Shown: positions 1 through 64,000 of the stretch, in pieces
How the letters are laid out: every line of letters begins with the position of its first letter
Position numbering within the stretch: position 1 is the stretch's first letter
From: a bacterium
GTDB lineage: Bacteria; UBA8248
NCBI GenBank assembly: GCA_965207065.1
Contig: OZ242260.1
Span: 672,001-736,000 of the forward strand
Direction: 5' to 3'
Length of the DNA: 64,000 nucleotides
Position numbers and translations under genes: made by a program
Notes under the pieces: model-generated
What the model was told of the DNA's origin: nothing
The model's input: the letters and a program-made list of their open reading frames with translations, nothing else
Databases searched by the model: none

Positions 1-1328
1 TCCCTGGCGATCAGCTCCCCGCGCAGAAAGGTCATCACCGGCGCGCCCACAAAAGTTCTGTTGGCGAAGGCCGTGTAATTTCCTTTACTTTTCCCCTTCA
101 CCGGATCGACGAGCACGGTCCGCTCCATATCGACCACCACGAGATCGGCGTCCGCTCCCGTGCGGATCGTCCCCTTTTTCGGGTAAAGGCGGAAAATCCT
201 CGCCGGCGCCTCGCACAAACGCGCAACGAGCGTCGGGAGCGTCAGGCGACCTTGACTCACTTCGTTCAGCATCGAAGGCAGAAAAATTTCGAGGCCGGGT
301 CCGCCGGGTGGAGCGATCCATATATTTTCGTTGTTCTTCAGCTCGTTGATCTGGGGGGCGTGGTCGGTTCCCATCGTGTCGATGGTCCCGTCCAGGAACC
401 CTTCGCGGAGAGCATCGCGATCGGCGGCTGTCTTGACAGGCGGGCTGAATTTTCCCCATGAACCCACCGCGTGAAGGTCCTTGTCGCACAAGAGCAGATT
501 GCACGGCGCCACTTCGGAGGTGATCTTGGCATTTTTTTTCTTCGCGTTGCGGATGAGTTGAACCGCTTCGGCGCCGATGACATGACAGATATGCAAACGG
601 GCGCCCGTAGCCGTGGACAGGGTGAGGGCATCGAAGACCGCGAGGTCTTCGGCGAAATTCGGCCGGCTCAGACGCCAGGCGTCGATGTCCGGCTTCATCG
701 TTTCCTTGCATCGCTCGGTGAAGAGCTCGAGGATCGGATTCGATTCGGCGTGGATTCCAATCTGTCCATCGAAGACCGCGATTTCCTCGAACAGCAGGAA
801 GAGCTTGTCGATGTCGACTGTAATGTAATTTGCGAAGTCTTCCTTGAAGGCCCCCGTTACGGCGGTGAAAATCTTGTAACCGATAGCGCCCAACTCCTGG
901 AAGTGATGGAGCTCTTTTCGGTTCTGATCGCAAGCCCAGGCGTAGAGGGCGATATCCGCGTATGTGCGGTTTTCGATGAGCGCTTTTCGTTCGAGAAAAT
1001 CCTCGGGCGTGAGAACGTCGGGTATGCCGTTTGGCATCTGCATCACCGTCGTCACACCGCCGACGGCGGCGCAGGCGGTTCCTGTGGTGAAGTCTTCCTT
1101 TTCGGATTCCCCCATGTCGCGCAGGTGCACGTGGGGGTCGATGATACCCGGCAGAAGGAATTTCCCCCCGAGATCGATCTCCTCCGCACTTCTCCCGGGC
1201 AGGGGGCCCTCTTCGACCGAAGCAATCCGCCCGTCGCGCAGGACCACGTTGGCGCGGCGAATCTCTTCGGGCGTCACAACATTCGCGTTCATCAGATTGT
1301 AATCACGATTTACGTCTGGGGGCGTCAT
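1..1328 (-). CDS. Dihydroorotase/allantoinase-like cyclic amidohydrolase (3' end runs off the window)
   Basis: Not in the ORF track because it has no stop in the window. Manual translation from ATG 1328 gives MTPPDVN...LLPGIIDPHVHLRDMG...EDFTTGTACAAVGGVTTVMQMPN, with the HxH metal motif. ATGA overlap with the upstream TRAP gene. Confidence 0.9.
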   Translation of the reverse strand, partial: MTPPDVNRDYNLMNANVVTPEEIRRANVVLRDGRIASVEEGPLPGRSAEEIDLGGKFLLPGIIDPHVHLRDMGESEKEDFTTGTACAAVGGVTTVMQMPNGIPDVLTPEDFLERKALIENRTYADIALYAWACDQNRKELHHFQELGAIGYKIFTAVTGAFKEDFANYITVDIDKLFLLFEEIAVFDGQIGIHAESNPILELFTERCKETMKPDIDAWRLSRPNFAEDLAVFDALTLSTATGARLHICHVIGAEAVQLIRNAKKKNAKITSEVAPCNLLLCDKDLHAVGSWGKFSPPVKTAADRDALREGFLDGTIDTMGTDHAPQINELKNNENIWIAPPGGPGLEIFLPSMLNEVSQGRLTLPTLVARLCEAPARIFRLYPKKGTIRTGADADLVVVDMERTVLVDPVKGKSKGNYTAFANRTFVGAPVMTFLRGELIAR

Positions 1329-3331
1329 CGCTGTTCCTCTCGTGATGGGTAAGAAGACGTAACCTCATCCGCTCCCGCTCCGCGCCGGAGACGCAAGGAA
1401 ACATCTACGGATCTCCAGCGTTGCCAAGCGACCACTGCCAGCAACAGGATGAGGCCGGTTCCGTTCGCTGAAATCGAGAAAGGGATCAACAAAACCCCGG
1501 AGACCACCAGGAGAATGCGCTCCACGATGTGGAGCTCCCGCAGCATTCTTCCCTGAACTCCGTAAGTAAAGGCCAATATCCCCAAAAGGGAAGTCCCGAC
1601 CGAGTATATCACTTCCCAGGGGGTTCCAATAAAAACGAGGCCGGGGCTGTATACGAACATGAACGGGACGATGAACGCCGCCAGCCCGATGCGTATCGCC
1701 GTGAATCCCGTCCGCAATGGAGGCGCCTTGGCGATGGCGGCGCCCGCGTACGCGGCCAATGCGACCGGCGGCGTGATCGCCGAAATAATGCCGGAGTACA
1801 GGACAAAGAGGTGCGCCGATATCTTGGGCACTCCGGCCTTGATCAGGGAAGGTGCAATCAGCACCGCCAGAATAATGTAGGCCGGCATCGTGGGCATCCC
1901 CATCCCGAGAAGAATGCTGGTTATCATGCCGATCACAAGCATCGGGAGCAAAGCTTCATTGGCCAGTTCGAGGAGAGCGAATGAAACCTTCGCCCCCAGA
2001 CCCGTCAGCGTGAAAATGCTCACCACGATCCCCGCACACGCGCAGGCGAGCGCGACCTGCAGCGTGGCCATTGTTCCCGCACGAAGCGCACTGAGAATCT
2101 GCCGGGGCGATAAGCGACTGGCGGCTTTCAGGGAACTGACGGCGACCGTAGCCACAATCGCCCAAAAACCCGATTTTGTCGGGGACCAGTGCATGTACAT
2201 CAACATGAAAACGAGAATGACCGGTGGGGCGAGAAAGGGCCAGCCTTCCGAGAGAAGCCGCAACGGTTTGGGAAGCTCAGAGCGATCCATCCCCCGAAGC
2301 CCCAGTCGCACGGCTTCGAGGTCAACGGCAATGAACACCGCGACGTAATAGAGGATGGCGGGCAGCAGCGCCATGACGATAATCTCTCTGTATGTGACGT
2401 GGATCATCTCGATCATGATGAAAACGGCCGCGCCCATGATGGGGGGCATGAACTGGCCCCCTGTCGAGGACACCGCCTCGACCGCGGCGGCAAAGGTGGG
2501 CTGGTACCCCAGACGCTTCATCATCGGTATTGTGAACGTCCCCGTGCCCACGACGTTGGCCGTGGCGCTGCCCGAAATTGTGCCGAAAAGAGTACTCCCC
2601 ACAACCGCGACCTTTGCCGGCCCGCCTCGCACCCTGCCGAAAAGCCCGAAGGCGAGATCGATGAAAAATCGGCCCGCGCCGGTCTCTTGAAGAAAAGCCC
2701 CGAAGGTGATGAACAGAATGACGAATGTCGCTGAAACTCCGATCGGAAACCCGTAAATACCTTCCGTACTGGTGTAGGAGTGCTGCAAAATCCGCCCCCA
2801 GTCGTAACCGCGGTGCCCGAAGATGCCCGGCATGTTCGGACCCCAATAAGCGTAGATCACGAACGCCACGGCAACCAGAGGCAACGTCCAGCCGATGACC
2901 CTCCGGGTTGCTTCGAGAACCAGGATGATTGCGACGATTCCGAGAAGCATGTCCGTTAAATTCGGATTCCCGTCCCGGAAAGTGAGAACATGGTATTGAT
3001 CGATAATGTAGAGGCCTATGGTGATACTTCCGACAACGAAAATGGTGTCGAGAACTCGACCGAAAACATAGAACCGCTTGTCCGTTGAAGTCGGGTAAAG
3101 AAGGTATGTGAGAATCAGAAGCGGACTCAAGTGAATCGAACGTTGAATAAGCGCACCGTACGCACCGGCGAAGCCCGTGTACAGGTGGAAAACCGCCACT
3201 GCAATGGCCAGCCAGGTGATGACCGGGTTGAGAAAACGCTCGAAGGCGTTGTCCGGACGGGTCCGGCCGTGAACGATCACCCCCGCTTCTTCCGAATCCG
3301 GCGATTGCTTCGGTTCGCCATTCGCGTTCAC
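1325..3331 (-). CDS. TRAP transporter fused permease (4TM/12TM, TAXI type)
   Basis: 668 aa, highly hydrophobic. Motifs GGPAKVAV, GTISGSATANV, STGGQFMPPIMGAAVF, ITPPVALAAY. Confidence 0.93.
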   Translation of the reverse strand: MNANGEPKQSPDSEEAGVIVHGRTRPDNAFERFLNPVITWLAIAVAVFHLYTGFAGAYGALIQRSIHLSPLLILTYLLYPTSTDKRFYVFGRVLDTIFVVGSITIGLYIIDQYHVLTFRDGNPNLTDMLLGIVAIILVLEATRRVIGWTLPLVAVAFVIYAYWGPNMPGIFGHRGYDWGRILQHSYTSTEGIYGFPIGVSATFVILFITFGAFLQETGAGRFFIDLAFGLFGRVRGGPAKVAVVGSTLFGTISGSATANVVGTGTFTIPMMKRLGYQPTFAAAVEAVSSTGGQFMPPIMGAAVFIMIEMIHVTYREIIVMALLPAILYYVAVFIAVDLEAVRLGLRGMDRSELPKPLRLLSEGWPFLAPPVILVFMLMYMHWSPTKSGFWAIVATVAVSSLKAASRLSPRQILSALRAGTMATLQVALACACAGIVVSIFTLTGLGAKVSFALLELANEALLPMLVIGMITSILLGMGMPTMPAYIILAVLIAPSLIKAGVPKISAHLFVLYSGIISAITPPVALAAYAGAAIAKAPPLRTGFTAIRIGLAAFIVPFMFVYSPGLVFIGTPWEVIYSVGTSLLGILAFTYGVQGRMLRELHIVERILLVVSGVLLIPFSISANGTGLILLLAVVAWQRWRSVDVSLRLRRGAGADEVTSSYPSREEQR

Positions 3332-3401
3332 TGAACGACTCCCTTGCGGTGATCGGCGCCCCCGCCCTCAGACGGAGGCGCCGAAATACCCGTACGACAG
3401 C

Positions 3402-4370
3402 TTACTTGATGCCCTTTTCCTTGAAGTAACGCGCGGCGCCGGGATGAATGGGGATGGGAATTTTCCCGGCAGAGCCTGGAAGTTTATATTTCGACCCGGC
3501 GCGGTGAATGGCGGCAAGCTCATCGGTGTGCTCAAGAACAGTTTTCGTCACCGCGTAGACCGTCGCGTTGTCCATATCCGCGTGGGTGATCACGATGGTC
3601 GCCGACGCCATCGCCCCGACGTCTCCCTTCATGCCGCCGTAAGTGCCCTTGGGAATGCTTGATGGGGTCCAATATGGATGAACCTTGCTGATTTTCTTCA
3701 TGTCTTCCATGGAGACGGGAACCAGTCTCACGTCGTGCGTCGTAGTGATGTCTTTTACCGCACCTCCCGGAATTCCGGCGAGTTGAATGGTCGCGTCAAT
3801 GGTTCCATCCTTCAGCGCCGCGACAGCTTCCGTCTGGGTCAGATGATCCGTTCGTGCGAACTGTTTGGTGCTGATCCCCAGAACCTCTAGCATCGCCACA
3901 CCCATTACCGCCGTGGAGCTACCCGGCTGGCCGATGGATATCCGTTTTCCTTTATAGTCATACACGCTCTTGATCCCCGACTTCCTGAGCGTCACGAAAT
4001 GCTCGATACTGGCGTGGCCGCTCATCAGAGCGCGGAGCTTGTATTTCTCTCCCGGCTTGAACCGCCCGCCTCCCTTCACCGCAAAGTAGGCGGCGTCCGG
4101 GGTCGTCAGACCAAAATCGGCTCTCTTGGTTCCGATGAGGCGCGTATTGCCGAAACCGCCTCCCGTGACCTCGGCGTTCGCCCGCATCCCCGAAACGTAT
4201 TTGGACAAGATCTTGGCCATGCCGGTTGCGACCACGATGTAGGTTCCGCCCGAAGCGCCGCCGGCGATGGTTACAAACTTCTTGGCGGCCTGGGCGGAGG
4301 AAATCGTCATCGCCAAAATGGCGACGACCACCACCGCGAACCTGATGAACGTCTTCATTGCGCGCATCAT
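3402..4370 (-). CDS. TAXI-family TRAP substrate-binding protein
   Basis: Signal peptide, GGTY and PGSS motifs, C-terminal IPIHPGAARYF. Adjacent to the fused TRAP permease. Confidence 0.92.
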   Translation of the reverse strand: MMRAMKTFIRFAVVVVAILAMTISSAQAAKKFVTIAGGASGGTYIVVATGMAKILSKYVSGMRANAEVTGGGFGNTRLIGTKRADFGLTTPDAAYFAVKGGGRFKPGEKYKLRALMSGHASIEHFVTLRKSGIKSVYDYKGKRISIGQPGSSTAVMGVAMLEVLGISTKQFARTDHLTQTEAVAALKDGTIDATIQLAGIPGGAVKDITTTHDVRLVPVSMEDMKKISKVHPYWTPSSIPKGTYGGMKGDVGAMASATIVITHADMDNATVYAVTKTVLEHTDELAAIHRAGSKYKLPGSAGKIPIPIHPGAARYFKEKGIK

Positions 4371-4489
4371 TTTCCGTCCTCCTTGGTTGGATAGACAAAG
4401 AACCTTCCTTGATTACCCGGAAGGATGATGAAGCCACAACAAGAGTCCGTATCAAAATGATTCGCAATAAATTCCCGAAAACAGGTTTC

Positions 4490-5269
4490 CTATTCTTCAG
4501 CTTCCTTCCAGCCCAGGGACGCCGAAACTTCTCGAGCGGCTCCGACGACCTGGACGGCAAGGGTTTCCCGGTTCGAGTTTTCGATCCGGTGAACCGGGGC
4601 CGAGAGCGTCATGGAAGCCGCAACATCGCCCCGTTCATCCAGCACCGGTGCGGAAATCGCCCTGGCCCCGACGATGAACTCCTGGTCGCTGTATGCGTAG
4701 CCCTTCTCACGAATCTCCCGGAGTTCTTTTCTTAATTTGACGGGATCGGTGATCGTATTTTTCGTCACTCTCGAAAGCTTCTGCTGCACGATCATTTCGA
4801 TATCCCGATCCGGCAATAAGGCGAGCAGGGCTTTCGACGCCGCCCCGACGTGCAATGACCGCACCTCTCCCACAAAAAACCGAGAGATGATCCTTTGGCG
4901 ACTTTCGATGCTCTCGATGCAAATGGTTTCCCGGCCCGATTTGATGCACAAAAAAGTCGTTTCCCCCGTTTCCGAGGTAAGCCTTCTCATGACGGGAAGC
5001 GCAAATTCGCAAAGGGTTCCATGATGCCCGTTCCGGGAACTATTATTCGAGAGGAGGGAGAGGGAGGGTCCCAACCGGTATTTTCCGTATTCCGCGGAAG
5101 CGTCCACGAAGCCCCTCGCCTGGAGGGTCTTGAGGAATCGGTAAGTCGTACTTTTGGGTAGCCGAATCTCGGAGGAGAGCTCATCCACAGAAGAAGAGCC
5201 GGACCCATGGGCTATCGCCCAGAGGAGATCGATGGCCTTGTCTATCGTCTTCAGGGAAGAGGCAGACAT
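4490..5269 (-). CDS. IclR-family transcriptional regulator
   Basis: N-terminal HTH (LPKSTTYRFLKTL), GAASKALLA, IREKGYA and AISAPV. Start could instead be 5281. Confidence 0.92.
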   Translation of the reverse strand: MSASSLKTIDKAIDLLWAIAHGSGSSSVDELSSEIRLPKSTTYRFLKTLQARGFVDASAEYGKYRLGPSLSLLSNNSSRNGHHGTLCEFALPVMRRLTSETGETTFLCIKSGRETICIESIESRQRIISRFFVGEVRSLHVGAASKALLALLPDRDIEMIVQQKLSRVTKNTITDPVKLRKELREIREKGYAYSDQEFIVGARAISAPVLDERGDVAASMTLSAPVHRIENSNRETLAVQVVGAAREVSASLGWKEAEE

Positions 5270-5273
5270 TGAT

Positions 5274-5292
5274 ATTCTCATTTATTGAGAAT
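5274..5292. promoter_or_regulatory. Palindrome ATTCTCA-N5-TGAGAAT, candidate IclR operator
   Basis: Perfect 7-bp inverted repeat at the start of the IclR gene. Confidence 0.5.
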
Positions 5293-5846
5293 TATTTTCT
5301 TGTATATCAGTAAATATAGGTCTCGCACCCATACTTGTCAACCGATGCTCGTTTTGTCCCAATAGCGAATCTTGCAGCGCGAGAGGAAGCCCGAGATTTT
5401 TTTGTTTGTAGCTTCGGAGCGATAGGGGCAATTGTCCAGAAAGCTAACTGATTAGAGCAAATCATGAGCAAACGGTTCGAGGCAGGGATCCTGCTCTCCA
5501 GGGGATGAACCATTTTCCGGTAGTTTCTCACGGAGCTGACAGAGCGGAGTTTGAGGGCGGATATATCGCCCCGGCAGTAGATGGGACCCGGCGGATGACC
5601 CCGGGAAAATAATGAACCAGGTTTCCGCCCCGACGCGCTCTATCGCCCCGGACGGCTTACGCAAATCGCCGCAGGCCGTGTCGCGTGATCGAGACGAAAA
5701 TCACGGCCTTGACCCCGATTCGAGGCTCATCTAACCTGCTCTCTAAATTGAAAATAAATTTGCGCTGATGTCCGGTTTCAGGTCCCGGACGAATCTGATT
5801 CCGGCTCTTCGGAGTCGTGTGTTTCCATCTTCAAGGGGGGTTTCTC

Positions 5847-7067
5847 ATGTCTGGTCTTGGAAAAAAAATGTTTGTCGCCGCAGTCATGTCTCTGGCGCTC
5901 GCGTCATACGGCGCGTCCACTTCGTTCGCGGCGAAAACCATCAAGATAGGCGTCCTCTCTCCACTGACGGGCCTCTACTCCATCGTGGGGAAACGGACGA
6001 GCCAGGGCATCAACATGGCCGTCAAGGAGATCAACGACGCGGGCGGCGTCCTGGGCCACAAGTTCGAGGCGCTGATCCGCGACTCCGAGACCAACCCGGC
6101 GAGTTCAGTGCGCACGGCGAGGCGCCTGATCCTGCGCGACAAGGTCTTCGCCCTGCTCGGCCCGCTGCACGGGGGAGCGGCCATCGCCGTCCTGCAGGAA
6201 TCGAAAAAGCTCAAGACGATGAACTTCCCCTGGGCTGCGACCGAGGAGATCAACACGAAATTCTGCAGCCGCTACACCTGGCGCGTGGGCAGCAGCGCGC
6301 AGCAGACCTCCCGCGCGGGCGCCGTCATCGCCCACCGGCTGGGCCTGAAGAAGTGGGCGACGATATCTTCTGATTTCTCATACGGCCGCTCCGTCGTCCG
6401 GCAGTTCTGGAACTACCTCAAGGAACGCGACCCGGGCGCGAAACGCCCCTATGCGGCCTGGCCGAAGCTGGGCGAGAACGATTACTCCGCCTACATCAAC
6501 AAGATGCAGAAAGCGAAGCCCGACGCCATCTTCGTCGGCCTGTTCGGGGCCGACCTCATCAAGTTCATGAAGCAGGCCCGCTCTTTCGGCATGTACGAGA
6601 AGGTGAAGATTTTCACCGATTTCGGCGGCAACCACGTCGTGCTCAAGGCGCTCGGGGATCAGGCGCCGTTCGGCCACTGGGCGAGTTCGCGCTATCTGCA
6701 CAACTATCCGGTTTCCGCGGGCAACAAGCGCTTCGTGGACAACTTCCGCAAGGCGTACAACGTCTATCCGGACATGACGGCCGGCGAGGCGTACTCGACC
6801 GTCCACGTCATTGCGGAATCCATCCGCCGCGCGGGCGCCGTGGACAAGGAGAAGGCGATTGACGCCATGGGCGGGGTCGCCTTCAACTCGCCCGAGGGAT
6901 GGATCATCATGCGCCCCTCCGACCACCAGGGCTGGCAGTCCAGCTTCTGGGGCGTGATTTCAAAGAGCAAGAAGTATCCTTTCCCGATCCTCTCGAACAT
7001 TCAGGTGATCTCTCCCGTCGAGGGTTCACACCCCGACGAGAGCACGGGCCAGGGCTGCCGGAAATAA
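5847..7067 (+). CDS. Branched-chain amino acid-type ABC transporter substrate-binding protein
   Basis: Signal peptide, IKIGVLSPLTG and EINDAGGVLG (PBP type 1). Precedes livHMGF-like genes. Confidence 0.92.
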   Translation: MSGLGKKMFVAAVMSLALASYGASTSFAAKTIKIGVLSPLTGLYSIVGKRTSQGINMAVKEINDAGGVLGHKFEALIRDSETNPASSVRTARRLILRDKVFALLGPLHGGAAIAVLQESKKLKTMNFPWAATEEINTKFCSRYTWRVGSSAQQTSRAGAVIAHRLGLKKWATISSDFSYGRSVVRQFWNYLKERDPGAKRPYAAWPKLGENDYSAYINKMQKAKPDAIFVGLFGADLIKFMKQARSFGMYEKVKIFTDFGGNHVVLKALGDQAPFGHWASSRYLHNYPVSAGNKRFVDNFRKAYNVYPDMTAGEAYSTVHVIAESIRRAGAVDKEKAIDAMGGVAFNSPEGWIIMRPSDHQGWQSSFWGVISKSKKYPFPILSNIQVISPVEGSHPDESTGQGCRK

Positions 7068-7087
7068 ATATCGCGCGTGAAGCCACA

Positions 7088-7120
7088 GGCGCCCCGGGGA
7101 GTTTCCGGGGCGTCGTTTCA
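7088..7120 (+). terminator. Stem-loop after the binding-protein gene (terminator or mRNA-stabilising hairpin)
   Basis: GGCGCCCCGG...CCGGGGCGTC followed by a short T run. Confidence 0.45.
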
Positions 7121-7143
7121 CTCTTTTCGGGAGGCCCGGGCGC

Positions 7144-8025
7144 ATGGAATTGGACGTCAGTTTCTGGTTGACCCAGTTCCTGAACGGGTTGGCCAATGCG
7201 ATGGTTCTCTTCCTGATCGCCTCAGGCCTGACGATTCTCCTGGGCGTGCTGGGCGTCCTGAATCTGGCCCATGGCTCGTTCTACATGCTGGGCGCTTTTC
7301 TGATTTTCTCAAGCTCGATCATCAAGAACCCGAGCTGGTTCTGGGTGGGCCTGCTCCTGGCGCCCCTCGTGGTGGCGGGGTTCGGGACCATCATCGAAGC
7401 GTTCTGCCTGCGCCCGCTCTATGGCCGTGAAAGACTCTACACCCTGCTGCTGACATACGGCTTCACGCTCATTCTCGACGACCTGGTTCTGCTGATCTGG
7501 GGCCGGGATTACAAGTCCGTACCCATCCCCGCGCTGTTCGAGGGACGGCTCACCATCGGGGATTTCAGTTACCCCGTGTATTTTCTCTTCATCATCGCGG
7601 TCGGCCCGCTGTTGGGCGTTTTCCTGTGGTTCATTCTGAACAAGACGAATTTCGGGAAACTCATCCGCGCCGCAGCCACGGACAGCGAGATGCTGGACGC
7701 CCTGGGGGTGAACGTGAACCGGGTGTTCACCGGCGTATTCGCCCTGGGCGCCTGGCTCGCGAGCCTGGGCGGCATTCTGGCGGCGCCGATGCGGAGCGTC
7801 GAGCCCGGCATGGGGGTGGAGATCATCATCGAATCGTTCATCGTCGTCATCATCGGGGGGATGGGAAGTTACCTGGGCGCGTTCGTGGGCGCGGTGCTCA
7901 TCGGGATGCTCAAGGCGTTCGGCATCGAGATACTCGAGAATTTCGCGATGATATTCATCTACGCCCTCGTATTGCCGATTCTGATCCTGAGACCCCGCGG
8001 TCTGTTCGGCGAAACGACGATATAG
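7144..8025 (+). CDS. livH: Liv-type ABC permease
   Basis: GLTILLGVLGVLNLAHG motif and RPRGLFG C-terminus. Confidence 0.9.
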   Translation: MELDVSFWLTQFLNGLANAMVLFLIASGLTILLGVLGVLNLAHGSFYMLGAFLIFSSSIIKNPSWFWVGLLLAPLVVAGFGTIIEAFCLRPLYGRERLYTLLLTYGFTLILDDLVLLIWGRDYKSVPIPALFEGRLTIGDFSYPVYFLFIIAVGPLLGVFLWFILNKTNFGKLIRAAATDSEMLDALGVNVNRVFTGVFALGAWLASLGGILAAPMRSVEPGMGVEIIIESFIVVIIGGMGSYLGAFVGAVLIGMLKAFGIEILENFAMIFIYALVLPILILRPRGLFGETTI

Positions 8026-8041
8026 GGGCGCGAGAAGACCT

Positions 8042-9070
8042 ATGGAAAGTACATCGGGCAAGAAATCATTATTGAGCCGCCTCATGGAGCGCATCCCCAA
8101 CCGCTTCGGCGTCACGGTCCTGCTCGCCCTGGCCGTTCTCGCGCCTTTCCTGGTGCAGAACGATTATTACATCCAGCTTTGCACGGAAATCCTCATCGCG
8201 AGCCTGCTCGCCATCAGCCTGAATTTTCTCATCGGCTTCACCGGTCTCGTCTCCCTGGGCCACGCGGTGTACCTGGGCGTCGGCGCCTACGCCTTCGCCC
8301 TGCTGACGAAGAACGTGTATCCCTCCATGTGGGCCGGCTTGATAGCGGCGGGCGCGTCGTGCGCCCTTCTCGCCTGGTTCATGGGCGTTTTCTGCGTACG
8401 CCTGGCGGGGCTGTATTTCGCCATGCTGACGCTCGCGTTCTCTCAAGTCGTCTACACCGTCGCCTACTACTGGCGCGACGTCACCGGCGGGGACGACGGG
8501 ATGCTCGGCATCCCGAAGCCCGAGATAGGTGTTCCGGGCGTCTTCAGCATTTCCCTGGAATCGTTCACGAACTTTTATTATTTCGTGCTGATCATCGTGG
8601 CGGCCTTGATATTTCTCGCGTGGAAGATCGCCAACTCCCCTTTCGGCAGGGTTTTGCAGGCGATTCGGGAGAATCCCGAGCGCGTGGAGTTCATCGGCCT
8701 GCCCGTGCACAGGTACAAACTGTACGCCTTCATCATCGCAGGCACCCTCGGCGGTTTCGCGGGCGGCCTCTACTCGACATTTCAGGGCTATATCTCACCC
8801 GACCTGCTCTACTGGACCCAATCGGGCGAGATCGTACTGATGACGATCCTGGGCGGCATGTATTCTTTCTTAGGACCCGCATTCGGCGCGGGGATGCTCC
8901 TGTTCATCCGGGACACGGTGTTGAATTTCATGGAGTACTGGAGAATCGTCGTCGGCGGCATTCTGGTGCTCCTGGTCCTGTTCCTCCCCGGCGGAATCCT
9001 GGGATTCTTCGAGGAGTGGGCCTCCCGATTATCGATTGGCGGAAACGATGGCGACGACGCCCGTTCTTGA
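8042..9070 (+). CDS. livM: Liv-type ABC permease
   Basis: GFTGLVSLGHA, YFAMLTLAF, TGGDDG and SPFGRVLQAIREN. Confidence 0.9.
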   Translation: MESTSGKKSLLSRLMERIPNRFGVTVLLALAVLAPFLVQNDYYIQLCTEILIASLLAISLNFLIGFTGLVSLGHAVYLGVGAYAFALLTKNVYPSMWAGLIAAGASCALLAWFMGVFCVRLAGLYFAMLTLAFSQVVYTVAYYWRDVTGGDDGMLGIPKPEIGVPGVFSISLESFTNFYYFVLIIVAALIFLAWKIANSPFGRVLQAIRENPERVEFIGLPVHRYKLYAFIIAGTLGGFAGGLYSTFQGYISPDLLYWTQSGEIVLMTILGGMYSFLGPAFGAGMLLFIRDTVLNFMEYWRIVVGGILVLLVLFLPGGILGFFEEWASRLSIGGNDGDDARS

Positions 9071-9800
9071 GACCAAGGCTCTCACCAAGTCGTTCGGTTC
9101 GCTCCTGGCGGTGAACGAGGTGGACTTTCAGGTCCCGGAGGGGGAGTTGTGCGCCGTCATAGGCCCCAACGGAGCGGGGAAGACCACCTTCTTCAACCTG
9201 ATCTCGGGGAGGCTCGAACCCACGTCCGGCGGCGTTTTCTTCGAGGGGGAGGACATCACCGGGTATCCTCCGCACGCGGTGGTGAAAAAAGGGGTGGGCC
9301 GTTCTTTTCAGATCACGAACATATTTCCCAGGCTTTCGGTTCTGGACAACGTGCGCATCGCCGTCTTGGCGAGACGGGGAAAGACGCTGGACATGTTCTC
9401 CCCCATCGAGAAGCACACCGAAGAGCAGGAGGAGGCGCTTTCGATCCTCGGCGAGGTGGAACTCGAACACAAGGCGAATCACCCGACCACGGAACTGGGC
9501 CACGGGGAGCGGAGAAACCTGGAACTCGGCATCACGCTGGCGCTGGAGCCCCGCTTGATCCTGCTCGATGAGCCGACGGCCGGCATGTCGATCGAGGAGA
9601 CGTCGAACACGATAGATCTCGTGAAAAAGATATCCAGCGATAAAACGGTCGTCTTCACCGAGCATGACATGAGCGTGGTTTTCTCGATCGCCGATCGCAT
9701 ATCCGTTCTGCATCAGGGAAGCATCATCGCCGAGGGAACGCCGGATGAGATTCGAAACGACGACCTCGTCCGCCTCGCCTACCTGGGGGAAGAGGTGTGA
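9048..9800 (+). CDS. livG: Liv-type ABC ATPase
   Basis: Walker A GPNGAGKTT and Walker B LLDEPTAG. Confidence 0.9.
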   Translation: MATTPVLETKALTKSFGSLLAVNEVDFQVPEGELCAVIGPNGAGKTTFFNLISGRLEPTSGGVFFEGEDITGYPPHAVVKKGVGRSFQITNIFPRLSVLDNVRIAVLARRGKTLDMFSPIEKHTEEQEEALSILGEVELEHKANHPTTELGHGERRNLELGITLALEPRLILLDEPTAGMSIEETSNTIDLVKKISSDKTVVFTEHDMSVVFSIADRISVLHQGSIIAEGTPDEIRNDDLVRLAYLGEEV

Positions 9801-10498
9801 TTCTCAGCGTCGAGAAAATAAACACGTTCTATGGGGACAGCCATATTCTGTTCGACGTGGATATGAGTATCGCCGAGGGAGAGGTGGTGAGCCTCCTCGG
9901 CAGGAACGGCGCGGGAAAGACGACGACGCTCCGCTCCATCATGGGGCTGACGTCCCCGCGGGCGGGGAGCGTGTGCTGGCTGGGCGAGGAGGTGCAGCGC
10001 CTGAAACCTCACGAGATTGCGAGAAAAGGGGTAGGTTTCGTGCCCGAGGACAGGAGGATATTCTCCCGTCTGAGCGTGGAAGAAAACCTTGAGATAGGCG
10101 CTTTCAAGCTGGAGGGGCCAAGCGGCTGGACACTCGAGCGGATATATGGTCTTTTCCCCAAGCTTGAGCAATTGAAAGCCCACAAGGGGAACGAGCTCAG
10201 CGGCGGTGAGCAGCAGATGCTGGCCATCGCCCGCGCGTTGATGGGGGCGCCCAAGCTCGTTCTGCTCGACGAACCCTCGGAAGGCCTCGCGCCGGCCATC
10301 GTGAAAGACGTGGGCGAGATGATCGGCAGGCTCAAGGACGAGGGAATCGCCGTATTGCTTGTGGAGCAGAACACCCGCTTTGCCTGCCGGCTCTCCGATC
10401 GCGTCTACATCATCGACAACGGCAGGGTGCGTTTCGGTGGCACGGTGGCGCAGCTCGAAGCGGATGAGGAACTGAAATCGCGCTACCTGGCCGTTTGA
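9797..10498 (+). CDS. livF: Liv-type ABC ATPase
   Basis: GRNGAGKTT, LSGGEQQ and LLDEPSEGLAP. Confidence 0.9.
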   Translation: MILSVEKINTFYGDSHILFDVDMSIAEGEVVSLLGRNGAGKTTTLRSIMGLTSPRAGSVCWLGEEVQRLKPHEIARKGVGFVPEDRRIFSRLSVEENLEIGAFKLEGPSGWTLERIYGLFPKLEQLKAHKGNELSGGEQQMLAIARALMGAPKLVLLDEPSEGLAPAIVKDVGEMIGRLKDEGIAVLLVEQNTRFACRLSDRVYIIDNGRVRFGGTVAQLEADEELKSRYLAV

Positions 10499-10538
10499 TT
10501 TTTTCTTTTTCCATTAATGGAGACGAGGAGGATTCTGT

Positions 10539-11546
10539 ATGAACTCCCGTGTTGAATTCGGTTTGATCATGGCCCTGACCATCCGTGGGCTCGCCGTCGG
10601 TAACTTCGAGGACATGAAATCGGTGGCCCGGGAGGCGGAGAGGCTGGATTTCGATTCGGTATGGCTCTGCGACCACTTCCTGACGCTCGACCCGAGTTCG
10701 TACGCCAAAGACGCCGGCTTCGAGGATGACAGGGACTCGGAAGGCGTCGGCTCGGGCTCCATCCCCCTGCTCGAAACCTGGACGGCGCTCAGCGCCCTGT
10801 CTCAAGTGACGAGCAAACTCCGCCTGGGCACCAGCGTCCTCAGCAACTCCTACCGCATCCCCTCGGTGCTGGCGAAGATGGGCGCGACGCTGGACCATAT
10901 CAGCGGCGGGCGGCTCGAGCTGGGCCTCGGCGCGGGCTGGATGCAGGAGGAGTACGAAGCCTACGGCATCCCCTTCCCGAGGGCTTCGGTCCGCATCGCC
11001 CAGATGGAAGAGGCGGTTCAGCTGATCCGCAAGATATGGACGGAGCCCAACCCCACGTTCGAGGGGGAGCACTACACGATAAAAGGCGCGGTGTGCGATC
11101 CCCCGCCGGTTCAGAAGCCCTCGCCCCCGATTTGGATCGGCGGGGAGGGAAAGAAAGTCCTTCGCGCCGCGGCGAGGCATGCCGATGGATTCAACGTGCG
11201 CTGGTGGCCGCCGGAGCGCTATCTCGAACGAAAAGACGAGATCGACGCCAACTGCGCAGAGGCGGGCCGCGACCCCGAAGCGTTCCGGCGCTCCTTGATG
11301 TGCCTGCTTTTGCCGAGCCATGACCGCACGAGGGTCGAGGCCGAAAAAAAGCGATTTGCCGCCATTCCTCAAACGGGTATAATCGCGGGCGAACCCAAGG
11401 AATGCGTGGAAAAAATGATGGAATACGTCGACGCGGGCGTCAGGCATTTTCTGTATACGATCCCCGACGTCGCCGACATGGATATGCTTCGCCTCGCGGG
11501 AGAAGAGATTCTTCCCGAGGTCAGGAATCTGTCGAACGGGGGCTGA
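10539..11546 (+). CDS. LLM-class (luciferase-like) flavin/F420-dependent oxidoreductase
   Basis: FDSVWLCDH, ATLDHISGGRLELGLGAGW and PPIWIGG. Confidence 0.9.
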   Translation: MNSRVEFGLIMALTIRGLAVGNFEDMKSVAREAERLDFDSVWLCDHFLTLDPSSYAKDAGFEDDRDSEGVGSGSIPLLETWTALSALSQVTSKLRLGTSVLSNSYRIPSVLAKMGATLDHISGGRLELGLGAGWMQEEYEAYGIPFPRASVRIAQMEEAVQLIRKIWTEPNPTFEGEHYTIKGAVCDPPPVQKPSPPIWIGGEGKKVLRAAARHADGFNVRWWPPERYLERKDEIDANCAEAGRDPEAFRRSLMCLLLPSHDRTRVEAEKKRFAAIPQTGIIAGEPKECVEKMMEYVDAGVRHFLYTIPDVADMDMLRLAGEEILPEVRNLSNGG

Positions 11547-11575
11547 GGCCCTCTTATAAGCAGGGAGATTTTCCA

Positions 11576-12265
11576 ATGAACGAACACCAGGAAATGGCCG
11601 ATTATCTGAAACCCACCGAATTCATCGATTCGGACAATCCCGACATCGTCTCGAAAGCCGAAGAACTCACCGAAGGCTGCGCGGACGAGAAGGAAAAACT
11701 CGGCAACATCTATTACTTCGTCCGGGATTTTCCCTACGACATTCTCGACTCGTTCCGCTACCTCGCGGAGGGAAAACGCCAGGCGAGCGACGTGCTGAAC
11801 AACGGCAAGGCGTTCTGCATGGGCAAGGCCAGCATGTTCGCCGCCCTGTGCCGGGCGTCGGGCATCCCCTCGCGCATCGGCTTCCAGCAGCTTCATTGCC
11901 CCGACAAGCCATTCATGAACGAGGAGGTCGCCAAGATATGGGGCGACCGCAAGCTGCCGTGGCACTCGCTGGGTGAGGCGTATCTCGACGGCAAGTGGCT
12001 CAAGCTCGACGCCACAATAGACAAGGAATTCGCCGCGCGGAAAGGGCGGGTATATTCCCAGGAGTTCGACGGCGTAAGCGACATTCCCTCCGTGGAAGGC
12101 CCCCTCATCAAGGACCTCCCCAGCCACACGGACTACCCCAAAGACGTGGCCGACTGGTATGAGCAGGTCGCCAAGGACGTGGTCTCTTCCGTCGAGGAAG
12201 ACGTGGTCCACAAGGACGTTCTCAGCGATCAGGAATGGTCCGGCCCGGAGGCCGAGAAACTGTAG
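11576..12265 (+). CDS. Transglutaminase-like domain protein
   Basis: Cys-His-Asp triad pattern in AFCMGKA...ALCRASGIPSR...WHSLGEAYLDGKWLKLDAT. RBS GGGAG precedes ATG 11576. Confidence 0.85.
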   Translation: MNEHQEMADYLKPTEFIDSDNPDIVSKAEELTEGCADEKEKLGNIYYFVRDFPYDILDSFRYLAEGKRQASDVLNNGKAFCMGKASMFAALCRASGIPSRIGFQQLHCPDKPFMNEEVAKIWGDRKLPWHSLGEAYLDGKWLKLDATIDKEFAARKGRVYSQEFDGVSDIPSVEGPLIKDLPSHTDYPKDVADWYEQVAKDVVSSVEEDVVHKDVLSDQEWSGPEAEKL

Positions 12266-12325
12266 AGCCGGGCCGCCTCTGCGGGCTGCTTGGCCGATAT
12301 ATTCGTTCAACCAAAGGAGTTTTTG

Positions 12326-13834
12326 ATGTCAGGTAGCCTTGTGAAGGTAACCGAGTTTCCCCTCACCCAGGAGGTGGAACAGCAATTCATCGACGGCGCC
12401 TGGGTGAAAGGCGAACGCGGCGATCCGATAGACGTGCTCAATCCCTCGAACAACGAGACGATTTTCCAGTTGTTCCCCGCTTCTGACGCGCAGGTAGACG
12501 AAGCCGTCGCCTCCTGCTGGCGGGCGTTTCATGACCCGTCCTGGAAGAAGATGCCCGCGCTAGAGCGCGGAAAACTGATAACGAAACTCGCAGGCCTGAT
12601 GCGCGAAAACGCGGAAACCCTCGCGAGACTGGAAGCAATCAACACGGGCATCCCCATCAAGGAGAGCCGCCTGGAATCCGCCTCCTCCGCGCGTCATTTC
12701 GAGTATTTCGCCGGGTGGGCCGGCAAGGTGGAAGGCAGCGCGCTGCCCCTCATGAACGATCGCCTCATGTATTCGACGAGAGAACCCCTGGGCGTCGTGG
12801 CCATCATCGTTCCCTGGAACACCCCGCTCAAGCTCATGTCCAGGGGTCTGGCCGCCGCTCTGGCTTGCGGCAACACTGTGGTCATCAAGCCCTCCGCCGT
12901 CGCCCTCGCCTCGGTGCTCTATTTCGGAAAACTGGTCGAAGAGGCCGGGTTCCCGCCGGGGGTGATCAACATCGTCGCGGGTTCGGGGCGCTCGACGGGC
13001 GCGAAGCTCGTGGGCCATCCCGACATCAGAAAAATCGTCTTCACCGGCGGCACGGAAGGCGGCCTGGAAGTCCTCGGACTCGCCGCCGCGAACGTGACGC
13101 CCGTGCTGGCGGAGCTTGGCGGCAAAGGCCCCATCATCGTTTGTGAAGACGCCGACCTGGATGAGGCCGCCGACGGCGTCATGAGCCAGGTGTTCGCCCG
13201 CCAGGGCGAGGTATGCTTCGCCGGAACCCGCCTGTTCCTCCCGCCATCCATCCACGATGCGTTTGTCGAGAAGATCAAAGATCGCGTCGAGGGGATAAAC
13301 GTGGGCGACGCCATGGATGAAGAGACGGATATGGGGCCGCTCATCTCTCCCGATCATCTCGCCGACGTCGTCGGTTACGTCGAATCGGCGCTCGGTGATG
13401 GTGCCAGCGTCGCCTGCGGGGGAGACCGCGCAAAGCCCGAAGGGGGGCCGGACGGGAACTTCATGCAGCCCACGGTGCTCACGGGCGTAAACCAGGGAAT
13501 GAAGGCGGCGTGCGATGAGATTTTCGGCCCCGTTCTCACCGTGCACGAATACGACTCTCTCGACGATGCGGTCAGGGACGCCAACGCCACGGACTTCGGG
13601 TTGGCGAGTTACGTCTGGACGAGCGACCTGCGCCGGGCGCATCGGCTCGCTCAGGATCTTGACAGCGGAAACGTGTTCATCAACACCTACCGCTACGGCT
13701 CGGAAATCCCCTTCGGCGGCGTGAAGAAAAGCGGCATCGGCAGGGAGCATGGCGAGGAGGCGCTGCGTGAATACACCGAGGTGAAAAGCGTCTGCATCGG
13801 CCTTTCGAGATGGCATTCCTGGAATCGGGACTAA
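12326..13834 (+). CDS. Aldehyde dehydrogenase family protein
   Basis: PWN, FTGGT, ELGGK, catalytic Cys in GEVCFAG, and EIFGPV. Confidence 0.95.
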   Translation: MSGSLVKVTEFPLTQEVEQQFIDGAWVKGERGDPIDVLNPSNNETIFQLFPASDAQVDEAVASCWRAFHDPSWKKMPALERGKLITKLAGLMRENAETLARLEAINTGIPIKESRLESASSARHFEYFAGWAGKVEGSALPLMNDRLMYSTREPLGVVAIIVPWNTPLKLMSRGLAAALACGNTVVIKPSAVALASVLYFGKLVEEAGFPPGVINIVAGSGRSTGAKLVGHPDIRKIVFTGGTEGGLEVLGLAAANVTPVLAELGGKGPIIVCEDADLDEAADGVMSQVFARQGEVCFAGTRLFLPPSIHDAFVEKIKDRVEGINVGDAMDEETDMGPLISPDHLADVVGYVESALGDGASVACGGDRAKPEGGPDGNFMQPTVLTGVNQGMKAACDEIFGPVLTVHEYDSLDDAVRDANATDFGLASYVWTSDLRRAHRLAQDLDSGNVFINTYRYGSEIPFGGVKKSGIGREHGEEALREYTEVKSVCIGLSRWHSWNRD

Positions 13835-13899
13835 GACGGCATCATGAAACTTGAGAATTTTCTCAACGCATTTCTAGCGCAATACAAGGAGGTAACATC

Positions 13900-14862
13900 A
13901 TGAAGAAGTTCTTGCTGGTTTTCGCACTCGCCTTCGTCGTCGCGGCGGTATCGGTTGCACCCGCCTCGGCCGCCTATCCGACGAAGCCCGTCGAGATGAC
14001 CATCACCTTCAAGCCCGGCGGCGCTGCTGACATCTCCGGCCGCACCGTGGCGAAAGCGGCCGAGAAAGTGTTCGGCCAACCCATCGTCGCCGTAAACCGG
14101 CCGGGAGCGGGCGGCACGATCGGCTTCGCCTACGTCAAGACCGCGCCTCCCACCGGATACAAGATCGGCTGGCTTTCGGCCTCGATCCTCACCGGTACGA
14201 CCATGGGGAAATTGCCCTATGACTACCGCGCATGGGATTACGTTTCCCGCCTGGTTTTCGAAGGAACCGCAATCGTCGTCCGGGCCGATTCCCCGTATAA
14301 GTCGCTGCCTGAACTCGTAAAGGCGGCCAAGTCGAAGACGCTCAAGATCGGAAGCGCCGGAGCCGGCAGCTTCACGCGGCTCACGGCATCCGCACTCGCC
14401 CAAAAGGCGGGCTTCAAGTTCCGTCACATCCCCCTGGGCAAGCGCCGCGTGCCCAGCCTGCTGGGCGGCGAGGTCGACGCGATTTCCGTCCATCCGCCCG
14501 AGGTACTGGCCCTTCACAAGGCGGGCAAAGTCCGCATGCTGGCCGTTTCCTTCCCGAAGCGCCATCCGGCCTATCCCAAGGTTCCCCTGTTCAGCGAACA
14601 CGGGTGGGACGTCGGTTTCTATCAGTTCCGTGGGCTGCACGTTCCCAAGGGAACGCCCAAAGAAGCGGTTCAAGCGCTCCACAAAGCCTTCGAGGTTGCC
14701 GCCAAGGACCCGAAAGTCCTGGCCACCGCCGAGAAGAGAGGTTTCCTGGTCTCATATATGGGTCCGGACAAGTTCCCGGCCTTCGTGGCCAAGCAGAACG
14801 CCCTGATCAAGGAGGTCGTCGTTTCGCTGGGTCTGGACAAGAAAAAGAAGATGAAGAAATAG
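13900..14862 (+). CDS. tctC: Tripartite tricarboxylate transporter substrate-binding protein (Bug/TctC)
   Basis: Signal peptide, YPTKPV, PGGAADISGR and NRPGAGG. Confidence 0.9.
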   Translation: MKKFLLVFALAFVVAAVSVAPASAAYPTKPVEMTITFKPGGAADISGRTVAKAAEKVFGQPIVAVNRPGAGGTIGFAYVKTAPPTGYKIGWLSASILTGTTMGKLPYDYRAWDYVSRLVFEGTAIVVRADSPYKSLPELVKAAKSKTLKIGSAGAGSFTRLTASALAQKAGFKFRHIPLGKRRVPSLLGGEVDAISVHPPEVLALHKAGKVRMLAVSFPKRHPAYPKVPLFSEHGWDVGFYQFRGLHVPKGTPKEAVQALHKAFEVAAKDPKVLATAEKRGFLVSYMGPDKFPAFVAKQNALIKEVVVSLGLDKKKKMKK

Positions 14863-14910
14863 ACTTCTGAATCGTGCCGAGGACGAAAAGCCACAAGGGA
14901 CCGGGTGTTC

Positions 14911-15396
14911 ATGGCGGAGGAGAGCAAAAAAATCAAACGCACCGTCGGACGCCTCGCCGTTCCGATTCTCCTGGTGGTTTTTTGCATCTGGTATGGTTCG
15001 ATTATTCTGGAGTTGCCCCAGGGGCCTGGAGCAGAAGGTCCCCTGGGGCCTTCTTTTGTCCCCTGGGTGTGGGCTGCGCTGCTGGTCGTCCTCACGCTGG
15101 TCGATATCGGGACGGACTACCTCGGTAAGGCGCAGGATAAAGCGCACGTCGCCATCGAGCGAAAGGGCGTTTTCGACGCCTTTACCCTCTGCCTCATGCT
15201 GGTGGGCCTGGCGCTCCTGATGCAGTATGTCGGCTTTACAGCCGCGGTCATCGCCTTTCTCGCCGTCTCCATCCGGTGGAGCGGAATCCGCTCCTGGAAA
15301 GTCATACTCCCCTACGTCGTCATCTTCGCCCTTGTGGTGAACTACGTCTTTCACCACATCCTCAAGGTGCCCCTGCCCCAGGACTGGCTCTTCTAA
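14911..15396 (+). CDS. tctB: Tripartite tricarboxylate transporter small membrane subunit
   Basis: About 4 TM segments, LGPSFVP, C-terminal LKVPLP. Lies between tctC and tctA. Confidence 0.85.
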   Translation: MAEESKKIKRTVGRLAVPILLVVFCIWYGSIILELPQGPGAEGPLGPSFVPWVWAALLVVLTLVDIGTDYLGKAQDKAHVAIERKGVFDAFTLCLMLVGLALLMQYVGFTAAVIAFLAVSIRWSGIRSWKVILPYVVIFALVVNYVFHHILKVPLPQDWLF

Positions 15397-15398
15397 AG

Positions 15399-16889
15399 AT
15401 GGACCTCCTGGTGGACGGCCTCATCCAGGCCCTGGCGTGGAAGCCTCTTCTGTTCGCCGTACTGGGAAGTTTTCTCGGCATCGTATTCGCGGCCATACCG
15501 GGCCTCACGGTGAGCATGGGCATCATCTTGCTGCTGCCTTTCACCTTCCACATGGCGAGCGTGACTTCCATGAGCCTTCTGGTGGGCGTATTCGTCGGCG
15601 GGATGACGGGGGGCAGCATCTCGTCCATTCTCCTCAACATCCCCGGCAACCCCGCCGCCATCGTCACGAGCCTGGACGGTCACCCCCTCGCCCGGCAGGG
15701 CCGGGCCGGGGTCGCGCTGGGCGTGGCTTTTTTCTCGAGTTTCCTGGGCGGGCTGTTCAGCCTCGTCTGCCTGATCACCATCGCCCCCCAGCTGGCGGAA
15801 TTCGCCCTGAACTTCGGCGCGCCCGAACTGGCGTCGCTGGTCCTGCTGGGTCTCTGCCTCATCTGCGGATTCGCGCAAACCTCGATGAGCAAGGCGCTCA
15901 TTTCGGGCCTGCTGGGCCTGAGTTTTTCCACCGTGGGCATGGACCCCATCGATTCCATACCGCGCTTCACGTTTTCCGTCGTACAGATTCAGCAGGGCGT
16001 CTCTTTCCTGCCGGTGATGATTGGACTTTTCGCGGTGCCCGAGATCATCTCCGGCATGCGCGGCTCCGTCGTCTCCCTGCCGGATTTCTCGACGCGCCTG
16101 CGCGACCTGCTGCCATCGCCGGGAACCTTGGCAGGCCTTTGGAAGACGCTCGCGCAATCCTCCCTCATCGGGACCACCATCGGACTCTTGCCGGGTACGG
16201 GAAGCGCCGTCGCCGCCTTGCTGAGCTACAACACGGCGCAGCGCCGCTCGCCGGAGCCCGAATCGTTCGGCACGGGAAAGCTCGAGGGCGTATCGGCACC
16301 CGAGGCCGCCAACAGCGCGATGACCGGCGGCGCGATGATCCCCATGCTCACGCTGGGAATCCCCGGCGACCCCGTCACCGCCGTCATGCTCGGCGCCCTC
16401 ACCATCCAGGGGCTCGCGCCGGGACCGCTTCTGTTCGAGAGCCACGGCGGTTTCGTGTTCTCGATATTCGGGTCCTTCTTTATCGCGCTTTTCCTGACCA
16501 TCGTCATCGCGCTTCTGGGCATACGCCTGTTCGTCCAGGTGCTGCGCGTGCCGCCCGGGCTGCTCTTCCCGAGCATCGCGGTGTTCTGCGTCATCGGCGC
16601 GTTCGCGCTCCAGAACAGCTTTTTCGACGTTTTCCTGATGATCGGCTTCGGGCTGCTCGGCTATTTCATGCAGAAGTTCGACTTTCCGATCATGCCCCTG
16701 CTGCTGGCGATCATCCTCGGGCCGGTGTTCGAGAAAAACGCGCGAATGTCGCTCATCCTCTCGGACGGCGACCCCGGCATTTTCTTCCGCAAGCCGATCA
16801 GCCTGGTGTTTCTGGCCCTGGCGCTCCTCTACCTCGTCAGCGTGTTTCTGAAGAGGACTTCATTTCTCAACAGGCGGGGGTCCGCCTGA
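15399..16889 (+). CDS. tctA: Tripartite tricarboxylate transporter large permease
   Basis: SILLNIPG, LDGHPLARQG, APEAANSA and LTLGIPGD. Confidence 0.93.
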   Translation: MDLLVDGLIQALAWKPLLFAVLGSFLGIVFAAIPGLTVSMGIILLLPFTFHMASVTSMSLLVGVFVGGMTGGSISSILLNIPGNPAAIVTSLDGHPLARQGRAGVALGVAFFSSFLGGLFSLVCLITIAPQLAEFALNFGAPELASLVLLGLCLICGFAQTSMSKALISGLLGLSFSTVGMDPIDSIPRFTFSVVQIQQGVSFLPVMIGLFAVPEIISGMRGSVVSLPDFSTRLRDLLPSPGTLAGLWKTLAQSSLIGTTIGLLPGTGSAVAALLSYNTAQRRSPEPESFGTGKLEGVSAPEAANSAMTGGAMIPMLTLGIPGDPVTAVMLGALTIQGLAPGPLLFESHGGFVFSIFGSFFIALFLTIVIALLGIRLFVQVLRVPPGLLFPSIAVFCVIGAFALQNSFFDVFLMIGFGLLGYFMQKFDFPIMPLLLAIILGPVFEKNARMSLILSDGDPGIFFRKPISLVFLALALLYLVSVFLKRTSFLNRRGSA

Positions 16890-17428
16890 GCATCGCTTTA
16901 CGCGGATAACAGGATTCCGGAAGCGGACGATGCGGGATGGGAGGATGCCGGGGAACGCGGTTTGCGGCCGCGCAATTGCCCGCATTTTCGGCTACCGCGT
17001 TTTTCGGGGATGCGCGAGAATCTCCCCGGGAAAGGAGGCGTTCTCATGAGCACGGCCTGTATGAAAAAGGGAATACCGCGGTCCACTCCCGGACGAGGAA
17101 ACGGCGCCTTTCCATCCGGCCGGCAACTATTCTTTCACGAACCGGGAGTGCGCTTTCGCGCCCGGGGACGAACCGGAAAGAACGCGCCGTGAATTTCGAT
17201 ACAATACCGAACAATTCGGTAAATATCGATAAATTCACGGGGTTTTTCGATAAAATAAACGCGCCGGACATCATTGTAACACATTGTAATTCAACGGATA
17301 TCAGCATGAATCTTAGCGCGGACGACTCAAATATGACCGAAAAAATTTTCAGGCGCCGCATTTGCCCGCATTTGGGATGAAATGGGCGTGCCTCCCCGCA
17401 TATCCCCGCAACAGGGTTCAGTACCGCA

Positions 17429-18325
17429 TCACGGGTTAATCCTCGAAGGCAGGCCCCCCATCTCGCGCAGCACCTCGTAGAAGGCGACGGTGTCCTCTTC
17501 CGCATAGCCCTTCTCATAGGCCACCTGCATCACCTGGGACCAGAGGTTCGTCATCAGCATGGGCGAGCCGTGGAGCTGGCCCTGCTCCAGCATGAGGCGC
17601 GAATCCTTGAGGGAGGTCTTCACCTGGCCCTGTTTCGAGTAATCCGCGTGGATCATCTTGGGGCCCTTGTCGATCATGGTCTTGGAGGAACACGCACCGT
17701 CTTTCAGCACTTCCAAAAGGGTGTCCATCTCGAGGCCCACCTTCGTGCCCAGCATAAGCCCCTCCGCCAGGGCGAGCCGGTTGCCCGCCAGGATCATGTT
17801 GATGACGAGCTTCGTCCGCGCGCCCGACCCCACCGGACCCATATGGTAGGCCGCCCGGCTGAAGCCGGCGAAGACGGCGCGGCAGGCGTCGAAATCCTCC
17901 GCCTCACCGCCTGCGATGACCACGAGATCCTTCGCGGCCGCCATCGTGCTCGTCCCGCTCACGGCGGAATCGAGAAAGCGGATTCCCCGCCCGGCCAAAT
18001 CGCCGGAGAGGCGAACCGAGTCCTCAGGACGCGAGGTCGTCGTATCGAGAAGGTAAAGGCCCTCTTTCGCGCCCTCGGCGATGCCGCCGGTACCCAGAGT
18101 CGCCTCGCGCGCGACGTCGCTGGTGGGCAGGGAGGTGATGACGAAATTCACGCCCCTGGCGGCTTCAGCCGGCGTCTCGACGGGCTGTCCGCCTTTTTCG
18201 CGTAAATCGTCCATGCGCGGCGGGTCCACGTCGAAGCCCTGCACCTCGAAGCCCGTCTCTCGCATGTTCTTGATGAAGGCCTGGCCCATCAGCCCCATGC
18301 CCACGATACCCACACGTTGCGACAT
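17429..18325 (-). CDS. NAD(P)-dependent oxidoreductase, 3-hydroxyisobutyrate dehydrogenase family
   Basis: GIVGMGLMG Rossmann motif, DSAVSG and TKLVIN. Confidence 0.9.
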   Translation of the reverse strand: MSQRVGIVGMGLMGQAFIKNMRETGFEVQGFDVDPPRMDDLREKGGQPVETPAEAARGVNFVITSLPTSDVAREATLGTGGIAEGAKEGLYLLDTTTSRPEDSVRLSGDLAGRGIRFLDSAVSGTSTMAAAKDLVVIAGGEAEDFDACRAVFAGFSRAAYHMGPVGSGARTKLVINMILAGNRLALAEGLMLGTKVGLEMDTLLEVLKDGACSSKTMIDKGPKMIHADYSKQGQVKTSLKDSRLMLEQGQLHGSPMLMTNLWSQVMQVAYEKGYAEEDTVAFYEVLREMGGLPSRINP

Positions 18326-18477
18326 TCTCGTTTCTCCTTTGGTGGTGATGAATTTCGCTCCCTTTTAGTGCTTTCGCGCTGCGAGAACAAGCGTCACAAC
18401 TCCCGCAGGGCAACTTGTGCGAGCGAAACCCCTTATGGCGCTTTCAGAAGCATCCCCAGCCGTTGTATTCTCTCGTT

Positions 18478-18574
18478 GGGAGCGCATCGGTGCTGGTGTG
18501 CCGCCTGGACTTCAAATCCAGTGGACGGGGCTAATCACTTCGTCGGTGGGTTCGACTCCCACGCGTTCCCGCCA
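18478..18574 (+). tRNA. selC: tRNA-Sec (anticodon UCA)
   Basis: 8-bp acceptor stem GGGAGCGC/GCGTTCCC, 6-bp D stem with a 4-nt loop, CTGGA-CT-TCA-AA-TCCAG anticodon arm, long variable arm, GTGGG-TTCGACT-CCCAC T arm, discriminator G and encoded CCA. Confidence 0.96.
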
Positions 18575-18592
18575 TTTTCACGCCCTGTAACA

Positions 18593-19336
18593 TCACACGA
18601 TGGTCAAACCGCCATCCAATACCAGAATCTGGCCCGTCATGTAGGACGAGCGGGGCGTCACCAGATACTCCATCGCGTCGAGCACCTCATCGACGCGGCC
18701 GAACCTGCCCATGGGGGATTTGCGGTAGCGCTCCGCCATGTTCTCGGGGTCGCCGTCTCCCTGTCCTTCTCTGAGCTTCGTGAGCACCGGACCCGCCGCG
18801 ATGGCGTTCACACGGATGTTCGAATCCGCGAGTTCGACGGCCAGCGCGCGCGTGAGGCCCTCGACGCCACCCTTTACGGCGACGTATACCACGCGCTCCT
18901 TGGCCGGCGTGTGCGCGTAGAAGCTCGACATGTTGACGATGGCGCCGCCACCGCGTTTTCTCATCTCCTCCGCCGCGCGCTTCGCGCACAGGATGTTGCC
19001 CTTGAGCCCCACGGCCAGCGCAAGGTCGACCGTGGCTTCCTCAACCTCCGCCAGAGGGCCGTTCCCCCGAATCACGGCGCAGTTGATGAGAATGTCCACG
19101 CCGCCGAATCTCGCCACCGCCGCGTCGAAAGCGCTTTCGACACCCTTTTCATTCGAGATGTCCGCACGCACGCCGAGGATGGAGCCATCCGCTTCGGTTT
19201 CCAGCCTGCGCAGGCCGTCTTCATCCACGTCCAGGGCCGCCACTTTCGCGCCCATGCCCGAAAAACGCCGCGCGGCGTCCGCGCCGATCCCCCGGGCCGC
19301 GCCCGTGATGACGAATATTTTCCCCTTTAGCTCCAT
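18593..19336 (-). CDS. Short-chain dehydrogenase/reductase (SDR)
   Basis: ITGAARGIG, YVAVK (YxxxK) and IRVNAIAAG. Confidence 0.92.
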   Translation of the reverse strand: MELKGKIFVITGAARGIGADAARRFSGMGAKVAALDVDEDGLRRLETEADGSILGVRADISNEKGVESAFDAAVARFGGVDILINCAVIRGNGPLAEVEEATVDLALAVGLKGNILCAKRAAEEMRKRGGGAIVNMSSFYAHTPAKERVVYVAVKGGVEGLTRALAVELADSNIRVNAIAAGPVLTKLREGQGDGDPENMAERYRKSPMGRFGRVDEVLDAMEYLVTPRSSYMTGQILVLDGGLTIV

Positions 19337-19385
19337 GATGAATTTTCCGCGCTGTTCTGCCCGAAAAAGAGCGAAAAAATCATGG

Positions 19386-20396
19386 TCAAAGCGCCACCTT
19401 TCCTTCACTCCCGGATATATCGAGCTGCGTACCCAGCTTTTCCGAAAGGGTTTTGAGAGCACCCAGAATTTCCGCCGATTTTGGCTCCTCAGGTCCCGGA
19501 ATCCGAGGGCTGCCGTCCTCTTCTATCAAAACGGGCGCTATCGTTACCCGGCTGAGCGCTCCGCCTTTGAGGTTCAACTTCAGACAAATCGACTCGCGCG
19601 CCGTGGGCAGGAACATCGGGTGGTCATGATCGAGGACAAAATTACCCAAGGCGTAAAAAATTGGCCGCCCGTGATACACCTCGACACCTTGCAGGATGTG
19701 GGGATGGTGGCCGACGACAACGTCCACACCGGATTCGACCGCCGCATGCGCCACCGCCTGCTGGGAAAGCGTGAGTGTGCGGCTCTGGCTCGCGCCCCAG
19801 TGGAACGAGGCCATAAGAAAATCGACCCTCGGCCGCGTGCGCTCGATGTCGGCGATCATCGCATCTAAATCCTCTTCGTTGACATATGGAGGACCATAAA
19901 GCGCATCCTGACGTATGGGCGCGACGCCCGGCTTTTTAGGGCCTGCCCCCCAGCCCAGGGGGAGTTCCAGCACATAAGATAAAAAACCGTATCGCACGCC
20001 TTCTTGTTCGAGAACGGCGGGCGTTCGCGCTTCTTGAATGTTCCGGCCCGCTCCCGAATATGCGATTCCGTTTCGCTCAAGCAGTTCCATCGTCTCGACG
20101 AACGGCTCGACCCCGTAGTCCATGCAATGATTGCTGGCAAACGCCAAGACGTCGAAGCCGCCTTCGAGATAGCCCTGAATCATCTCCGGGTCGTGGCGCA
20201 TCACGATCTTTCCTGTCGCGGGCGCGCCTATATGGGACATCGAGGCTTCGAGGCCGCCGAAGCGCAAGTCGGCCGCATCCAGATAAGAGGCAACTTTGGA
20301 GAAAGTTTTTTTTGGCTCGGGGCGGTCGATTTCCATATCGCCCACCACGACGAGCGTGGATTCTTTGACCTGAACATCTCCCGCTTCACCCGGCAA
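19386..20396 (-). CDS. CapA/PgsA-family metallophosphoesterase
   Basis: VGD, ASNHCMDYG, FHWG, GHHPH and YALGNF. Confidence 0.88.
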   Translation of the reverse strand: MPGEAGDVQVKESTLVVVGDMEIDRPEPKKTFSKVASYLDAADLRFGGLEASMSHIGAPATGKIVMRHDPEMIQGYLEGGFDVLAFASNHCMDYGVEPFVETMELLERNGIAYSGAGRNIQEARTPAVLEQEGVRYGFLSYVLELPLGWGAGPKKPGVAPIRQDALYGPPYVNEEDLDAMIADIERTRPRVDFLMASFHWGASQSRTLTLSQQAVAHAAVESGVDVVVGHHPHILQGVEVYHGRPIFYALGNFVLDHDHPMFLPTARESICLKLNLKGGALSRVTIAPVLIEEDGSPRIPGPEEPKSAEILGALKTLSEKLGTQLDISGSEGKVAL

Positions 20397-20463
20397 GGCT
20401 CACCCCCGTTGCTGATTTACTTCTCTCGCTCCTCATCCATTCAGAAAGAGCGCGTGAGATACC

Positions 20464-21375
20464 CTATTTCTTGTTTTCCCGCTCCAGATAGGAGAGATAC
20501 ACCGCCGCGCTGTCCAATTCTCCATTGCCTGCACGCGCGCCTTCCCTGTACAGCGGCGCGCATGCGTTGCCTACCGGCGTCACAGCGCCGTTTCTCCTGG
20601 CGAGCCTGAGGCCAAGCCCGATGTCCTTCCGTATGACGTTCAAGGTGCTCCGGGGACGGCTATACCGGCCCCGCACCATGATGCCGCCGTGGCCATGGAA
20701 CCCGCTTGAGTCGCCCGCGCGGCTTCTCTTGAGCGTGTCGAACAGAAAATCTTTCCCGAATCCGCTGCGCATCCCCAGCCGCAGGCCCTCGGCGATGACG
20801 CAGCGCCCCATGGATGTCATGTAGTTCACGACCACTTTCATTGCGGCCCCGGAGCCGGAAGGTCCGCAATGAACCTGATCGGATAGCATCGTCTCCAAAA
20901 GCGGCGCCACCTTCTCGTAGGCTTTCCTGTTCCCGCCCACGAGAAACAAGCCTTCCCGATTCGTCACATGGTCGCTGTTGCCGCTTACGCTGGCGTCCAG
21001 GTAGGTAATTCTTTTCTTCCGGCACAGTTCGGCGTGTTTTTTCGAATCCTCCGGGTCCGACGTCGTCGTGTCGAGCACGACTTCTGGCGCCAGTTCGGGC
21101 GAGAAGGCCAGATACCCATTTTTCCCACGTGCGGTCTGAAGGGATATCTTGGAATTGGGAACGGAGATGAACACCACCTCGGCGGCTTCGGCCACGTCTC
21201 GGGGCGATTCCAAGGCCTCTCCCCCCAGGCGCTTGAACTTCCGCCTCGCCCCCGCCAGCACATCGGTTCCCACGAGGCGATGGCCGTCTGCTATGAGGTT
21301 TTTGGAAAACGCCTGGCCCATGAGGCCCAGGCCGATGAAGCCGATGGTTCTTTTCGTACTCTTCTTTTTTGGCAT
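20464..21375 (-). CDS. NAD(P)-dependent oxidoreductase, 3-hydroxyisobutyrate dehydrogenase family
   Basis: GFIGLGLMG, DASVSG and MKVVVN. Confidence 0.88.
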   Translation of the reverse strand: MPKKKSTKRTIGFIGLGLMGQAFSKNLIADGHRLVGTDVLAGARRKFKRLGGEALESPRDVAEAAEVVFISVPNSKISLQTARGKNGYLAFSPELAPEVVLDTTTSDPEDSKKHAELCRKKRITYLDASVSGNSDHVTNREGLFLVGGNRKAYEKVAPLLETMLSDQVHCGPSGSGAAMKVVVNYMTSMGRCVIAEGLRLGMRSGFGKDFLFDTLKRSRAGDSSGFHGHGGIMVRGRYSRPRSTLNVIRKDIGLGLRLARRNGAVTPVGNACAPLYREGARAGNGELDSAAVYLSYLERENKK

Positions 21376-21432
21376 CTTGCCCCTCCCATCCAGCGATAGT
21401 TTGGAAAAGCGCGCAGCACGAGACGCGAGGGA

Positions 21433-22176
21433 CTACTCGCTTACGAGTTCCACTCTGTATCGGTGCTGATCTCCGCGGTAATAAATCTGGGAAAATTCGA
21501 CGGGTTCCCCGCTTTTACTGTGGACGAAGGTTTCCACATACAAGACCGGCGCCAGGACGCCGATGGAAAGATGGTCCGCGACATCACTATCCGCGACACG
21601 GGCTTCGAGCGTCTGGTGTATTTTGCCCAACGGAATTTGCAGTCGATTTTTCAGGATGTGGAGCATGCTACGAGTGCGGATATCCTCATGCGGAATGTCT
21701 TTTGCCAGCTTTTGCGGCAGATAATTCATCACGTAGCAAAGGGGGGTTTCCTCCGCCATCCTCAGGCGCTGGACCCTGGTCAGACTTTCCCCATCATCTG
21801 AGCCGAAAAATTCTTGTAACCGAGACGAAGCGTCCATTTCCTCTATCGAAATGACCCGTATATCCCCGCCAACGGCGTCTTCCTCCCATACGGCGCCGGT
21901 GAGTTGAATCATCTTCGATTTCACGCCACCGCGGTTGACGAAAGTGCCTTTGCGGCGCTCACGCGTCACCAGCCCTTCTTTCTCCAATATGGCGAGGGCC
22001 TGACGCAGAGTGACCCGGCTGACGCCGAAATGCTTCGAAAGATCCAACTCCTTGGGGAGCTTCATACCCGCTATCAGTTCCCCGCTCTCTATTTTACCGC
22101 GCAAGAGATTGGCGATTTGGTAGTAATAGGGGATGAATTCGTTCGAAAATGGTTTTTCTGCGAACAGTTCCCGCAT
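21433..22176 (-). CDS. GntR-family regulator (HutC/UTRA subfamily)
   Basis: N-terminal wHTH (LPKELDL...FGVSRVTLRQAL...GTFV) and C-terminal UTRA (PVEFSQIYYRGD). Confidence 0.93.
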   Translation of the reverse strand: MRELFAEKPFSNEFIPYYYQIANLLRGKIESGELIAGMKLPKELDLSKHFGVSRVTLRQALAILEKEGLVTRERRKGTFVNRGGVKSKMIQLTGAVWEEDAVGGDIRVISIEEMDASSRLQEFFGSDDGESLTRVQRLRMAEETPLCYVMNYLPQKLAKDIPHEDIRTRSMLHILKNRLQIPLGKIHQTLEARVADSDVADHLSIGVLAPVLYVETFVHSKSGEPVEFSQIYYRGDQHRYRVELVSE

Positions 22177-22298
22177 ACTTTCCTCGCTTTCCGCGTCCTA
22201 TTAAACTGACGGGCTTCGGGCCCCAAGCAAGGCGCAAGTTTCACATATTGCAACTTCGTTGAAAATGGCTCTCTTTCTAAAATAACACTTGCGGTCAT

Positions 22299-22324
22299 TA
22301 ATGGTATTAAATATAATACCATTA
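22299..22324. promoter_or_regulatory. Perfect 11-bp inverted repeat TAATGGTATTA-N4-TAATACCATTA, candidate GntR operator
   Basis: Lies in the AT-rich divergent region between gntR and the SDR operon and overlaps a TATAAT. Confidence 0.65.
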
Positions 22325-22432
22325 TTCAAGATTTAATTGACTCTTTTTTACGTCAAGGTTCCAGGGGCGAGAATTGTTTTCTTTGGTCGCAAAAGTTCAT
22401 AATTATTCGTTCACGCTTTGGATGAGTGGCGC

Positions 22433-23185
22433 ATGAAACTGAAAGAACGCACCGCGCTCGTCACCGGCGCAACGCGCGGCATCGGCAAAGCCATCGCCCA
22501 GACATTGGCGCGCGAAGGCGCCGCCGTCGCCGTGCATTACCACGCAGGTGAGGCGGCGGCGCAAGAAATAGTGAGCGGAATTAGAGAAGGAGGCGGCAGC
22601 GCCTTCAGCGTCCAGGCCGACGTGAGCCGGCATGACGAGGTGGAGCGCATGTTCGAAAAATGCGGGCAGGAGATGGGGCGCGTCGACATCCTCGTCAACA
22701 ACGCGCGCAGGCTCGTGAAGGGCAGAGCTTTTATGGAGATGAGCTGGGAGGAAGATTACGAGCCCCAGATTCAGGTGATGCTCAAAGGCGCGTTCCATTG
22801 CTGCCAAGCGGCGCTGCCGGGTATGCGGGAGAGGGGCTGGGGCCGTATCGTGAATGTGCTGTCCACCGTCCTAGGCGAGAAACGCGCGCGAACGAATTCC
22901 TACGGGTCCGTCAAATCCGCTCTCTTGTATTTCTCGCAAAACCTGGCCGTGGAAATGGGCCCCAGCGGCATCACGGTCAACATGGTTTCCCCCGGCCTCA
23001 CCGAAACGGAGCGGCCCATCCTACATTCGGATGATTATCAACGAGAATATATCGACACCATTCCGATGAAGCGCCTGGGGCGCTCCGAAGACGTCTCGGG
23101 CGCCGTGGTGTTTTTCTGCAGCGATGAAGCCGCCTATGTGACGGGCGTGAACATGGCCGTCTCGGGCGGTAAAGTGATCTTTTAA
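22433..23185 (+). CDS. SDR-family oxidoreductase (FabG-like)
   Basis: VTGATRGIG, NNA and YGSVK. Confidence 0.92.
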   Translation: MKLKERTALVTGATRGIGKAIAQTLAREGAAVAVHYHAGEAAAQEIVSGIREGGGSAFSVQADVSRHDEVERMFEKCGQEMGRVDILVNNARRLVKGRAFMEMSWEEDYEPQIQVMLKGAFHCCQAALPGMRERGWGRIVNVLSTVLGEKRARTNSYGSVKSALLYFSQNLAVEMGPSGITVNMVSPGLTETERPILHSDDYQREYIDTIPMKRLGRSEDVSGAVVFFCSDEAAYVTGVNMAVSGGKVIF

Positions 23186-23212
23186 CGGTGCGCAACACGA
23201 AGGAGAGGAAAG

Positions 23213-24355
23213 TTGGGACTATCGACCAAAGAACGTGACCGCCGCCATGCGAATCTAAGAGCGGCCATGGAGCGCGAGGGTCTGGATATCCTCGTCGTCT
23301 ACGGCAACAGCGGCCGCCAGGGACCGCGTACGGGGAATCTCGCCTACGTCAGCAATTTTATCTCGTTCTCCGGCCAGCAGATACTGGTCTTCCCGCGCGA
23401 GGGGGAACCCGTCCTGTTCGTAGGGGTGGAGAACCAGCGAATCGAATCCCTGCGAAACGGATGGATCGCCGACACACGCTGCGAGGCCATGACGCCCGTT
23501 CCGAAGCAGGCATGCAACCATCTGAGCGAAATCGCCGGTTCGAATACGAGAATCGGCATCTCCTCGCTCGCCATCATGCCCGTCGCCTGGCACCAGCAGC
23601 TTCAGGACCAGGTGAGCGCGAAAGAATGGGTGGAGGCGGGCGAACTCGTCTGGAAGCTGCGCCTGGTGCAAAGCGAAGAGGAAATCGCCATGTCGCGCCA
23701 CGCGGCCCAACTTGGTGATAAGGTGTGGAATCATCTCTGCGGTTTCATTCGTGAAGGGGTGACCGAGCTCGACATGCGCGCCGAGATGGACCGGGTAATC
23801 ATCCCCGAGGGCGGGACGGAGAACTTCAACATGATGGGCCTGGCGAGCATGGCCGGCGGCGGCGAAGCGCCCTGGGGCTACGTCATCCCCCAGACGGATC
23901 GGCCCATCAAGAACGGCGACGCCGTTTTGCTGGAAATTTCCCCGCGCGTTAAGGGATACTGGAATCAAATCGTACGGGTTCTGGCGCTGGGCGAGGCGGA
24001 AAAATGGCTGGTCGACGCCCACCAGGTCGTGCGAGAGGCGCGCGACGCCTCGCTGGAGCATCTTGGGCCGGGTAAGCCGATGGTCGGCATGGTCACGGCG
24101 ATGAACGACGTGTTCGAGAAACACGGCTACGAGGTGTGGCCCTACGGGCTGGTGCATCTCACGGGCCTCGACCTCACGGATTACATGATCACGCCGGTGT
24201 CCGAGGGAGACCTTGAACCCGGAATGGTGGTGACAACGCATCCCATGTTCAACCTGGGACCCGACCGCCAGATTTTCTGGGGTGAAACCTATCTGGTGAC
24301 GGATGATGGCTATGAACCACTGAACACGAGTACGGATGAATTGGTTTGTCTCTAA
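23213..24355 (+). CDS. M24 pita-bread fold protein with non-canonical metal ligands
   Basis: Creatinase-type N-terminus, GDAVLLEI...GYWNQIVR, LEPGMVVTTHP and ETYLVT. TTG start follows GGAGAGG. Confidence 0.82.
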   Translation: MGLSTKERDRRHANLRAAMEREGLDILVVYGNSGRQGPRTGNLAYVSNFISFSGQQILVFPREGEPVLFVGVENQRIESLRNGWIADTRCEAMTPVPKQACNHLSEIAGSNTRIGISSLAIMPVAWHQQLQDQVSAKEWVEAGELVWKLRLVQSEEEIAMSRHAAQLGDKVWNHLCGFIREGVTELDMRAEMDRVIIPEGGTENFNMMGLASMAGGGEAPWGYVIPQTDRPIKNGDAVLLEISPRVKGYWNQIVRVLALGEAEKWLVDAHQVVREARDASLEHLGPGKPMVGMVTAMNDVFEKHGYEVWPYGLVHLTGLDLTDYMITPVSEGDLEPGMVVTTHPMFNLGPDRQIFWGETYLVTDDGYEPLNTSTDELVCL

Positions 24356-24393
24356 CGGCTTGGTTGATTCTTATTTAAAAGGAGGAACACGAG

Positions 24394-25908
24394 ATGAAGA
24401 GGCTATGGCTTTGGATGGTTGTTCTGTCGTTGCTGCTGCTCCCCGTGGGAGCGAAGGCGGCACCCAAGGGGAAGGTGGTGCTGGGGATGGCCGGCGCTTT
24501 GACCACGTTCGATCCGCACACTTTCAGTTCCCTGCCGATTTCGATGCATCACCCGAACGTCTTCGAGACGCTGCTCGCACGCGCTCCCGATGGCTCCATG
24601 ACGAACCAGCTCGCCGAGAGCTACAAGATGGTGAGCCCCAAGGTGTGGGAGTTCAAAATCAGGAAGGGCGTGAAGTTCAGCAACGGGGACCCCGTGAACG
24701 CAGAGGCCGTGAAGTTCAGCTTCGAGCGGATTCTCGACCCCAAGATGAAATCGAGGCAGTACCGCTACTTTAAGAGCATGGCGAAATTAGAGGTGGTGGA
24801 TGAGCACACGGTCCGGATTCACACGAAAAAGCCCGACCCCATGCTCCCGCCGTTCCTGGCGATCTACGGCTTCATCGTGCCGCCGAAGTATTATATGAAA
24901 CACGACAAGAAACATCTCTCCCGCAATCCCGTGGGCAGCGGGCCCTTCGTGATGAAGAAATGGCGCAAGGGACAGGAAGTCGTCTATGAGGCGAACCCCA
25001 ACGCCTGGAGAAAGCCCAGGGTGAAGACGGCGGTGGTCAAGTTCATCCCCGAGTCCACCACGCGCGTATCCGCGCTCATCTCCGGCGACGTGGACGTCAT
25101 CGACAACCTGCCCCCGGCCTTGAGCGACCGCGTCCGGGCGGGCGGCAAAACGGACGTCATCGCCAAACAGTCGCCGCGTACGAACTACATCCTGATGGTG
25201 ATCAAAGAAGGCGCGCCCTGGATGGACGTCCGGGTCCGCAGGGCCATGAACCTCGCCATCAACCGCGAGGCCATCACCAAGAACGTGATGATGGGCTTCG
25301 CCAAGTCGGTGGCGATCATTCAGGGTCCCGCGAGCTTCGGCTTCAACCCCGAACTCAAACCCTATCCCTACGACCCCGCCCAGGCGAAGAAGCTGCTCGC
25401 CGAGGCCGGATTCGCGAAAGGGTTTTCCTTCGACGTGTACATCCCCCGCGGACGCTTCATGATGGGTAAAGAGGCGCTCGAGGGCATCGCCGGCCAGTGG
25501 GGGAAAGTCGGCCTCAAGGCGAACGTCCGCGTGATGGAATGGGGCGCGATGAAGAAGATCATCTTCAGCAAGTACAAGAAAAACGTTAAGCCGTTCCTGT
25601 ACTATCTCGCGCGCATGAACACGGCCTTCAGCGCGGAGCACATGTTCGCCGGCGCCATCAGCAGCCGTTCGGCCTACGGCGGATTCCGCGACAAGGCCGT
25701 GGACGGGATGATCAACGAAGCGCGCTCCACGCTGGACAACAAGGCGCGGGAGAAGAAATACCAGGAAATCGCCCGCGTTCTGCGCCACGAGAAAGTGCCG
25801 ATCGTTCCGCTGTATCAGACTTTCCGCATCTTCGGCGCGAACAAGAAGATAGACTGGAAGCCGCGCGCCGACGGTAAACTGATAGCCGCCGAGGTCGGCC
25901 TCAAGTAG
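24394..25908 (+). CDS. ABC transporter substrate-binding protein, family 5 (peptide/nickel)
   Basis: Signal peptide, RKGVKFSNG, PVGSGPF, RVRRAMNLAINR and AKKLLAEAGF. Confidence 0.92.
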   Translation: MKRLWLWMVVLSLLLLPVGAKAAPKGKVVLGMAGALTTFDPHTFSSLPISMHHPNVFETLLARAPDGSMTNQLAESYKMVSPKVWEFKIRKGVKFSNGDPVNAEAVKFSFERILDPKMKSRQYRYFKSMAKLEVVDEHTVRIHTKKPDPMLPPFLAIYGFIVPPKYYMKHDKKHLSRNPVGSGPFVMKKWRKGQEVVYEANPNAWRKPRVKTAVVKFIPESTTRVSALISGDVDVIDNLPPALSDRVRAGGKTDVIAKQSPRTNYILMVIKEGAPWMDVRVRRAMNLAINREAITKNVMMGFAKSVAIIQGPASFGFNPELKPYPYDPAQAKKLLAEAGFAKGFSFDVYIPRGRFMMGKEALEGIAGQWGKVGLKANVRVMEWGAMKKIIFSKYKKNVKPFLYYLARMNTAFSAEHMFAGAISSRSAYGGFRDKAVDGMINEARSTLDNKAREKKYQEIARVLRHEKVPIVPLYQTFRIFGANKKIDWKPRADGKLIAAEVGLK

Positions 25909-25933
25909 TTTTGATACTTTATTTCGAGGGACA

Positions 25934-25978
25934 CTCCGGCCAGGGCGCGAATCAATCCTGCCCTGGCCGGAGGCTTTC
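25934..25978 (+). terminator. Stem-loop after the SBP gene
   Basis: CTCCGGCCAGGGC...GCCCTGGCCGGAG, a perfect 13-bp stem. Confidence 0.5.
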
Positions 25979-26079
25979 GCGAAACGCCTATGCCTAGTGA
26001 TTTTCTACGGGCGCAATCCTCTCGTTAAGCGGAGAAGGTTTCCCTCGAATCAGGTGGTTCCATATCGCTGGGTGGTTCT

Positions 26080-26997
26080 ATGGCTGGATATGTCTTCAAG
26101 CGCTTGATTCAGGCGGTAGTCCTCCTCAAGTGCGTCATGATCATCGTGTTTCTCCTGCTTCACATGACGGGCGACCCCGTCCTGGTGATGCTCGATACCG
26201 ATGCGACTCACGAAGACATCGAGTACTTGAGAAAACTCATGGGGCTCGACCAGCCGCTCCACGTGCAGTACTGGCGTTTCCTGAAAAACGCGCTGCAGGG
26301 GAATTTCGGGGAATCCACCGAACACGGCGAATCGGCCATGGGCCTCGTTCTGGAGCATTTCCCGGCAACGATCGAGATGGCGGTCGGGGCATTCGTTTTC
26401 GCCGTCGTCATCGGAATTCCATTCGGCTGCCTGGCGGCTTTCAAAGAAGGCTCATCCTACGACAAGGGCTGCGTAGGCATCACGGTGCTGATGCAGGCGG
26501 TTCCCGATTTCTGGCTGGCGATCATGTTCATCATGTTCTTCTCGGTGACGCTGGGGCTTCTGCCCTCTTTCGGCCGCGGCGGCTGGGAGCACTTCATCAT
26601 GCCGGCTTTCGCCGCCTCCACGTATCATCTCGCCCGGCTCGCGAGGCTCATGCGCTCCCAGATGCTCGAGGTGCTGCGCCAGGACTACATTACGACGGCG
26701 CGGGCGAAGGGGCTTAGCGAAAAAATCGTGCTCATGGTTCACGCGTTAAAGAACTCCTCGATTCCCATCGTGACCGTCATGGGGCTGGATTTGGGGATTC
26801 TGCTCGGCGGAACCGTTATTATCGAGGTCGTTTTCGCATGGCCGGGGGTCGGGCGACTGGTGGTCGATTCGATCGCGAACCGTGATTTCCCGATCGTCCA
26901 GGCCGCCGTGTTTCTTCTGGCGTCGGGGTTCGTGATCATCAACCTGACGGTGGACCTCGTCTACGCCTATCTCGACCCAAGGATTTCATACGAATGA
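26080..26997 (+). CDS. ABC permease, DppB/OppB type
   Basis: GLDQPL, EAA loop YITTARAKGL and DPRI end. Confidence 0.92.
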   Translation: MAGYVFKRLIQAVVLLKCVMIIVFLLLHMTGDPVLVMLDTDATHEDIEYLRKLMGLDQPLHVQYWRFLKNALQGNFGESTEHGESAMGLVLEHFPATIEMAVGAFVFAVVIGIPFGCLAAFKEGSSYDKGCVGITVLMQAVPDFWLAIMFIMFFSVTLGLLPSFGRGGWEHFIMPAFAASTYHLARLARLMRSQMLEVLRQDYITTARAKGLSEKIVLMVHALKNSSIPIVTVMGLDLGILLGGTVIIEVVFAWPGVGRLVVDSIANRDFPIVQAAVFLLASGFVIINLTVDLVYAYLDPRISYE

Positions 26998-27899
26998 GAG
27001 AACAAGCGCTCACCTTTCAGGATTCCATGGAGATCGAGGAACTCCCCGATCGCCCGAGGATATGGGCGTCCCTGTGGAAGGACAAATCCGCGCTCCTGGG
27101 CTGCGTCATTCTCATAACAGTGGTGGTGATGGCCGTCTTCGCGCCGCTGCTCGCGCCCATGGACCCCCAGGCCCAACTCCTGGACAGGAACCTCAAACCG
27201 CCCATGTGGTCGGACGGCCAGCAAATCTATCTGCTCGGTACGGACCACCTGGGGCGGGATTTTCTGAGCCGTCTCATCTACGGCGCGCGCATTTCGCTGC
27301 TGGTGGGGTTTTTCGCCGTTTTGCTCACGGGATGCTTCGGGCTTTGCGTGGGACTGGTGGCTGGATATTTCGGCGGAAAAGTGGATTTTCTGCTCATGCG
27401 GCTCGTGGACCTGGTTCTCTCCTTTCCGTTCATACTGCTGGCCCTGGCGACCATCGCCATCGTGGGGCCGAGCCTGGTCGTCCTGATACTCGTGATGTCG
27501 ATGCGCATCTGGGTCATCTACGCCCGCGTCGTGCGCGGCGAGGTGCTCACGCTGCGCGAGCAGGAGTTCGTCCAGGCAGCGCGGAGCATCGGCGGGAGTC
27601 ATTTCCGGATCATCGTCCGCCACATTCTCCCGAACGTGCTGGCGCCCGTCATCATCATCGCGTCCCTATATCTGGGGCGGATGATCATCATCGAGGCGGG
27701 CCTGAGCTTCCTGGGGCTCGGCGTGCCGCCGCCCACACCCACATGGGGCGGTCTGCTGAGCGACGGGAAGGTGCACCTCTACACATCCTGGTGGGTCGTC
27801 ACCCTGCCCGGTCTGGCGATTACGGTGACGGTGCTGGGTGCGAACCTTGTGGGGGATTGGCTGAGAAACGTGCTGGACCCGCGTTTGAAATCGTTATGA
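26994..27899 (+). CDS. ABC permease, DppC/OppC type
   Basis: LGTDHLGRD, EFVQAARSIG, HILPN and LSFLGLG. Confidence 0.92.
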   Translation: MREQALTFQDSMEIEELPDRPRIWASLWKDKSALLGCVILITVVVMAVFAPLLAPMDPQAQLLDRNLKPPMWSDGQQIYLLGTDHLGRDFLSRLIYGARISLLVGFFAVLLTGCFGLCVGLVAGYFGGKVDFLLMRLVDLVLSFPFILLALATIAIVGPSLVVLILVMSMRIWVIYARVVRGEVLTLREQEFVQAARSIGGSHFRIIVRHILPNVLAPVIIIASLYLGRMIIIEAGLSFLGLGVPPPTPTWGGLLSDGKVHLYTSWWVVTLPGLAITVTVLGANLVGDWLRNVLDPRLKSL

Positions 27900-27927
27900 G
27901 TCGTTACGGAATGAGGAGAAATACCAG

Positions 27928-28959
27928 ATGAGCGATCCATTGAGGGTAGCCGTGGTCGGGCTGGGCCGCTGGGGCAACACACTGGCGTCCTACATCGAAA
28001 GAACGCCCGGGATGAAAATCACCACGTGCTTCACCAGGACGCCCGAAAAACGAAAGGCGTTCAGCGAAAAATTCTCATGCGGTGAAGAGGAGAGCTACGA
28101 GGCGGTTGTCCGCCACCCCGATGTGGACGCCGTGGTTATCGCGGCGCCCAACAACAAGCACGCCGAACTTGCGATGGCGGCGGCCGAGCAGGGGAAACAC
28201 ATACTCGTCGACAAGCCGATCGCCGCCTCCATCGCGGATGCCAAAAAGATGATCCGCGCTTGTGAGGATGCCGGCGTCACCCTGGCGGTCGGCGCGAGCT
28301 CTAGATGGCTCAGAGGCCACCGCCTCTTCAAGCAAATGCTCGATGAGGGAACCATCGGCACCCTCGCGATGGCCGAGACCAACTACTCGAACGACCGGGG
28401 GCTCCACTACACGCCGGACAACTGGCAATGGTATGCGGAAGGCTCCCCGGGCGGCCCGCTGCTCCAGGTGGCCATCCACCAGGTGGACAACCTCCTGTAC
28501 CTCTACGGGCCGATAAAGCGCGCGTCGGCGGCGTTCAGCAAAATAAAGACAAAATCGGAAATCCCCGACGTGAGCGTCGTGTGGTTCGAGTTCGAGTCCG
28601 GCCTGCTCGGCACCCTGGGGACGAGCTTCATCAGCCCGCGCACGCCGAACGGGCGATACACCTATTTCATGAACGCCTACGGGGATGAGGCGAACCTCTA
28701 CCACGACAGGTGGGAGGGCATCAAAATCCTCAAAAAAGACGGGGAGAAACGTGAGGAAATCCCGTATGAGGAATACCCCAGACAGGATTACCTGATAGAG
28801 GAATTCAAGGATTTCGCAGGCGCCGTCCGGGAAAAGCGTCCACCCGAGGTGGGCGGAGCGGAAGGACTCCACGTTCTCGGCGCCGTGTGGGCGGCCATGC
28901 GCTCATGGGAGCGCGGCGAACCCGTGGAAGTGGCGGAGATACTCGAAGAAGACGACTAG
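27928..28959 (+). CDS. Gfo/Idh/MocA-family oxidoreductase
   Basis: VVGLGRWG and GKHILVDKP. Confidence 0.9.
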   Translation: MSDPLRVAVVGLGRWGNTLASYIERTPGMKITTCFTRTPEKRKAFSEKFSCGEEESYEAVVRHPDVDAVVIAAPNNKHAELAMAAAEQGKHILVDKPIAASIADAKKMIRACEDAGVTLAVGASSRWLRGHRLFKQMLDEGTIGTLAMAETNYSNDRGLHYTPDNWQWYAEGSPGGPLLQVAIHQVDNLLYLYGPIKRASAAFSKIKTKSEIPDVSVVWFEFESGLLGTLGTSFISPRTPNGRYTYFMNAYGDEANLYHDRWEGIKILKKDGEKREEIPYEEYPRQDYLIEEFKDFAGAVREKRPPEVGGAEGLHVLGAVWAAMRSWERGEPVEVAEILEEDD

Positions 28960-29013
28960 ACACAAATGGCTCCGGCGGGGTAGACCCGCCCATCACTGGA
29001 AGGAAGGAGACCC

Positions 29014-30291
29014 ATGTTCGACTACCGAATGACCGATGAACAACAAGAATATCAAAGAATTGCGCATGAATTCGCGCGGGATGAAATCCGGCCCATCAGC
29101 CTGGAACTGGACCATCAGCAGGACCCGCTCAATTGCGCCTACATGCCCCATCTTCTCGAAAAACTCGACAAGACGGGCCTCAGAACGATGAGCATCCCCA
29201 AGGAATACGGCGGCGGCGGCGTGGAAGACCTGCTCACCCACTGCATCGTGGGCGAGGAGATTTCCTGGGGCGACAGGGGCGCCACGGGGTTCATGCTGTC
29301 TTCCACGAAGATATCCCACATCCTTGCGAGCGAGCTTCTGGGAGACGCGGAACTGGCGGACTACTGGATGCGCGAGTACGTAAGCGACCCCACCTTCCTC
29401 ATCGGCACGGCGACGACCGAGCCCGCCTCGGGATCCGAGAACCAGATTCCCTACAACGGGGCGGACGGCGGATACCAGACCACCGCCGTGCTCGACGGCG
29501 ACAACTACATCGTGAACGGGAAGAAGCACTTCATCTCAAACGTCGGCTGGGCGCGGCTCATGTTCACGTTCGTGCGCACGAACCCCGACGTAGGCGTCGA
29601 ACAGGGGGCTTCCCTCCTCATGGTGCCGATGGACGCACCCGGCGTGAAGATGGGCAAGGTGCACAACAAGATGGGCTACCGCCTGAACCAGAACGCCGAG
29701 ATCATCTTCGATAACGCGATAGTCCCCGCGAAATACCGCCTGGGACCCGAGAACTGCGGCGTCTCCTACATCAGGCGGCACCTGCGTGGCGACGCCCTCA
29801 TCAACGCGGCGGGCCAGATTGGCGTGGCGCGCGCGGCGTATGAGAAATCGCTCGAATTCGCGCAAAACCGGCACCAGAGCGGGCGCCCCATCGCGCATCA
29901 CCAATCCGTCGGCATCAAGCTCGTCGACATGTATACGAAAATCCAGGCGGCGCGCGCCTACGTGCACTACGCGGCATGGCGTCAGGACATGCGTCACGAG
30001 ATTCCCATCGACCCGCCCATGACGCTCACCGCCAGCGCGTTCGCGCACGAGATCTCCTGCGACGTCACCAAGATGGCGATGGAGATACACGCGGGCGTGG
30101 GCGTGCAGCGCGAGAATTTCCTGGAGAAATGGTTCCGCGATACGCACAACATGCTCTTCTCGAGCGACGGCGGAAACAACATGAAGAAGGTGCGGGCGAT
30201 GTACGCCATCACCGGCCAGTGGGGCGCGCGAAACGACGATGAGAATCCCGTGCCCGGCGGCGCATACGTCGCCGTCGGTGACGGCCTCTAG
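29014..30291 (+). CDS. Acyl-CoA dehydrogenase family protein
   Basis: TEPASGS, NGKKHFISN, KMG, RHQSGRPI and EKWFRD. Confidence 0.92.
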   Translation: MFDYRMTDEQQEYQRIAHEFARDEIRPISLELDHQQDPLNCAYMPHLLEKLDKTGLRTMSIPKEYGGGGVEDLLTHCIVGEEISWGDRGATGFMLSSTKISHILASELLGDAELADYWMREYVSDPTFLIGTATTEPASGSENQIPYNGADGGYQTTAVLDGDNYIVNGKKHFISNVGWARLMFTFVRTNPDVGVEQGASLLMVPMDAPGVKMGKVHNKMGYRLNQNAEIIFDNAIVPAKYRLGPENCGVSYIRRHLRGDALINAAGQIGVARAAYEKSLEFAQNRHQSGRPIAHHQSVGIKLVDMYTKIQAARAYVHYAAWRQDMRHEIPIDPPMTLTASAFAHEISCDVTKMAMEIHAGVGVQRENFLEKWFRDTHNMLFSSDGGNNMKKVRAMYAITGQWGARNDDENPVPGGAYVAVGDGL

Positions 30292-30326
30292 GCTCTGAAC
30301 CCATCACCAACAAGGGAGGAAACAGG

Positions 30327-30710
30327 GTGGCCTCACGAACCCATCACGTGCACCACGTCGCCAAGGATCCCCAGGCGGCGGCGGATTTCTACATCAACCA
30401 CTTCGGCGGCGAGCTTTACACGCCCGAGATTGAATACCGGGGTTCTCCCTACATCAGCGTGATGCTCGGGGAGGTGGAAATCCGCATCCGCGGCCTGAGA
30501 GCCGATGAGGACGATTCCATGGCGAAGGTGGGCCGCGGACTCCACCACTTCGGAATCCAGGTGGACGGCATCGACGAAGTGGCCGAACGCCTGGAGAAAG
30601 CGGGCGTCGTCTTCACGAAAAAACCGGGAGACGGCGTTCTGGGTTCGAGGACGGCCTTCATCATCGCGCCCGATAACGTCGTGATCGAACTGGTGGAAGA
30701 ACCTGAATAA
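30327..30710 (+). CDS. VOC/glyoxalase-family protein
   Basis: HHVH, GLHHFGIQV and APDNVVIELVE. Confidence 0.88.
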   Translation: MASRTHHVHHVAKDPQAAADFYINHFGGELYTPEIEYRGSPYISVMLGEVEIRIRGLRADEDDSMAKVGRGLHHFGIQVDGIDEVAERLEKAGVVFTKKPGDGVLGSRTAFIIAPDNVVIELVEEPE

Positions 30711-30791
30711 CGGTTCATTTTTCATGAAATACATACGGGGCGTCAGTCGCGGTTTACTATTCCAGCCGCGAGAGCATCCCTACAACAGGAG

Positions 30792-32021
30792 ATGAAATTC
30801 ATGCCGGGATTCGCGCGGGGCCAATTCAACGTCGACTACGAGGAGCGCGTCGACGTGGGCGCGCTTCGCCAAAAGCGCGTGGACAAGGCGCAAAGGGCGA
30901 TGGCCGAAGCGGATATCGACGCCCTGTTCCTCTGGAAGGTGGAGAACGTGCGCTATCTCACGAGCATGAGGTCTTCTTTTCTGGCGCACCGCGAGGGAAC
31001 GAGAAACGCCGTCATCCTCCCGCGAGAGGGAAGAGCGCACGTCATGACCAACGGCGGGGAGATACCCCGCGTCTCGCGCGACATGCCCTGGATAGAGAAA
31101 TTTCATCACCTGGCTAAAATGGAGGAACAACCCCTCGTGGACAAGATGATCCGCGAGACGCTGCGACCCCTCTTCGAAGAGCTGGGCCTCATCGGCAAGC
31201 GGGTGGGCCTGGATCTCATGACGTTCATTCAGTTCAGCGCCTACCAGAAGCATCTGGACGACGTGGAGTTCGTGAACGGCGATTCGTTCATGCACAAGGT
31301 GCGCAGGCACAAGATGCCCGAGGAGGTCTACATGATCCGCGAGGCCTGCGCGATAGCCGACGCCGTCAATGAGGAGGCGATGGACAGCGTACGGGCCGGA
31401 AAACGCGAGTGCGACGTGGCCGCCGACGCCATGAAGGTGCTCCACCACTACGGGGGCGAAATGGCGCACCTGGTCTCCCCCTTCGTGGCCTCGGGCGAGC
31501 ACATGTCGCCCCCCTACCGCTTCGCGAGCGACAAGATTATCCGCAGCGGCGACATGGTGTTCATCGACATCGGCGCGCAGTGGAACGGGTATTTCGGCGA
31601 CGTGGCCCGGACGATGATCTGCGGGAAACCCTCGAAGCGGCAAAAGGAAATCTACACCGCCGTACACGAATCCCTGCAGTTGGGACTCGAACGCACCCGC
31701 CCCGGCTTCACGAACAAGCAGGTGGCCGAGCGAATCTGGGAGACGGGCGAGAAATACGGCTTGCGGAAGAACTGGTTCTCGCTCAGCATCGGCCACGCGC
31801 TGGGCACCTCGCCCAACGAGCCTCCCTACATCGGAGAACCGGACCCTGATTCCGAGGAAGTCGACCTGGAACCGGGCATGGTGTTCGCCATCGAGCCGCT
31901 CATCTGGGTGCCCGACGTGCCCGGAGGCGGCGGCGTACGCATCGAGGAGACGGTGCTCATCACCGAAGAGGGAAACGAGGTGCTGACGCGCTCGCGCATG
32001 GACGATCGCCTGCTTCTTTGA
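30792..32021 (+). CDS. M24 Xaa-Pro peptidase-like metallohydrolase
   Basis: Canonical D/D/H/E/E ligands in FIDIG, YFGDVAR, IGHALG, AIEP and RIEE. Confidence 0.9.
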   Translation: MKFMPGFARGQFNVDYEERVDVGALRQKRVDKAQRAMAEADIDALFLWKVENVRYLTSMRSSFLAHREGTRNAVILPREGRAHVMTNGGEIPRVSRDMPWIEKFHHLAKMEEQPLVDKMIRETLRPLFEELGLIGKRVGLDLMTFIQFSAYQKHLDDVEFVNGDSFMHKVRRHKMPEEVYMIREACAIADAVNEEAMDSVRAGKRECDVAADAMKVLHHYGGEMAHLVSPFVASGEHMSPPYRFASDKIIRSGDMVFIDIGAQWNGYFGDVARTMICGKPSKRQKEIYTAVHESLQLGLERTRPGFTNKQVAERIWETGEKYGLRKNWFSLSIGHALGTSPNEPPYIGEPDPDSEEVDLEPGMVFAIEPLIWVPDVPGGGGVRIEETVLITEEGNEVLTRSRMDDRLLL

Positions 32022-32178
32022 GACGCGCATCTCTCGAATCCGCCAAGACGCCTGAAAATACAAGAATAATCAAAACGAAGCCGAACCTTCCGCGACTCGT
32101 GATCCCGATTGAAGGCGGTGGATTCGCGGCGTAGAATGCCCGCGCATTTCCCATACAGGATCATTCAGGAGGCTTGCT

Positions 32179-33279
32179 TTGGCGCTTTTCGACAGGAACG
32201 AACTCGGCGTCGCCGTCGTGGGCGCCGGACGCATCGGCACGCACCGCTCGCGCCTCGCGGCGCAACACCCGGCCGTTCGCTTTCTCGCCATCTCGGACGC
32301 AGAGCCCGAACGCGCCGAGGCCTTGGGCTCCCGCGTGGGGGCGCAGGTGGTGTCGGGAAGCAACGAGGAGGTCATCTCCCACCCCGACGTCGGCGCCGTC
32401 ATCGTTTCGACTTCGGAGTTCGCCCATGTGGAGCCGGTGCTTCAGGCTCTGGAACTCGGCAAGCCGGTTCTCGTGGAAAAGCCGATCGCCATGACGCTTG
32501 AAGACGCCGACCGGCTGCTCACCACTGCGGAGAAATACGAGACAGACCTGCGGGTGGGCTACATCATGCGATACAAGCGGCGTTATTTCCTGGGGAAAGA
32601 ACAGATACAGCAGGGCCGTCTGGGAAGGCTCATCGGCGCAACGGGCCGCGTATTCAACACCAGGGCGCAGGCGTTCGAGATATTGAAACGCTCGGCGGAC
32701 GCCACGCCCGTTCTCGACGTGCTCACCTACTGGGTCGACATGATGTGCTGGTTTATGGAAGGAAACCCGCCGGTGGAGGTGATATGCCGGGGAGGAGGCT
32801 TCGTCTTCAAGGAGGCGGGATATCCGAAGGTGGACGACGTGAGCTGGTCGATCATCACCTTCGCCGACGGCGCGACCGTGAACCTGGGCATCTGCTACGC
32901 GCTGCCCGCGAAATACCCCACCGCGGGGCAGAGCATCCGCCTGGAAGTCATCGGCACGGACGGCGTGATGCTCTTCGATGAGGACCACAAGGAGAACATC
33001 CTCTACACCGAAAAGGGCTACCCGCACGCCTACGTTCCAGACCACAATCTGCCGATGGTCTTTCTCGGCAGCACGTCCTCAGGCGACTGGGCGCTCGACA
33101 CCATGTACGGCCCCATCGGCGATGAGACGAGGAACTGGCTGGACCACCTCTCCACGGGGCGGCCCTGCCATCTCGCCACGGCGGAAGACGCGCGTCAGAC
33201 CCTGGAGGTGACCATCGCCATGGAGGAATCGGCCCGCACCGGCGACGCCGTGAGACTCCCTTTGGGAGAGGGGCACTAG
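32179..33279 (+). CDS. Gfo/Idh/MocA-family oxidoreductase
   Basis: VVGAGRIG and GKPVLVEKP. Confidence 0.9.
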   Translation: MALFDRNELGVAVVGAGRIGTHRSRLAAQHPAVRFLAISDAEPERAEALGSRVGAQVVSGSNEEVISHPDVGAVIVSTSEFAHVEPVLQALELGKPVLVEKPIAMTLEDADRLLTTAEKYETDLRVGYIMRYKRRYFLGKEQIQQGRLGRLIGATGRVFNTRAQAFEILKRSADATPVLDVLTYWVDMMCWFMEGNPPVEVICRGGGFVFKEAGYPKVDDVSWSIITFADGATVNLGICYALPAKYPTAGQSIRLEVIGTDGVMLFDEDHKENILYTEKGYPHAYVPDHNLPMVFLGSTSSGDWALDTMYGPIGDETRNWLDHLSTGRPCHLATAEDARQTLEVTIAMEESARTGDAVRLPLGEGH

Positions 33280-33412
33280 GGCATAATGCTTTTTTGCTTG
33301 AATAAATGGCGCGCGCCGTGCCATACCAGTATGCAGGCGGTGAATCCGGCGCCGCGCGCGACACAAGATGAAGCGAAGGTGGGAAATACTTCCCCGGTGA
33401 ATGGTCTTTAGA

Positions 33413-34939
33413 ATGAACCAAGCAAATCCGTTTCACGCCAGAAAGAGCGGCATCCTGATGCATCCCACCTCATTGCCGAGCGAGACGGGCTTCGGCGATC
33501 TGGGCCCCAGGGCATTCGAGTTCGTCGACCAACTCGCAGCCTCCGGCCAGAGCTGGTGGCAGATGCTGCCCGTATGTCCGACCGACGAGACGGGTTCTCC
33601 TTACGTTTCCTCATCCACGTTCGCAGGAAATCCGCTCCTGATATCGCTCGATACGCTCGCCGAAGAAGGGCTGTTCTCCCCGAAAGCTCTGGTAAACCAC
33701 CGCCCGCCAGCTGGGGGGAAAATCGAACCGGTCCAAGCGCTCCAAGCCCAGGAATCGCTTCTCGCAGATGCGTTCGAGGCATTCTCGAACGGCGGCGGTG
33801 CAAACGAAGCGGCATACACGGAGTTCTGCGAGTCGCAAGCAGGATGGCTGGCCGATTACGCGAGGTTCCGTGCGCTCAAGCGTGCGTTCGGCGGCTCCGC
33901 CTGGTGGGAGTGGCCCGAGGATTCAGGGCACAAGGACCCCGACGATCCCGCCTTCGATAAAAACATCCGCTACACGCAATTCGAGCAGTTCATCTTCCAC
34001 CGCCAATGGCGCGCACTCAAGGAATACGCCGCAGGGAAAGGGGTCGGCCTGATCGGCGACATCCCCATCTACGTCGCCCATGATTCGGCCGACGTATGGG
34101 CGAAGACGCACCTGTTCGAACTCGATGAATCGCGCAGGCCGACCGCCTACGCCGGTGCGCCGCCCGATTACTTCAACCAGGACGGCCAGCATTGGGGGAA
34201 CCCCCTCTACGACTGGGCCGCGCACTTTGATGAGAATTTCGCCTGGTGGAAGATGCGCATGGCCGTGAACGTCACCCGGTTCAACGCGTTGCGCCTCGAT
34301 CATTTCATCGGCTTCGCGCGCTTCTGGGCGATTCCTGCGGATGCGGAATCACCCAAAGACGGCGCCTGGCGCGAAGGGCCGGGAGAGGCCATTTTCAGCG
34401 CACTGGAGGAAGAATTGGGCGCGTTGCCGCTCATCGCCGAAGATCTGGGTTCGGTGGGAGACGACGTGCACGCCCTGCGCGATCGTTTCGGTCTGCCGAG
34501 TATGCGCGTGTTGCAGTTCGCCTTCGACGGCAGCCCGGACAACCCGCATCTGCCCCACAACATTCCCGAGAACGCGGTGGTCTACACCGGCACGCACGAC
34601 AACGACACCGCCCAGGGCTGGTTCCACGGCGGGGACCCGATTCTGCGCAACGAAACGCCCGCAGGCTTCGCCATATCGCGCGCCTCGGCGCTCAGGACCT
34701 TCGGCGGCGAACCGGAGGACATCCACTGGTCGATGATCCGAGCGGCGATGAAATCACAGGCCGCGCTCGCCATCATCCCCGCCCAGGACGTCCTGGGCCT
34801 CGGCAACGAAGGCCGCATGAACCGCCCCGGCGTCCCGGAGGGCAACTGGGTCTGGCGGATGAGCGAAGGCGCATGGAACGGGGAAATTGAGGCGCGACTC
34901 TTAAGCATGACGCAGAAAAGCGGCCGGGCGCCCGAGTGA
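33413..34939 (+). CDS. malQ: 4-alpha-glucanotransferase (amylomaltase, GH77)
   Basis: GILMHPTSLP, GDIPIYV, GQHWGNPLY, RLDHFIG, IAEDLG and YTGTHDNDT. Confidence 0.96.
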   Translation: MNQANPFHARKSGILMHPTSLPSETGFGDLGPRAFEFVDQLAASGQSWWQMLPVCPTDETGSPYVSSSTFAGNPLLISLDTLAEEGLFSPKALVNHRPPAGGKIEPVQALQAQESLLADAFEAFSNGGGANEAAYTEFCESQAGWLADYARFRALKRAFGGSAWWEWPEDSGHKDPDDPAFDKNIRYTQFEQFIFHRQWRALKEYAAGKGVGLIGDIPIYVAHDSADVWAKTHLFELDESRRPTAYAGAPPDYFNQDGQHWGNPLYDWAAHFDENFAWWKMRMAVNVTRFNALRLDHFIGFARFWAIPADAESPKDGAWREGPGEAIFSALEEELGALPLIAEDLGSVGDDVHALRDRFGLPSMRVLQFAFDGSPDNPHLPHNIPENAVVYTGTHDNDTAQGWFHGGDPILRNETPAGFAISRASALRTFGGEPEDIHWSMIRAAMKSQAALAIIPAQDVLGLGNEGRMNRPGVPEGNWVWRMSEGAWNGEIEARLLSMTQKSGRAPE

Positions 34940-35133
34940 GGACCGTCACCCTCCATCAAAATTCCTTTTCAAGCACAACTTGGCACATACCTCTATTTTA
35001 TTCCATGTCGTAACGAATTCCGTTCAACATTCCCTAATGTCTTAATATATTCCACTTGACACAAGCGCGATCTTGTGGAATAACATCAATCGAATCGCGG
35101 ATGTTCCGTGAACCGTTAATTGGAGGTTGTGAC

Positions 35134-35847
35134 ATGGATAATGACACCCTGGTTCCCGTTTACCTTTCCCTTCGTACATTTCTTGGTGCGATCGCAAACT
35201 TGAGGGAAAATGGACTTCCGAGCAAAGTCGACAAGTCCGTGTTTGGTTCAAGGTCTGGTGCAGATCAATCTCAAATTATAAGTGCATTCAAGTTCCTTGG
35301 CCTTATTGATATGGAAAACAATACACAACAAATCCTCAGGGAATTGGTTAATTGCCAAGAAAAATCAATAGAAGAAAAAAGCATTTTAGGAAAAATTCTT
35401 GCTGACCGTTACTCAAAAGTTTTCGAGCTTAACCTGCAAACTGCCACTCCCATGCAAGTTTCAACAACAATCGGTGAATATGGCTCTAAAGGGACAACCA
35501 AGGATCGTGCCGTTCGATTTTTAATTAAAGTTTTAGAATATTGTGAGATAGACATATCTCCAAGACTGACCGAGGGAAACCGTACTAGGCGCCGCTCCTC
35601 CACCAACAATGCTAAAAATGGTGGCTCTAAATCTCCTAAACAGAAGAAGAAACAAGATGACAAGCTTACGGAATCTGCACCTAGTCGTCAGGCTATGAAA
35701 ACAATCAACTTGCCTGAAGCCAAAGGCGAATTGTCTGTCACTGGCACATTCAATCCATTTGAGTTGGTTGGAGGTGAACGTGAACTTGTGTTTGGAATTA
35801 TTGATTTGATGGAAGAATACGAGAAGAAAGCTAAATCGTCTTCGTAA
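35134..35847 (+). CDS. Uncharacterised protein, DUF5343-like, in an AT-rich islet
   Basis: GGAGGT RBS. The N-terminus (PVY...GLPSKVDKSVF...SQIISAFKFLGLID) resembles DUF5343 from memory, unverified. Visibly lower GC than flanking genes. Confidence 0.7.
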   Translation: MDNDTLVPVYLSLRTFLGAIANLRENGLPSKVDKSVFGSRSGADQSQIISAFKFLGLIDMENNTQQILRELVNCQEKSIEEKSILGKILADRYSKVFELNLQTATPMQVSTTIGEYGSKGTTKDRAVRFLIKVLEYCEIDISPRLTEGNRTRRRSSTNNAKNGGSKSPKQKKKQDDKLTESAPSRQAMKTINLPEAKGELSVTGTFNPFELVGGERELVFGIIDLMEEYEKKAKSSS

Positions 35848-35937
35848 TTTAATAACATTGAAAGAAAGGAAAGCCGTTATGAGAAGATTTCTAGCCTCTA
35901 TGTTTTATTGCTCACCGAGCATGGAGGCGATAACCAT

Positions 35938-36024
35938 AAAAAAGGGCCACTCCCTGAAGCCCTCATAAGCACAGGGGAGTGGCCCATGGTGGGTCCCATT
36001 CTCAAGATTGCCTAAGCCAGACCC
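35938..36024 (-). ncRNA. Candidate small RNA (~87 nt) with its own sigma70 promoter and intrinsic terminator
   Basis: TTGCAT-17nt-GATAAT at 36059-36031, then a GGGTC...GACCC hairpin and a GGGCCACTCCC...GGGAGTGGCCC hairpin followed by T6. Confidence 0.55.
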
Positions 36025-36112
36025 AAAAATATTATCATGCTATCTTGCTTACAATGCAAGAGAACGATTTAGTCATCACCATTATTGCGGGGAGATAAAA
36101 TCCCATTCCCCC

Positions 36113-36640
36113 TCACCTCACGGGCGGAATCTCGAAGGCGTTCAGGGTCAGGGAGATGGCCGTATAAAAGCCCACGAGGGCGGTTAAGTCGACGACACCC
36201 TTCTCGCCCAGGAGAGTAAACGCCTCCTGATAGGCGGCGTCCGACGCCTTTTTGGTTTCGAGCAACTCGGTGCAATACCTGTAAACGCAAAGTTCAAGCT
36301 CCGTGCCCCCGGTGGGCGTTTCCTGCACCATCACCGCGGCGACGAGGGCGGGCGTCAGACCGCTGGCGAGCGCTTGCGCCTCGTGCGCGGAATAAGCGTA
36401 GGTCGCCCCCATGTGGCGCGTCGTGATGATGATGACGAGTTCGCGGATGTCTTCGGTGATGACGCTTTCCTCATAATAAAACTTCATGAGATTGCGCAGG
36501 GCGATGACAAGGCCGGGGCTTCTCAACCAGGCGCCGAAAGGCCCGCGCACGCCGCCGCGCTGGTTGGCGATGAGATCCTCATAGGCTTCTTTCTGACGGG
36601 GCGGCATAGATTCGGGTTCAAGCGGTGCGAGACGGCTCAT
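36113..36640 (-). CDS. Carboxymuconolactone decarboxylase (CMD/AhpD-like) family protein
   Basis: GPFGAWLRSP, RELVII, AHEAQA and VVDLTALVGFY. Confidence 0.85.
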   Translation of the reverse strand: MSRLAPLEPESMPPRQKEAYEDLIANQRGGVRGPFGAWLRSPGLVIALRNLMKFYYEESVITEDIRELVIIITTRHMGATYAYSAHEAQALASGLTPALVAAVMVQETPTGGTELELCVYRYCTELLETKKASDAAYQEAFTLLGEKGVVDLTALVGFYTAISLTLNAFEIPPVR

Positions 36641-36728
36641 CGGCAGCTCTCCTTATGGCGTCGTTCGTTCATGAATTTTGCTACAATGGCGAAAATATCC
36701 GTTTCTCTTATTCTAAGCGAGGTATCTC

Positions 36729-37154
36729 ATGAACTTCGAAGATGCAAGACCGTTTATGGAGAAAAACCACAAGGGGGTGGTCACGAGCTTGAGGCCGGAC
36801 GGCACGGCGCAATCGAGCGTCATCGTTTGCGGAGCGTATGAGGACTGCGCGGCGTTCGTCATCGTGCGCGGCTGGTCGGTGAAGCTGGGGAACCTGCGCA
36901 AGAACCCCCAGTGCACGGTGCTCTACGTCACCCCCGACTGGCGCACCTGGGTGAGCGTGGAGGGGAAGGCCAGACTCTTCGACTACGAAAACACCGACAA
37001 AGAGGATATGCGCGTGATGTTCCGCGAGGTGTTTCGCGCCTGCGGGGACTCGGACCATCCCGACTGGGAGGAATACGACCAGGCGATGGTGGACCAGGGC
37101 GCAGTGGCCGTGCTGGTCACGCCCGAGCGCGTCTACGGGCGTCTACCGGCTTAA
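36729..37154 (+). CDS. PPOX-class (split beta-barrel) putative F420-dependent oxidoreductase
   Basis: TSLRPDGTAQSS, KLGNLRKNP, VSVEG and HPDWEEY. Confidence 0.85.
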   Translation: MNFEDARPFMEKNHKGVVTSLRPDGTAQSSVIVCGAYEDCAAFVIVRGWSVKLGNLRKNPQCTVLYVTPDWRTWVSVEGKARLFDYENTDKEDMRVMFREVFRACGDSDHPDWEEYDQAMVDQGAVAVLVTPERVYGRLPA

Positions 37155-38080
37155 TCCTCGAGCGATTCGAGGAAGGCGGCGATGCCCTCATCGAGTGAGA
37201 AGCTGTGCCGCCAGCCGGTTTTCTGCGCAAACGCGCTTGCGTCGAGACCGATTCTGAACACCTCGCCCGCGCGCAAGGGCGCGCGCTCCACGCTCACGGG
37301 GGTTTCGCCCATCCGGCGGCAGAGGATATCCAGCAGCGTCTCCACTTCGGTGACGACGCCCGTACCGATGTTGTAGGCCCCGCCGTCCGCACCGCCTTTC
37401 GCCGCAGTGGTGAACGCATCGACCACGTCTTTCACATAGACGTAATCGCGCCCCGCGCGGCCGTGTCCATAGAGCGTGAGGGGCTCGGCATTCGTCAGTT
37501 TTTCCGCAAAAATCGATATCACGCCCGCATCGAGAGAGGGGCGCTGCCTTGGCCCGTACACGTTGGCGAGACGCAGCGATACGACGGGCAGCCCGAAATA
37601 CGCCCCGTAGAAGGCGAGATGCCGCTCGCCCGCCACCTTGCTCATGCCGTAATGGGAGGCGGGTGCAAGCGGGCAGTTCTCATCCACAATCTCCTCTTCG
37701 GGATCGCCGTAGCAGGCTCCGCCCGTTGCGGCGTAGATGACTCGGGGCATGGAACCCATGCTCCTGGCCGCTTCCAGGACGCTGAGCGTGCCCAGGACGT
37801 TCACGCGCGCATCCAGGAGGGGATCGGCCAGGCTGTGCGTCACGCTCGACTGGGCCGCCAGATGGTGGATGACGGCGGGAGAAGCCTCGTCCACCACGCG
37901 GCGCATGAACCCCGCATCGGCTATGTCGCCCTCGCAAAAAACCGCTCCGGTGGAAATGTCCTCCACCAGGCCAGAGGCGAGATTATCCACCACCCAGACG
38001 GAATCACCCGCTTCCAGGCAGGCTTCCACCACATGAGAGCCGATGAAACCGGCGCCTCCGGTCACCAACACGTTCGCCAT
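37151..38080 (-). CDS. NAD-dependent epimerase/dehydratase (GalE-like)
   Basis: TGGAGFIGS, YGMSK and NVYGPRQ. Confidence 0.9.
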   Translation of the reverse strand: MANVLVTGGAGFIGSHVVEACLEAGDSVWVVDNLASGLVEDISTGAVFCEGDIADAGFMRRVVDEASPAVIHHLAAQSSVTHSLADPLLDARVNVLGTLSVLEAARSMGSMPRVIYAATGGACYGDPEEEIVDENCPLAPASHYGMSKVAGERHLAFYGAYFGLPVVSLRLANVYGPRQRPSLDAGVISIFAEKLTNAEPLTLYGHGRAGRDYVYVKDVVDAFTTAAKGGADGGAYNIGTGVVTEVETLLDILCRRMGETPVSVERAPLRAGEVFRIGLDASAFAQKTGWRHSFSLDEGIAAFLESLED

Positions 38081-38269
38081 ACGGAATCCTCAATTCATAT
38101 CAAAATGCAGCAATTGCGCGAAAATCCAACCATCACGGATTGCGGCTCGGATTTCAACCACGGGCCGTGTTTTGACAGAGTGTGGGAAAATTGCGATTCG
38201 GGGATTGCGATGCGATGCGCCTTTGGGAACCACTGCCTTTAAGGGGGTTGTTGAAAGACCTCTTTCCGC

Positions 38270-38383
38270 CTCATCCTGAGTAGCGGTGAAACCGCGTATC
38301 GAAGGATGCCCTCTCCCCCAGCGCGAGGCGTTCGACTCCCCTCGCCCTTCGATACGCCGCCTTCGGCGGCTACTCAAGGTGAG
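38270..38383. repeat. Inverted pair of REP-like palindromes
   Basis: CTCATCCTGAGTAGC...CGTATCGAAGG and its inverted copy CCTTCGATACG...GCTACTCAAGGTGAG. Confidence 0.7.
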
Positions 38384-38677
38384 GGAGGAGCGGCGTCGCG
38401 AGTCAAACGCGATTGATGAAGAGTTGTTGAAAAAGCCCTTGAGTAGGGAAAGGCAACCCCCTTGAAAGAGAAACCCCATAAGGGCAACCCCCCCTACTCT
38501 CTAAAAGGGGTCTTTTTCAACAACTCCTTGAGGGTCTGGCTTCCCGAGGGGAAAGCCAGACGATGAAGCCGAGCGGTTTGTGTGAAGGCTGAATCGATGG
38601 GGGGACATGCCATAGAAAAAAACTCCCCCCACCGACTCCCCCTCAAAGGGTTGTTGAAAAAGCTCCATGCGGCAGAG

Positions 38678-38855
38678 TTTGTCGTCATTCCGGCGCATAC
38701 CGGAATGACGACAAAAACCGCATTCACCCGTAGGGGCGGCCCCCCGTGGCCGCCCGTATCGGATATGTCCATCCACGTGGTTGCGCTTCGAAGGGACAGG
38801 CACAGAGGCATCGAACTGGTCACAGCCTCGGACAGGCACGGGGGCCTGTCCCTAC
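38678..38855. repeat. GTCATTCCGG-type hairpin plus an inverted GTAG-type REP pair
   Basis: TTTGTCGTCATTCCGG-N6-CCGGAATGACGACAAA. GTAGGGGCGGCC...GGCCGCCC at 38730 and GGACAGGC...GCCTGTCCCTAC at 38830-38855. Confidence 0.7.
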
Positions 38856-39123
38856 AAACCATCTACTTGCAGGCTATCCATACGGGTTTTTCAACAGACC
38901 CCTTAAGGGGGGAGTTGATTATTCACACCTCTTTTCCGGCAATTATCATCATGGAAGGAAGTGAATTTAACCAAGCCTGAGAGAGGAACAATTCAGAACA
39001 ATTGAATGCTCGGCGAATTACGAGCACAAACCCCGAAATCGCCCCGTTCGCTTTGCCGGAACCAACTGCTCCTGATAGCCTTGGCGTCGCCGTCAACAAG
39101 TTCGTCGCAAGGAGAAATGCGTT

Positions 39124-40116
39124 TTGGCCAAGTATCTCGTAACAGGAGCCGCCGGCTTCATCGCCTCCAGGGTGTGTGAATTCCTGTTGGATGAGGGCCA
39201 CGCCGTCGTGGGGGTCGACGACATGAACGACGCATACGACACGCGGCTGAAGGACTACCGGCTCGCGCGTCTCAAGGCGCGGCCCGGCTTCGTTTTTCAT
39301 GAAGCCGACATCACCCGTCCCGACCCCTTGCGCGCGTTGTTCACGCAAAACGCCAAAGGAGACGCACCGCCTTTCGACGCCGCCCTGAACCTGGCCGCGC
39401 GCGCCGGCGTAAGGCAGTCCATCGAGAATCCCTGGGTGTATTTCGAGACCAACGTCACCGGCGCGCTGAACCTGCTGGAGCTCTGCAAGGAATTCGGCGT
39501 GATGAAGTTCGTGCTCGCCTCCACCTCGAGCGCCTATGGGGCGGATACGCCCGCACCTTTCCGGGAGGACGCCCCGAGCGACAGGCCGCTATCGCCCTAC
39601 GCGGCCTCCAAGAAAGCGGCCGAGACGCTCTGCCACACCTATCACCACCTGTTCGGGATCGACGTGAGCGTGCTGCGCTACTTCACCGTATACGGCCCGG
39701 CCGGGCGGCCCGACATGAGCCTTTTCCGCTTCACGCAGTGGATAGCCGAGGGAAAACCCGTCCTCGTCTATGGAGACGGAACGCAGGAGCGCGATTTCAC
39801 CTACGTGGACGACATCGCCCGGGGCACTATCGCGGCCATCAAGCCGGTCGCGTATGAAATCATCAATCTGGGGTCGGATGAGCCCGTCGTCCTGAACGAC
39901 GCGATCGCCCGCATCGAGGCCCTGGTGGAGAAAAAAGCCCTGATTCGCCACGAGGAGATGAACCCCGCGGACGTCAAGGCTACATGGGCGAACATCGAGA
40001 AGGCGGAGAGGCTCTTGGGCTGGCGGCCCCGGGTGGGGTTCTCGGACGGCCTCGCGCATCTGGTGGAGTGGTACGCAGCCAACCGCGAATGGACGAAGGA
40101 TATTCGTACCGGCTAG
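39124..40116 (+). CDS. NAD-dependent epimerase, UDP-glucuronate 4-epimerase-like
   Basis: TGAAGFIA, LAARAGVR, YAASKK and FTVYGPAGRPDM. Confidence 0.9.
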   Translation: MAKYLVTGAAGFIASRVCEFLLDEGHAVVGVDDMNDAYDTRLKDYRLARLKARPGFVFHEADITRPDPLRALFTQNAKGDAPPFDAALNLAARAGVRQSIENPWVYFETNVTGALNLLELCKEFGVMKFVLASTSSAYGADTPAPFREDAPSDRPLSPYAASKKAAETLCHTYHHLFGIDVSVLRYFTVYGPAGRPDMSLFRFTQWIAEGKPVLVYGDGTQERDFTYVDDIARGTIAAIKPVAYEIINLGSDEPVVLNDAIARIEALVEKKALIRHEEMNPADVKATWANIEKAERLLGWRPRVGFSDGLAHLVEWYAANREWTKDIRTG

Positions 40117-40214
40117 CGAAGCCCCGGTGGCTACATTCCCCCGCGCGTTACCGCTCCGGGGCGTGATGCTCTACACTGAGGATAACTTTCACCCCACTAC
40201 CGGCAGGAGATGAC

Positions 40215-41252
40215 ATGAAAGCGATGGTATTGGCGGAGGCGGGCGCGCCCTTCGTCCTGGAGGAACGGCCCATCCCCGTAGCGGGGCCGGGCGAGGCGGT
40301 GGCGCGCGTGCTGGCCTGCGGCTCGGGGCTTACGATCGAACACACCCGGGCGGGCCGCATGGGCGGGAATTTCCCGCTCGTGATAGGGCATGAGATCACC
40401 GCAGAGATCACGCAGGTGGGCGCGGGCGTGGAGGAACTCAGCGAAGGGACGCCCGTGACGGCGTATTACTATTTCACCTGCGGGCGCTGCCGCTGGTGCC
40501 GCGTTAACCGCGAGACCCTGTGCGATAATCTCGCCGGTCACGTCGGACGCCAGATGGACGGCGGCTACGCCGAGTACATCAAGCTGCCCGCCAGAAGCTT
40601 CATCCCCCTGCCCGAGGGGCTGGACTACAAGGGGCATCCCGCCGAGGTGGGCGTCATCTCGGACGCCATCGCCACGCCGTACAAGGTGGTCGGCCACGCG
40701 GGAATTCGCCCGATGGAGAACGTGGCCGTGGTGGGCGGCGGCGGCGGCGTGGGAATCCACATGGTGATGATGGCGCGCTGGGCGGGCGCGCGCGTCATCG
40801 CCGTCGACATCGCAGCGGATAAGCTGGGCAAATGCCGCGACATGGGCGCGCACGATACGGTGGATGCCTCCCAGGAGAACCTGGGCGATGCGCTGCGTGA
40901 TTTGACCGGGGGCGCGGGCGTGGACGTCGTCGTCGATTTCGTCTGCACCGCCGAGGGGGTCGAGGGCGGCCTGCGCGGGCTGGGCAAGGGGGGCCGCTTC
41001 CTCGCCATGGGCTCCAACCGGATAGAGCGCTTCCCCTTTTCTCCGCGCGAGTTGCTCCGAGAGGAACAGCAGATCCTGGGCAGCCGCTACGCCACCCGGC
41101 AGGAGGTGATCGACTCGCTCGAAATCGTGGCGCGAGGCGAGGCCTGGCCGCTGGTAAGCGAGACCTACCCGCTCGAGGAGGCCAACCTCGTACACGAACG
41201 ACTGAAAGCGGGCCAAGTCACCGGACGCGCCGCTCTGGTGATGTCTCAATAA
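40215..41252 (+). CDS. Zinc-dependent alcohol dehydrogenase (MDR family)
   Basis: GHE motif, CGRCRWC...C structural zinc site and a Gly-rich NAD motif. Confidence 0.92.
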   Translation: MKAMVLAEAGAPFVLEERPIPVAGPGEAVARVLACGSGLTIEHTRAGRMGGNFPLVIGHEITAEITQVGAGVEELSEGTPVTAYYYFTCGRCRWCRVNRETLCDNLAGHVGRQMDGGYAEYIKLPARSFIPLPEGLDYKGHPAEVGVISDAIATPYKVVGHAGIRPMENVAVVGGGGGVGIHMVMMARWAGARVIAVDIAADKLGKCRDMGAHDTVDASQENLGDALRDLTGGAGVDVVVDFVCTAEGVEGGLRGLGKGGRFLAMGSNRIERFPFSPRELLREEQQILGSRYATRQEVIDSLEIVARGEAWPLVSETYPLEEANLVHERLKAGQVTGRAALVMSQ

Positions 41253-41289
41253 TAGAAGACGCTTTCAGGTCCTTCAGCGCGGGGGTTGC

Positions 41290-42750
41290 TCAATCCGGGG
41301 TCAGCGCCTCCCTGCCAAAGCGCTCAATCGTCTCGAGCGTCTCGCGCACGTCGTCCCATGTCGTGGTGTGGTTGATGATGCAGAACCTGAGCGCGAACTT
41401 CCCCTTGAGAAGGGTGGATGAGACGAACGCCTTGTCGTCCCAGAAGATGCGGGCGAGCATCGTCTTGTTGATCTCCTCAAGCGCCTTATCGTCTAGTCCT
41501 GAGTCCGCCGGATTGACCCGGAAGCACACGACACCCAGCGAGACGGGCGTCAGCATCTCCAGAACCGGGCTCTCGCGGACGTACGCCTCCGCACGTTCGG
41601 CCAGTTCCATGCCCTTCGAGACGGCCTGCCGGAACGCGGCCATGCCGAAGGTCTGCACCGACATCCAGACCTTCAAGGCCCGGAAGGAACGGCTGAGCTG
41701 CAGGCCGCGATCGGAGAAGTTCGGGTGATTCGCGCCCCATATCGTGTCCTGTAAAATATCGTGCCGCACCGCAAACGCATTTTCGAGCGTAGTAACATCC
41801 TTCACGAGCAGGGCGCCCGCCTCGTAGGGCTGAAAGAACCATTTGTGCGCGTCCATTCCGATTGAATCGGCGCGCTCCATGCCCTTCAGGAGATTCTTGC
41901 CCTGCTCGGTGACGGCCGCGAAACCGCCGTAGGCGGCGTCGACGTGCAGCCAGATGCCCTGCGCATCGCAGAAGTCCGCCATCTCCCCGAGCGGGTCGAT
42001 AGCCCCCGTGCTCACCGCTCCGGCGTTGGCGCACACCGCGATAGGATGGAGCCCCGCCGCGCGATCCTCATTCACGGCGCGGGCGAGCGACTCCATATCC
42101 AGGCGGAAGTCTCCATCGCTCGGAAGAAGCCGTATCCGCTCGGGCTTGACGCCGATAATCCGCGCCGCGCGGATATGGGCGCTGTGGCTCTGGTCGCTCA
42201 TGTACACGCTCGCGCGATCGGGATGACCCGACGCTTCGCGCGCCGCGACGAAGGCGTCCAGGCTCGCCGCCGAACCCCCGCTCGTGAAAAGTCCGCCCGC
42301 GCTTTCGGGATAGCCGACCCAGCGCCGGAACCAGTCGATGACGACGAGTTCGAGCTGGCTCGGGCCGCTCGCGACCAGCCAGGTGCATTGGTTGATGGTG
42401 TAGCCTGCGGCCATGAAGTCGGCCAACACGCCGGGCCAGGTGGGTGAGGTCGAAACGAACGCAAGGGAACGGGGATGGTCCAGGCGCAACGAAAACGGGA
42501 GAATATCGCGCGCGGCGCGCTCCAAAACCTCCGACGCCGGACGGGCGGCCTCGGGCGGAGCCTCCATGAGCTGTTTTTCGAGTTCCTGCTGGAAATCCCC
42601 GTCCCACGCGCCTTGCTCGGCCAGATTCCCGCTTCGCTCCACGAGAATTTCCGCCGCCCTGCGCGCCAGATCGAGCATCTCTTCGGGCGCCATCCTGAGG
42701 CCGTCGCTCTCCCCAGCCTGCGCTTCTCTTCTTCCCTCCGAATTATCCAT
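41290..42750 (-). CDS. Group II PLP-dependent decarboxylase (aromatic L-amino acid/glutamate decarboxylase family), copy 1
   Basis: HPR, GLFTSGGS, WLHVDAAYGG and the PLP lysine in DAHKW. Start placed at ATG 42750 after GGGAG. Confidence 0.92.
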   Translation of the reverse strand: MDNSEGRREAQAGESDGLRMAPEEMLDLARRAAEILVERSGNLAEQGAWDGDFQQELEKQLMEAPPEAARPASEVLERAARDILPFSLRLDHPRSLAFVSTSPTWPGVLADFMAAGYTINQCTWLVASGPSQLELVVIDWFRRWVGYPESAGGLFTSGGSAASLDAFVAAREASGHPDRASVYMSDQSHSAHIRAARIIGVKPERIRLLPSDGDFRLDMESLARAVNEDRAAGLHPIAVCANAGAVSTGAIDPLGEMADFCDAQGIWLHVDAAYGGFAAVTEQGKNLLKGMERADSIGMDAHKWFFQPYEAGALLVKDVTTLENAFAVRHDILQDTIWGANHPNFSDRGLQLSRSFRALKVWMSVQTFGMAAFRQAVSKGMELAERAEAYVRESPVLEMLTPVSLGVVCFRVNPADSGLDDKALEEINKTMLARIFWDDKAFVSSTLLKGKFALRFCIINHTTTWDDVRETLETIERFGREALTPD

Positions 42751-43119
42751 TACGCATCTCCCATCGTATTGTGACATCGGAATAGAACATGGGGTGGTGC
42801 CAAAGAGACTGTTGCGGAGCCTTGCTCCCAGCGTCCCGTCCCACCCGAGCAGCCGGTCTTGCGTAACGGATATTCCCGTCACTTCATGTGTCGCATGCCG
42901 TCAATCTTCATTGATACGAATGAGGTTGTCAAAGAGAAAGGGCAAGCAGACCCCAGCCGACGGATGCCGGGAGGGCGTATCAGGAAAACGCAGCCAGGCA
43001 ATGGATACACATTACACAGATAGCGAACGATATTCGTTTCCTTTCAGCCCCATTTCTGGTGACTTGACCGGCAAATATCCAGCCGCTACAGGAATCGGGA
43101 AACGCAGGGAAGCGACCTC

Positions 43120-44583
43120 CTAACCATTTTCCTGCGCCAAAGCCTCTCCCCCGAACCGCTCAATCGTCTCAAGCGTCTCGCGCACGTCGTCCCATGTCGT
43201 GTTGTGGTTGATGATGCAGAACCTGAGCGCGAATCTCCCTTTGAGAAGCGTGGATGAGACGAACGCCTTATCGTCCCAGAAGATGCGGGCGAGAACCGTT
43301 TTGTTGATCTCCCCCAGCGCTTCCTCGTCGAGGTCCGCTTCCGCCGGACTCACCCGGAAGCAAACAATCCCCAGCGACACGGGCGTCAGCATCTCCAGAA
43401 CCGGGCTCTCGCGAACGTACTCCTCGGCTTGTGCGGCCAGTTCCATGCCCTTGGAGACGGCCCGCCGGAACGCGGCCATGCCGAAGGTCTGCACCGACAT
43501 CCAGACCTTGAGCGCCCGGAACGAGCGGCTCAGCTGCAGACCGCGATCCGAGAAATTCGGGTGGTTCGCGCCCCATATCGTGTCCTGGAGAATGTCGTGC
43601 CGCACCGCGAAGGCGCGCTCGAGTGTTGCCACGTCCTTCACGAGCAGGGCGCCCGCCTCGTAGGGCTGGAAGAACCATTTGTGCGCGTCCATCCCGATCG
43701 AATCGGCGCGCTCCATTCCTGCGAGGAGTTCCCTGCCCCGCTCCGTGACGGCCGCGAAGCCGCCATAAGCGGCGTCGACGTGCAGCCAGATTCCGTGCGC
43801 CTCGCAGAAATCCGCCATCTCCCCGAGCGGGTCGATCGCCCCCGTGCTGGAGGCTCCGGCGTTGGCGCACACCGCGATGGGATGGAGGCCCGCGGCGCGA
43901 TCTTCCGCCACGGCGCGCGTGAGCGCCTCCATGTCCAGGCGGAAGCGTTCATCGCTCGGGAGCAGCCGGATGCGTTCGGGCCGTATACCGATGATCCTTG
44001 CCGCGCGGACGTGCGCGCTGTGGCTCTGATCGGCCATGTAAACGCTCGCGCGATCGGGATGACCCGCCGCTTCGCGCGCCGCGACGAAGGCGTCCACGCT
44101 GGCAGCCGAACCACCGCTCGTGAAAAGCCCGCCCGCGCCCTCGGGGTAACCGATCCAGCGACGGAACCAGTCGATGACGACCAGTTCGAGCTGGCTCGGG
44201 CCGCTCGCGACAAGCCAGGTGCATTGATTGACGTGGAAGCCCGAAGCCATGAAGTCGGCCAGCACCCCGGGCCAGGTGGGCGAGGAGGGGATGAAGCCGA
44301 AGAAGCGGGGATGATCGTTACGCCCCGTGAGGGGGAGTATCTCGCGCGCGGCGCGCTCTAAAACCTCCAGCGCCGGGCGGCCTTCCTCGGGCGGAGTCGC
44401 CATCAGTTGCTTTTCGAGTTCCTGCTGAAAATCTCCGTCCCAGGCGCCCTCTTCGGGGAGCCTCTCGATGCGCTCCACCAATAGTTCCGACGCCCTGCGC
44501 GCAAGCTCAAGCATCGTCTCGGGCGTCATATGGAGGTTATCGCTCCCCAGGTCCGAAGCGGCTCTTCTCTCAGAATCTGCCAT
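43120..44583 (-). CDS. Group II PLP-dependent decarboxylase, copy 2
   Basis: Same motifs (HPRFFGF, HVDAAYGG, DAHKW) and nearly collinear with copy 1. Confidence 0.92.
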   Translation of the reverse strand: MADSERRAASDLGSDNLHMTPETMLELARRASELLVERIERLPEEGAWDGDFQQELEKQLMATPPEEGRPALEVLERAAREILPLTGRNDHPRFFGFIPSSPTWPGVLADFMASGFHVNQCTWLVASGPSQLELVVIDWFRRWIGYPEGAGGLFTSGGSAASVDAFVAAREAAGHPDRASVYMADQSHSAHVRAARIIGIRPERIRLLPSDERFRLDMEALTRAVAEDRAAGLHPIAVCANAGASSTGAIDPLGEMADFCEAHGIWLHVDAAYGGFAAVTERGRELLAGMERADSIGMDAHKWFFQPYEAGALLVKDVATLERAFAVRHDILQDTIWGANHPNFSDRGLQLSRSFRALKVWMSVQTFGMAAFRRAVSKGMELAAQAEEYVRESPVLEMLTPVSLGIVCFRVSPAEADLDEEALGEINKTVLARIFWDDKAFVSSTLLKGRFALRFCIINHNTTWDDVRETLETIERFGGEALAQENG

Positions 44584-45068
44584 TACACCTCACCTGCCAT
44601 CCAGTAAACAACTATTCACCAAAGCGACTACCAAGGCTCTATCGCAGATTACCCCACAACTGCGCTCCCTCTCGCACGCAGTCGGGCGCGGAGCAAGCGA
44701 ACCTCCTGGATATTTTCAGTGTCGCACTCCAAAACTATGATGGACTCACTTCGCTCAGTCAAGATAATTTGAGGGATTTTCGCACTTGCGGAGTCGTCAG
44801 AAGCACCCGACGCAGGGTGCCCCAAACAATGTTGACCAAGAATGATGCCGCTAGTTGCCAAACACGAAGAAATTTTATAAGGTATTGAGCGCATTTCTCA
44901 GAGAAGTAGTCCTGAATGACTACGCCCTCTGTTCGAAAATTTGAGGGTGGGGTTGTGTTGATGCGGGATGAGGTATTACGCTAGGCATATTATACTTGTT
45001 GCCAAGGCATACACCCTCGGGGTATCAGATCAATACAAATCTCACGCTGTTGGGAGGCAGAGCCAAGC

Positions 45069-45407
45069 ATGGAAATCAAGACTGAGCAGGAAAACGGGAC
45101 CTTGGTCGTGCAGGTAGATGGCCGCATCGACGGAGCCACTGCCCCGGAATTCGAGAGCACCATAAAGAACATTATCAGCGAAGACGACCACGCCGTCATT
45201 GTAAATTTCGAGGGGGTCTCGTATATCAGCAGCGCCGGCCTCCGCGCCGTTCTTCTCGTCGCCAAGCAGCTAAGCCAAAGCAACACGAAGTTCGCCCTGT
45301 ACGCGCTCGGAGAACTGACGCGCGAAGTTTTCGAGATATCCGGTTTCGACCGCATTATTCAAATACACGCATCGAAAGCGGACGCGCTTGCAGCGACCGC
45401 GAACTGA
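45069..45407 (+). CDS. STAS-domain anti-sigma factor antagonist (RsbV/SpoIIAA-like)
   Basis: GRID, phosphorylatable Ser motif YISSAGLR and VFEISGF. Confidence 0.92.
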   Translation: MEIKTEQENGTLVVQVDGRIDGATAPEFESTIKNIISEDDHAVIVNFEGVSYISSAGLRAVLLVAKQLSQSNTKFALYALGELTREVFEISGFDRIIQIHASKADALAATAN

Positions 45408-45548
45408 CAACCGAAAGACAAGAAACAGGGAACGAAAAACGCTTTCTCGGGCGTCTCGCCTGATGGATTCGCGCGCCGCGCTTCTTGTCGCGGCCTTCGC
45501 AATCCTACATATCCCTTGAAATCTTTCAGGTTCGGAAGTTGGAACGGA

Positions 45549-47738
45549 TTACCGGGGTAAGTCGATTATCATCTCCGTGTATTCGTCCGGTTCGGTTTCG
45601 ACCCGTATGTGTCCCCCATGCTGACGAATAATGTCGCTGGAGAGCGATAGGCCAAGCCCGGTGCCCTTGTCCGTCGGCTTGGTCGTGAAGAAGGGGTTGA
45701 ATATCTTCTCGGCGACTTCGGGCGGCATACCACTCCCGTTGTCGCGAATGCGTACCTCGATGCCATCCGGCCTGCACTTGGTGGCGACCCTGAGGGTGGG
45801 ATCGTAGCGCGGCGCATCTTCGGCCGAGGAGGCGGAGAGTTTTTGTCGCTTCTCGTCGGTGGCGTAGCAGGCGTTGCTCACCATGTTCAAGAAGACGCGG
45901 CCCAAATCCTGCGGAATGGCATCGAACTCCACCATATCCGGGTCCAAATCCCAATCGAGCGTGATGTTGAAATTCGGATCGGCCGCCCGTGCGCTGTGGT
46001 AGGCGAGACGCGCGTGTTCCTCGATCAGGGTATTGATGTTGGTCGGCTGCGCATCGCCCGAACCCCTGCCCATCTGGAGCATGCTCTCCACGATATTGTT
46101 GGCCCGCTCCCCATGCTCGCGGATGCGCTGGAGGTTGCCGGTGAGGTCTTCGCCGATTTCGGTGATGACCTCGATCGGATCTTCCTCGTCCTGTTTTTTC
46201 TCTTCCTTCTCCGGTTCTTGTCCGTTCTCCTGTCCGTTGCCGCCGTGAGTCTCCACCTTTCCCAGCTCTTCCATCAATTCTTCCATCAACTCCTCGGAGA
46301 CTTCCGAGAAGTTCTTGATGAAGTTCAGCGGATTTCTGATCTCGTGGGCGACGCCCGCCGTCAGTTCACCGAGCGCCGCGAGTTTCTCGCGCATGACGAT
46401 CTGATCCTGCGCTTTCTCCAGATCGCCGAGCGCGCTTTCGAGTTCTTCGTTCTTGCCCTTGATTTCCTCGGCCAGTTTTTCCACCAGGTTCAGACGCTGC
46501 ACCTCCAGGGCGTGGCGACGGAAGATCTCGAGCGCCGCGGCCATTTCCGCGACTTCGTCCTGTCCGCCGATATCGACTTTCTCCTCCAGATCGCCATCGG
46601 CCATCCGGCGCATGCGGTCCGAAAGCTGCCCGAGCCGACGCGAAAGTACGCGGCCGATGAACAGCCAGCCGATCAGCACGGCGCCGATGAAACTGATGGC
46701 GCTCAGCGCGAGCAGGATGTTGCTGCCGGTGCTGATGGCCTGGGCGGAATCCTGGGTGGCCTGTTTTGCGCTCTTGCGGGCCGTGCTCACCAGCGTTTCG
46801 GTGGCGGCCAGAATTTTCGCTTCCAGGGATTCGTGAAAAGAGAGCAACTCACCCTGTTTCCTCTCGAGCGCCAGTTCGCCCGCCCGCAGGTTGAACCCTC
46901 CCTCCTCGCCGTTACTCAGCTCGATCATCTGCTCGAAAAGAGGCTCGAGGGCAGCGCGCACCGGAACGTTCCCGAGCGCGCCCAGGCGCCGCCTGATGCC
47001 GCGCACCGTGGCCTCGAAACGCTCGCGCAGCGGCTCGAGCAGGGCGGCGTCCGATACGCTGAAGGCGGTGGCGAGAAGCTGCGCCGCGATGGTGGCGTCC
47101 GACCTCAGACCGGCGATGTAGCGGTAGAGGTTGATTCCCTCTTCCGAGAAGTGTTGCTCGCGCGGGACGGACGGCTTGTCGATTTTGCTGAAGCCCGTCA
47201 TGGCGAAGAACAGCTGATCGTCGATGGCGGGAACCATGACGTTGCTCAATTCCTTGCGCACCCACGTGAGCTGGAGCTGCAGCGTATCGTGCGAATCGGT
47301 GAGGTCGAAGCGCTGCAGCACCAATCGTTTGATGGCGGTGAGGTTTTCGATGAGCACGTCGCCGAGTTTCTTGATGCGCAGGGAGATTTCCTGATTGCCT
47401 CCCTGGCGTATCAGCGCCGCCAGCGCTTTCTCGAACGCCTCCTGGTCCTTGGCGACCTCGGTGGCTATCTGCTCCAGATTATCGGGATTCACCACAGCGG
47501 CCAGGCGAGGCGCCGCGGCCACCAGGGCGCTGCTGTGCTGAGCGGTTCCAAAGGCGCTCGCCAGGAATGGAACGGTGCCCTCGTTCACGCGATTCTGCAC
47601 CCCTCCCACGAATGCGAACGAGACCCATGCGACCACGCTCGCGATGACGGTGAGAGAGGCGGCGGCGCCGATGCTGAGGTAGAGCTGCGTCGATATCTGG
47701 TAACGCTTGTCCAGAAGGATTTTCAGCGCGCTTTTCAT
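45549..47738 (-). CDS. Membrane sensor histidine kinase (large periplasmic helical domain, HAMP, HisKA, HATPase)
   Basis: Two TM segments, HAMP (DEVAEMA), H-box AHEIRNPL, N-box NMVSNA, DNGSG and FFTTK...GTGLGL. ATGA-coupled to the upstream gene. Confidence 0.92.
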   Translation of the reverse strand: MKSALKILLDKRYQISTQLYLSIGAAASLTVIASVVAWVSFAFVGGVQNRVNEGTVPFLASAFGTAQHSSALVAAAPRLAAVVNPDNLEQIATEVAKDQEAFEKALAALIRQGGNQEISLRIKKLGDVLIENLTAIKRLVLQRFDLTDSHDTLQLQLTWVRKELSNVMVPAIDDQLFFAMTGFSKIDKPSVPREQHFSEEGINLYRYIAGLRSDATIAAQLLATAFSVSDAALLEPLRERFEATVRGIRRRLGALGNVPVRAALEPLFEQMIELSNGEEGGFNLRAGELALERKQGELLSFHESLEAKILAATETLVSTARKSAKQATQDSAQAISTGSNILLALSAISFIGAVLIGWLFIGRVLSRRLGQLSDRMRRMADGDLEEKVDIGGQDEVAEMAAALEIFRRHALEVQRLNLVEKLAEEIKGKNEELESALGDLEKAQDQIVMREKLAALGELTAGVAHEIRNPLNFIKNFSEVSEELMEELMEELGKVETHGGNGQENGQEPEKEEKKQDEEDPIEVITEIGEDLTGNLQRIREHGERANNIVESMLQMGRGSGDAQPTNINTLIEEHARLAYHSARAADPNFNITLDWDLDPDMVEFDAIPQDLGRVFLNMVSNACYATDEKRQKLSASSAEDAPRYDPTLRVATKCRPDGIEVRIRDNGSGMPPEVAEKIFNPFFTTKPTDKGTGLGLSLSSDIIRQHGGHIRVETEPDEYTEMIIDLPR

Positions 47739-48922
47739 CGCTTCTCCGGCCGCAGGATTTTTTCGGTCGAAACGTAGCGGCCGCCCTCTCCGATGACGGT
47801 GAGGAAAACGGCGTCCGAACCCTGGTTGTCGTCTTTGCCGTAGCGGAGCTTGAATCCACCGAGGTCGATGGTGGCCGCGCGGTTCAGACCCTCGAGAAGA
47901 CAGGCGCGATCGGGCTCGCGTCCACACAGTTCGAGGGCGCGGATGGTCAGTCTGCCGGCCATGTAGCCCTCCAGGGAGACGAAGCTGGGAACCGCTCCGG
48001 GCTTGTGAACCTCCAGATCCCGCCGGTAGTCCGCCGCGACCTTGAGATTCTTCGTCGTCGGGAACGGAACAACCTGAGTGACGTAGATGCCGACGCCGGC
48101 GGGGCCGAGTTCATGTACGAGCGCATTGCTGCCCACGAAGGAGAGCGTCACGAAAATCGGATTGAACCCCGTGTGGCGAGCCCAGGCGATAAAGGAAGCA
48201 ACGGGTTTATAGGCTCCCACGAGGACCACGGCCCCGGGGTTTGCGCGTCTGATGTCGAGCAGGGCCGTTTTGACCGCCGTCGTATTCCGTGGATAGACTC
48301 CGGTGACCGCAGGCTTCAGATTGCGCCGCTCGAGTGCGCGGCGAACGCCCCGGTAGCCCGCCAAGCCGAAAGAATCGTCCTGGTAGAGCACGGCGATCTT
48401 CTTGACGCCCAAGTCCTTGATCAGCCGATTCACCATCTCCTCGGTCTCCTGGAAGTAGGAGGCGCGCAGGTTGATGATGTTTTTCCATTTGGGATTGCGC
48501 AAGAAGGCGGCGCCGGTGAAGGGCGCGATATAGGGGACGCCCGCTTTTGCGGCGACCGGAGTGGCCGAGCGCGAGGTGGGCGTGCCGACGGCCCCGATGA
48601 GCGCGAAGACCTTGCTCTGTTCTATCAACCGGCGGGTATTCAGGATGGCGGCTTCGGGTTCATACGCATCGTCGAGGGAAGTGAGTTCGAGCCGGCGTCC
48701 GAAAACGCCGCCGCGCACGTTCGACGCGCGAAAGGCGGCTTCGATGCCGAGGCGCATTTCCTCGCCCAGAGCCCTCGCGGGTCCGGTGAAGGCGGCGGAC
48801 TGGCCGAAGAGAATCCGGTGGGGGGAAACCCCGGGCACGGCCGCTTGCGCTCCCGACACCGAGCAGATTATCGCTGCAGCAAGGAGGATAAGCGTCCGGC
48901 GGATTCTGAGCGAGAGGCTCAT
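47735..48922 (-). CDS. Periplasmic binding protein (PBP type 1, LivJ-like) with no cognate permease
   Basis: Signal peptide, GQSAAFTGP, DDAYEP, GAVGTPT and NLRASY. Confidence 0.88.
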   Translation of the reverse strand: MSLSLRIRRTLILLAAAIICSVSGAQAAVPGVSPHRILFGQSAAFTGPARALGEEMRLGIEAAFRASNVRGGVFGRRLELTSLDDAYEPEAAILNTRRLIEQSKVFALIGAVGTPTSRSATPVAAKAGVPYIAPFTGAAFLRNPKWKNIINLRASYFQETEEMVNRLIKDLGVKKIAVLYQDDSFGLAGYRGVRRALERRNLKPAVTGVYPRNTTAVKTALLDIRRANPGAVVLVGAYKPVASFIAWARHTGFNPIFVTLSFVGSNALVHELGPAGVGIYVTQVVPFPTTKNLKVAADYRRDLEVHKPGAVPSFVSLEGYMAGRLTIRALELCGREPDRACLLEGLNRAATIDLGGFKLRYGKDDNQGSDAVFLTVIGEGGRYVSTEKILRPEKR

Positions 48923-49341
48923 TCACTCCTCCGCTTGACAAGGCGCATGTGGTTCTTGTTCTCCTCCCGTCGATAAGTCACTTCGTCCATCATCGTTCGC
49001 ACCAGATGGATGCCGAGCCCGCCCACGGCACGGTCCTCGATAGTCGATTCCGTGTCCGGGTCGGGGGCGTCGGTCAGGGGATCGAACGGACGGCCGCTGT
49101 CAATAATATCGATGACCACCGACTCCGCGTCCGAGAAGAGTTCAATCTTGATTTCACCTTCTTCTCCTTCGCTGCTGCCGTGGTGAACGACGTTGAGCAC
49201 CAGTTCTTCGAGCACGAGGTCGACCTGGAATTCGATGTCGGGCGGCCAATCCTGCTCGCGGCTGAATTCCCCGATGGCGGATTGAATGCGCGGGAGATCG
49301 GCGGCTTCGAACCCCATGGTCAATGAAAGTTTCGCGCTCAT
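48919..49341 (-). CDS. RsbW/SpoIIAB-like anti-sigma factor Ser/Thr kinase (HATPase_c)
   Basis: N-box EELVLNVVHHG, DSGRPFDP and GGLGIHLV. Confidence 0.9.
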   Translation of the reverse strand: MSAKLSLTMGFEAADLPRIQSAIGEFSREQDWPPDIEFQVDLVLEELVLNVVHHGSSEGEEGEIKIELFSDAESVVIDIIDSGRPFDPLTDAPDPDTESTIEDRAVGGLGIHLVRTMMDEVTYRREENKNHMRLVKRRSE

Positions 49342-50552
49342 TCGCTCCCCCCGCGGCGGTAAAGGGTCAGACAGGTGATGTCATCGAACTGGGGCGCCCT
49401 GCCTGCGAATTCCTTCACCGCGTCGAAAATCTTGTCGTTGATCTCCTTGGCGGAGGACGGCGACGCGCCTCCGAGAATCCCCAGAAGGCGATCAAGGCCG
49501 AATTGTTCGGTCTTCACGTTCTCGGCCTCCGTCACGCCGTCGGTATAGAGAATGAGGGCTTCGCCGGGCGCGAGAGTCGCATTGTACATGTCGTAGCTGA
49601 ATTCCGGCGCGATCCCCAGAGCTACTCCCGGTTGCTGGGCAAGCAGGCTCGATGAGCCGTCGGCGTGAATGATGACCGGGGGGTTGTGGCCGCCGTTGGC
49701 ATACACCATTTCTCCGGTCTTGGATTCGAAAAAAGCGAAGAAGACGGTGACGAACATCGCGGCCTCGTTGTTTTCCTGAAGCAGCCGGTTCACTTCGCTG
49801 AGCACGTCGCCGGGCCGGAGTAGACGATTCACCTCGCCGAGCACCTCGCCCGGATTCGCGCGCGCGACGGCGACGCTGTTGAGCAGCGTGCGGCTCGACA
49901 TCATGAAGAGCGCGGCGGGCACGCCCTTGCCCGAAACGTCGGCGACCGTGATGCCGATGCGGTCGCCGCCGAGGTTGATCACGTCGAAGAAATCGCCCCC
50001 CACATCCCGGGCCGGCACCATGCCAGCGTAGATTTCGTAGTCGGGGCTCTCGGGAAACTTGGTCGGCAGGATCGACTGCTGCATCTTGCTGGCCAGGTCG
50101 AGGTCACTTCTGAGAGCGACCAGCTTGTCGCGCGCCTCAAGGGCTTCGCGCAGCATGGCGAGGTGTTCGAGGGTCCGATCGATGGTGATACGCAAATCCT
50201 CGAAATCGATCGGCTTGGTGACGAAATCAAACGCGCCCCTGTTCATCGCCGTGCGGATATTCTTCATGTCCCCATACGCCGAAACGACCACGGAACGCAC
50301 GTTGGGGTCGACCGAGGGGATTTGCTTGAGCAGCGTCAGGCCGTCCATCTCCGGCATGTTGATGTCGGTGAGCACCATGTCAATAGGATCGCCGCCGTTC
50401 TCGTTCAAGCGTTCGAGCGCCTCGACTCCGTTGCGCGCGAATACGAACGAATAGCGGCCCCGCCGAATCTCGCGCCGCATGCGCTGCAGCACGAGTTGTT
50501 CGAGATCGGGCTCATCGTCCACCACGAGTATCCTGTGGGGCTCTTCCATCAC
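49338..50552 (-). CDS. Response regulator-PP2C/SpoIIE phosphatase (RsbU/RsbY-like)
   Basis: REC domain (VVDDE, DINMP, KP) followed by VGGDFFD, ADVSGKG, YTDGVTEA and DDIT. Confidence 0.93.
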   Translation of the reverse strand: MMEEPHRILVVDDEPDLEQLVLQRMRREIRRGRYSFVFARNGVEALERLNENGGDPIDMVLTDINMPEMDGLTLLKQIPSVDPNVRSVVVSAYGDMKNIRTAMNRGAFDFVTKPIDFEDLRITIDRTLEHLAMLREALEARDKLVALRSDLDLASKMQQSILPTKFPESPDYEIYAGMVPARDVGGDFFDVINLGGDRIGITVADVSGKGVPAALFMMSSRTLLNSVAVARANPGEVLGEVNRLLRPGDVLSEVNRLLQENNEAAMFVTVFFAFFESKTGEMVYANGGHNPPVIIHADGSSSLLAQQPGVALGIAPEFSYDMYNATLAPGEALILYTDGVTEAENVKTEQFGLDRLLGILGGASPSSAKEINDKIFDAVKEFAGRAPQFDDITCLTLYRRGGSE

Positions 50553-50989
50553 GACCTCCCTTCCGTCAACATCTTGTCGCGCGCCTCGAACGCCTCTCGT
50601 ATCTCCCCGAGATGCTTCATCGACTTGTCGATGGTATTCCGCAGGTCCTCAAAATCAATCGGCTTGTTGAGGAAATCGAATGCGCCCCTGTTCATAGCCG
50701 TGCGGATGTTTTTCATGTCTCCATATGCGGAGACGATGACGCAGCGCAGCTTGGGGTCATATGCCGGAATTTGCTCGAGCAAAGTGAGGCCGTCCATCTC
50801 CGGCATGTTGATGTCGGTGATGACGATGTCGATTCCATTGTCTCCGCTCAGGCATTCGAGCGCTTCGACCCCGTTGCGCGCGTATACGAACGAATAGCGA
50901 CCGCTGCGAATCTCGCGCCGCATTCGCTGATTCACGAGGTCTTCGAGGTCCGGTTCATCATCCACCACGAGTATCCGGCAGGTTTCCAT
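50549..50989 (-). CDS. Single-domain response regulator, paralogue of the REC domain of the downstream phosphatase
   Basis: RILVVDDEPDLE...DINMPEMDG...AYGDMKNIRTAMNRGAFDF. Confidence 0.9.
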   Translation of the reverse strand: METCRILVVDDEPDLEDLVNQRMRREIRSGRYSFVYARNGVEALECLSGDNGIDIVITDINMPEMDGLTLLEQIPAYDPKLRCVIVSAYGDMKNIRTAMNRGAFDFLNKPIDFEDLRNTIDKSMKHLGEIREAFEARDKMLTEGRS

Positions 50990-51403
50990 TTTCCTGACTA
51001 TCTCCTCATTGCCCCTGCTGCGCTCGCCCAGCGGATCCGACAAATACGAATCCCAGCTAAATGTATAAAAGACTTACCCTTCGCGCAACTCATTTTTTAA
51101 CTTCACCCATGCAATCCGAGGAGCGGAGCAGCGGTTTGCAACCCTCTGAAGCCCAGGCTCCTACTGCGCACGACCACGGCTCGACACCACTGCTCCAGCG
51201 GATTTCATCCATCATGAATCCTCTCCCGCGAGCAACTCGGCCTCGCGAGCCCGTTAGCAGACCCTGGGCCGAACGGGGATAAGACCTCGAATATTTCATC
51301 TGCCGCCTGCTTGTCCCGACCCTGGTGTTTGCGTATCTTGAGGCGCGACCCATCGAGTGGTCCTGAAGCCGCCGACCACCGCAACATCGAGAAAGGTTCC
51401 TCC

Positions 51404-51991
51404 TTGTCCAGAAAAGCCAAGAGAAAAAAGCAACGTCCCCGACCCGCCGAGCACGGCTCTTCGCGCCAGGCGAGAGCCAGAGGCTCCAGGAACAAGCGTA
51501 CGGCCCCGCTCGTGTGGGCGATCGTCATCGTCGCGGTCGTCATCGGCGTCTACTACTTTACAGGCGCATCCGCGAACAAAGCGCGCAACGTGCCCTCCCT
51601 CGGCAACCGCCACATCCGCGTCGGCACGAGCGGCGCCATCTCCTATAACACGGAGCCTCCTACCTCGGGTCCCCATTACCCGACCATCGTCCGCTGGGGC
51701 GTTCACCGGAGCCCGATCGACAAGGGCTTCCAGGTGCACAACCTGGAAGACGGCGGCGTTCTCGTGCAGTATAACTGTTCCGATTGTCCCGAACTCGTGA
51801 AAAAACTCGGAAATCTGGTGCGAGACTACCCGAAGTTCGTCATTCTCGCCCCGTATCCCTCCATGAAGCACAGAATCGCGCTCACCGCCTGGGGCAAGAT
51901 AGACACGCTGGAGGCTTTTGACGAAAAGCGCATCACCGCCTTCATCGACGCCTATCGCGGCCTTGACCACCACCCGAGGGGGAGGCGATAG
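51404..51991 (+). CDS. Membrane-anchored DUF3105-like protein
   Basis: Basic N-terminus, one TM segment, YNTEPPTSGPHY, VHNLEDG and ALTAW. Start codon (TTG) uncertain. Confidence 0.75.
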   Translation: MSRKAKRKKQRPRPAEHGSSRQARARGSRNKRTAPLVWAIVIVAVVIGVYYFTGASANKARNVPSLGNRHIRVGTSGAISYNTEPPTSGPHYPTIVRWGVHRSPIDKGFQVHNLEDGGVLVQYNCSDCPELVKKLGNLVRDYPKFVILAPYPSMKHRIALTAWGKIDTLEAFDEKRITAFIDAYRGLDHHPRGRR

Positions 51992-52070
51992 GGGTTCTCA
52001 AGAACGGTGGACGGTAATACCCCGCGCGCGATGCGACGGGACAATACCGAAGCGCGCCCGCACGGGCTTC

Positions 52071-53816
52071 TCAACTCCCTGTGACCCTTCCCGTCCCGGG
52101 GACCTCCACTCGAACGGTCACGATGTCCGTGTCGTGATATTGCTGGTGGCGGACCGACGATGCGAGGTGGCGCAGCAGCCTGAGCGAGACTTCGCGCTCG
52201 ATGGGCGCGCCTGCCGTCTGCTCGCCGAGCAGCGCGATTTTATCCTGCAGGTTCTCCTCCCCGCCCGCGGCGACGAACTCCATCACTGCGCCGCCGTCTT
52301 CCTTATGCGCCACCACGAGCAGCCGCCTTCGCTCGCGGTCCTCATCTGCTTCATCCTGACGCAGAATCGTCAGCAGCGTCTCCTCGCCCACGGCGTCGAG
52401 GCGTTGCGCCATCGCCTCATCCCAGCCGCCGGCGGAGGCGAAATCACCGAGAAAATCCCGTATCTTCGGAAGCGCCGAGATGTCGAACGCCACCTCGATA
52501 CGGCTGCGCCGCGGCTCGGTGAGTTCGACGAACAAGGTCATGATCATGGCGACGAGTCCGCCGGCCGTCATTCCGTTGTTCAGAAGGCCGCCAGCGAACC
52601 CCGTGAAATAATCCGGGAAGATCACGCCGTTCTGGAAGCCGACGCCCGCCCAGAACGCGACGCCCGCCACCAGCCCCTTGCGGTAGTCGATCCCGTCCTG
52701 AACGACCATCCGCATGCCGACAATGAAGAGCATCGCCAGCAACACGGTGATGTAGGCAGCGGCGACCGGGGCCGGTATCGCCAGCACCAGGGCGACCAGC
52801 TTGGGCAAAAACGCCAGGGAGAGAAACACCAGCCCGGCGGCGATTCCCACGCTGCGCGCGCCGACGCCGGTGAGTTCGGTGACGGACACGCTCGTCGAAT
52901 AGGTCGTGTTCGGCACCGTCGCCAACAGACCGGAGAGCAGGTTGCCCACACCGTCGGCCGCCACCGCGCCCTGCACCGCCTTGAAATCCACCGCCCGGGG
53001 CCGCCGCCAGGACACGCGCTGGATAGCGGCGCCGTCGCCCACGGTTTCGATGGCGCCGATTAAGGTCACGAACACGAACCCGGGAAGAAGCGTCCAGAAA
53101 ACCGGCCCGAAGCTCAGGTCCAGGCCCGGCCACGCGCCTTGGGGAAGACCGACCCACGAAGCCCCGGCGACGCGGGCCGTATCGTAGATGCCGAAATAAC
53201 CGCCGATTATCGAGCCCGTAACCACACCGATCACCGGCGCCCACAGGCGCAGCGCCCCCGTCGCCTTGAGCGCGATGCCGACGATGACGGTCACCGCCGC
53301 CAGCGCGCTCAGCGGAGCGGCGAGCGGCGAGCTGCCCTTCGGCACGTCATCGAGCATGTTGAAGACGATGGGCATCACCGTCACCGCTATCAGCATGATG
53401 ACGGTTCCCGCGACGGTCGGCGTCAGCACACGCCGGAACAGCGAGAGCCTTTCTGAGAGCACGAACTGAAACAGCGAGGAGGCGAGAACCAGCGTGGCGA
53501 GCATCCCCGGTCCTCCCTTGGCGAGCGCCGCGATGCAGACCGCGATGAAAGCGCCCGAGGTGCCCATGATGAGCACGTAGCCCGCGCCGAAGCGGCCGAC
53601 CCTGTACGCCTGGAGCATCGTGGTCGCGCCGCAGACCGCCAGGCCGGCGAACACGGCCCACGAGAGATAATCCTCCGTTCCGCCGGCGGCCCGCACCACG
53701 ATCAACGGCGTGAACACAATGCCGCCCACGCAGAGGATGGCGAGCTGCATCCCCAGACCGAACGAGAGCAGGGGCGGCGGTTTTTCGTCGGCTTCGTAGC
53801 GGACGTCGGTGTTCAT
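52071..53816 (-). CDS. NCS2 (xanthine/uracil permease) family protein with a C-terminal RsbW-like HATPase-fold extension
   Basis: LGMQ, GTSGAF, ETVGD, ADGVG and NAT-like segment PNTTYSTSV..TELTGV. The ~150-aa tail aligns by eye to the RsbW at 48919. Confidence 0.85.
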   Translation of the reverse strand: MNTDVRYEADEKPPPLLSFGLGMQLAILCVGGIVFTPLIVVRAAGGTEDYLSWAVFAGLAVCGATTMLQAYRVGRFGAGYVLIMGTSGAFIAVCIAALAKGGPGMLATLVLASSLFQFVLSERLSLFRRVLTPTVAGTVIMLIAVTVMPIVFNMLDDVPKGSSPLAAPLSALAAVTVIVGIALKATGALRLWAPVIGVVTGSIIGGYFGIYDTARVAGASWVGLPQGAWPGLDLSFGPVFWTLLPGFVFVTLIGAIETVGDGAAIQRVSWRRPRAVDFKAVQGAVAADGVGNLLSGLLATVPNTTYSTSVSVTELTGVGARSVGIAAGLVFLSLAFLPKLVALVLAIPAPVAAAYITVLLAMLFIVGMRMVVQDGIDYRKGLVAGVAFWAGVGFQNGVIFPDYFTGFAGGLLNNGMTAGGLVAMIMTLFVELTEPRRSRIEVAFDISALPKIRDFLGDFASAGGWDEAMAQRLDAVGEETLLTILRQDEADEDRERRRLLVVAHKEDGGAVMEFVAAGGEENLQDKIALLGEQTAGAPIEREVSLRLLRHLASSVRHQQYHDTDIVTVRVEVPGTGRVTGS

Positions 53817-54092
53817 GTGCTGATCGGAACCCTTGGCGCTCAATGTCGTATCCTTCCCGGCCGGCAAGCGGGTCTGCGGTGGAGCGGAAACCCATGCTCG
53901 ATATGCTTCGTAGCGGATAGCCAAGTTTCTCACACCACTTCCGGCCCCTCAAGAAAAAAACCCTGCGAAGGATACCGACGGGCAAAATAGCTCATCCGGC
54001 GCGATGTCAGGGATGAATTCGGGGTTGGGGGGGAGCTTGAGGGGAAAAATAGCATAATTTATGTTTTTTTCCGGCGAAAGGTTATATTTTTA

Positions 54093-54120
54093 TTGACGAG
54101 GCGATCACGGCGCATATACT
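54093..54120 (+). promoter_or_regulatory. Sigma70-like promoter upstream of the NHLP precursor
   Basis: TTGACG-16nt-TATACT. Confidence 0.55.
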
Positions 54121-54262
54121 TTCCTTAAGTTGTTATTTTTTTCCGGAGCGAAGAGGCGGAATATCACCGCTCTCAGACGCTTGCTGCCGCATGGCCCCCC
54201 GGCCATGGGAGGAATCTCACACCACCCGCAATCGGGCGGCATTTTGTGGAGAACGCGAAGCA

Positions 54263-54550
54263 GTGAAAACCATCGAGGAAGTAAGAGAGGGTATCATCCG
54301 AAAAGCCAGCGAGAACGAGGCGTTCCGCTCCGAATTGCTTACCGACCCCAAGGCCGCCATCGAGAAGGAACTGGGGGTCACCATTCCCGAGGGATTCAAG
54401 ATCGGCGTGCACCAGGACAACCTCATGAGCATCAACCTGGTGTTGCCGCCTGCCGAATTGAGCGAGGCGGACCTCAACGCCGTCGTGGCCGGCTCGGGGT
54501 CCATGCTGGACCTTGCCAGCGCCTGGAACAGCTTGAACCAGAACTCCTGA
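54263..54550 (+). CDS. NHLP (nitrile hydratase-like leader peptide) RiPP precursor
   Basis: IIRKA..NEAFRSELLTDPKAAIEKELG..IP...LVLPP followed by the double-glycine-type motif ELSEADLNAVVAG. Predicted core SGSMLDLASAWNSLNQNS. GTG start after GGAG. Confidence 0.9.
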   Translation: MKTIEEVREGIIRKASENEAFRSELLTDPKAAIEKELGVTIPEGFKIGVHQDNLMSINLVLPPAELSEADLNAVVAGSGSMLDLASAWNSLNQNS

Positions 54551-54747
54551 TGCGATATACCGAAACAGTTCCATAATTTGCTCGACAGGTTTGCCGGAAA
54601 ACCCCGGGAGGGGCAGGTGCGGGAAACCTCCTTGCGGGTTTATGCGGCTCTGCGACCCGCTTCACTGAAGGGAGACCAAGGGGCCGAGTTTGCTCATCGT
54701 CGCCTTGATAAAAATGGATACATCCTGCTCAGAAACAGGATTAGACG

Positions 54748-55842
54748 ATGGCTGAGAATTTCGGGGATGTCTTTCCCAGGCTGCGCCGCTTTATTCCATC
54801 CTCCCTGCTCGACGGCCCGTGGCGGGGTCGCCTGGAGGAGCGCGTCGGTGAACTTCCGGGTTGGCTGACGCTCAATTACGCGGCGTTCGAGTTCCGGCTG
54901 GGAGACCCTGCGCCCGCCGCCGATTATTTCGTATCGCTCGCGCCGGGGCGGCCGTCTTTGGAGTATTTCGTTCGTCAGGGCGAGGACGCAAAGCCCGATT
55001 CCCCGGAGGCGGCCCTCGGCCGGGTCTTCGCCCGCATGAACGGAGTGGCTCCCCCTTCCGAACCCTCTCTCGCCGGCTGGTTCAGGGCGTCGATGCTCGA
55101 ATACGACATCGCGGAGGTCCCTTCGGACCTGAACCCGGCCCCGGGCGTATTCCTGGCGCTGCAGCCCGAGTCAGAACTGGATAAAGATGTCGCGGGTTCG
55201 AGAACCCCCGACCGCCTGGCCGCCGCCATAGCGAATGCGGTCGGGTGGGAGGAGGACGAGGAGGAGCGCAGATCCGTGGAGCGGGTCTTCGCCGCCTTGC
55301 CCCGTGACGGCGTGGTGGACCAGATCGGCGCCGTGGCGCAGCGAGAGCCGCGCTCCATACGCCTCATCATGGACGGGTTGAAGCAGCGAAACATGCCGGC
55401 GTTGCTCAAGCGGCTGAAGTGGGAAGGCTCCGCCCGGAAGGTGATGGACATTCTGGAGGAGATGCGTGACGTGACGCCCGTCTTCCGGCTGGCCGTGGAC
55501 GTCGCCGCGAACGGGGTGGGTCCGCGCCTGGGCCTCGAGATGTACAGGCCGAGGAAACCCTCGAACCTCGACTACTGGCTCACGTCCGGGCGCAACGCCT
55601 GGCGTCCCGTCGTGGACTACCTCGAAGAGATGAAATGGTGCCTGCCGGAGAAGGGAGCCGGGCTGCGCGCCTTCCCGGGAATCGAGCGGCTCTTCGAGGA
55701 AAAAGGCATGTCCATCCTCTACAAGGGGATCAACCACTTCAAGCTCTCGATCGAGGGCGACGCCATCGAGGCCAAGGCCTACGCCGCCCTCGCCTACTTC
55801 CGGCTCTACGCCGACTCGGAGGGTGAGTCCGGGCAGGCGTGA
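54748..55842 (+). CDS. Uncharacterised protein, putative RiPP-modifying enzyme (possible ABBA/PT-barrel prenyltransferase fold)
   Basis: 364 aa, soluble, directly downstream of the NHLP gene. Short beta-strand-like motifs FEFRL, LEYD, SIRL, RLGLEMY, NHFKL and EAKAY. The function is an inference. Confidence 0.55.
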   Translation: MAENFGDVFPRLRRFIPSSLLDGPWRGRLEERVGELPGWLTLNYAAFEFRLGDPAPAADYFVSLAPGRPSLEYFVRQGEDAKPDSPEAALGRVFARMNGVAPPSEPSLAGWFRASMLEYDIAEVPSDLNPAPGVFLALQPESELDKDVAGSRTPDRLAAAIANAVGWEEDEEERRSVERVFAALPRDGVVDQIGAVAQREPRSIRLIMDGLKQRNMPALLKRLKWEGSARKVMDILEEMRDVTPVFRLAVDVAANGVGPRLGLEMYRPRKPSNLDYWLTSGRNAWRPVVDYLEEMKWCLPEKGAGLRAFPGIERLFEEKGMSILYKGINHFKLSIEGDAIEAKAYAALAYFRLYADSEGESGQA

Positions 55843-56200
55843 CGGTGGGATGAAAACAGAAAGCCGTTCAAGTACGACAATACCCCCTGCCCCTCTCCCG
55901 CCACGAATACGACGTCCTCGCACCGGACGTGCTCGCAGAACGCCAAGGGGCGGATTTCCACGCGAAACGGGGGACTGCTCTTTTTCAGGACTTCCTTGCT
56001 ATCGCAGGCGCGGCGGTTTCGGGCGGGTTCTCAGAACGCGGGCATGTCGAGGCCCGATTCGCGGCGCGTCATCCTCCGCGCGGGTGAACACACGGGGAAC
56101 GCCGGGATTTCAAGATACGGCGAATCTTCATGTTTTCGATAATTCCCTGATATCTTATCTATTTGAATTGCATATGGTTACATGATATCCGCGCCCCGGA

Positions 56201-56229
56201 TTGACACCCCGGAAGCCCCTTTTTACTAT
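56201..56229 (+). promoter_or_regulatory. Sigma70-like promoter of the cytochrome c' gene
   Basis: TTGACA-17nt-TACTAT. Confidence 0.6.
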
Positions 56230-56276
56230 GGGGCATTCTTGGGAAGAGCCGTCCAGGCCGCCAATGAGGAGTGGAT

Positions 56277-56750
56277 ATGCGAATCGGGAAATGGGTGTGC
56301 GCGCTGGTGTGCGTGGTCTTGATGGCGGTGGTTTTTCTTCCCTCTTTTACCGCAGGCCAGGACGAGCAGACGATGCGCGGCGTGCAAAGGGTGCGCGTGC
56401 GCACGATGAAGAGCATCAGCCGCGCGATGCGCCGGGTCAAGGTCTACACCAAGAAGGCGAACTACAAGCGCGTCGCGGCGGCGGCGGAGGAAATCGCGCT
56501 GCTCTCGGCGGCGATTCCTTATCTCAGCCCCAAGGGCAGCGCTTTCGGCAAGACGCGGATCAAGGCGGAAGTCTGGAGCCGTTTCGACGACTACACGAAA
56601 ATCGCCAGAGATTCGGCGCAAATCGCGAGAGACGTCGCCAAAGCGGCTCAGGCGAAAGATAAGGATGCCGTGCTGAAAGCGTTCAGCGCCTTGTCGGACA
56701 GCTGCACGCAGTGCCACAAGCCGTTCCGCAAGAAAAAGAAAAGAAAATAA
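56277..56750 (+). CDS. Cytochrome c'/c556-like class II cytochrome c
   Basis: Signal peptide, helical body and C-terminal CxxCH (CTQCHKPFR). Confidence 0.88.
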   Translation: MRIGKWVCALVCVVLMAVVFLPSFTAGQDEQTMRGVQRVRVRTMKSISRAMRRVKVYTKKANYKRVAAAAEEIALLSAAIPYLSPKGSAFGKTRIKAEVWSRFDDYTKIARDSAQIARDVAKAAQAKDKDAVLKAFSALSDSCTQCHKPFRKKKKRK

Positions 56751-56785
56751 GCCACAGCCGCTCCACACAGGTTCGAGGACGCGCA

Positions 56786-57669
56786 TTGATCACCCGGCCC
56801 ACGGTTCCCGGGCCGACCCGGATACGAAACCGCCGAAATTCAAGGCTCCCCCGGGAGCGGCGGATTGTCATTTTCATATTTTCGGGCCCGAGGCGGAGTA
56901 TCCCTACGCCGAGCCCAGGCGGTACACGCCCGTTCAGGTACTGGAGAACGACTACCGGAAGATGGCCGGCGTTCTGGGCCTGGAACGGGGCGTCGTGGTG
57001 CAGGCGAGTCCCTATGGCGCGGACAACGCAAGAGTGCTCGAGGCGATTCGCGTCTTAGGACCGGGCTATGTCGGCGTGGGCGTGGTGGATGCGGACGCCT
57101 CTGAGGAGCGGCTCGATGAGTTGAACCGGCTCGGCATCCGGGGCGCCCGCATCAACATGGCTTCGGGAGGCAGAAGCGGAATCGAGCGGATGAGTGAGTT
57201 GGCCGCCAAAATCAAGGATTTCGGCTGGCACATGCAGTTTCATTTACACGCCGGGCAGTTGCCCGTTTATGAAGAGCAGTTCTGGAGACTGCCGGTCGAC
57301 GTGGTGTTCGACCACATGGGTCTTTTCCCCGCGGATTTGCCAATCACGCACCCCGATTTCAGGCTGCTGCTTCGTTTGCTCGAAAGCGGGAACGTATGGG
57401 TGAAGCTGAGCGGCGCCGAGCGCATCTCCAGGAGCGGCTCTCCTTACCACGACGCCATCCCCGTGGCGCGCGCCTTGATTGACGCCGCACCCGAGCGAGT
57501 GGTGTGGGGGACCGATTGGCCGCACACGAACGTGAAGCCCATCATTCCCAATGACGGGGATTTGATGGACCTTCTCGCGGAATTCGCGCCTGAGGACAGC
57601 GTGCGCCGGAGAATACTGGTGGAGAACCCTTGCGCCCTCTACGGGTTCGAGGAACGGAAATCCCTCTGA
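56786..57669 (+). pseudogene. Amidohydrolase_2 family protein (LigI/2-pyrone-4,6-dicarboxylate lactonase-like) with an apparent 1-bp frameshift near the 5' end
   Basis: GAGGA + TTG 56786 reads MITRPTVPGP, but DPDTKPPKFKAPPGAADCHFHIFGP and the rest (DHMG, VKLSG, WGTDWPH) are in another frame with no upstream ATG/GTG/TTG. Confidence 0.6.
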
Positions 57670-57690
57670 GGCGGGATAGCCTTCTCGGGG

Positions 57691-59142
57691 TCAGTTCCCC
57701 AGTTTTTCCCGGAGTATCTCCTGTAAGGCTTTGGGGTTGGCCTTGCCTCCGGTGGCCTTCATCGCCTGGCCGACGAAAAAGCCCATGAGCTTCGTTTTTC
57801 CGCCCCGGTAGGCTTCGACTTCTTCGGGGTTTGACGCAATTACATCCTCCACGACGCTCTCGATGGCGCTCGTGTCCGTGATCTGCCTTAATCCTTTCTC
57901 TTCCACGATGGTCTCGGGGTCTTTGCCGCTCTCCGCCACCTGGTCGAACACAGTCTTTGCGATTTTCCCGCTGATAGTGCCGTCGTTGATGAGCAAGATC
58001 ATCCTGGCCAGCCGCTCGGGCGGTATGGGACATTCCTCGATGGTGATCTTTCGTTCGTTCAACAGGCGCAACACGTCGCCCATCACCCAGTTGCTCGCCG
58101 CCTTGGCCTGCTCTTTCCCGGCGGCCTCGACGACCTTATCGAAATAGGCGGCCAGTTCCTTCTCCGCCGTGAGAACTTCCGCATCGTACCGGGGGAGGCC
58201 GAATTCGTCCTGAAAGCGTTTGCTTTTCGCGTCGGGAAGCTCCGGCAGTTGCGCACGGACTTCATCGAGCCATTTCGCGTCCACGGTCAGGGGCACCAGA
58301 TCGGGGTCCGGGAAATAGCGGTAATCATGCGCGTATTCCTTCGATCGCATTCCCCGCGTTACGCCGGCGGACTCGTCCCAGAGCCTGGTTTCCTGGTGAA
58401 TGACGCCGCCGGAATCCAGGATTTCGCGCTGGCGCTTTTCTTCATGCTCGAGCGCTCGCCTGAGATTCCGAAAAGAATTCATATTCTTGATTTCCACCTT
58501 CTCGCCGAATTTCTCCGACCCTTCCGGCCTGAGAGAAATATTGGCGTCGCACCGCAGGCTGCCTTCCTGCATGTTGCCGTCGGAAATATCCAGGTAACGC
58601 ACCAGGGTACGGATTTTCCGCATGTAGGATTCGGCGTCTTCGGGGTTTCTCAGTTCCGGTTCTGAAACAATTTCCAGAAGCGGCACGCCGGCGCGGTTGA
58701 GATCGGAATAGGAATGGTTCGGGTCTCCCAGTTCGTCGCCATGAATCAGCTTGCCGGCGTCTTCTTCCATATGGATTCTCGTGAGATTGATGCTCAAGTC
58801 ACGCCCGTCTTTAGTTGCGAAATGAACACGTCCCCCCGTGCAAATAGGCTCTTCGTATTGGCTGATTTGATATCCCTTGGGGAGGTCCGGATAGAAGTAA
58901 TGTTTCCGGGCGAACCGACAGACAGGCGCAACCTCCGCCCCGACGGCCAGGCCAAGCCTCAGGGTGGACTCCACGACTTCACGATTCAGAACCGGCAGTA
59001 CGCCGGGCAGCCCGAGGTCTACCGTGCAGGTATATTCGTTCGCTCCGCCTCCGAATGCGGCGCTTGAACCGCAGAATATCTTGCTTTCCGTATTCAGCTG
59101 GGCGTGCACTTCAAGGCCGATTACCGTTTCGTAAGCCATCAT
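57691..59142 (-). CDS. gatB: Asp/Glu-tRNA(Asn/Gln) amidotransferase subunit B
   Basis: IGLEVHAQL, RKHYFYPDLPKGYQISQ, RIHMEEDAGK and DYRYFPDPDL. Confidence 0.97.
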   Translation of the reverse strand: MMAYETVIGLEVHAQLNTESKIFCGSSAAFGGGANEYTCTVDLGLPGVLPVLNREVVESTLRLGLAVGAEVAPVCRFARKHYFYPDLPKGYQISQYEEPICTGGRVHFATKDGRDLSINLTRIHMEEDAGKLIHGDELGDPNHSYSDLNRAGVPLLEIVSEPELRNPEDAESYMRKIRTLVRYLDISDGNMQEGSLRCDANISLRPEGSEKFGEKVEIKNMNSFRNLRRALEHEEKRQREILDSGGVIHQETRLWDESAGVTRGMRSKEYAHDYRYFPDPDLVPLTVDAKWLDEVRAQLPELPDAKSKRFQDEFGLPRYDAEVLTAEKELAAYFDKVVEAAGKEQAKAASNWVMGDVLRLLNERKITIEECPIPPERLARMILLINDGTISGKIAKTVFDQVAESGKDPETIVEEKGLRQITDTSAIESVVEDVIASNPEEVEAYRGGKTKLMGFFVGQAMKATGGKANPKALQEILREKLGN

Positions 59143-59163
59143 CCCCCTCAATCAAAATGCGGA

Positions 59164-60636
59164 TCAGAGCGGCGGGAGCGCTTCGTGGTGCGTCGTCGCG
59201 CTTTCGAATGCCGCCGCTGCCTGAAGAATCGTTTTTTCGGCAAATGGTTTTCCTACCAATTGAAGCCCGATCGGCAGCCCTCTGGAAGTAAATCCGCAAG
59301 GTTGGCTGATGCCGGGAAGGCCGGCCAGATTACAGGGTATGGTCAGAATATCAGAGAGATACATGCTGATGGGATCATCAAGGCGCTCACCAATCTCGAA
59401 AGCGGGGGTAGGAGCCGTGGCCGACAGCACAACGTCGACCTCCTCGAACGCGGCCTTGAAATCCTGGCAAATCAGCGTGCGGACTTTTTGCGCCTTCGTA
59501 TAATAGGCGTCGTAATATCCGGAAGACAGCGCATAGGTACCCAGCATGATTCGGCGTTTTACCTCGTCCCCAAAGCCGTTTTCCCGGCTGGTTGCGTACA
59601 TGCCGAACAGGGAACCAAATGTGGAATCTCCTTGTTTGCGCAGGCCGAAGCGGACGCCATCGTAACGCGCCAGGTTGCTGCTCGCCTCCGCGGGGGCGAG
59701 AATGTAATAGACGGGCAAGGCATATTCGGTATTGGGCAGAGAAATTTCGAGAATTTCCGCTCCCTGTTCCTCGAAGACGGCGATCGCCTTTTGAGTCGCA
59801 GCCTCGACCTCGGGATCCATCCCCTCGATAAAGTATTCTTCGGGAATACCGATCTTCAGTCCCCGGACTCCGGCTCCGAGATTTTTCGTGTAATCAGGGA
59901 CGGGCTCATCGGCCGAAGTGGAATCACGGGAGTCGTGTCCACTGACGGCGCCCAGCAAGATGGCTGCGTCCCGGACGTTTTTCGCAAAAGGGCCGATTTG
60001 GTCGAGAGAGCTGGCGAAGGCGATGAGTCCGTAGCGTGAAATGCGTCCGTAAGTGGGCTTCATGCCCACGACGCCGCAGCATGCCGCCGGCTGACGTATG
60101 GAGCCCCCGGTATCCGAACCCAGGGAGACGACGCAGGACCGCGACGCGACGGCGGCAGCGGACCCGCCGCTGCTGCCTCCCGGGATGGTTTTCAGGTTCC
60201 ATGGATTGTGGGTCGGCCCGAACGCGCTTTGCTCGCACGATGAACCCATGGCGAATTCGTCCATGTTCAGTTTGCCGAGTATGACCGCGCCTGCGTCCTT
60301 GAGCCGGGCCACGACGGTGGCGTCATACGGGGCTTCGAAATTCTCCAGAAACCGGGAAGCGCACGTGGTCTTCGTGCCTTTCATGCAAAGGAGGTCTTTT
60401 ACGGCCACGGGGACTCCGAGAAGGGGAGAACCGTGATCTCCGGCGCCGATTTTCGCATCGGCGGCGCGGGCGGCGCTGAGGGCTTCATCTTCGAGAACGC
60501 TCAAATAGGCGTGCACCTTCGCTTCAGTATCGTCGATGCGTTCAAGATAGGCCCTGGTCAGCTCCTCCGCGCTGAATTCCCTTGCTCTCAGGCTCTCCAG
60601 GATTTCCGTGATGCCGAGTTGAAGCAGATCGTTCAT
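59164..60636 (-). CDS. gatA: Asp/Glu-tRNA(Asn/Gln) amidotransferase subunit A
   Basis: Amidase signature [30 protein letters not shown] and EVKRRIMLG. Confidence 0.97.
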
Positions 60637-60805
60637 TCGCACTCCTCGTCCGTGTGTCCGTTAAAGCGTCTTGAATCGAGAGAAAACACCACAGGCGGCC
60701 CGCTCGTCAAACCCGCGCCGCCGGAATTTTCCGCGGGCACAGGATAAGGGCCGGTTCCGCTCAGGAGTAACCGGCCATCGACCCGGCTCTTGCGGGCGCG
60801 GGCGT

Positions 60806-61567
60806 TCAGTTTCCCTCATGGCTGCTCAGCAAAAAAGTGGCGTAGCCGAGAAGCTGCTTTCCGCCGCCGTCGTGGTAGACCTCAAGGTCTTGCTGCCAGC
60901 TGTCCAACACGTCCTGGGCTTCGCGTGAATCCGCATACTCAAGCCGGTTCTCGATAATGGAGCGCGCCTGGGGAGCCAGAAAGGATTCCCAGGCGGCTTC
61001 CGATTCGTGCTCCACGAATGCAACGTCATATCCCTGTTCTGTAAAGTGGCCCCGGAATTCCTCCACGTCAATCGGTTCGCAGGGAAGGTAGGCGTCGAGC
61101 CATCTCGCCAGTCGTTCGGAGTCGACGTCTTCATCTTCGGGTTTCCAGACCAGACCGGAATAGGCAATCCATCCCCCGGGCTTCACTACCCGGGTCAGAC
61201 TCCTCAGCTTGCTCGTGCCGCTCGAGGGGTAAGCGGGACCGCACAAAAGCGCCAGATCGAAGTAATTGTCGTCGAAGGGAAAATCATCGCTCGAATGCGC
61301 CAGCAAATCGATGAGATGGGACAGATCTTCGAATAAAATTCGCCGTCTTCCGTCTTCCACGAACTCGGGGCGATCATCAAGGCCGATCCCCGAACACCCG
61401 AACATCCGTGCGAGCGAAATGACGCTTCCTCCCTTGCCGCACGATGCGTCGAACACCAGAAGATCCGCCGACAAGCCGATGTGCTCGCCAATCTTTTTGA
61501 GCGTGTCTTCCGATATGGGAGCGAGGAAGTGATTGTGTTTGAAACGCTCGAATATGTCGGGTTGCAT
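60806..61567 (-). CDS. Class I SAM-dependent methyltransferase
   Basis: Motif I FDASCGKG, PFDDNYFD and RVVKPGG. Confidence 0.85.
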   Translation of the reverse strand: MQPDIFERFKHNHFLAPISEDTLKKIGEHIGLSADLLVFDASCGKGGSVISLARMFGCSGIGLDDRPEFVEDGRRRILFEDLSHLIDLLAHSSDDFPFDDNYFDLALLCGPAYPSSGTSKLRSLTRVVKPGGWIAYSGLVWKPEDEDVDSERLARWLDAYLPCEPIDVEEFRGHFTEQGYDVAFVEHESEAAWESFLAPQARSIIENRLEYADSREAQDVLDSWQQDLEVYHDGGGKQLLGYATFLLSSHEGN

Positions 61568-61588
61568 GAAACGGGCTGTGAACCGGTA

Positions 61589-61696
61589 TTAAAAAATCGA
61601 GAGGCCGATTAAGTCGAGCATCAAGATAATCGTGCTCAAGCCCAGGATTCCACCGATGATGAGGGCCAACAATCCGAAAAGTTTTCCGTACACCAT
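61589..61696 (-). CDS. Small 35-aa hydrophobic membrane peptide
   Basis: AGGAG RBS, then MVYGKLFGLLALIIGGILGLSTIILMLDLIGLSIF*. Fills the gap between co-directional genes and is below the ORF-track cutoff. Confidence 0.7.
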   Translation of the reverse strand: MVYGKLFGLLALIIGGILGLSTIILMLDLIGLSIF

Positions 61697-61720
61697 GACT
61701 GCTTTCTCCTAGAACAACGG

Positions 61721-62644
61721 CTATTTCTTTTTGCTTTTTCCCTTTGTTGGTGTTTTGGCAGGCTGCGACTTGCTGATCTGCATGAATACCTTGCCGTCTT
61801 TCAATACAGTAACACTTCCTGTCGATTCACTGATAGCGAACGATATGGCTGTGCTTACTTCCGTTATACCCGCTCCGGCCATGTGACGCGAACCCAGCCC
61901 CGGGGGCAAATCATTCTCAGGCGCCGCGTTCAGGTGCCTGCCGGCGGCTTCGATGATTCCGTCTCCCCGAATGACGAACGCGCCGTCGATAGCGCTGAAT
62001 TCCTTGACGGTCTCGCGCAGGGCCGGGTCCATGATGTTTCTTTGCTCTTCCGGGTATCCATGGAAGGGATTGATGACGAGTTGGCGTGAATACTGCAGCA
62101 CGAGATCATGATCCCCCAGAACAAAAAGCGCGCCGCGAGGTTTTCCTTCCCGCCCTTCGGCGCCGAGTTCGAGAGCGAGCGACAAGACCGTTTCGAACAC
62201 CTTCGGGTCTACGCCCTCAACGGCGCTTTGCGTTTCCGATGTTTGGAGCATTTCTTTCTCGCGATCCAAATGAAAGACCATGAGCGTGTCAATTTCTTCG
62301 TTCTCAGGCAAGCCTGAAAGGCAAACCACGGTGTCGTTTTGCGTGATGGAGCCTTCACTCAAAGCGATCACGACACCCATCTTGATGATGTCGATTCGAT
62401 TCAGGGACAAGGCGGGCAATTGCATTACCTTGCAACCCCGTTTTTCCAGTTCTTCGTAAAGGTCGGGGGTGGAAGTGGTGGTGAAATGCTCTACGCCGTC
62501 GGGCAGATCCATCAAGGCGTCCAGATCCTTCATCGCGTCCGCATGAATAAAAATGGCCTTGGCTTCGAGTTCATTGCAGATTTGTGAAGCCGCGGCGATG
62601 ATGCTTTCGCTGAGGCCGGCTTGTTTTTCGGCCGTTTCTCTCAC
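61721..62644 (-). CDS. Diadenylate cyclase (DAC/DisA_N domain, DacZ-like architecture)
   Basis: EGREGKPRGALF, DGA motif (AIDGAF), RH motif (GSRHMAG) and AISES. Confidence 0.88.
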   Translation of the reverse strand: MRETAEKQAGLSESIIAAASQICNELEAKAIFIHADAMKDLDALMDLPDGVEHFTTTSTPDLYEELEKRGCKVMQLPALSLNRIDIIKMGVVIALSEGSITQNDTVVCLSGLPENEEIDTLMVFHLDREKEMLQTSETQSAVEGVDPKVFETVLSLALELGAEGREGKPRGALFVLGDHDLVLQYSRQLVINPFHGYPEEQRNIMDPALRETVKEFSAIDGAFVIRGDGIIEAAGRHLNAAPENDLPPGLGSRHMAGAGITEVSTAISFAISESTGSVTVLKDGKVFMQISKSQPAKTPTKGKSKKK

Positions 62645-62646
62645 CT

Positions 62647-64000
62647 TTATCCCTTTCCTTCCAGTGCTACGTAGAATGTCGTGCCTTTCCGTTCGATCAC
62701 CAGCAGATTTCCTTTTTTTTCTCCTTTTTTCAGCGCTTCTTGCAACTGTTTCGTATCGGCAATCGCTTTCCGATTGGCTTCTACAATGACGTCACCCCGG
62801 CGTAACCCGGCCATGGCTGCGGGACTATCGGGCAACACGTTGGAGATGACGACGCCCTTCTTTGCTTTCGCCCCGATTTGCTTTCTGAGTTCAGGTGTCA
62901 GGTTTTGCCCCTCGATACCCAGTTTTTTCTGGAGCGCCGGTTTTGATGCTTTCGCTATTTCCTCCGAAGCTCCGGGCAACTTGCCGACTTGAATGGTGAA
63001 GTCGCGCTTCTTGCCGTCCCGAATGATGCCGACTTCGGCGTTGGAGCCCGGCTTCAAGTCGGCCGCGGCAAGAGAGAGTTGACGGGGGTTTTTGATTTTT
63101 TTCTCATTGATGCTTACGATCACGTCGCCTCTTTTGATGCCGGCTTTTTTCGCAGGCGCATTTTCAATCACGTTAGAGACCAGAGCGCCTTGGGTTTCTT
63201 TCAGGCCCAATTCTTTCGCCAGACTTTCATTGACGGGTTGAATGGATACGCCCAGAAATCCACGGGTAACGACTCCCTTGCGAAGCTGAGGGAGCAGTTT
63301 CTTCGCTATATTAATCGGTATCGCGAAACCAATACCGATATTTCCGCCGCCTCTGCTGAAGATGGCGGTGTTGATGCCCACGACGTTTCCATTCAAATCG
63401 AAGAGGGGTCCACCACTGTTTCCCGGATTGATGGAGGCGTCGGTTTGAATAAAGTTATCGAACCGGCTCGAACCGATAACGCGCCCTTTGGCGCTGACGA
63501 TTCCGGCCGTCACCGTATGGGATAAGCCGAATGGGTTTCCTATGGCCATTACCCAGTCGCCTACGCGAAGTTTTTCGCTGTCTCCGAGCTTCACCGCGGT
63601 GAAAGTATCACCAGGTTTCGTTTCTACCTGGAGAAGCGCGATATCGGTTTGGGGGTCACGGCCCACGACCTTCGCTTTTCTCTTTCTTTTATCTTTGAAG
63701 CGGACGGTTATTTTAGATGCATTTTCGACAACATGATTATTCGTAACGACCAGACCGTTATCGGTCACGATGAAGCCCGAACCCAGGTTCTGCTGTCTGG
63801 GTTGTGGGCGTAACCCACCACGTGGTCCGCGGCGGAAAGGTCTTTCATGAAAACGTCTGAAAAATTCGTTCCACAAATCGCCAGGAAATCCTGGAAAATC
63901 GCCTCTTGAACTCGTTTCAACCTTTGTTTCCGTGCTGATATTCACCACGGCGGGGCTTAATTTTTCCGCCAACCCGGCCAGGGACGGCAGCTTTCCCGCG
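62647..64000 (-). CDS. DegP/DegQ (HtrA) serine endoprotease with two PDZ domains (5' end off the window)
   Basis: GSGFI, TNNHV, TDIALL and QTDASINPGNSGGPL. The frame stays open to the window edge. Confidence 0.95.
   Translation of the reverse strand, partial: AGKLPSLAGLAEKLSPAVVNISTETKVETSSRGDFPGFPGDLWNEFFRRFHERPFRRGPRGGLRPQPRQQNLGSGFIVTDNGLVVTNNHVVENASKITVRFKDKRKRKAKVVGRDPQTDIALLQVETKPGDTFTAVKLGDSEKLRVGDWVMAIGNPFGLSHTVTAGIVSAKGRVIGSSRFDNFIQTDASINPGNSGGPLFDLNGNVVGINTAIFSRGGGNIGIGFAIPINIAKKLLPQLRKGVVTRGFLGVSIQPVNESLAKELGLKETQGALVSNVIENAPAKKAGIKRGDVIVSINEKKIKNPRQLSLAAADLKPGSNAEVGIIRDGKKRDFTIQVGKLPGASEEIAKASKPALQKKLGIEGQNLTPELRKQIGAKAKKGVVISNVLPDSPAAMAGLRRGDVIVEANRKAIADTKQLQEALKKGEKKGNLLVIERKGTTFYVALEGKG

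Follow-up and report, generated by a model that had tools for sequence, protein, structure and literature searches.

The precursor peptide gene and its surroundings

The 64-kb stretch of DNA analyzed here (the window) carries two co-directional genes on the forward strand, an NHLP-family precursor peptide gene (54263..54550) that starts with GTG and encodes 95 aa plus a stop, and a downstream gene for a 364-aa protein (54748..55842) predicted to be an ABBA-fold (PT-barrel) prenyltransferase-like enzyme. The original prediction had read the pair as a minimal two-gene RiPP locus in which an NHLP leader is joined to an 18-residue core with one Trp and no Cys, accompanied by one unannotated enzyme. 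The leader assignment is borne out by the match of the precursor to TIGR03793 ("NHLP leader peptide family RiPP precursor"), which covers profile positions 3-77 of 77 and scores 64.6 bits (E 5.5e-18), above the curated cut-off of 50.9. The leader (residues 1-77, 54263..54493, forward strand) contains an L-x4-L stretch, LSEADL (residues 66-71, 54458-54475, forward strand, located by precursor alignments), and closes with the Gly-type end VVAG. Residues 62-77, with which the leader closes at its C-terminus, read ...PPAELSEADLNAVVAG, and the Gly-Gly-type cleavage motif of NHLP leaders, with an acidic L-x4-L stretch in front of it, is found as LSEADLNAVVAG with S78 as the next residue. In an alignment of 22 precursors G77 is invariant and both L66 and E68 are kept at 90% or more, and a larger alignment of 47 precursors shows GG or AG at this site throughout. 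L-x4-L stretches have a role in binding leader-dependent enzymes and C39 domains (PMC12715784).

The core peptide, SGSMLDLASAWNSLNQNS (residues 78-95, 54494..54547, forward strand), has the 18 residues, the single Trp, and the lack of Cys that had been claimed for it. The codon of Trp88, which we propose as the prenyl acceptor, lies at 54524..54526 on the forward strand, and this residue is conserved at 90% or more in the 22-precursor alignment. The core also contains three Ser residues plus Asn, Gln, and Asp, and free termini are expected once it is cleaved. Across the window and 14 close relatives, residues 78-84 of the core are variable, and its final 11 residues hardly change.

A candidate sigma-70-like promoter (TTGACG-16 nt-TATACT, 54093..54120, forward strand) lies 143 nt upstream of the precursor start, in line with the candidate promoter of the original prediction, and matches the consensus at 10 of 12 positions; the interval 53900-56300 contains two promoter-like sites versus 0.6 ± 0.9 in shuffled sequences. 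A Shine-Dalgarno-like GGAG (54248..54251, forward strand) precedes the GTG by 11 nt, and AGGA (54737-54740, forward strand) lies 7 nt before the ATG of the enzyme gene. The 197-nt spacer between the two genes (54551..54747, forward strand) appears to have no special RNA structure, since its fold (-59 kcal/mol) is no better than those of shuffles (-59.6 ± 4.3, z = 0.14). An Rfam search of 53000-57000 gave no match at E ≤ 0.1 and, owing to these two results, an attenuator in the spacer was dropped from consideration. Upstream of the precursor start a translated stretch (GELEA or GEPEA) is kept in the Nitrospinota-group loci.

A Pfam scan of the 60 window ORFs of at least 110 aa detected no YcaO, LanM/LanC, radical SAM, GNAT, or C39 peptidase, and no ABC exporter, HlyD, cyclase, terpene synthase, flavin halogenase, or PatA/PatG-type proteases, in keeping with the earlier statement that YcaO, LanM, radical SAM, GNAT, and C39 peptidase/exporter genes are missing. 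The NHLP export system (TIGR03796, TIGR03797, and TIGR03794) is absent from the 64-kb window, and protease and exporter genes are absent from the flanks of L004 and L015, the two Nitrospinota-group loci scanned. The description "minimal two-gene locus" thus fits the window and these two loci, but not those relatives in other lineages that adjoin an NHLP export/peptidase ABC system and further tailoring genes. C39-ABC proteins were found in five of the ten loci scanned; TIGR03796 scored above cut-off in L018, L019, and L030, and TIGR03797 in L018, L019, and L028. Because relatives in other lineages adjoin such an export/peptidase system, the maturation genes of the source genome are probably located elsewhere in that genome.

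Fold, conserved residues, and family of the enzyme

The 364-aa gene product was correctly described as unannotated: Pfam and NCBIfam searches at E ≤ 1 returned no family, PF11991 and PF11468 included, and PDB chains searched with the family profile gave no sequence match at E ≤ 10. The AlphaFold2 model of the enzyme (mean pLDDT 92.0, pTM 0.90) has the secondary-structure order of five alpha-alpha-beta-beta repeats with 10-11 strands, an order that would suit the 10-strand antiparallel barrel of ABBA prenyltransferases. Strand pairs at 45-50/58-64, 112-119/133-138, 189-195/204-209, 245-253/256-266, and 311-336/339-354 alternate with helix pairs. All six of the strand-like motifs that had led to the proposal of a PT-barrel are present, and each falls on a beta strand of the model: FEFRL (residues 47-51, strand 45-50), LEYD (residues 117-120, strand 112-119), SIRL (residues 203-206, strand 204-209), RLGLEMY (residues 260-266, strand 256-266), HFKL (residues 330-333, strand 320-336), and KAY (residues 343-345, strand 339-354).

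When the model was compared with the PDB by Foldseek, 82 matches reached E ≤ 0.001 (best E 1.2e-6, probability 1.00), and 37 of the 37 matches listed (ranks 1-50) are ABBA aromatic prenyltransferases. These include AmbP1, TleC, IptA, PriB, AmbP3, NphB/Orf2, EpzP, FamD1, 5-DMATS, AnaPT, CloQ, and CymD, and many of the matches listed are indole prenyltransferases. The likeness is at the level of the fold only, with TM-scores of 0.39-0.59, rmsd values of about 7-9 Å, and identities of 9-15% among the matches listed. The nearest named cluster in a feature search of the ESM Atlas was Trp_DMAT (score 0.90), with PTase_Orf2 lower, a weak lead because recognition (1300) was below the useful level. Taken with the model, the structural matches indicate that the protein probably has a prenyltransferase-like ABBA (PT-barrel) fold, in agreement with the original prediction.

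Among 222 aligned family members, E48, D59, and D120 are conserved at 99%, R199 and K332 at 98%, Y345 and W285 at 97%, H330 and K343 at 96%, E118, R205, and K302 at 94%, and D251 at 89%. The conserved polar residues lie mostly on predicted strands with i/i+2 spacing, as in E118/D120, H330/K332, and K343/Y345.

The family is large, with at least 4,106 representative clusters when grouped at 50% identity, and neither Pfam nor NCBIfam, the libraries searched, contains a model for it. When 50 of the 150 distant representatives listed were scanned with Pfam, none matched a prenyltransferase family; one of these proteins (P0237) has a sulfotransferase domain and another (P0208) gave a sub-threshold AAA_lid match. 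Fusions to 2OG oxygenase, FkbM methyltransferase, sulfotransferase, and TfuA occur among family members. A search of longer proteins for a cyclase fusion yielded a single protein, fused to TfuA, and no cyclase fusion, which is weak evidence of absence. A CDS on a Pseudanabaena plasmid, the sole hit of the plasmid search, is a distant family member (tblastn 22% identity, E 7e-11) that hhalign aligned with the family over 339 columns (probability 99.9, E 1.1e-31). Its locus encodes LanM and a Nif11 precursor, the core of which ends ...PPIKW with Trp at the C-terminus. This CDS is annotated as a "2OG-Fe(II) oxygenase", a name taken from its fused domain.

Gene pairing and Trp in related loci

In a scan of related loci that was seeded by a 12-sequence alignment and covers only relatives with two chosen motifs, tblastn found an NHLP precursor in all 31 genome loci encoding an enzyme relative, although the 31 are non-independent as 15 are close Nitrospinota-type relatives. 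The precursor lies on the same strand at most 300 bp from the enzyme gene in 29 of these loci, the distances in the other two being 588 bp and 2,017 bp. The loci are labelled Nitrospinota, SAR202/Dehalococcoidia, Gemmatimonadota/Latescibacterota, and Gammaproteobacteria, and the pairing is still kept in other lineages, where the enzymes are only 37-49% identical to that of the window. The recurrence of the pairing in every related locus is more than chance. Interphylum horizontal transfer between the Gemmatimonadota- and Latescibacterota-labelled loci was considered and rejected: these loci are ~95.6% identical across the whole 13 kb including the flanks, and are therefore one lineage with two labels.

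As the original prediction had anticipated, homologs are linked to NHLP or Nif11 precursors with Trp-bearing cores. Trp follows the Gly-Gly or Ala-Gly site in 43 of 47 precursors and is found in 15 of 17 distinct core types (grouped by eye). The four precursors without Trp are two degenerate copies and two members of a six-gene array in L030. Trp takes differing places in the cores, anywhere from two residues past the cleavage point up to the C-terminus.

Proposed Trp prenylation, its alternatives, and known systems

We infer, with moderate confidence, that the two genes form a RiPP module in which the 364-aa ABBA-fold enzyme prenylates Trp88 in a leader-guided reaction assisted by Mg2+, and the pair probably makes a lipid-tagged (Trp-prenylated) peptide, as the original prediction had suggested. 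The 95-aa precursor would consist of a structured NHLP leader and a linear 18-aa core, and the enzyme, taking the ABBA (PT-barrel) prenyltransferase fold, would hold the prenyl diphosphate inside the barrel, probably with Mg2+. The diphosphate would be bound by the conserved basic and Tyr residues R199, R205, K302, H330, K332, K343, and Y345, placed as barrel-lining by strand position and alternation rather than by geometry, and the metal by the acidic residues E48, D59, E118, D120, and D251. The enzyme would dock on the leader and alkylate the indole of Trp88. An NHLP-type C39 peptidase/ABC exporter, which is a neighbour of the pair in other lineages and is lacking from the window, would then cleave after VVAG and export the peptide, giving a prenylated linear 18-mer as the product. 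Prediction of the enzyme-precursor complex weakly supports binding of the leader by the enzyme: the complex scored 0.45 versus 0.12 for the best of three controls, with runs agreeing in at least 56% of contacts and a partner pLDDT of at least 72. On the accompanying scale, which is only rough here because own alignments were used, 116 of 157 solved complexes pass the mark, as do 2 of 215 mismatched pairs; passing scores of 0.60 or under came from only 18 of the 157 solved complexes and from both of the mismatches that passed.

The enzyme could be an active peptide prenyltransferase with an acceptor other than Trp, such as the new N-terminal amine, the C-terminus, Ser, Thr, or another side chain, a pattern known from several cyanobactin F-family enzymes, and it might act after leader removal. 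The three Ser residues of the window core, the 4 of 47 precursors that lack Trp, and the unfixed position of Trp among cores would suit such an acceptor. We nevertheless consider it unlikely, as Trp is the sole residue common to nearly all core types (43 of 47 precursors), is the sole nucleophilic side chain in the FGAFWG and FPIGGAPLWG cores, and appears again, at the C-terminus, in the distant Pseudanabaena locus, and as indole prenyltransferases are frequent among the Foldseek matches listed. It also seems improbable that the ABBA fold is present without prenyl transfer, as would be the case if the protein were an inactive relic, bound the leader as a scaffold or chaperone, or catalyzed a different reaction on the peptide. 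PatF is such an inactive relic of the fold. Thirteen polar residues stay 89-99% conserved throughout the 222 members, at identities down to about 26%, which is typical of a catalytic site and not of a scaffold. The basic and Tyr residues suit a diphosphate and the acids suit Mg2+, although the acid-rich conserved set (E48, D59, E118, D120, and D251) differs from the classical DMATS pattern, which is metal-independent. The searches of Pfam, NCBIfam, and the PDB revealed no sequence similarity to characterized prenyltransferases and the TM-scores are moderate, as a non-prenylating protein might show, but 37 of the 37 Foldseek matches listed are prenyltransferases and, to our knowledge, the solved proteins of the ABBA fold are all prenyltransferases or relics thereof. 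Mg2+ is used by cyanobactin-type prenyltransferases, as stated in section 2.3 of PMC13290415.

The pair might also be an orphan or decaying remnant in its source genome, with leader removal and export lacking and hence no mature product. Genes for C39 peptidase, ABC exporter, and HlyD are absent from the 64 kb and from the flanks of L004 and L015, as such a remnant would have it, and in L015 one precursor copy has an in-frame stop three codons before its end and a second copy is extended. However, both genes are intact in the window and in the 14 close relatives, the precursor genes of which share 80-99.6% mutual DNA identity, the leader codons of this set carry 54 extra synonymous variants versus 44 extra amino-acid variants, and the enzyme keeps 82-98% identity across numerous independent assemblies; decay is thus highly unlikely. 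RiPP exporter genes frequently lie at another genomic site than the rest of their system. Coincidental adjacency of two genes that do not cooperate is scarcely credible given the pairing in 31 of 31 loci, lineages with enzymes 37-49% identical to that of the window included, and its recurrence with a Nif11 precursor on a cyanobacterial plasmid.

The proposed prenylation of Trp88 guided by the leader has counterparts among known systems, and the features of a leader-dependent RiPP ABBA prenyltransferase found here are the predicted ABBA fold, the long NHLP leader, and the core Trp. The suspicion that related enzymes had been described beside cyanobacterial precursors proved right, as two leader-dependent ABBA peptide prenyltransferases are already published, MppC (PMC12715784) and, according to PMC13290415, NctPC. 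MppC, an ABBA prenyltransferase of the Moorena producens mpp cluster, depends on a Nif11 leader and attaches a geranyl group to indole C5 of one Trp (PMC12715784); it is presented as a leader-dependent lanthipeptide prenyltransferase in PMC12715784, PMC11791876, and 10.64898/2026.10.04.756588. Set beside the window enzyme by description rather than by sequence, as is NctPC below, MppC is likewise a soluble alpha-beta-beta-alpha prenyltransferase acting with a long structured leader that contains L-x4-L and on a single-Trp acceptor, and Mg2+ has been modelled at its barrel as we propose for the window enzyme (PMC12715784). It differs in that its substrate, MppE, has a Nif11 leader whereas the window precursor has an NHLP leader, and in that it prefers a heptapeptide cyclized by its LanM partner MppM whereas Cys is missing from the window core and LanM from the window; moreover, the mpp cluster encodes many further enzymes. 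Homology to MppC/NctPC is plausible because a distant family member, that of Pseudanabaena, sits in a LanM/Nif11 locus.

NctPC (Hubrich et al., Chem 2024) is a fused prenyltransferase and terpene cyclase (MstE-like) according to section 2.3 of PMC13290415. As portrayed there, it resembles the window enzyme in its alpha-beta-beta-alpha barrel, in its low similarity to cyanobactin prenyltransferases, and in prenylating Trp of a ribosomal peptide, and it differs in transferring a geranylgeranyl group that the fused cyclase then cyclizes. The window enzyme is stand-alone and no cyclase was found in the window. The substrate of NctPC is reportedly a cyanobacterial proteusin, that is, a peptide with an NHLP leader. 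A search of the open literature gave no report that places an ABBA prenyltransferase next to NHLP precursors in the non-cyanobacterial lineages considered here.

The cyanobactin F family (PagF, KgpF, LimF, and others) shares the ABBA fold, peptide substrates, Mg2+ assistance, and, in some members, action on Trp. The window enzyme differs in having no NCBIfam or Pfam match at E ≤ 1, and the F-family model, TIGR04445, is presumably contained in the NCBIfam copy searched. F-family structures do not appear among the 37 Foldseek matches listed. Enzymes of the F family (IPR031037) are leader-independent and act after PatA/PatG processing (PMC12715784), whereas the window lacks such proteases, and their precursors are of PatE type rather than the NHLP type of the window. 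The Trp prenyltransferases PalQ/ComQ also have features in common with the window pair: in PMC10853753 and PMC13290415, the NHLP-type precursor PalX has a conserved Trp, its small cluster comprises three genes, and prenylation is enhanced by the leader. The same sources give PalQ an all-alpha isoprenoid-synthase fold (trans-isoprenyl-diphosphate-synthase-like) and a requirement for a terminal Trp, whereas the window enzyme has 10-11 beta strands in its model, ABBA matches in Foldseek, and no polyprenyl-synthase match in Pfam. The bacterial small-molecule indole ABBA prenyltransferases (TleC, IptA, PriB, CymD, AmbP1/3, NphB, and CloQ) are the best structural matches listed (E 1e-6 to 5e-5, probability 1.00), but at 9-15% identity, and they act on free Trp, indolactam, hapalindoles, and phenolics, not on a leader-bearing peptide. 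The srp proteusins, as given in 10.1101/2023.06.09.544420, also have NHLP precursors with modified Trp and occur in MAGs of many bacterial phyla; they differ in an LCCCW core and in the use of a YcaO and a brominase (flavin halogenase), neither of which is encoded in the window.

A broader proposal, which we put forward only tentatively and regard as rather doubtful, is that this uncharacterized and unnamed ABBA family generally carries out leader-guided Trp prenylation of linear NHLP/Nif11 peptides and so defines a new RiPP class, "prenylated proteusins", in uncultured bacteria of several phyla and in cyanobacteria. In Nitrospinota the system would be reduced to a portable two-gene module for peptide lipidation, and the nearly invariant core would be a hint that the peptide acts as a ComX-like signal and not as an antibiotic. 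Provided that the enzyme prenylates Trp88, a genetically encoded system for lipidating a peptide at a defined site would hardly come simpler than this pair of a precursor and one soluble enzyme, which would be a complement to the cyanobactin enzymes (leader-independent) and to PalQ (specific for terminal Trp). The leader-docking model put forward for MppC could then be tested for its generality, with an NHLP leader and a linear core as the case. Should the enzyme be homologous to MppC or NctPC, the finding would shrink to a new stand-alone member of that group and its value for annotation would remain. With Trp88 prenylated, lipidation would join the known YcaO, halogenase, radical SAM, and acyltransferase routes as a further one open to the NHLP (proteusin-type) peptides of uncultured bacteria. 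Thousands of "hypothetical proteins" would then acquire a function and deserve a family model, and some members would prove to be misnamed after a fused domain, as with the "2OG-Fe(II) oxygenase" of the Pseudanabaena plasmid.

Precursor gene and conserved core

The precursor gene (54263-54550, plus strand) begins with GTG, has GGAG 11 nt upstream, and encodes a 95-residue protein. Its match to TIGR03793 (NCBIfam, 'NHLP leader peptide family RiPP precursor'; E 5.5e-18, 64.6 bits against a curated cut-off of 50.9 bits) establishes the family, and the sole Pfam signal was, as expected, a faint resemblance to nitrile hydratase alpha. Residues 1-77 form the leader, which ends in LSEADLNAVVAG, where an L-x4-L stretch precedes a Gly-type cut site. 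The core, SGSMLDLASAWNSLNQNS, contains no Cys and one Trp, W88. A candidate promoter matching the consensus (sigma-70-like, TTGACG-16-TATACT) lies at 54093-54120. The gene encoding the 364-residue enzyme (54748-55842, plus strand) starts 197 nt past the precursor stop, and AGGA lies 7 nt ahead of its ATG. RNA folding of the spacer between the two genes was not unusual (z = 0.14), and the spacer gave no Rfam match. Scanned with Pfam, 60 window ORFs yielded housekeeping, transport, and regulatory functions only, and none was a YcaO, LanM, radical SAM, GNAT, or C39/ABC exporter gene. As the ORFs, leader, core, promoter site, and these absences were all found, the sequence features noted in the original prediction (an NHLP precursor with a Cys-free, single-Trp core, a candidate promoter, one co-directional 364-aa gene, and none of the above modification or export genes) are confirmed in full.

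Within a set composed of the window precursor and its 14 closest relatives, core residues 78-84 are variable and the last 11 residues, A/V-N/S-A-W-N-S/N-L-N-Q-N-S/I, are almost invariant. The DNA follows suit (15 sequences: window 54494-54547 plus L001-L014, loci encoding relatives of the enzyme): the first seven core codons vary freely and the last 11 are near-invariant, with two extra synonymous and four extra amino-acid variants. So constant an end is not usual among RiPP cores, a hint that it may serve recognition or receptor binding.

Fold and conserved residues of the enzyme

The 364-residue protein had no match in Pfam or NCBIfam at E <= 1, and a profile of 54 relatives had none among PDB chains at E <= 10. 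With a word-indexed search, 101 relatives were recovered; none has a Pfam domain, and those with names are called 'hypothetical protein'. With an exhaustive profile search, 4,106 representative clusters were recovered at E <= 0.001 (1,339 at E <= 1e-30), and a prenyltransferase Pfam family was found in none of the 50 representatives scanned, which were taken from 150 listed.

An AlphaFold2 model built on the 54-sequence alignment (pLDDT 92.0, pTM 0.90) has helix pairs alternating five times with strand pairs, the ABBA or PT-barrel pattern. Searched against the PDB with Foldseek, the model had 82 matches at E <= 0.001 (best E 1.2e-6, probability 1.00). All 37 of the 82 that were listed are ABBA aromatic prenyltransferases, among them AmbP1, TleC, IptA, PriB, AmbP3, NphB/Orf2, EpzP, FamD1, 5-DMATS, AnaPT, CloQ, and CymD, the likeness being at the level of fold only (TM 0.39-0.59, rmsd about 7-9 A, identity 9-15%). 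These results establish the fold and support the barrel that had been proposed from strand-like motifs. Trp_DMAT and PTase_Orf2 clusters were among the named look-alikes in an ESM Atlas feature search, which is taken as a mere lead because recognition was low.

Thirteen polar residues (E48, D59, E118, D120, R199, R205, D251, W285, K302, H330, K332, K343, and Y345) are conserved at 89-99% in 222 aligned family members. They lie mostly on predicted strands, several with i/i+2 spacing, and invite comparison with the K-x-Y and R-x-K-x-Y strands of known prenyltransferases. The set fits a putative diphosphate site of basic and Tyr residues plus a putative acidic Mg2+ or base site, in a geometry that we infer from strand position and alternation.

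Linkage to precursors and reach of the family

A scan of GTDB species genomes gave 31 loci (L001-L031) encoding an enzyme relative of 37-89% identity, labeled Nitrospinota, SAR202/Dehalococcoidia, Gemmatimonadota, Latescibacterota, Gammaproteobacteria, or plain 'bacterium'. These loci are not independent, since 15 are close Nitrospinota-type relatives. NHLP precursors were found in all 31 by tblastn with the window precursor as query, and the nearest lies <300 bp away on the same strand in 29 (the exceptions are L020 at 588 bp and L028 at 2,017 bp), which establishes the linkage. Note that L021 and L022, 13 kb each, share about 95.6% DNA identity over their full length including flanks, and yet one is labeled Gemmatimonadota and the other Candidatus Latescibacterota. 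Given this identity, both labels probably belong to a single lineage, with no gene transfer involved, and phylum counts for the family need care. The pairing of precursor and enzyme is kept in at least five deep lineages.

A motif search of the 31 loci plus the window gave 47 precursors, and conservation of the core Trp is established: 43 of the 47 have a Trp past the Gly-Gly or Ala-Gly site. Of the other four, two are degenerate (truncated or with W changed to R) and two belong to the six-gene array of L030. When the cores were grouped by eye into 17 types, 15 contained Trp. The original interpretation is thus supported both by the fold and by the gene neighborhoods. Variant loci were also seen. 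L025 and L026 (Gammaproteobacteria label; about 4700-8500) carry tandem precursor-enzyme modules with copies about 93% identical, together with degenerate precursors in which the core Trp is Arg or the leader end is deleted. L015 (5146-5798) has two precursor copies upstream of the enzyme, one with an in-frame stop three codons short of the usual end (...NAWNSLS*NS) and the other divergent in its leader and much longer at its C-terminus.

A tblastn search of a plasmid collection with the enzyme gave one distant match (22% identity, E 7e-11), a CDS annotated '2OG-Fe(II) oxygenase' on Pseudanabaena galeata plasmid pPg_03 (NZ_CP112877.1; 7944-9737 of locus L032). Its N-terminal ~370 residues belong to the enzyme family (hhalign against the family profile: probability 99.9, E 1.1e-31, 339 columns, all signature residues kept) and only the C-terminal part is an oxygenase, so the annotation misses the larger domain. 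The CDS adjoins LanM and a Nif11-leader precursor with a Trp-terminated core, EFVVGSIVISILTGAAAGYLVNQIPPIKW, that lacks Cys. A search from this protein gave 170 relatives. Among the 120 listed, the named ones are mostly cyanobacterial and come either unfused or joined to a 2OG oxygenase or FkbM methyltransferase. Fusions in the family include those with a sulfotransferase (P0237), FkbM methyltransferase (P0273 and P0318), and TfuA (P0364). P0229 (679 aa) matches the family profile in two stretches, and its 340-aa N-terminal half, which has no Pfam family, may be a second, diverged copy. The NHLP-linked loci, the Pseudanabaena LanM/Nif11 locus, and the fusions together indicate a peptide-tailoring family serving both NHLP and Nif11 leaders.

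Proposed reaction, alternatives, and known systems

We infer prenyl transfer to W88 that depends on the leader and a metal. The enzyme would hold a prenyl diphosphate in its barrel, probably with Mg2+, dock on the structured leader and L-x4-L stretch, and alkylate the indole of W88. A C39/ABC exporter encoded elsewhere would then cut after VVAG and export the lipopeptide. Complex prediction of enzyme with precursor lends weak support (score 0.45 versus 0.12 for the best control; at least 56% contact agreement between runs, partner pLDDT at least 72). In calibration, 116 of 157 solved complexes and 2 of 215 mismatches attained the mark used; at 0.60 or under, only 18 of the 157 did so, along with both passing mismatches. 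These counts are rough because our own alignments were used. This whole course, leader-guided prenylation of W88 by an ABBA enzyme followed by cleavage and export, is the reading we favor, with some reserve.

An acceptor other than Trp, such as a terminus or Ser, is unlikely; Trp is the sole nucleophilic side chain in the cores FGAFWG (three SAR202 loci) and FPIGGAPLWG (L020). An ABBA fold that does not transfer prenyl groups seems equally unlikely, set beside the fold matches and the conserved polar residues. Less likely still, in our view, is that the pair is an orphan lacking a maturation route in this genome, a reading favored by the lack of an exporter within reach of the pair in the window and in L004 and L015, the two Nitrospinota-group loci scanned. 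NHLP export machinery adjoins the pair in SAR202, Gemmatimonadota/Latescibacterota-labeled, and Dehalococcoidia loci. There TIGR03796 (C39 peptidase/permease/ATPase) scored above cut-off in L018, L019, and L030 and TIGR03797 in L018, L019, and L028, partial HlyD-type ORFs were also found, and C39-ABC proteins were present in five of ten loci scanned with Pfam. Chance adjacency of the two genes is very improbable beside the pairing across the 31 loci.

A leader-bearing RiPP precursor with an ABBA prenyltransferase acting on Trp is an already known kind of system. Among published peptide Trp prenyltransferases, NctPC reportedly acts on a proteusin. MppC, an ABBA enzyme, depends on the Nif11 leader carried by its LanM-cyclised substrate, in which it geranylates a single Trp at C5 (PMC12715784). 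NctPC itself is an ABBA-type prenyltransferase fused to a terpene cyclase and modifies Trp in a ribosomal peptide (PMC13290415). Homology of MppC or NctPC, both compared here by description, to the window enzyme is plausible owing to the Pseudanabaena LanM/Nif11 locus. PalQ, whose fold is that of an all-alpha isoprenoid synthase, acts on an NHLP precursor at the C-terminal Trp (PMC10853753), cyanobactin F-family prenyltransferases are leader-independent (PMC12715784; PMC11002830), and srp proteusins are an NHLP family with modified Trp found in many bacterial phyla with YcaO and a brominase (10.1101/2023.06.09.544420). In the available part of a survey of RiPPs in sponge MAGs, NHLP families occur with many types of enzyme, and prenylation is not mentioned (PMC9426513). 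In contrast to known systems, the window joins an NHLP leader to a core that is linear and free of Cys and has a stand-alone enzyme in a two-gene locus, such pairs occur in non-cyanobacterial hosts, and the enzyme family is very large and lacks a model in the libraries searched. Full-text literature searching turned up no account of the family next to NHLP precursors in the lineages concerned.

Gemmatimonadota-type loci carry three extra genes: one cytidine-deaminase-like, one WelO5-like (Fe/2OG), and one of unknown type encoding 478 aa. These belong to a larger cluster type (about 5460-10300; L019, L021, L022, L024, L029, and L031, gene content from scans of L019 and L022) that also holds an NHLP export ABC pair, the enzyme, and a precursor with a His-rich core, AENCEWGHDHHDEYHVPLGGP. 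Transcribed divergently from the window precursor is a 620-aa NCS2/xanthine-uracil permease (52071-53933, minus strand), in which Pfam recognizes residues 60-432 and no family matches the C-terminal extension of about 150-190 aa; L015 has a permease from this Pfam family immediately upstream of its precursors. The minus-strand block at 45549-51043 encodes a HAMP histidine kinase, a periplasmic binding protein, an anti-sigma-type HATPase_c_2 kinase, a response regulator-SpoIIE phosphatase fusion, and a lone response regulator, and the block is partly conserved upstream of the precursor-enzyme pair in L004 and L015. Two adjacent paralogous PLP-dependent decarboxylases (Pyridoxal_deC, E about 1e-64 each) are encoded at 41290-42882 and 43120-44583 on the minus strand.
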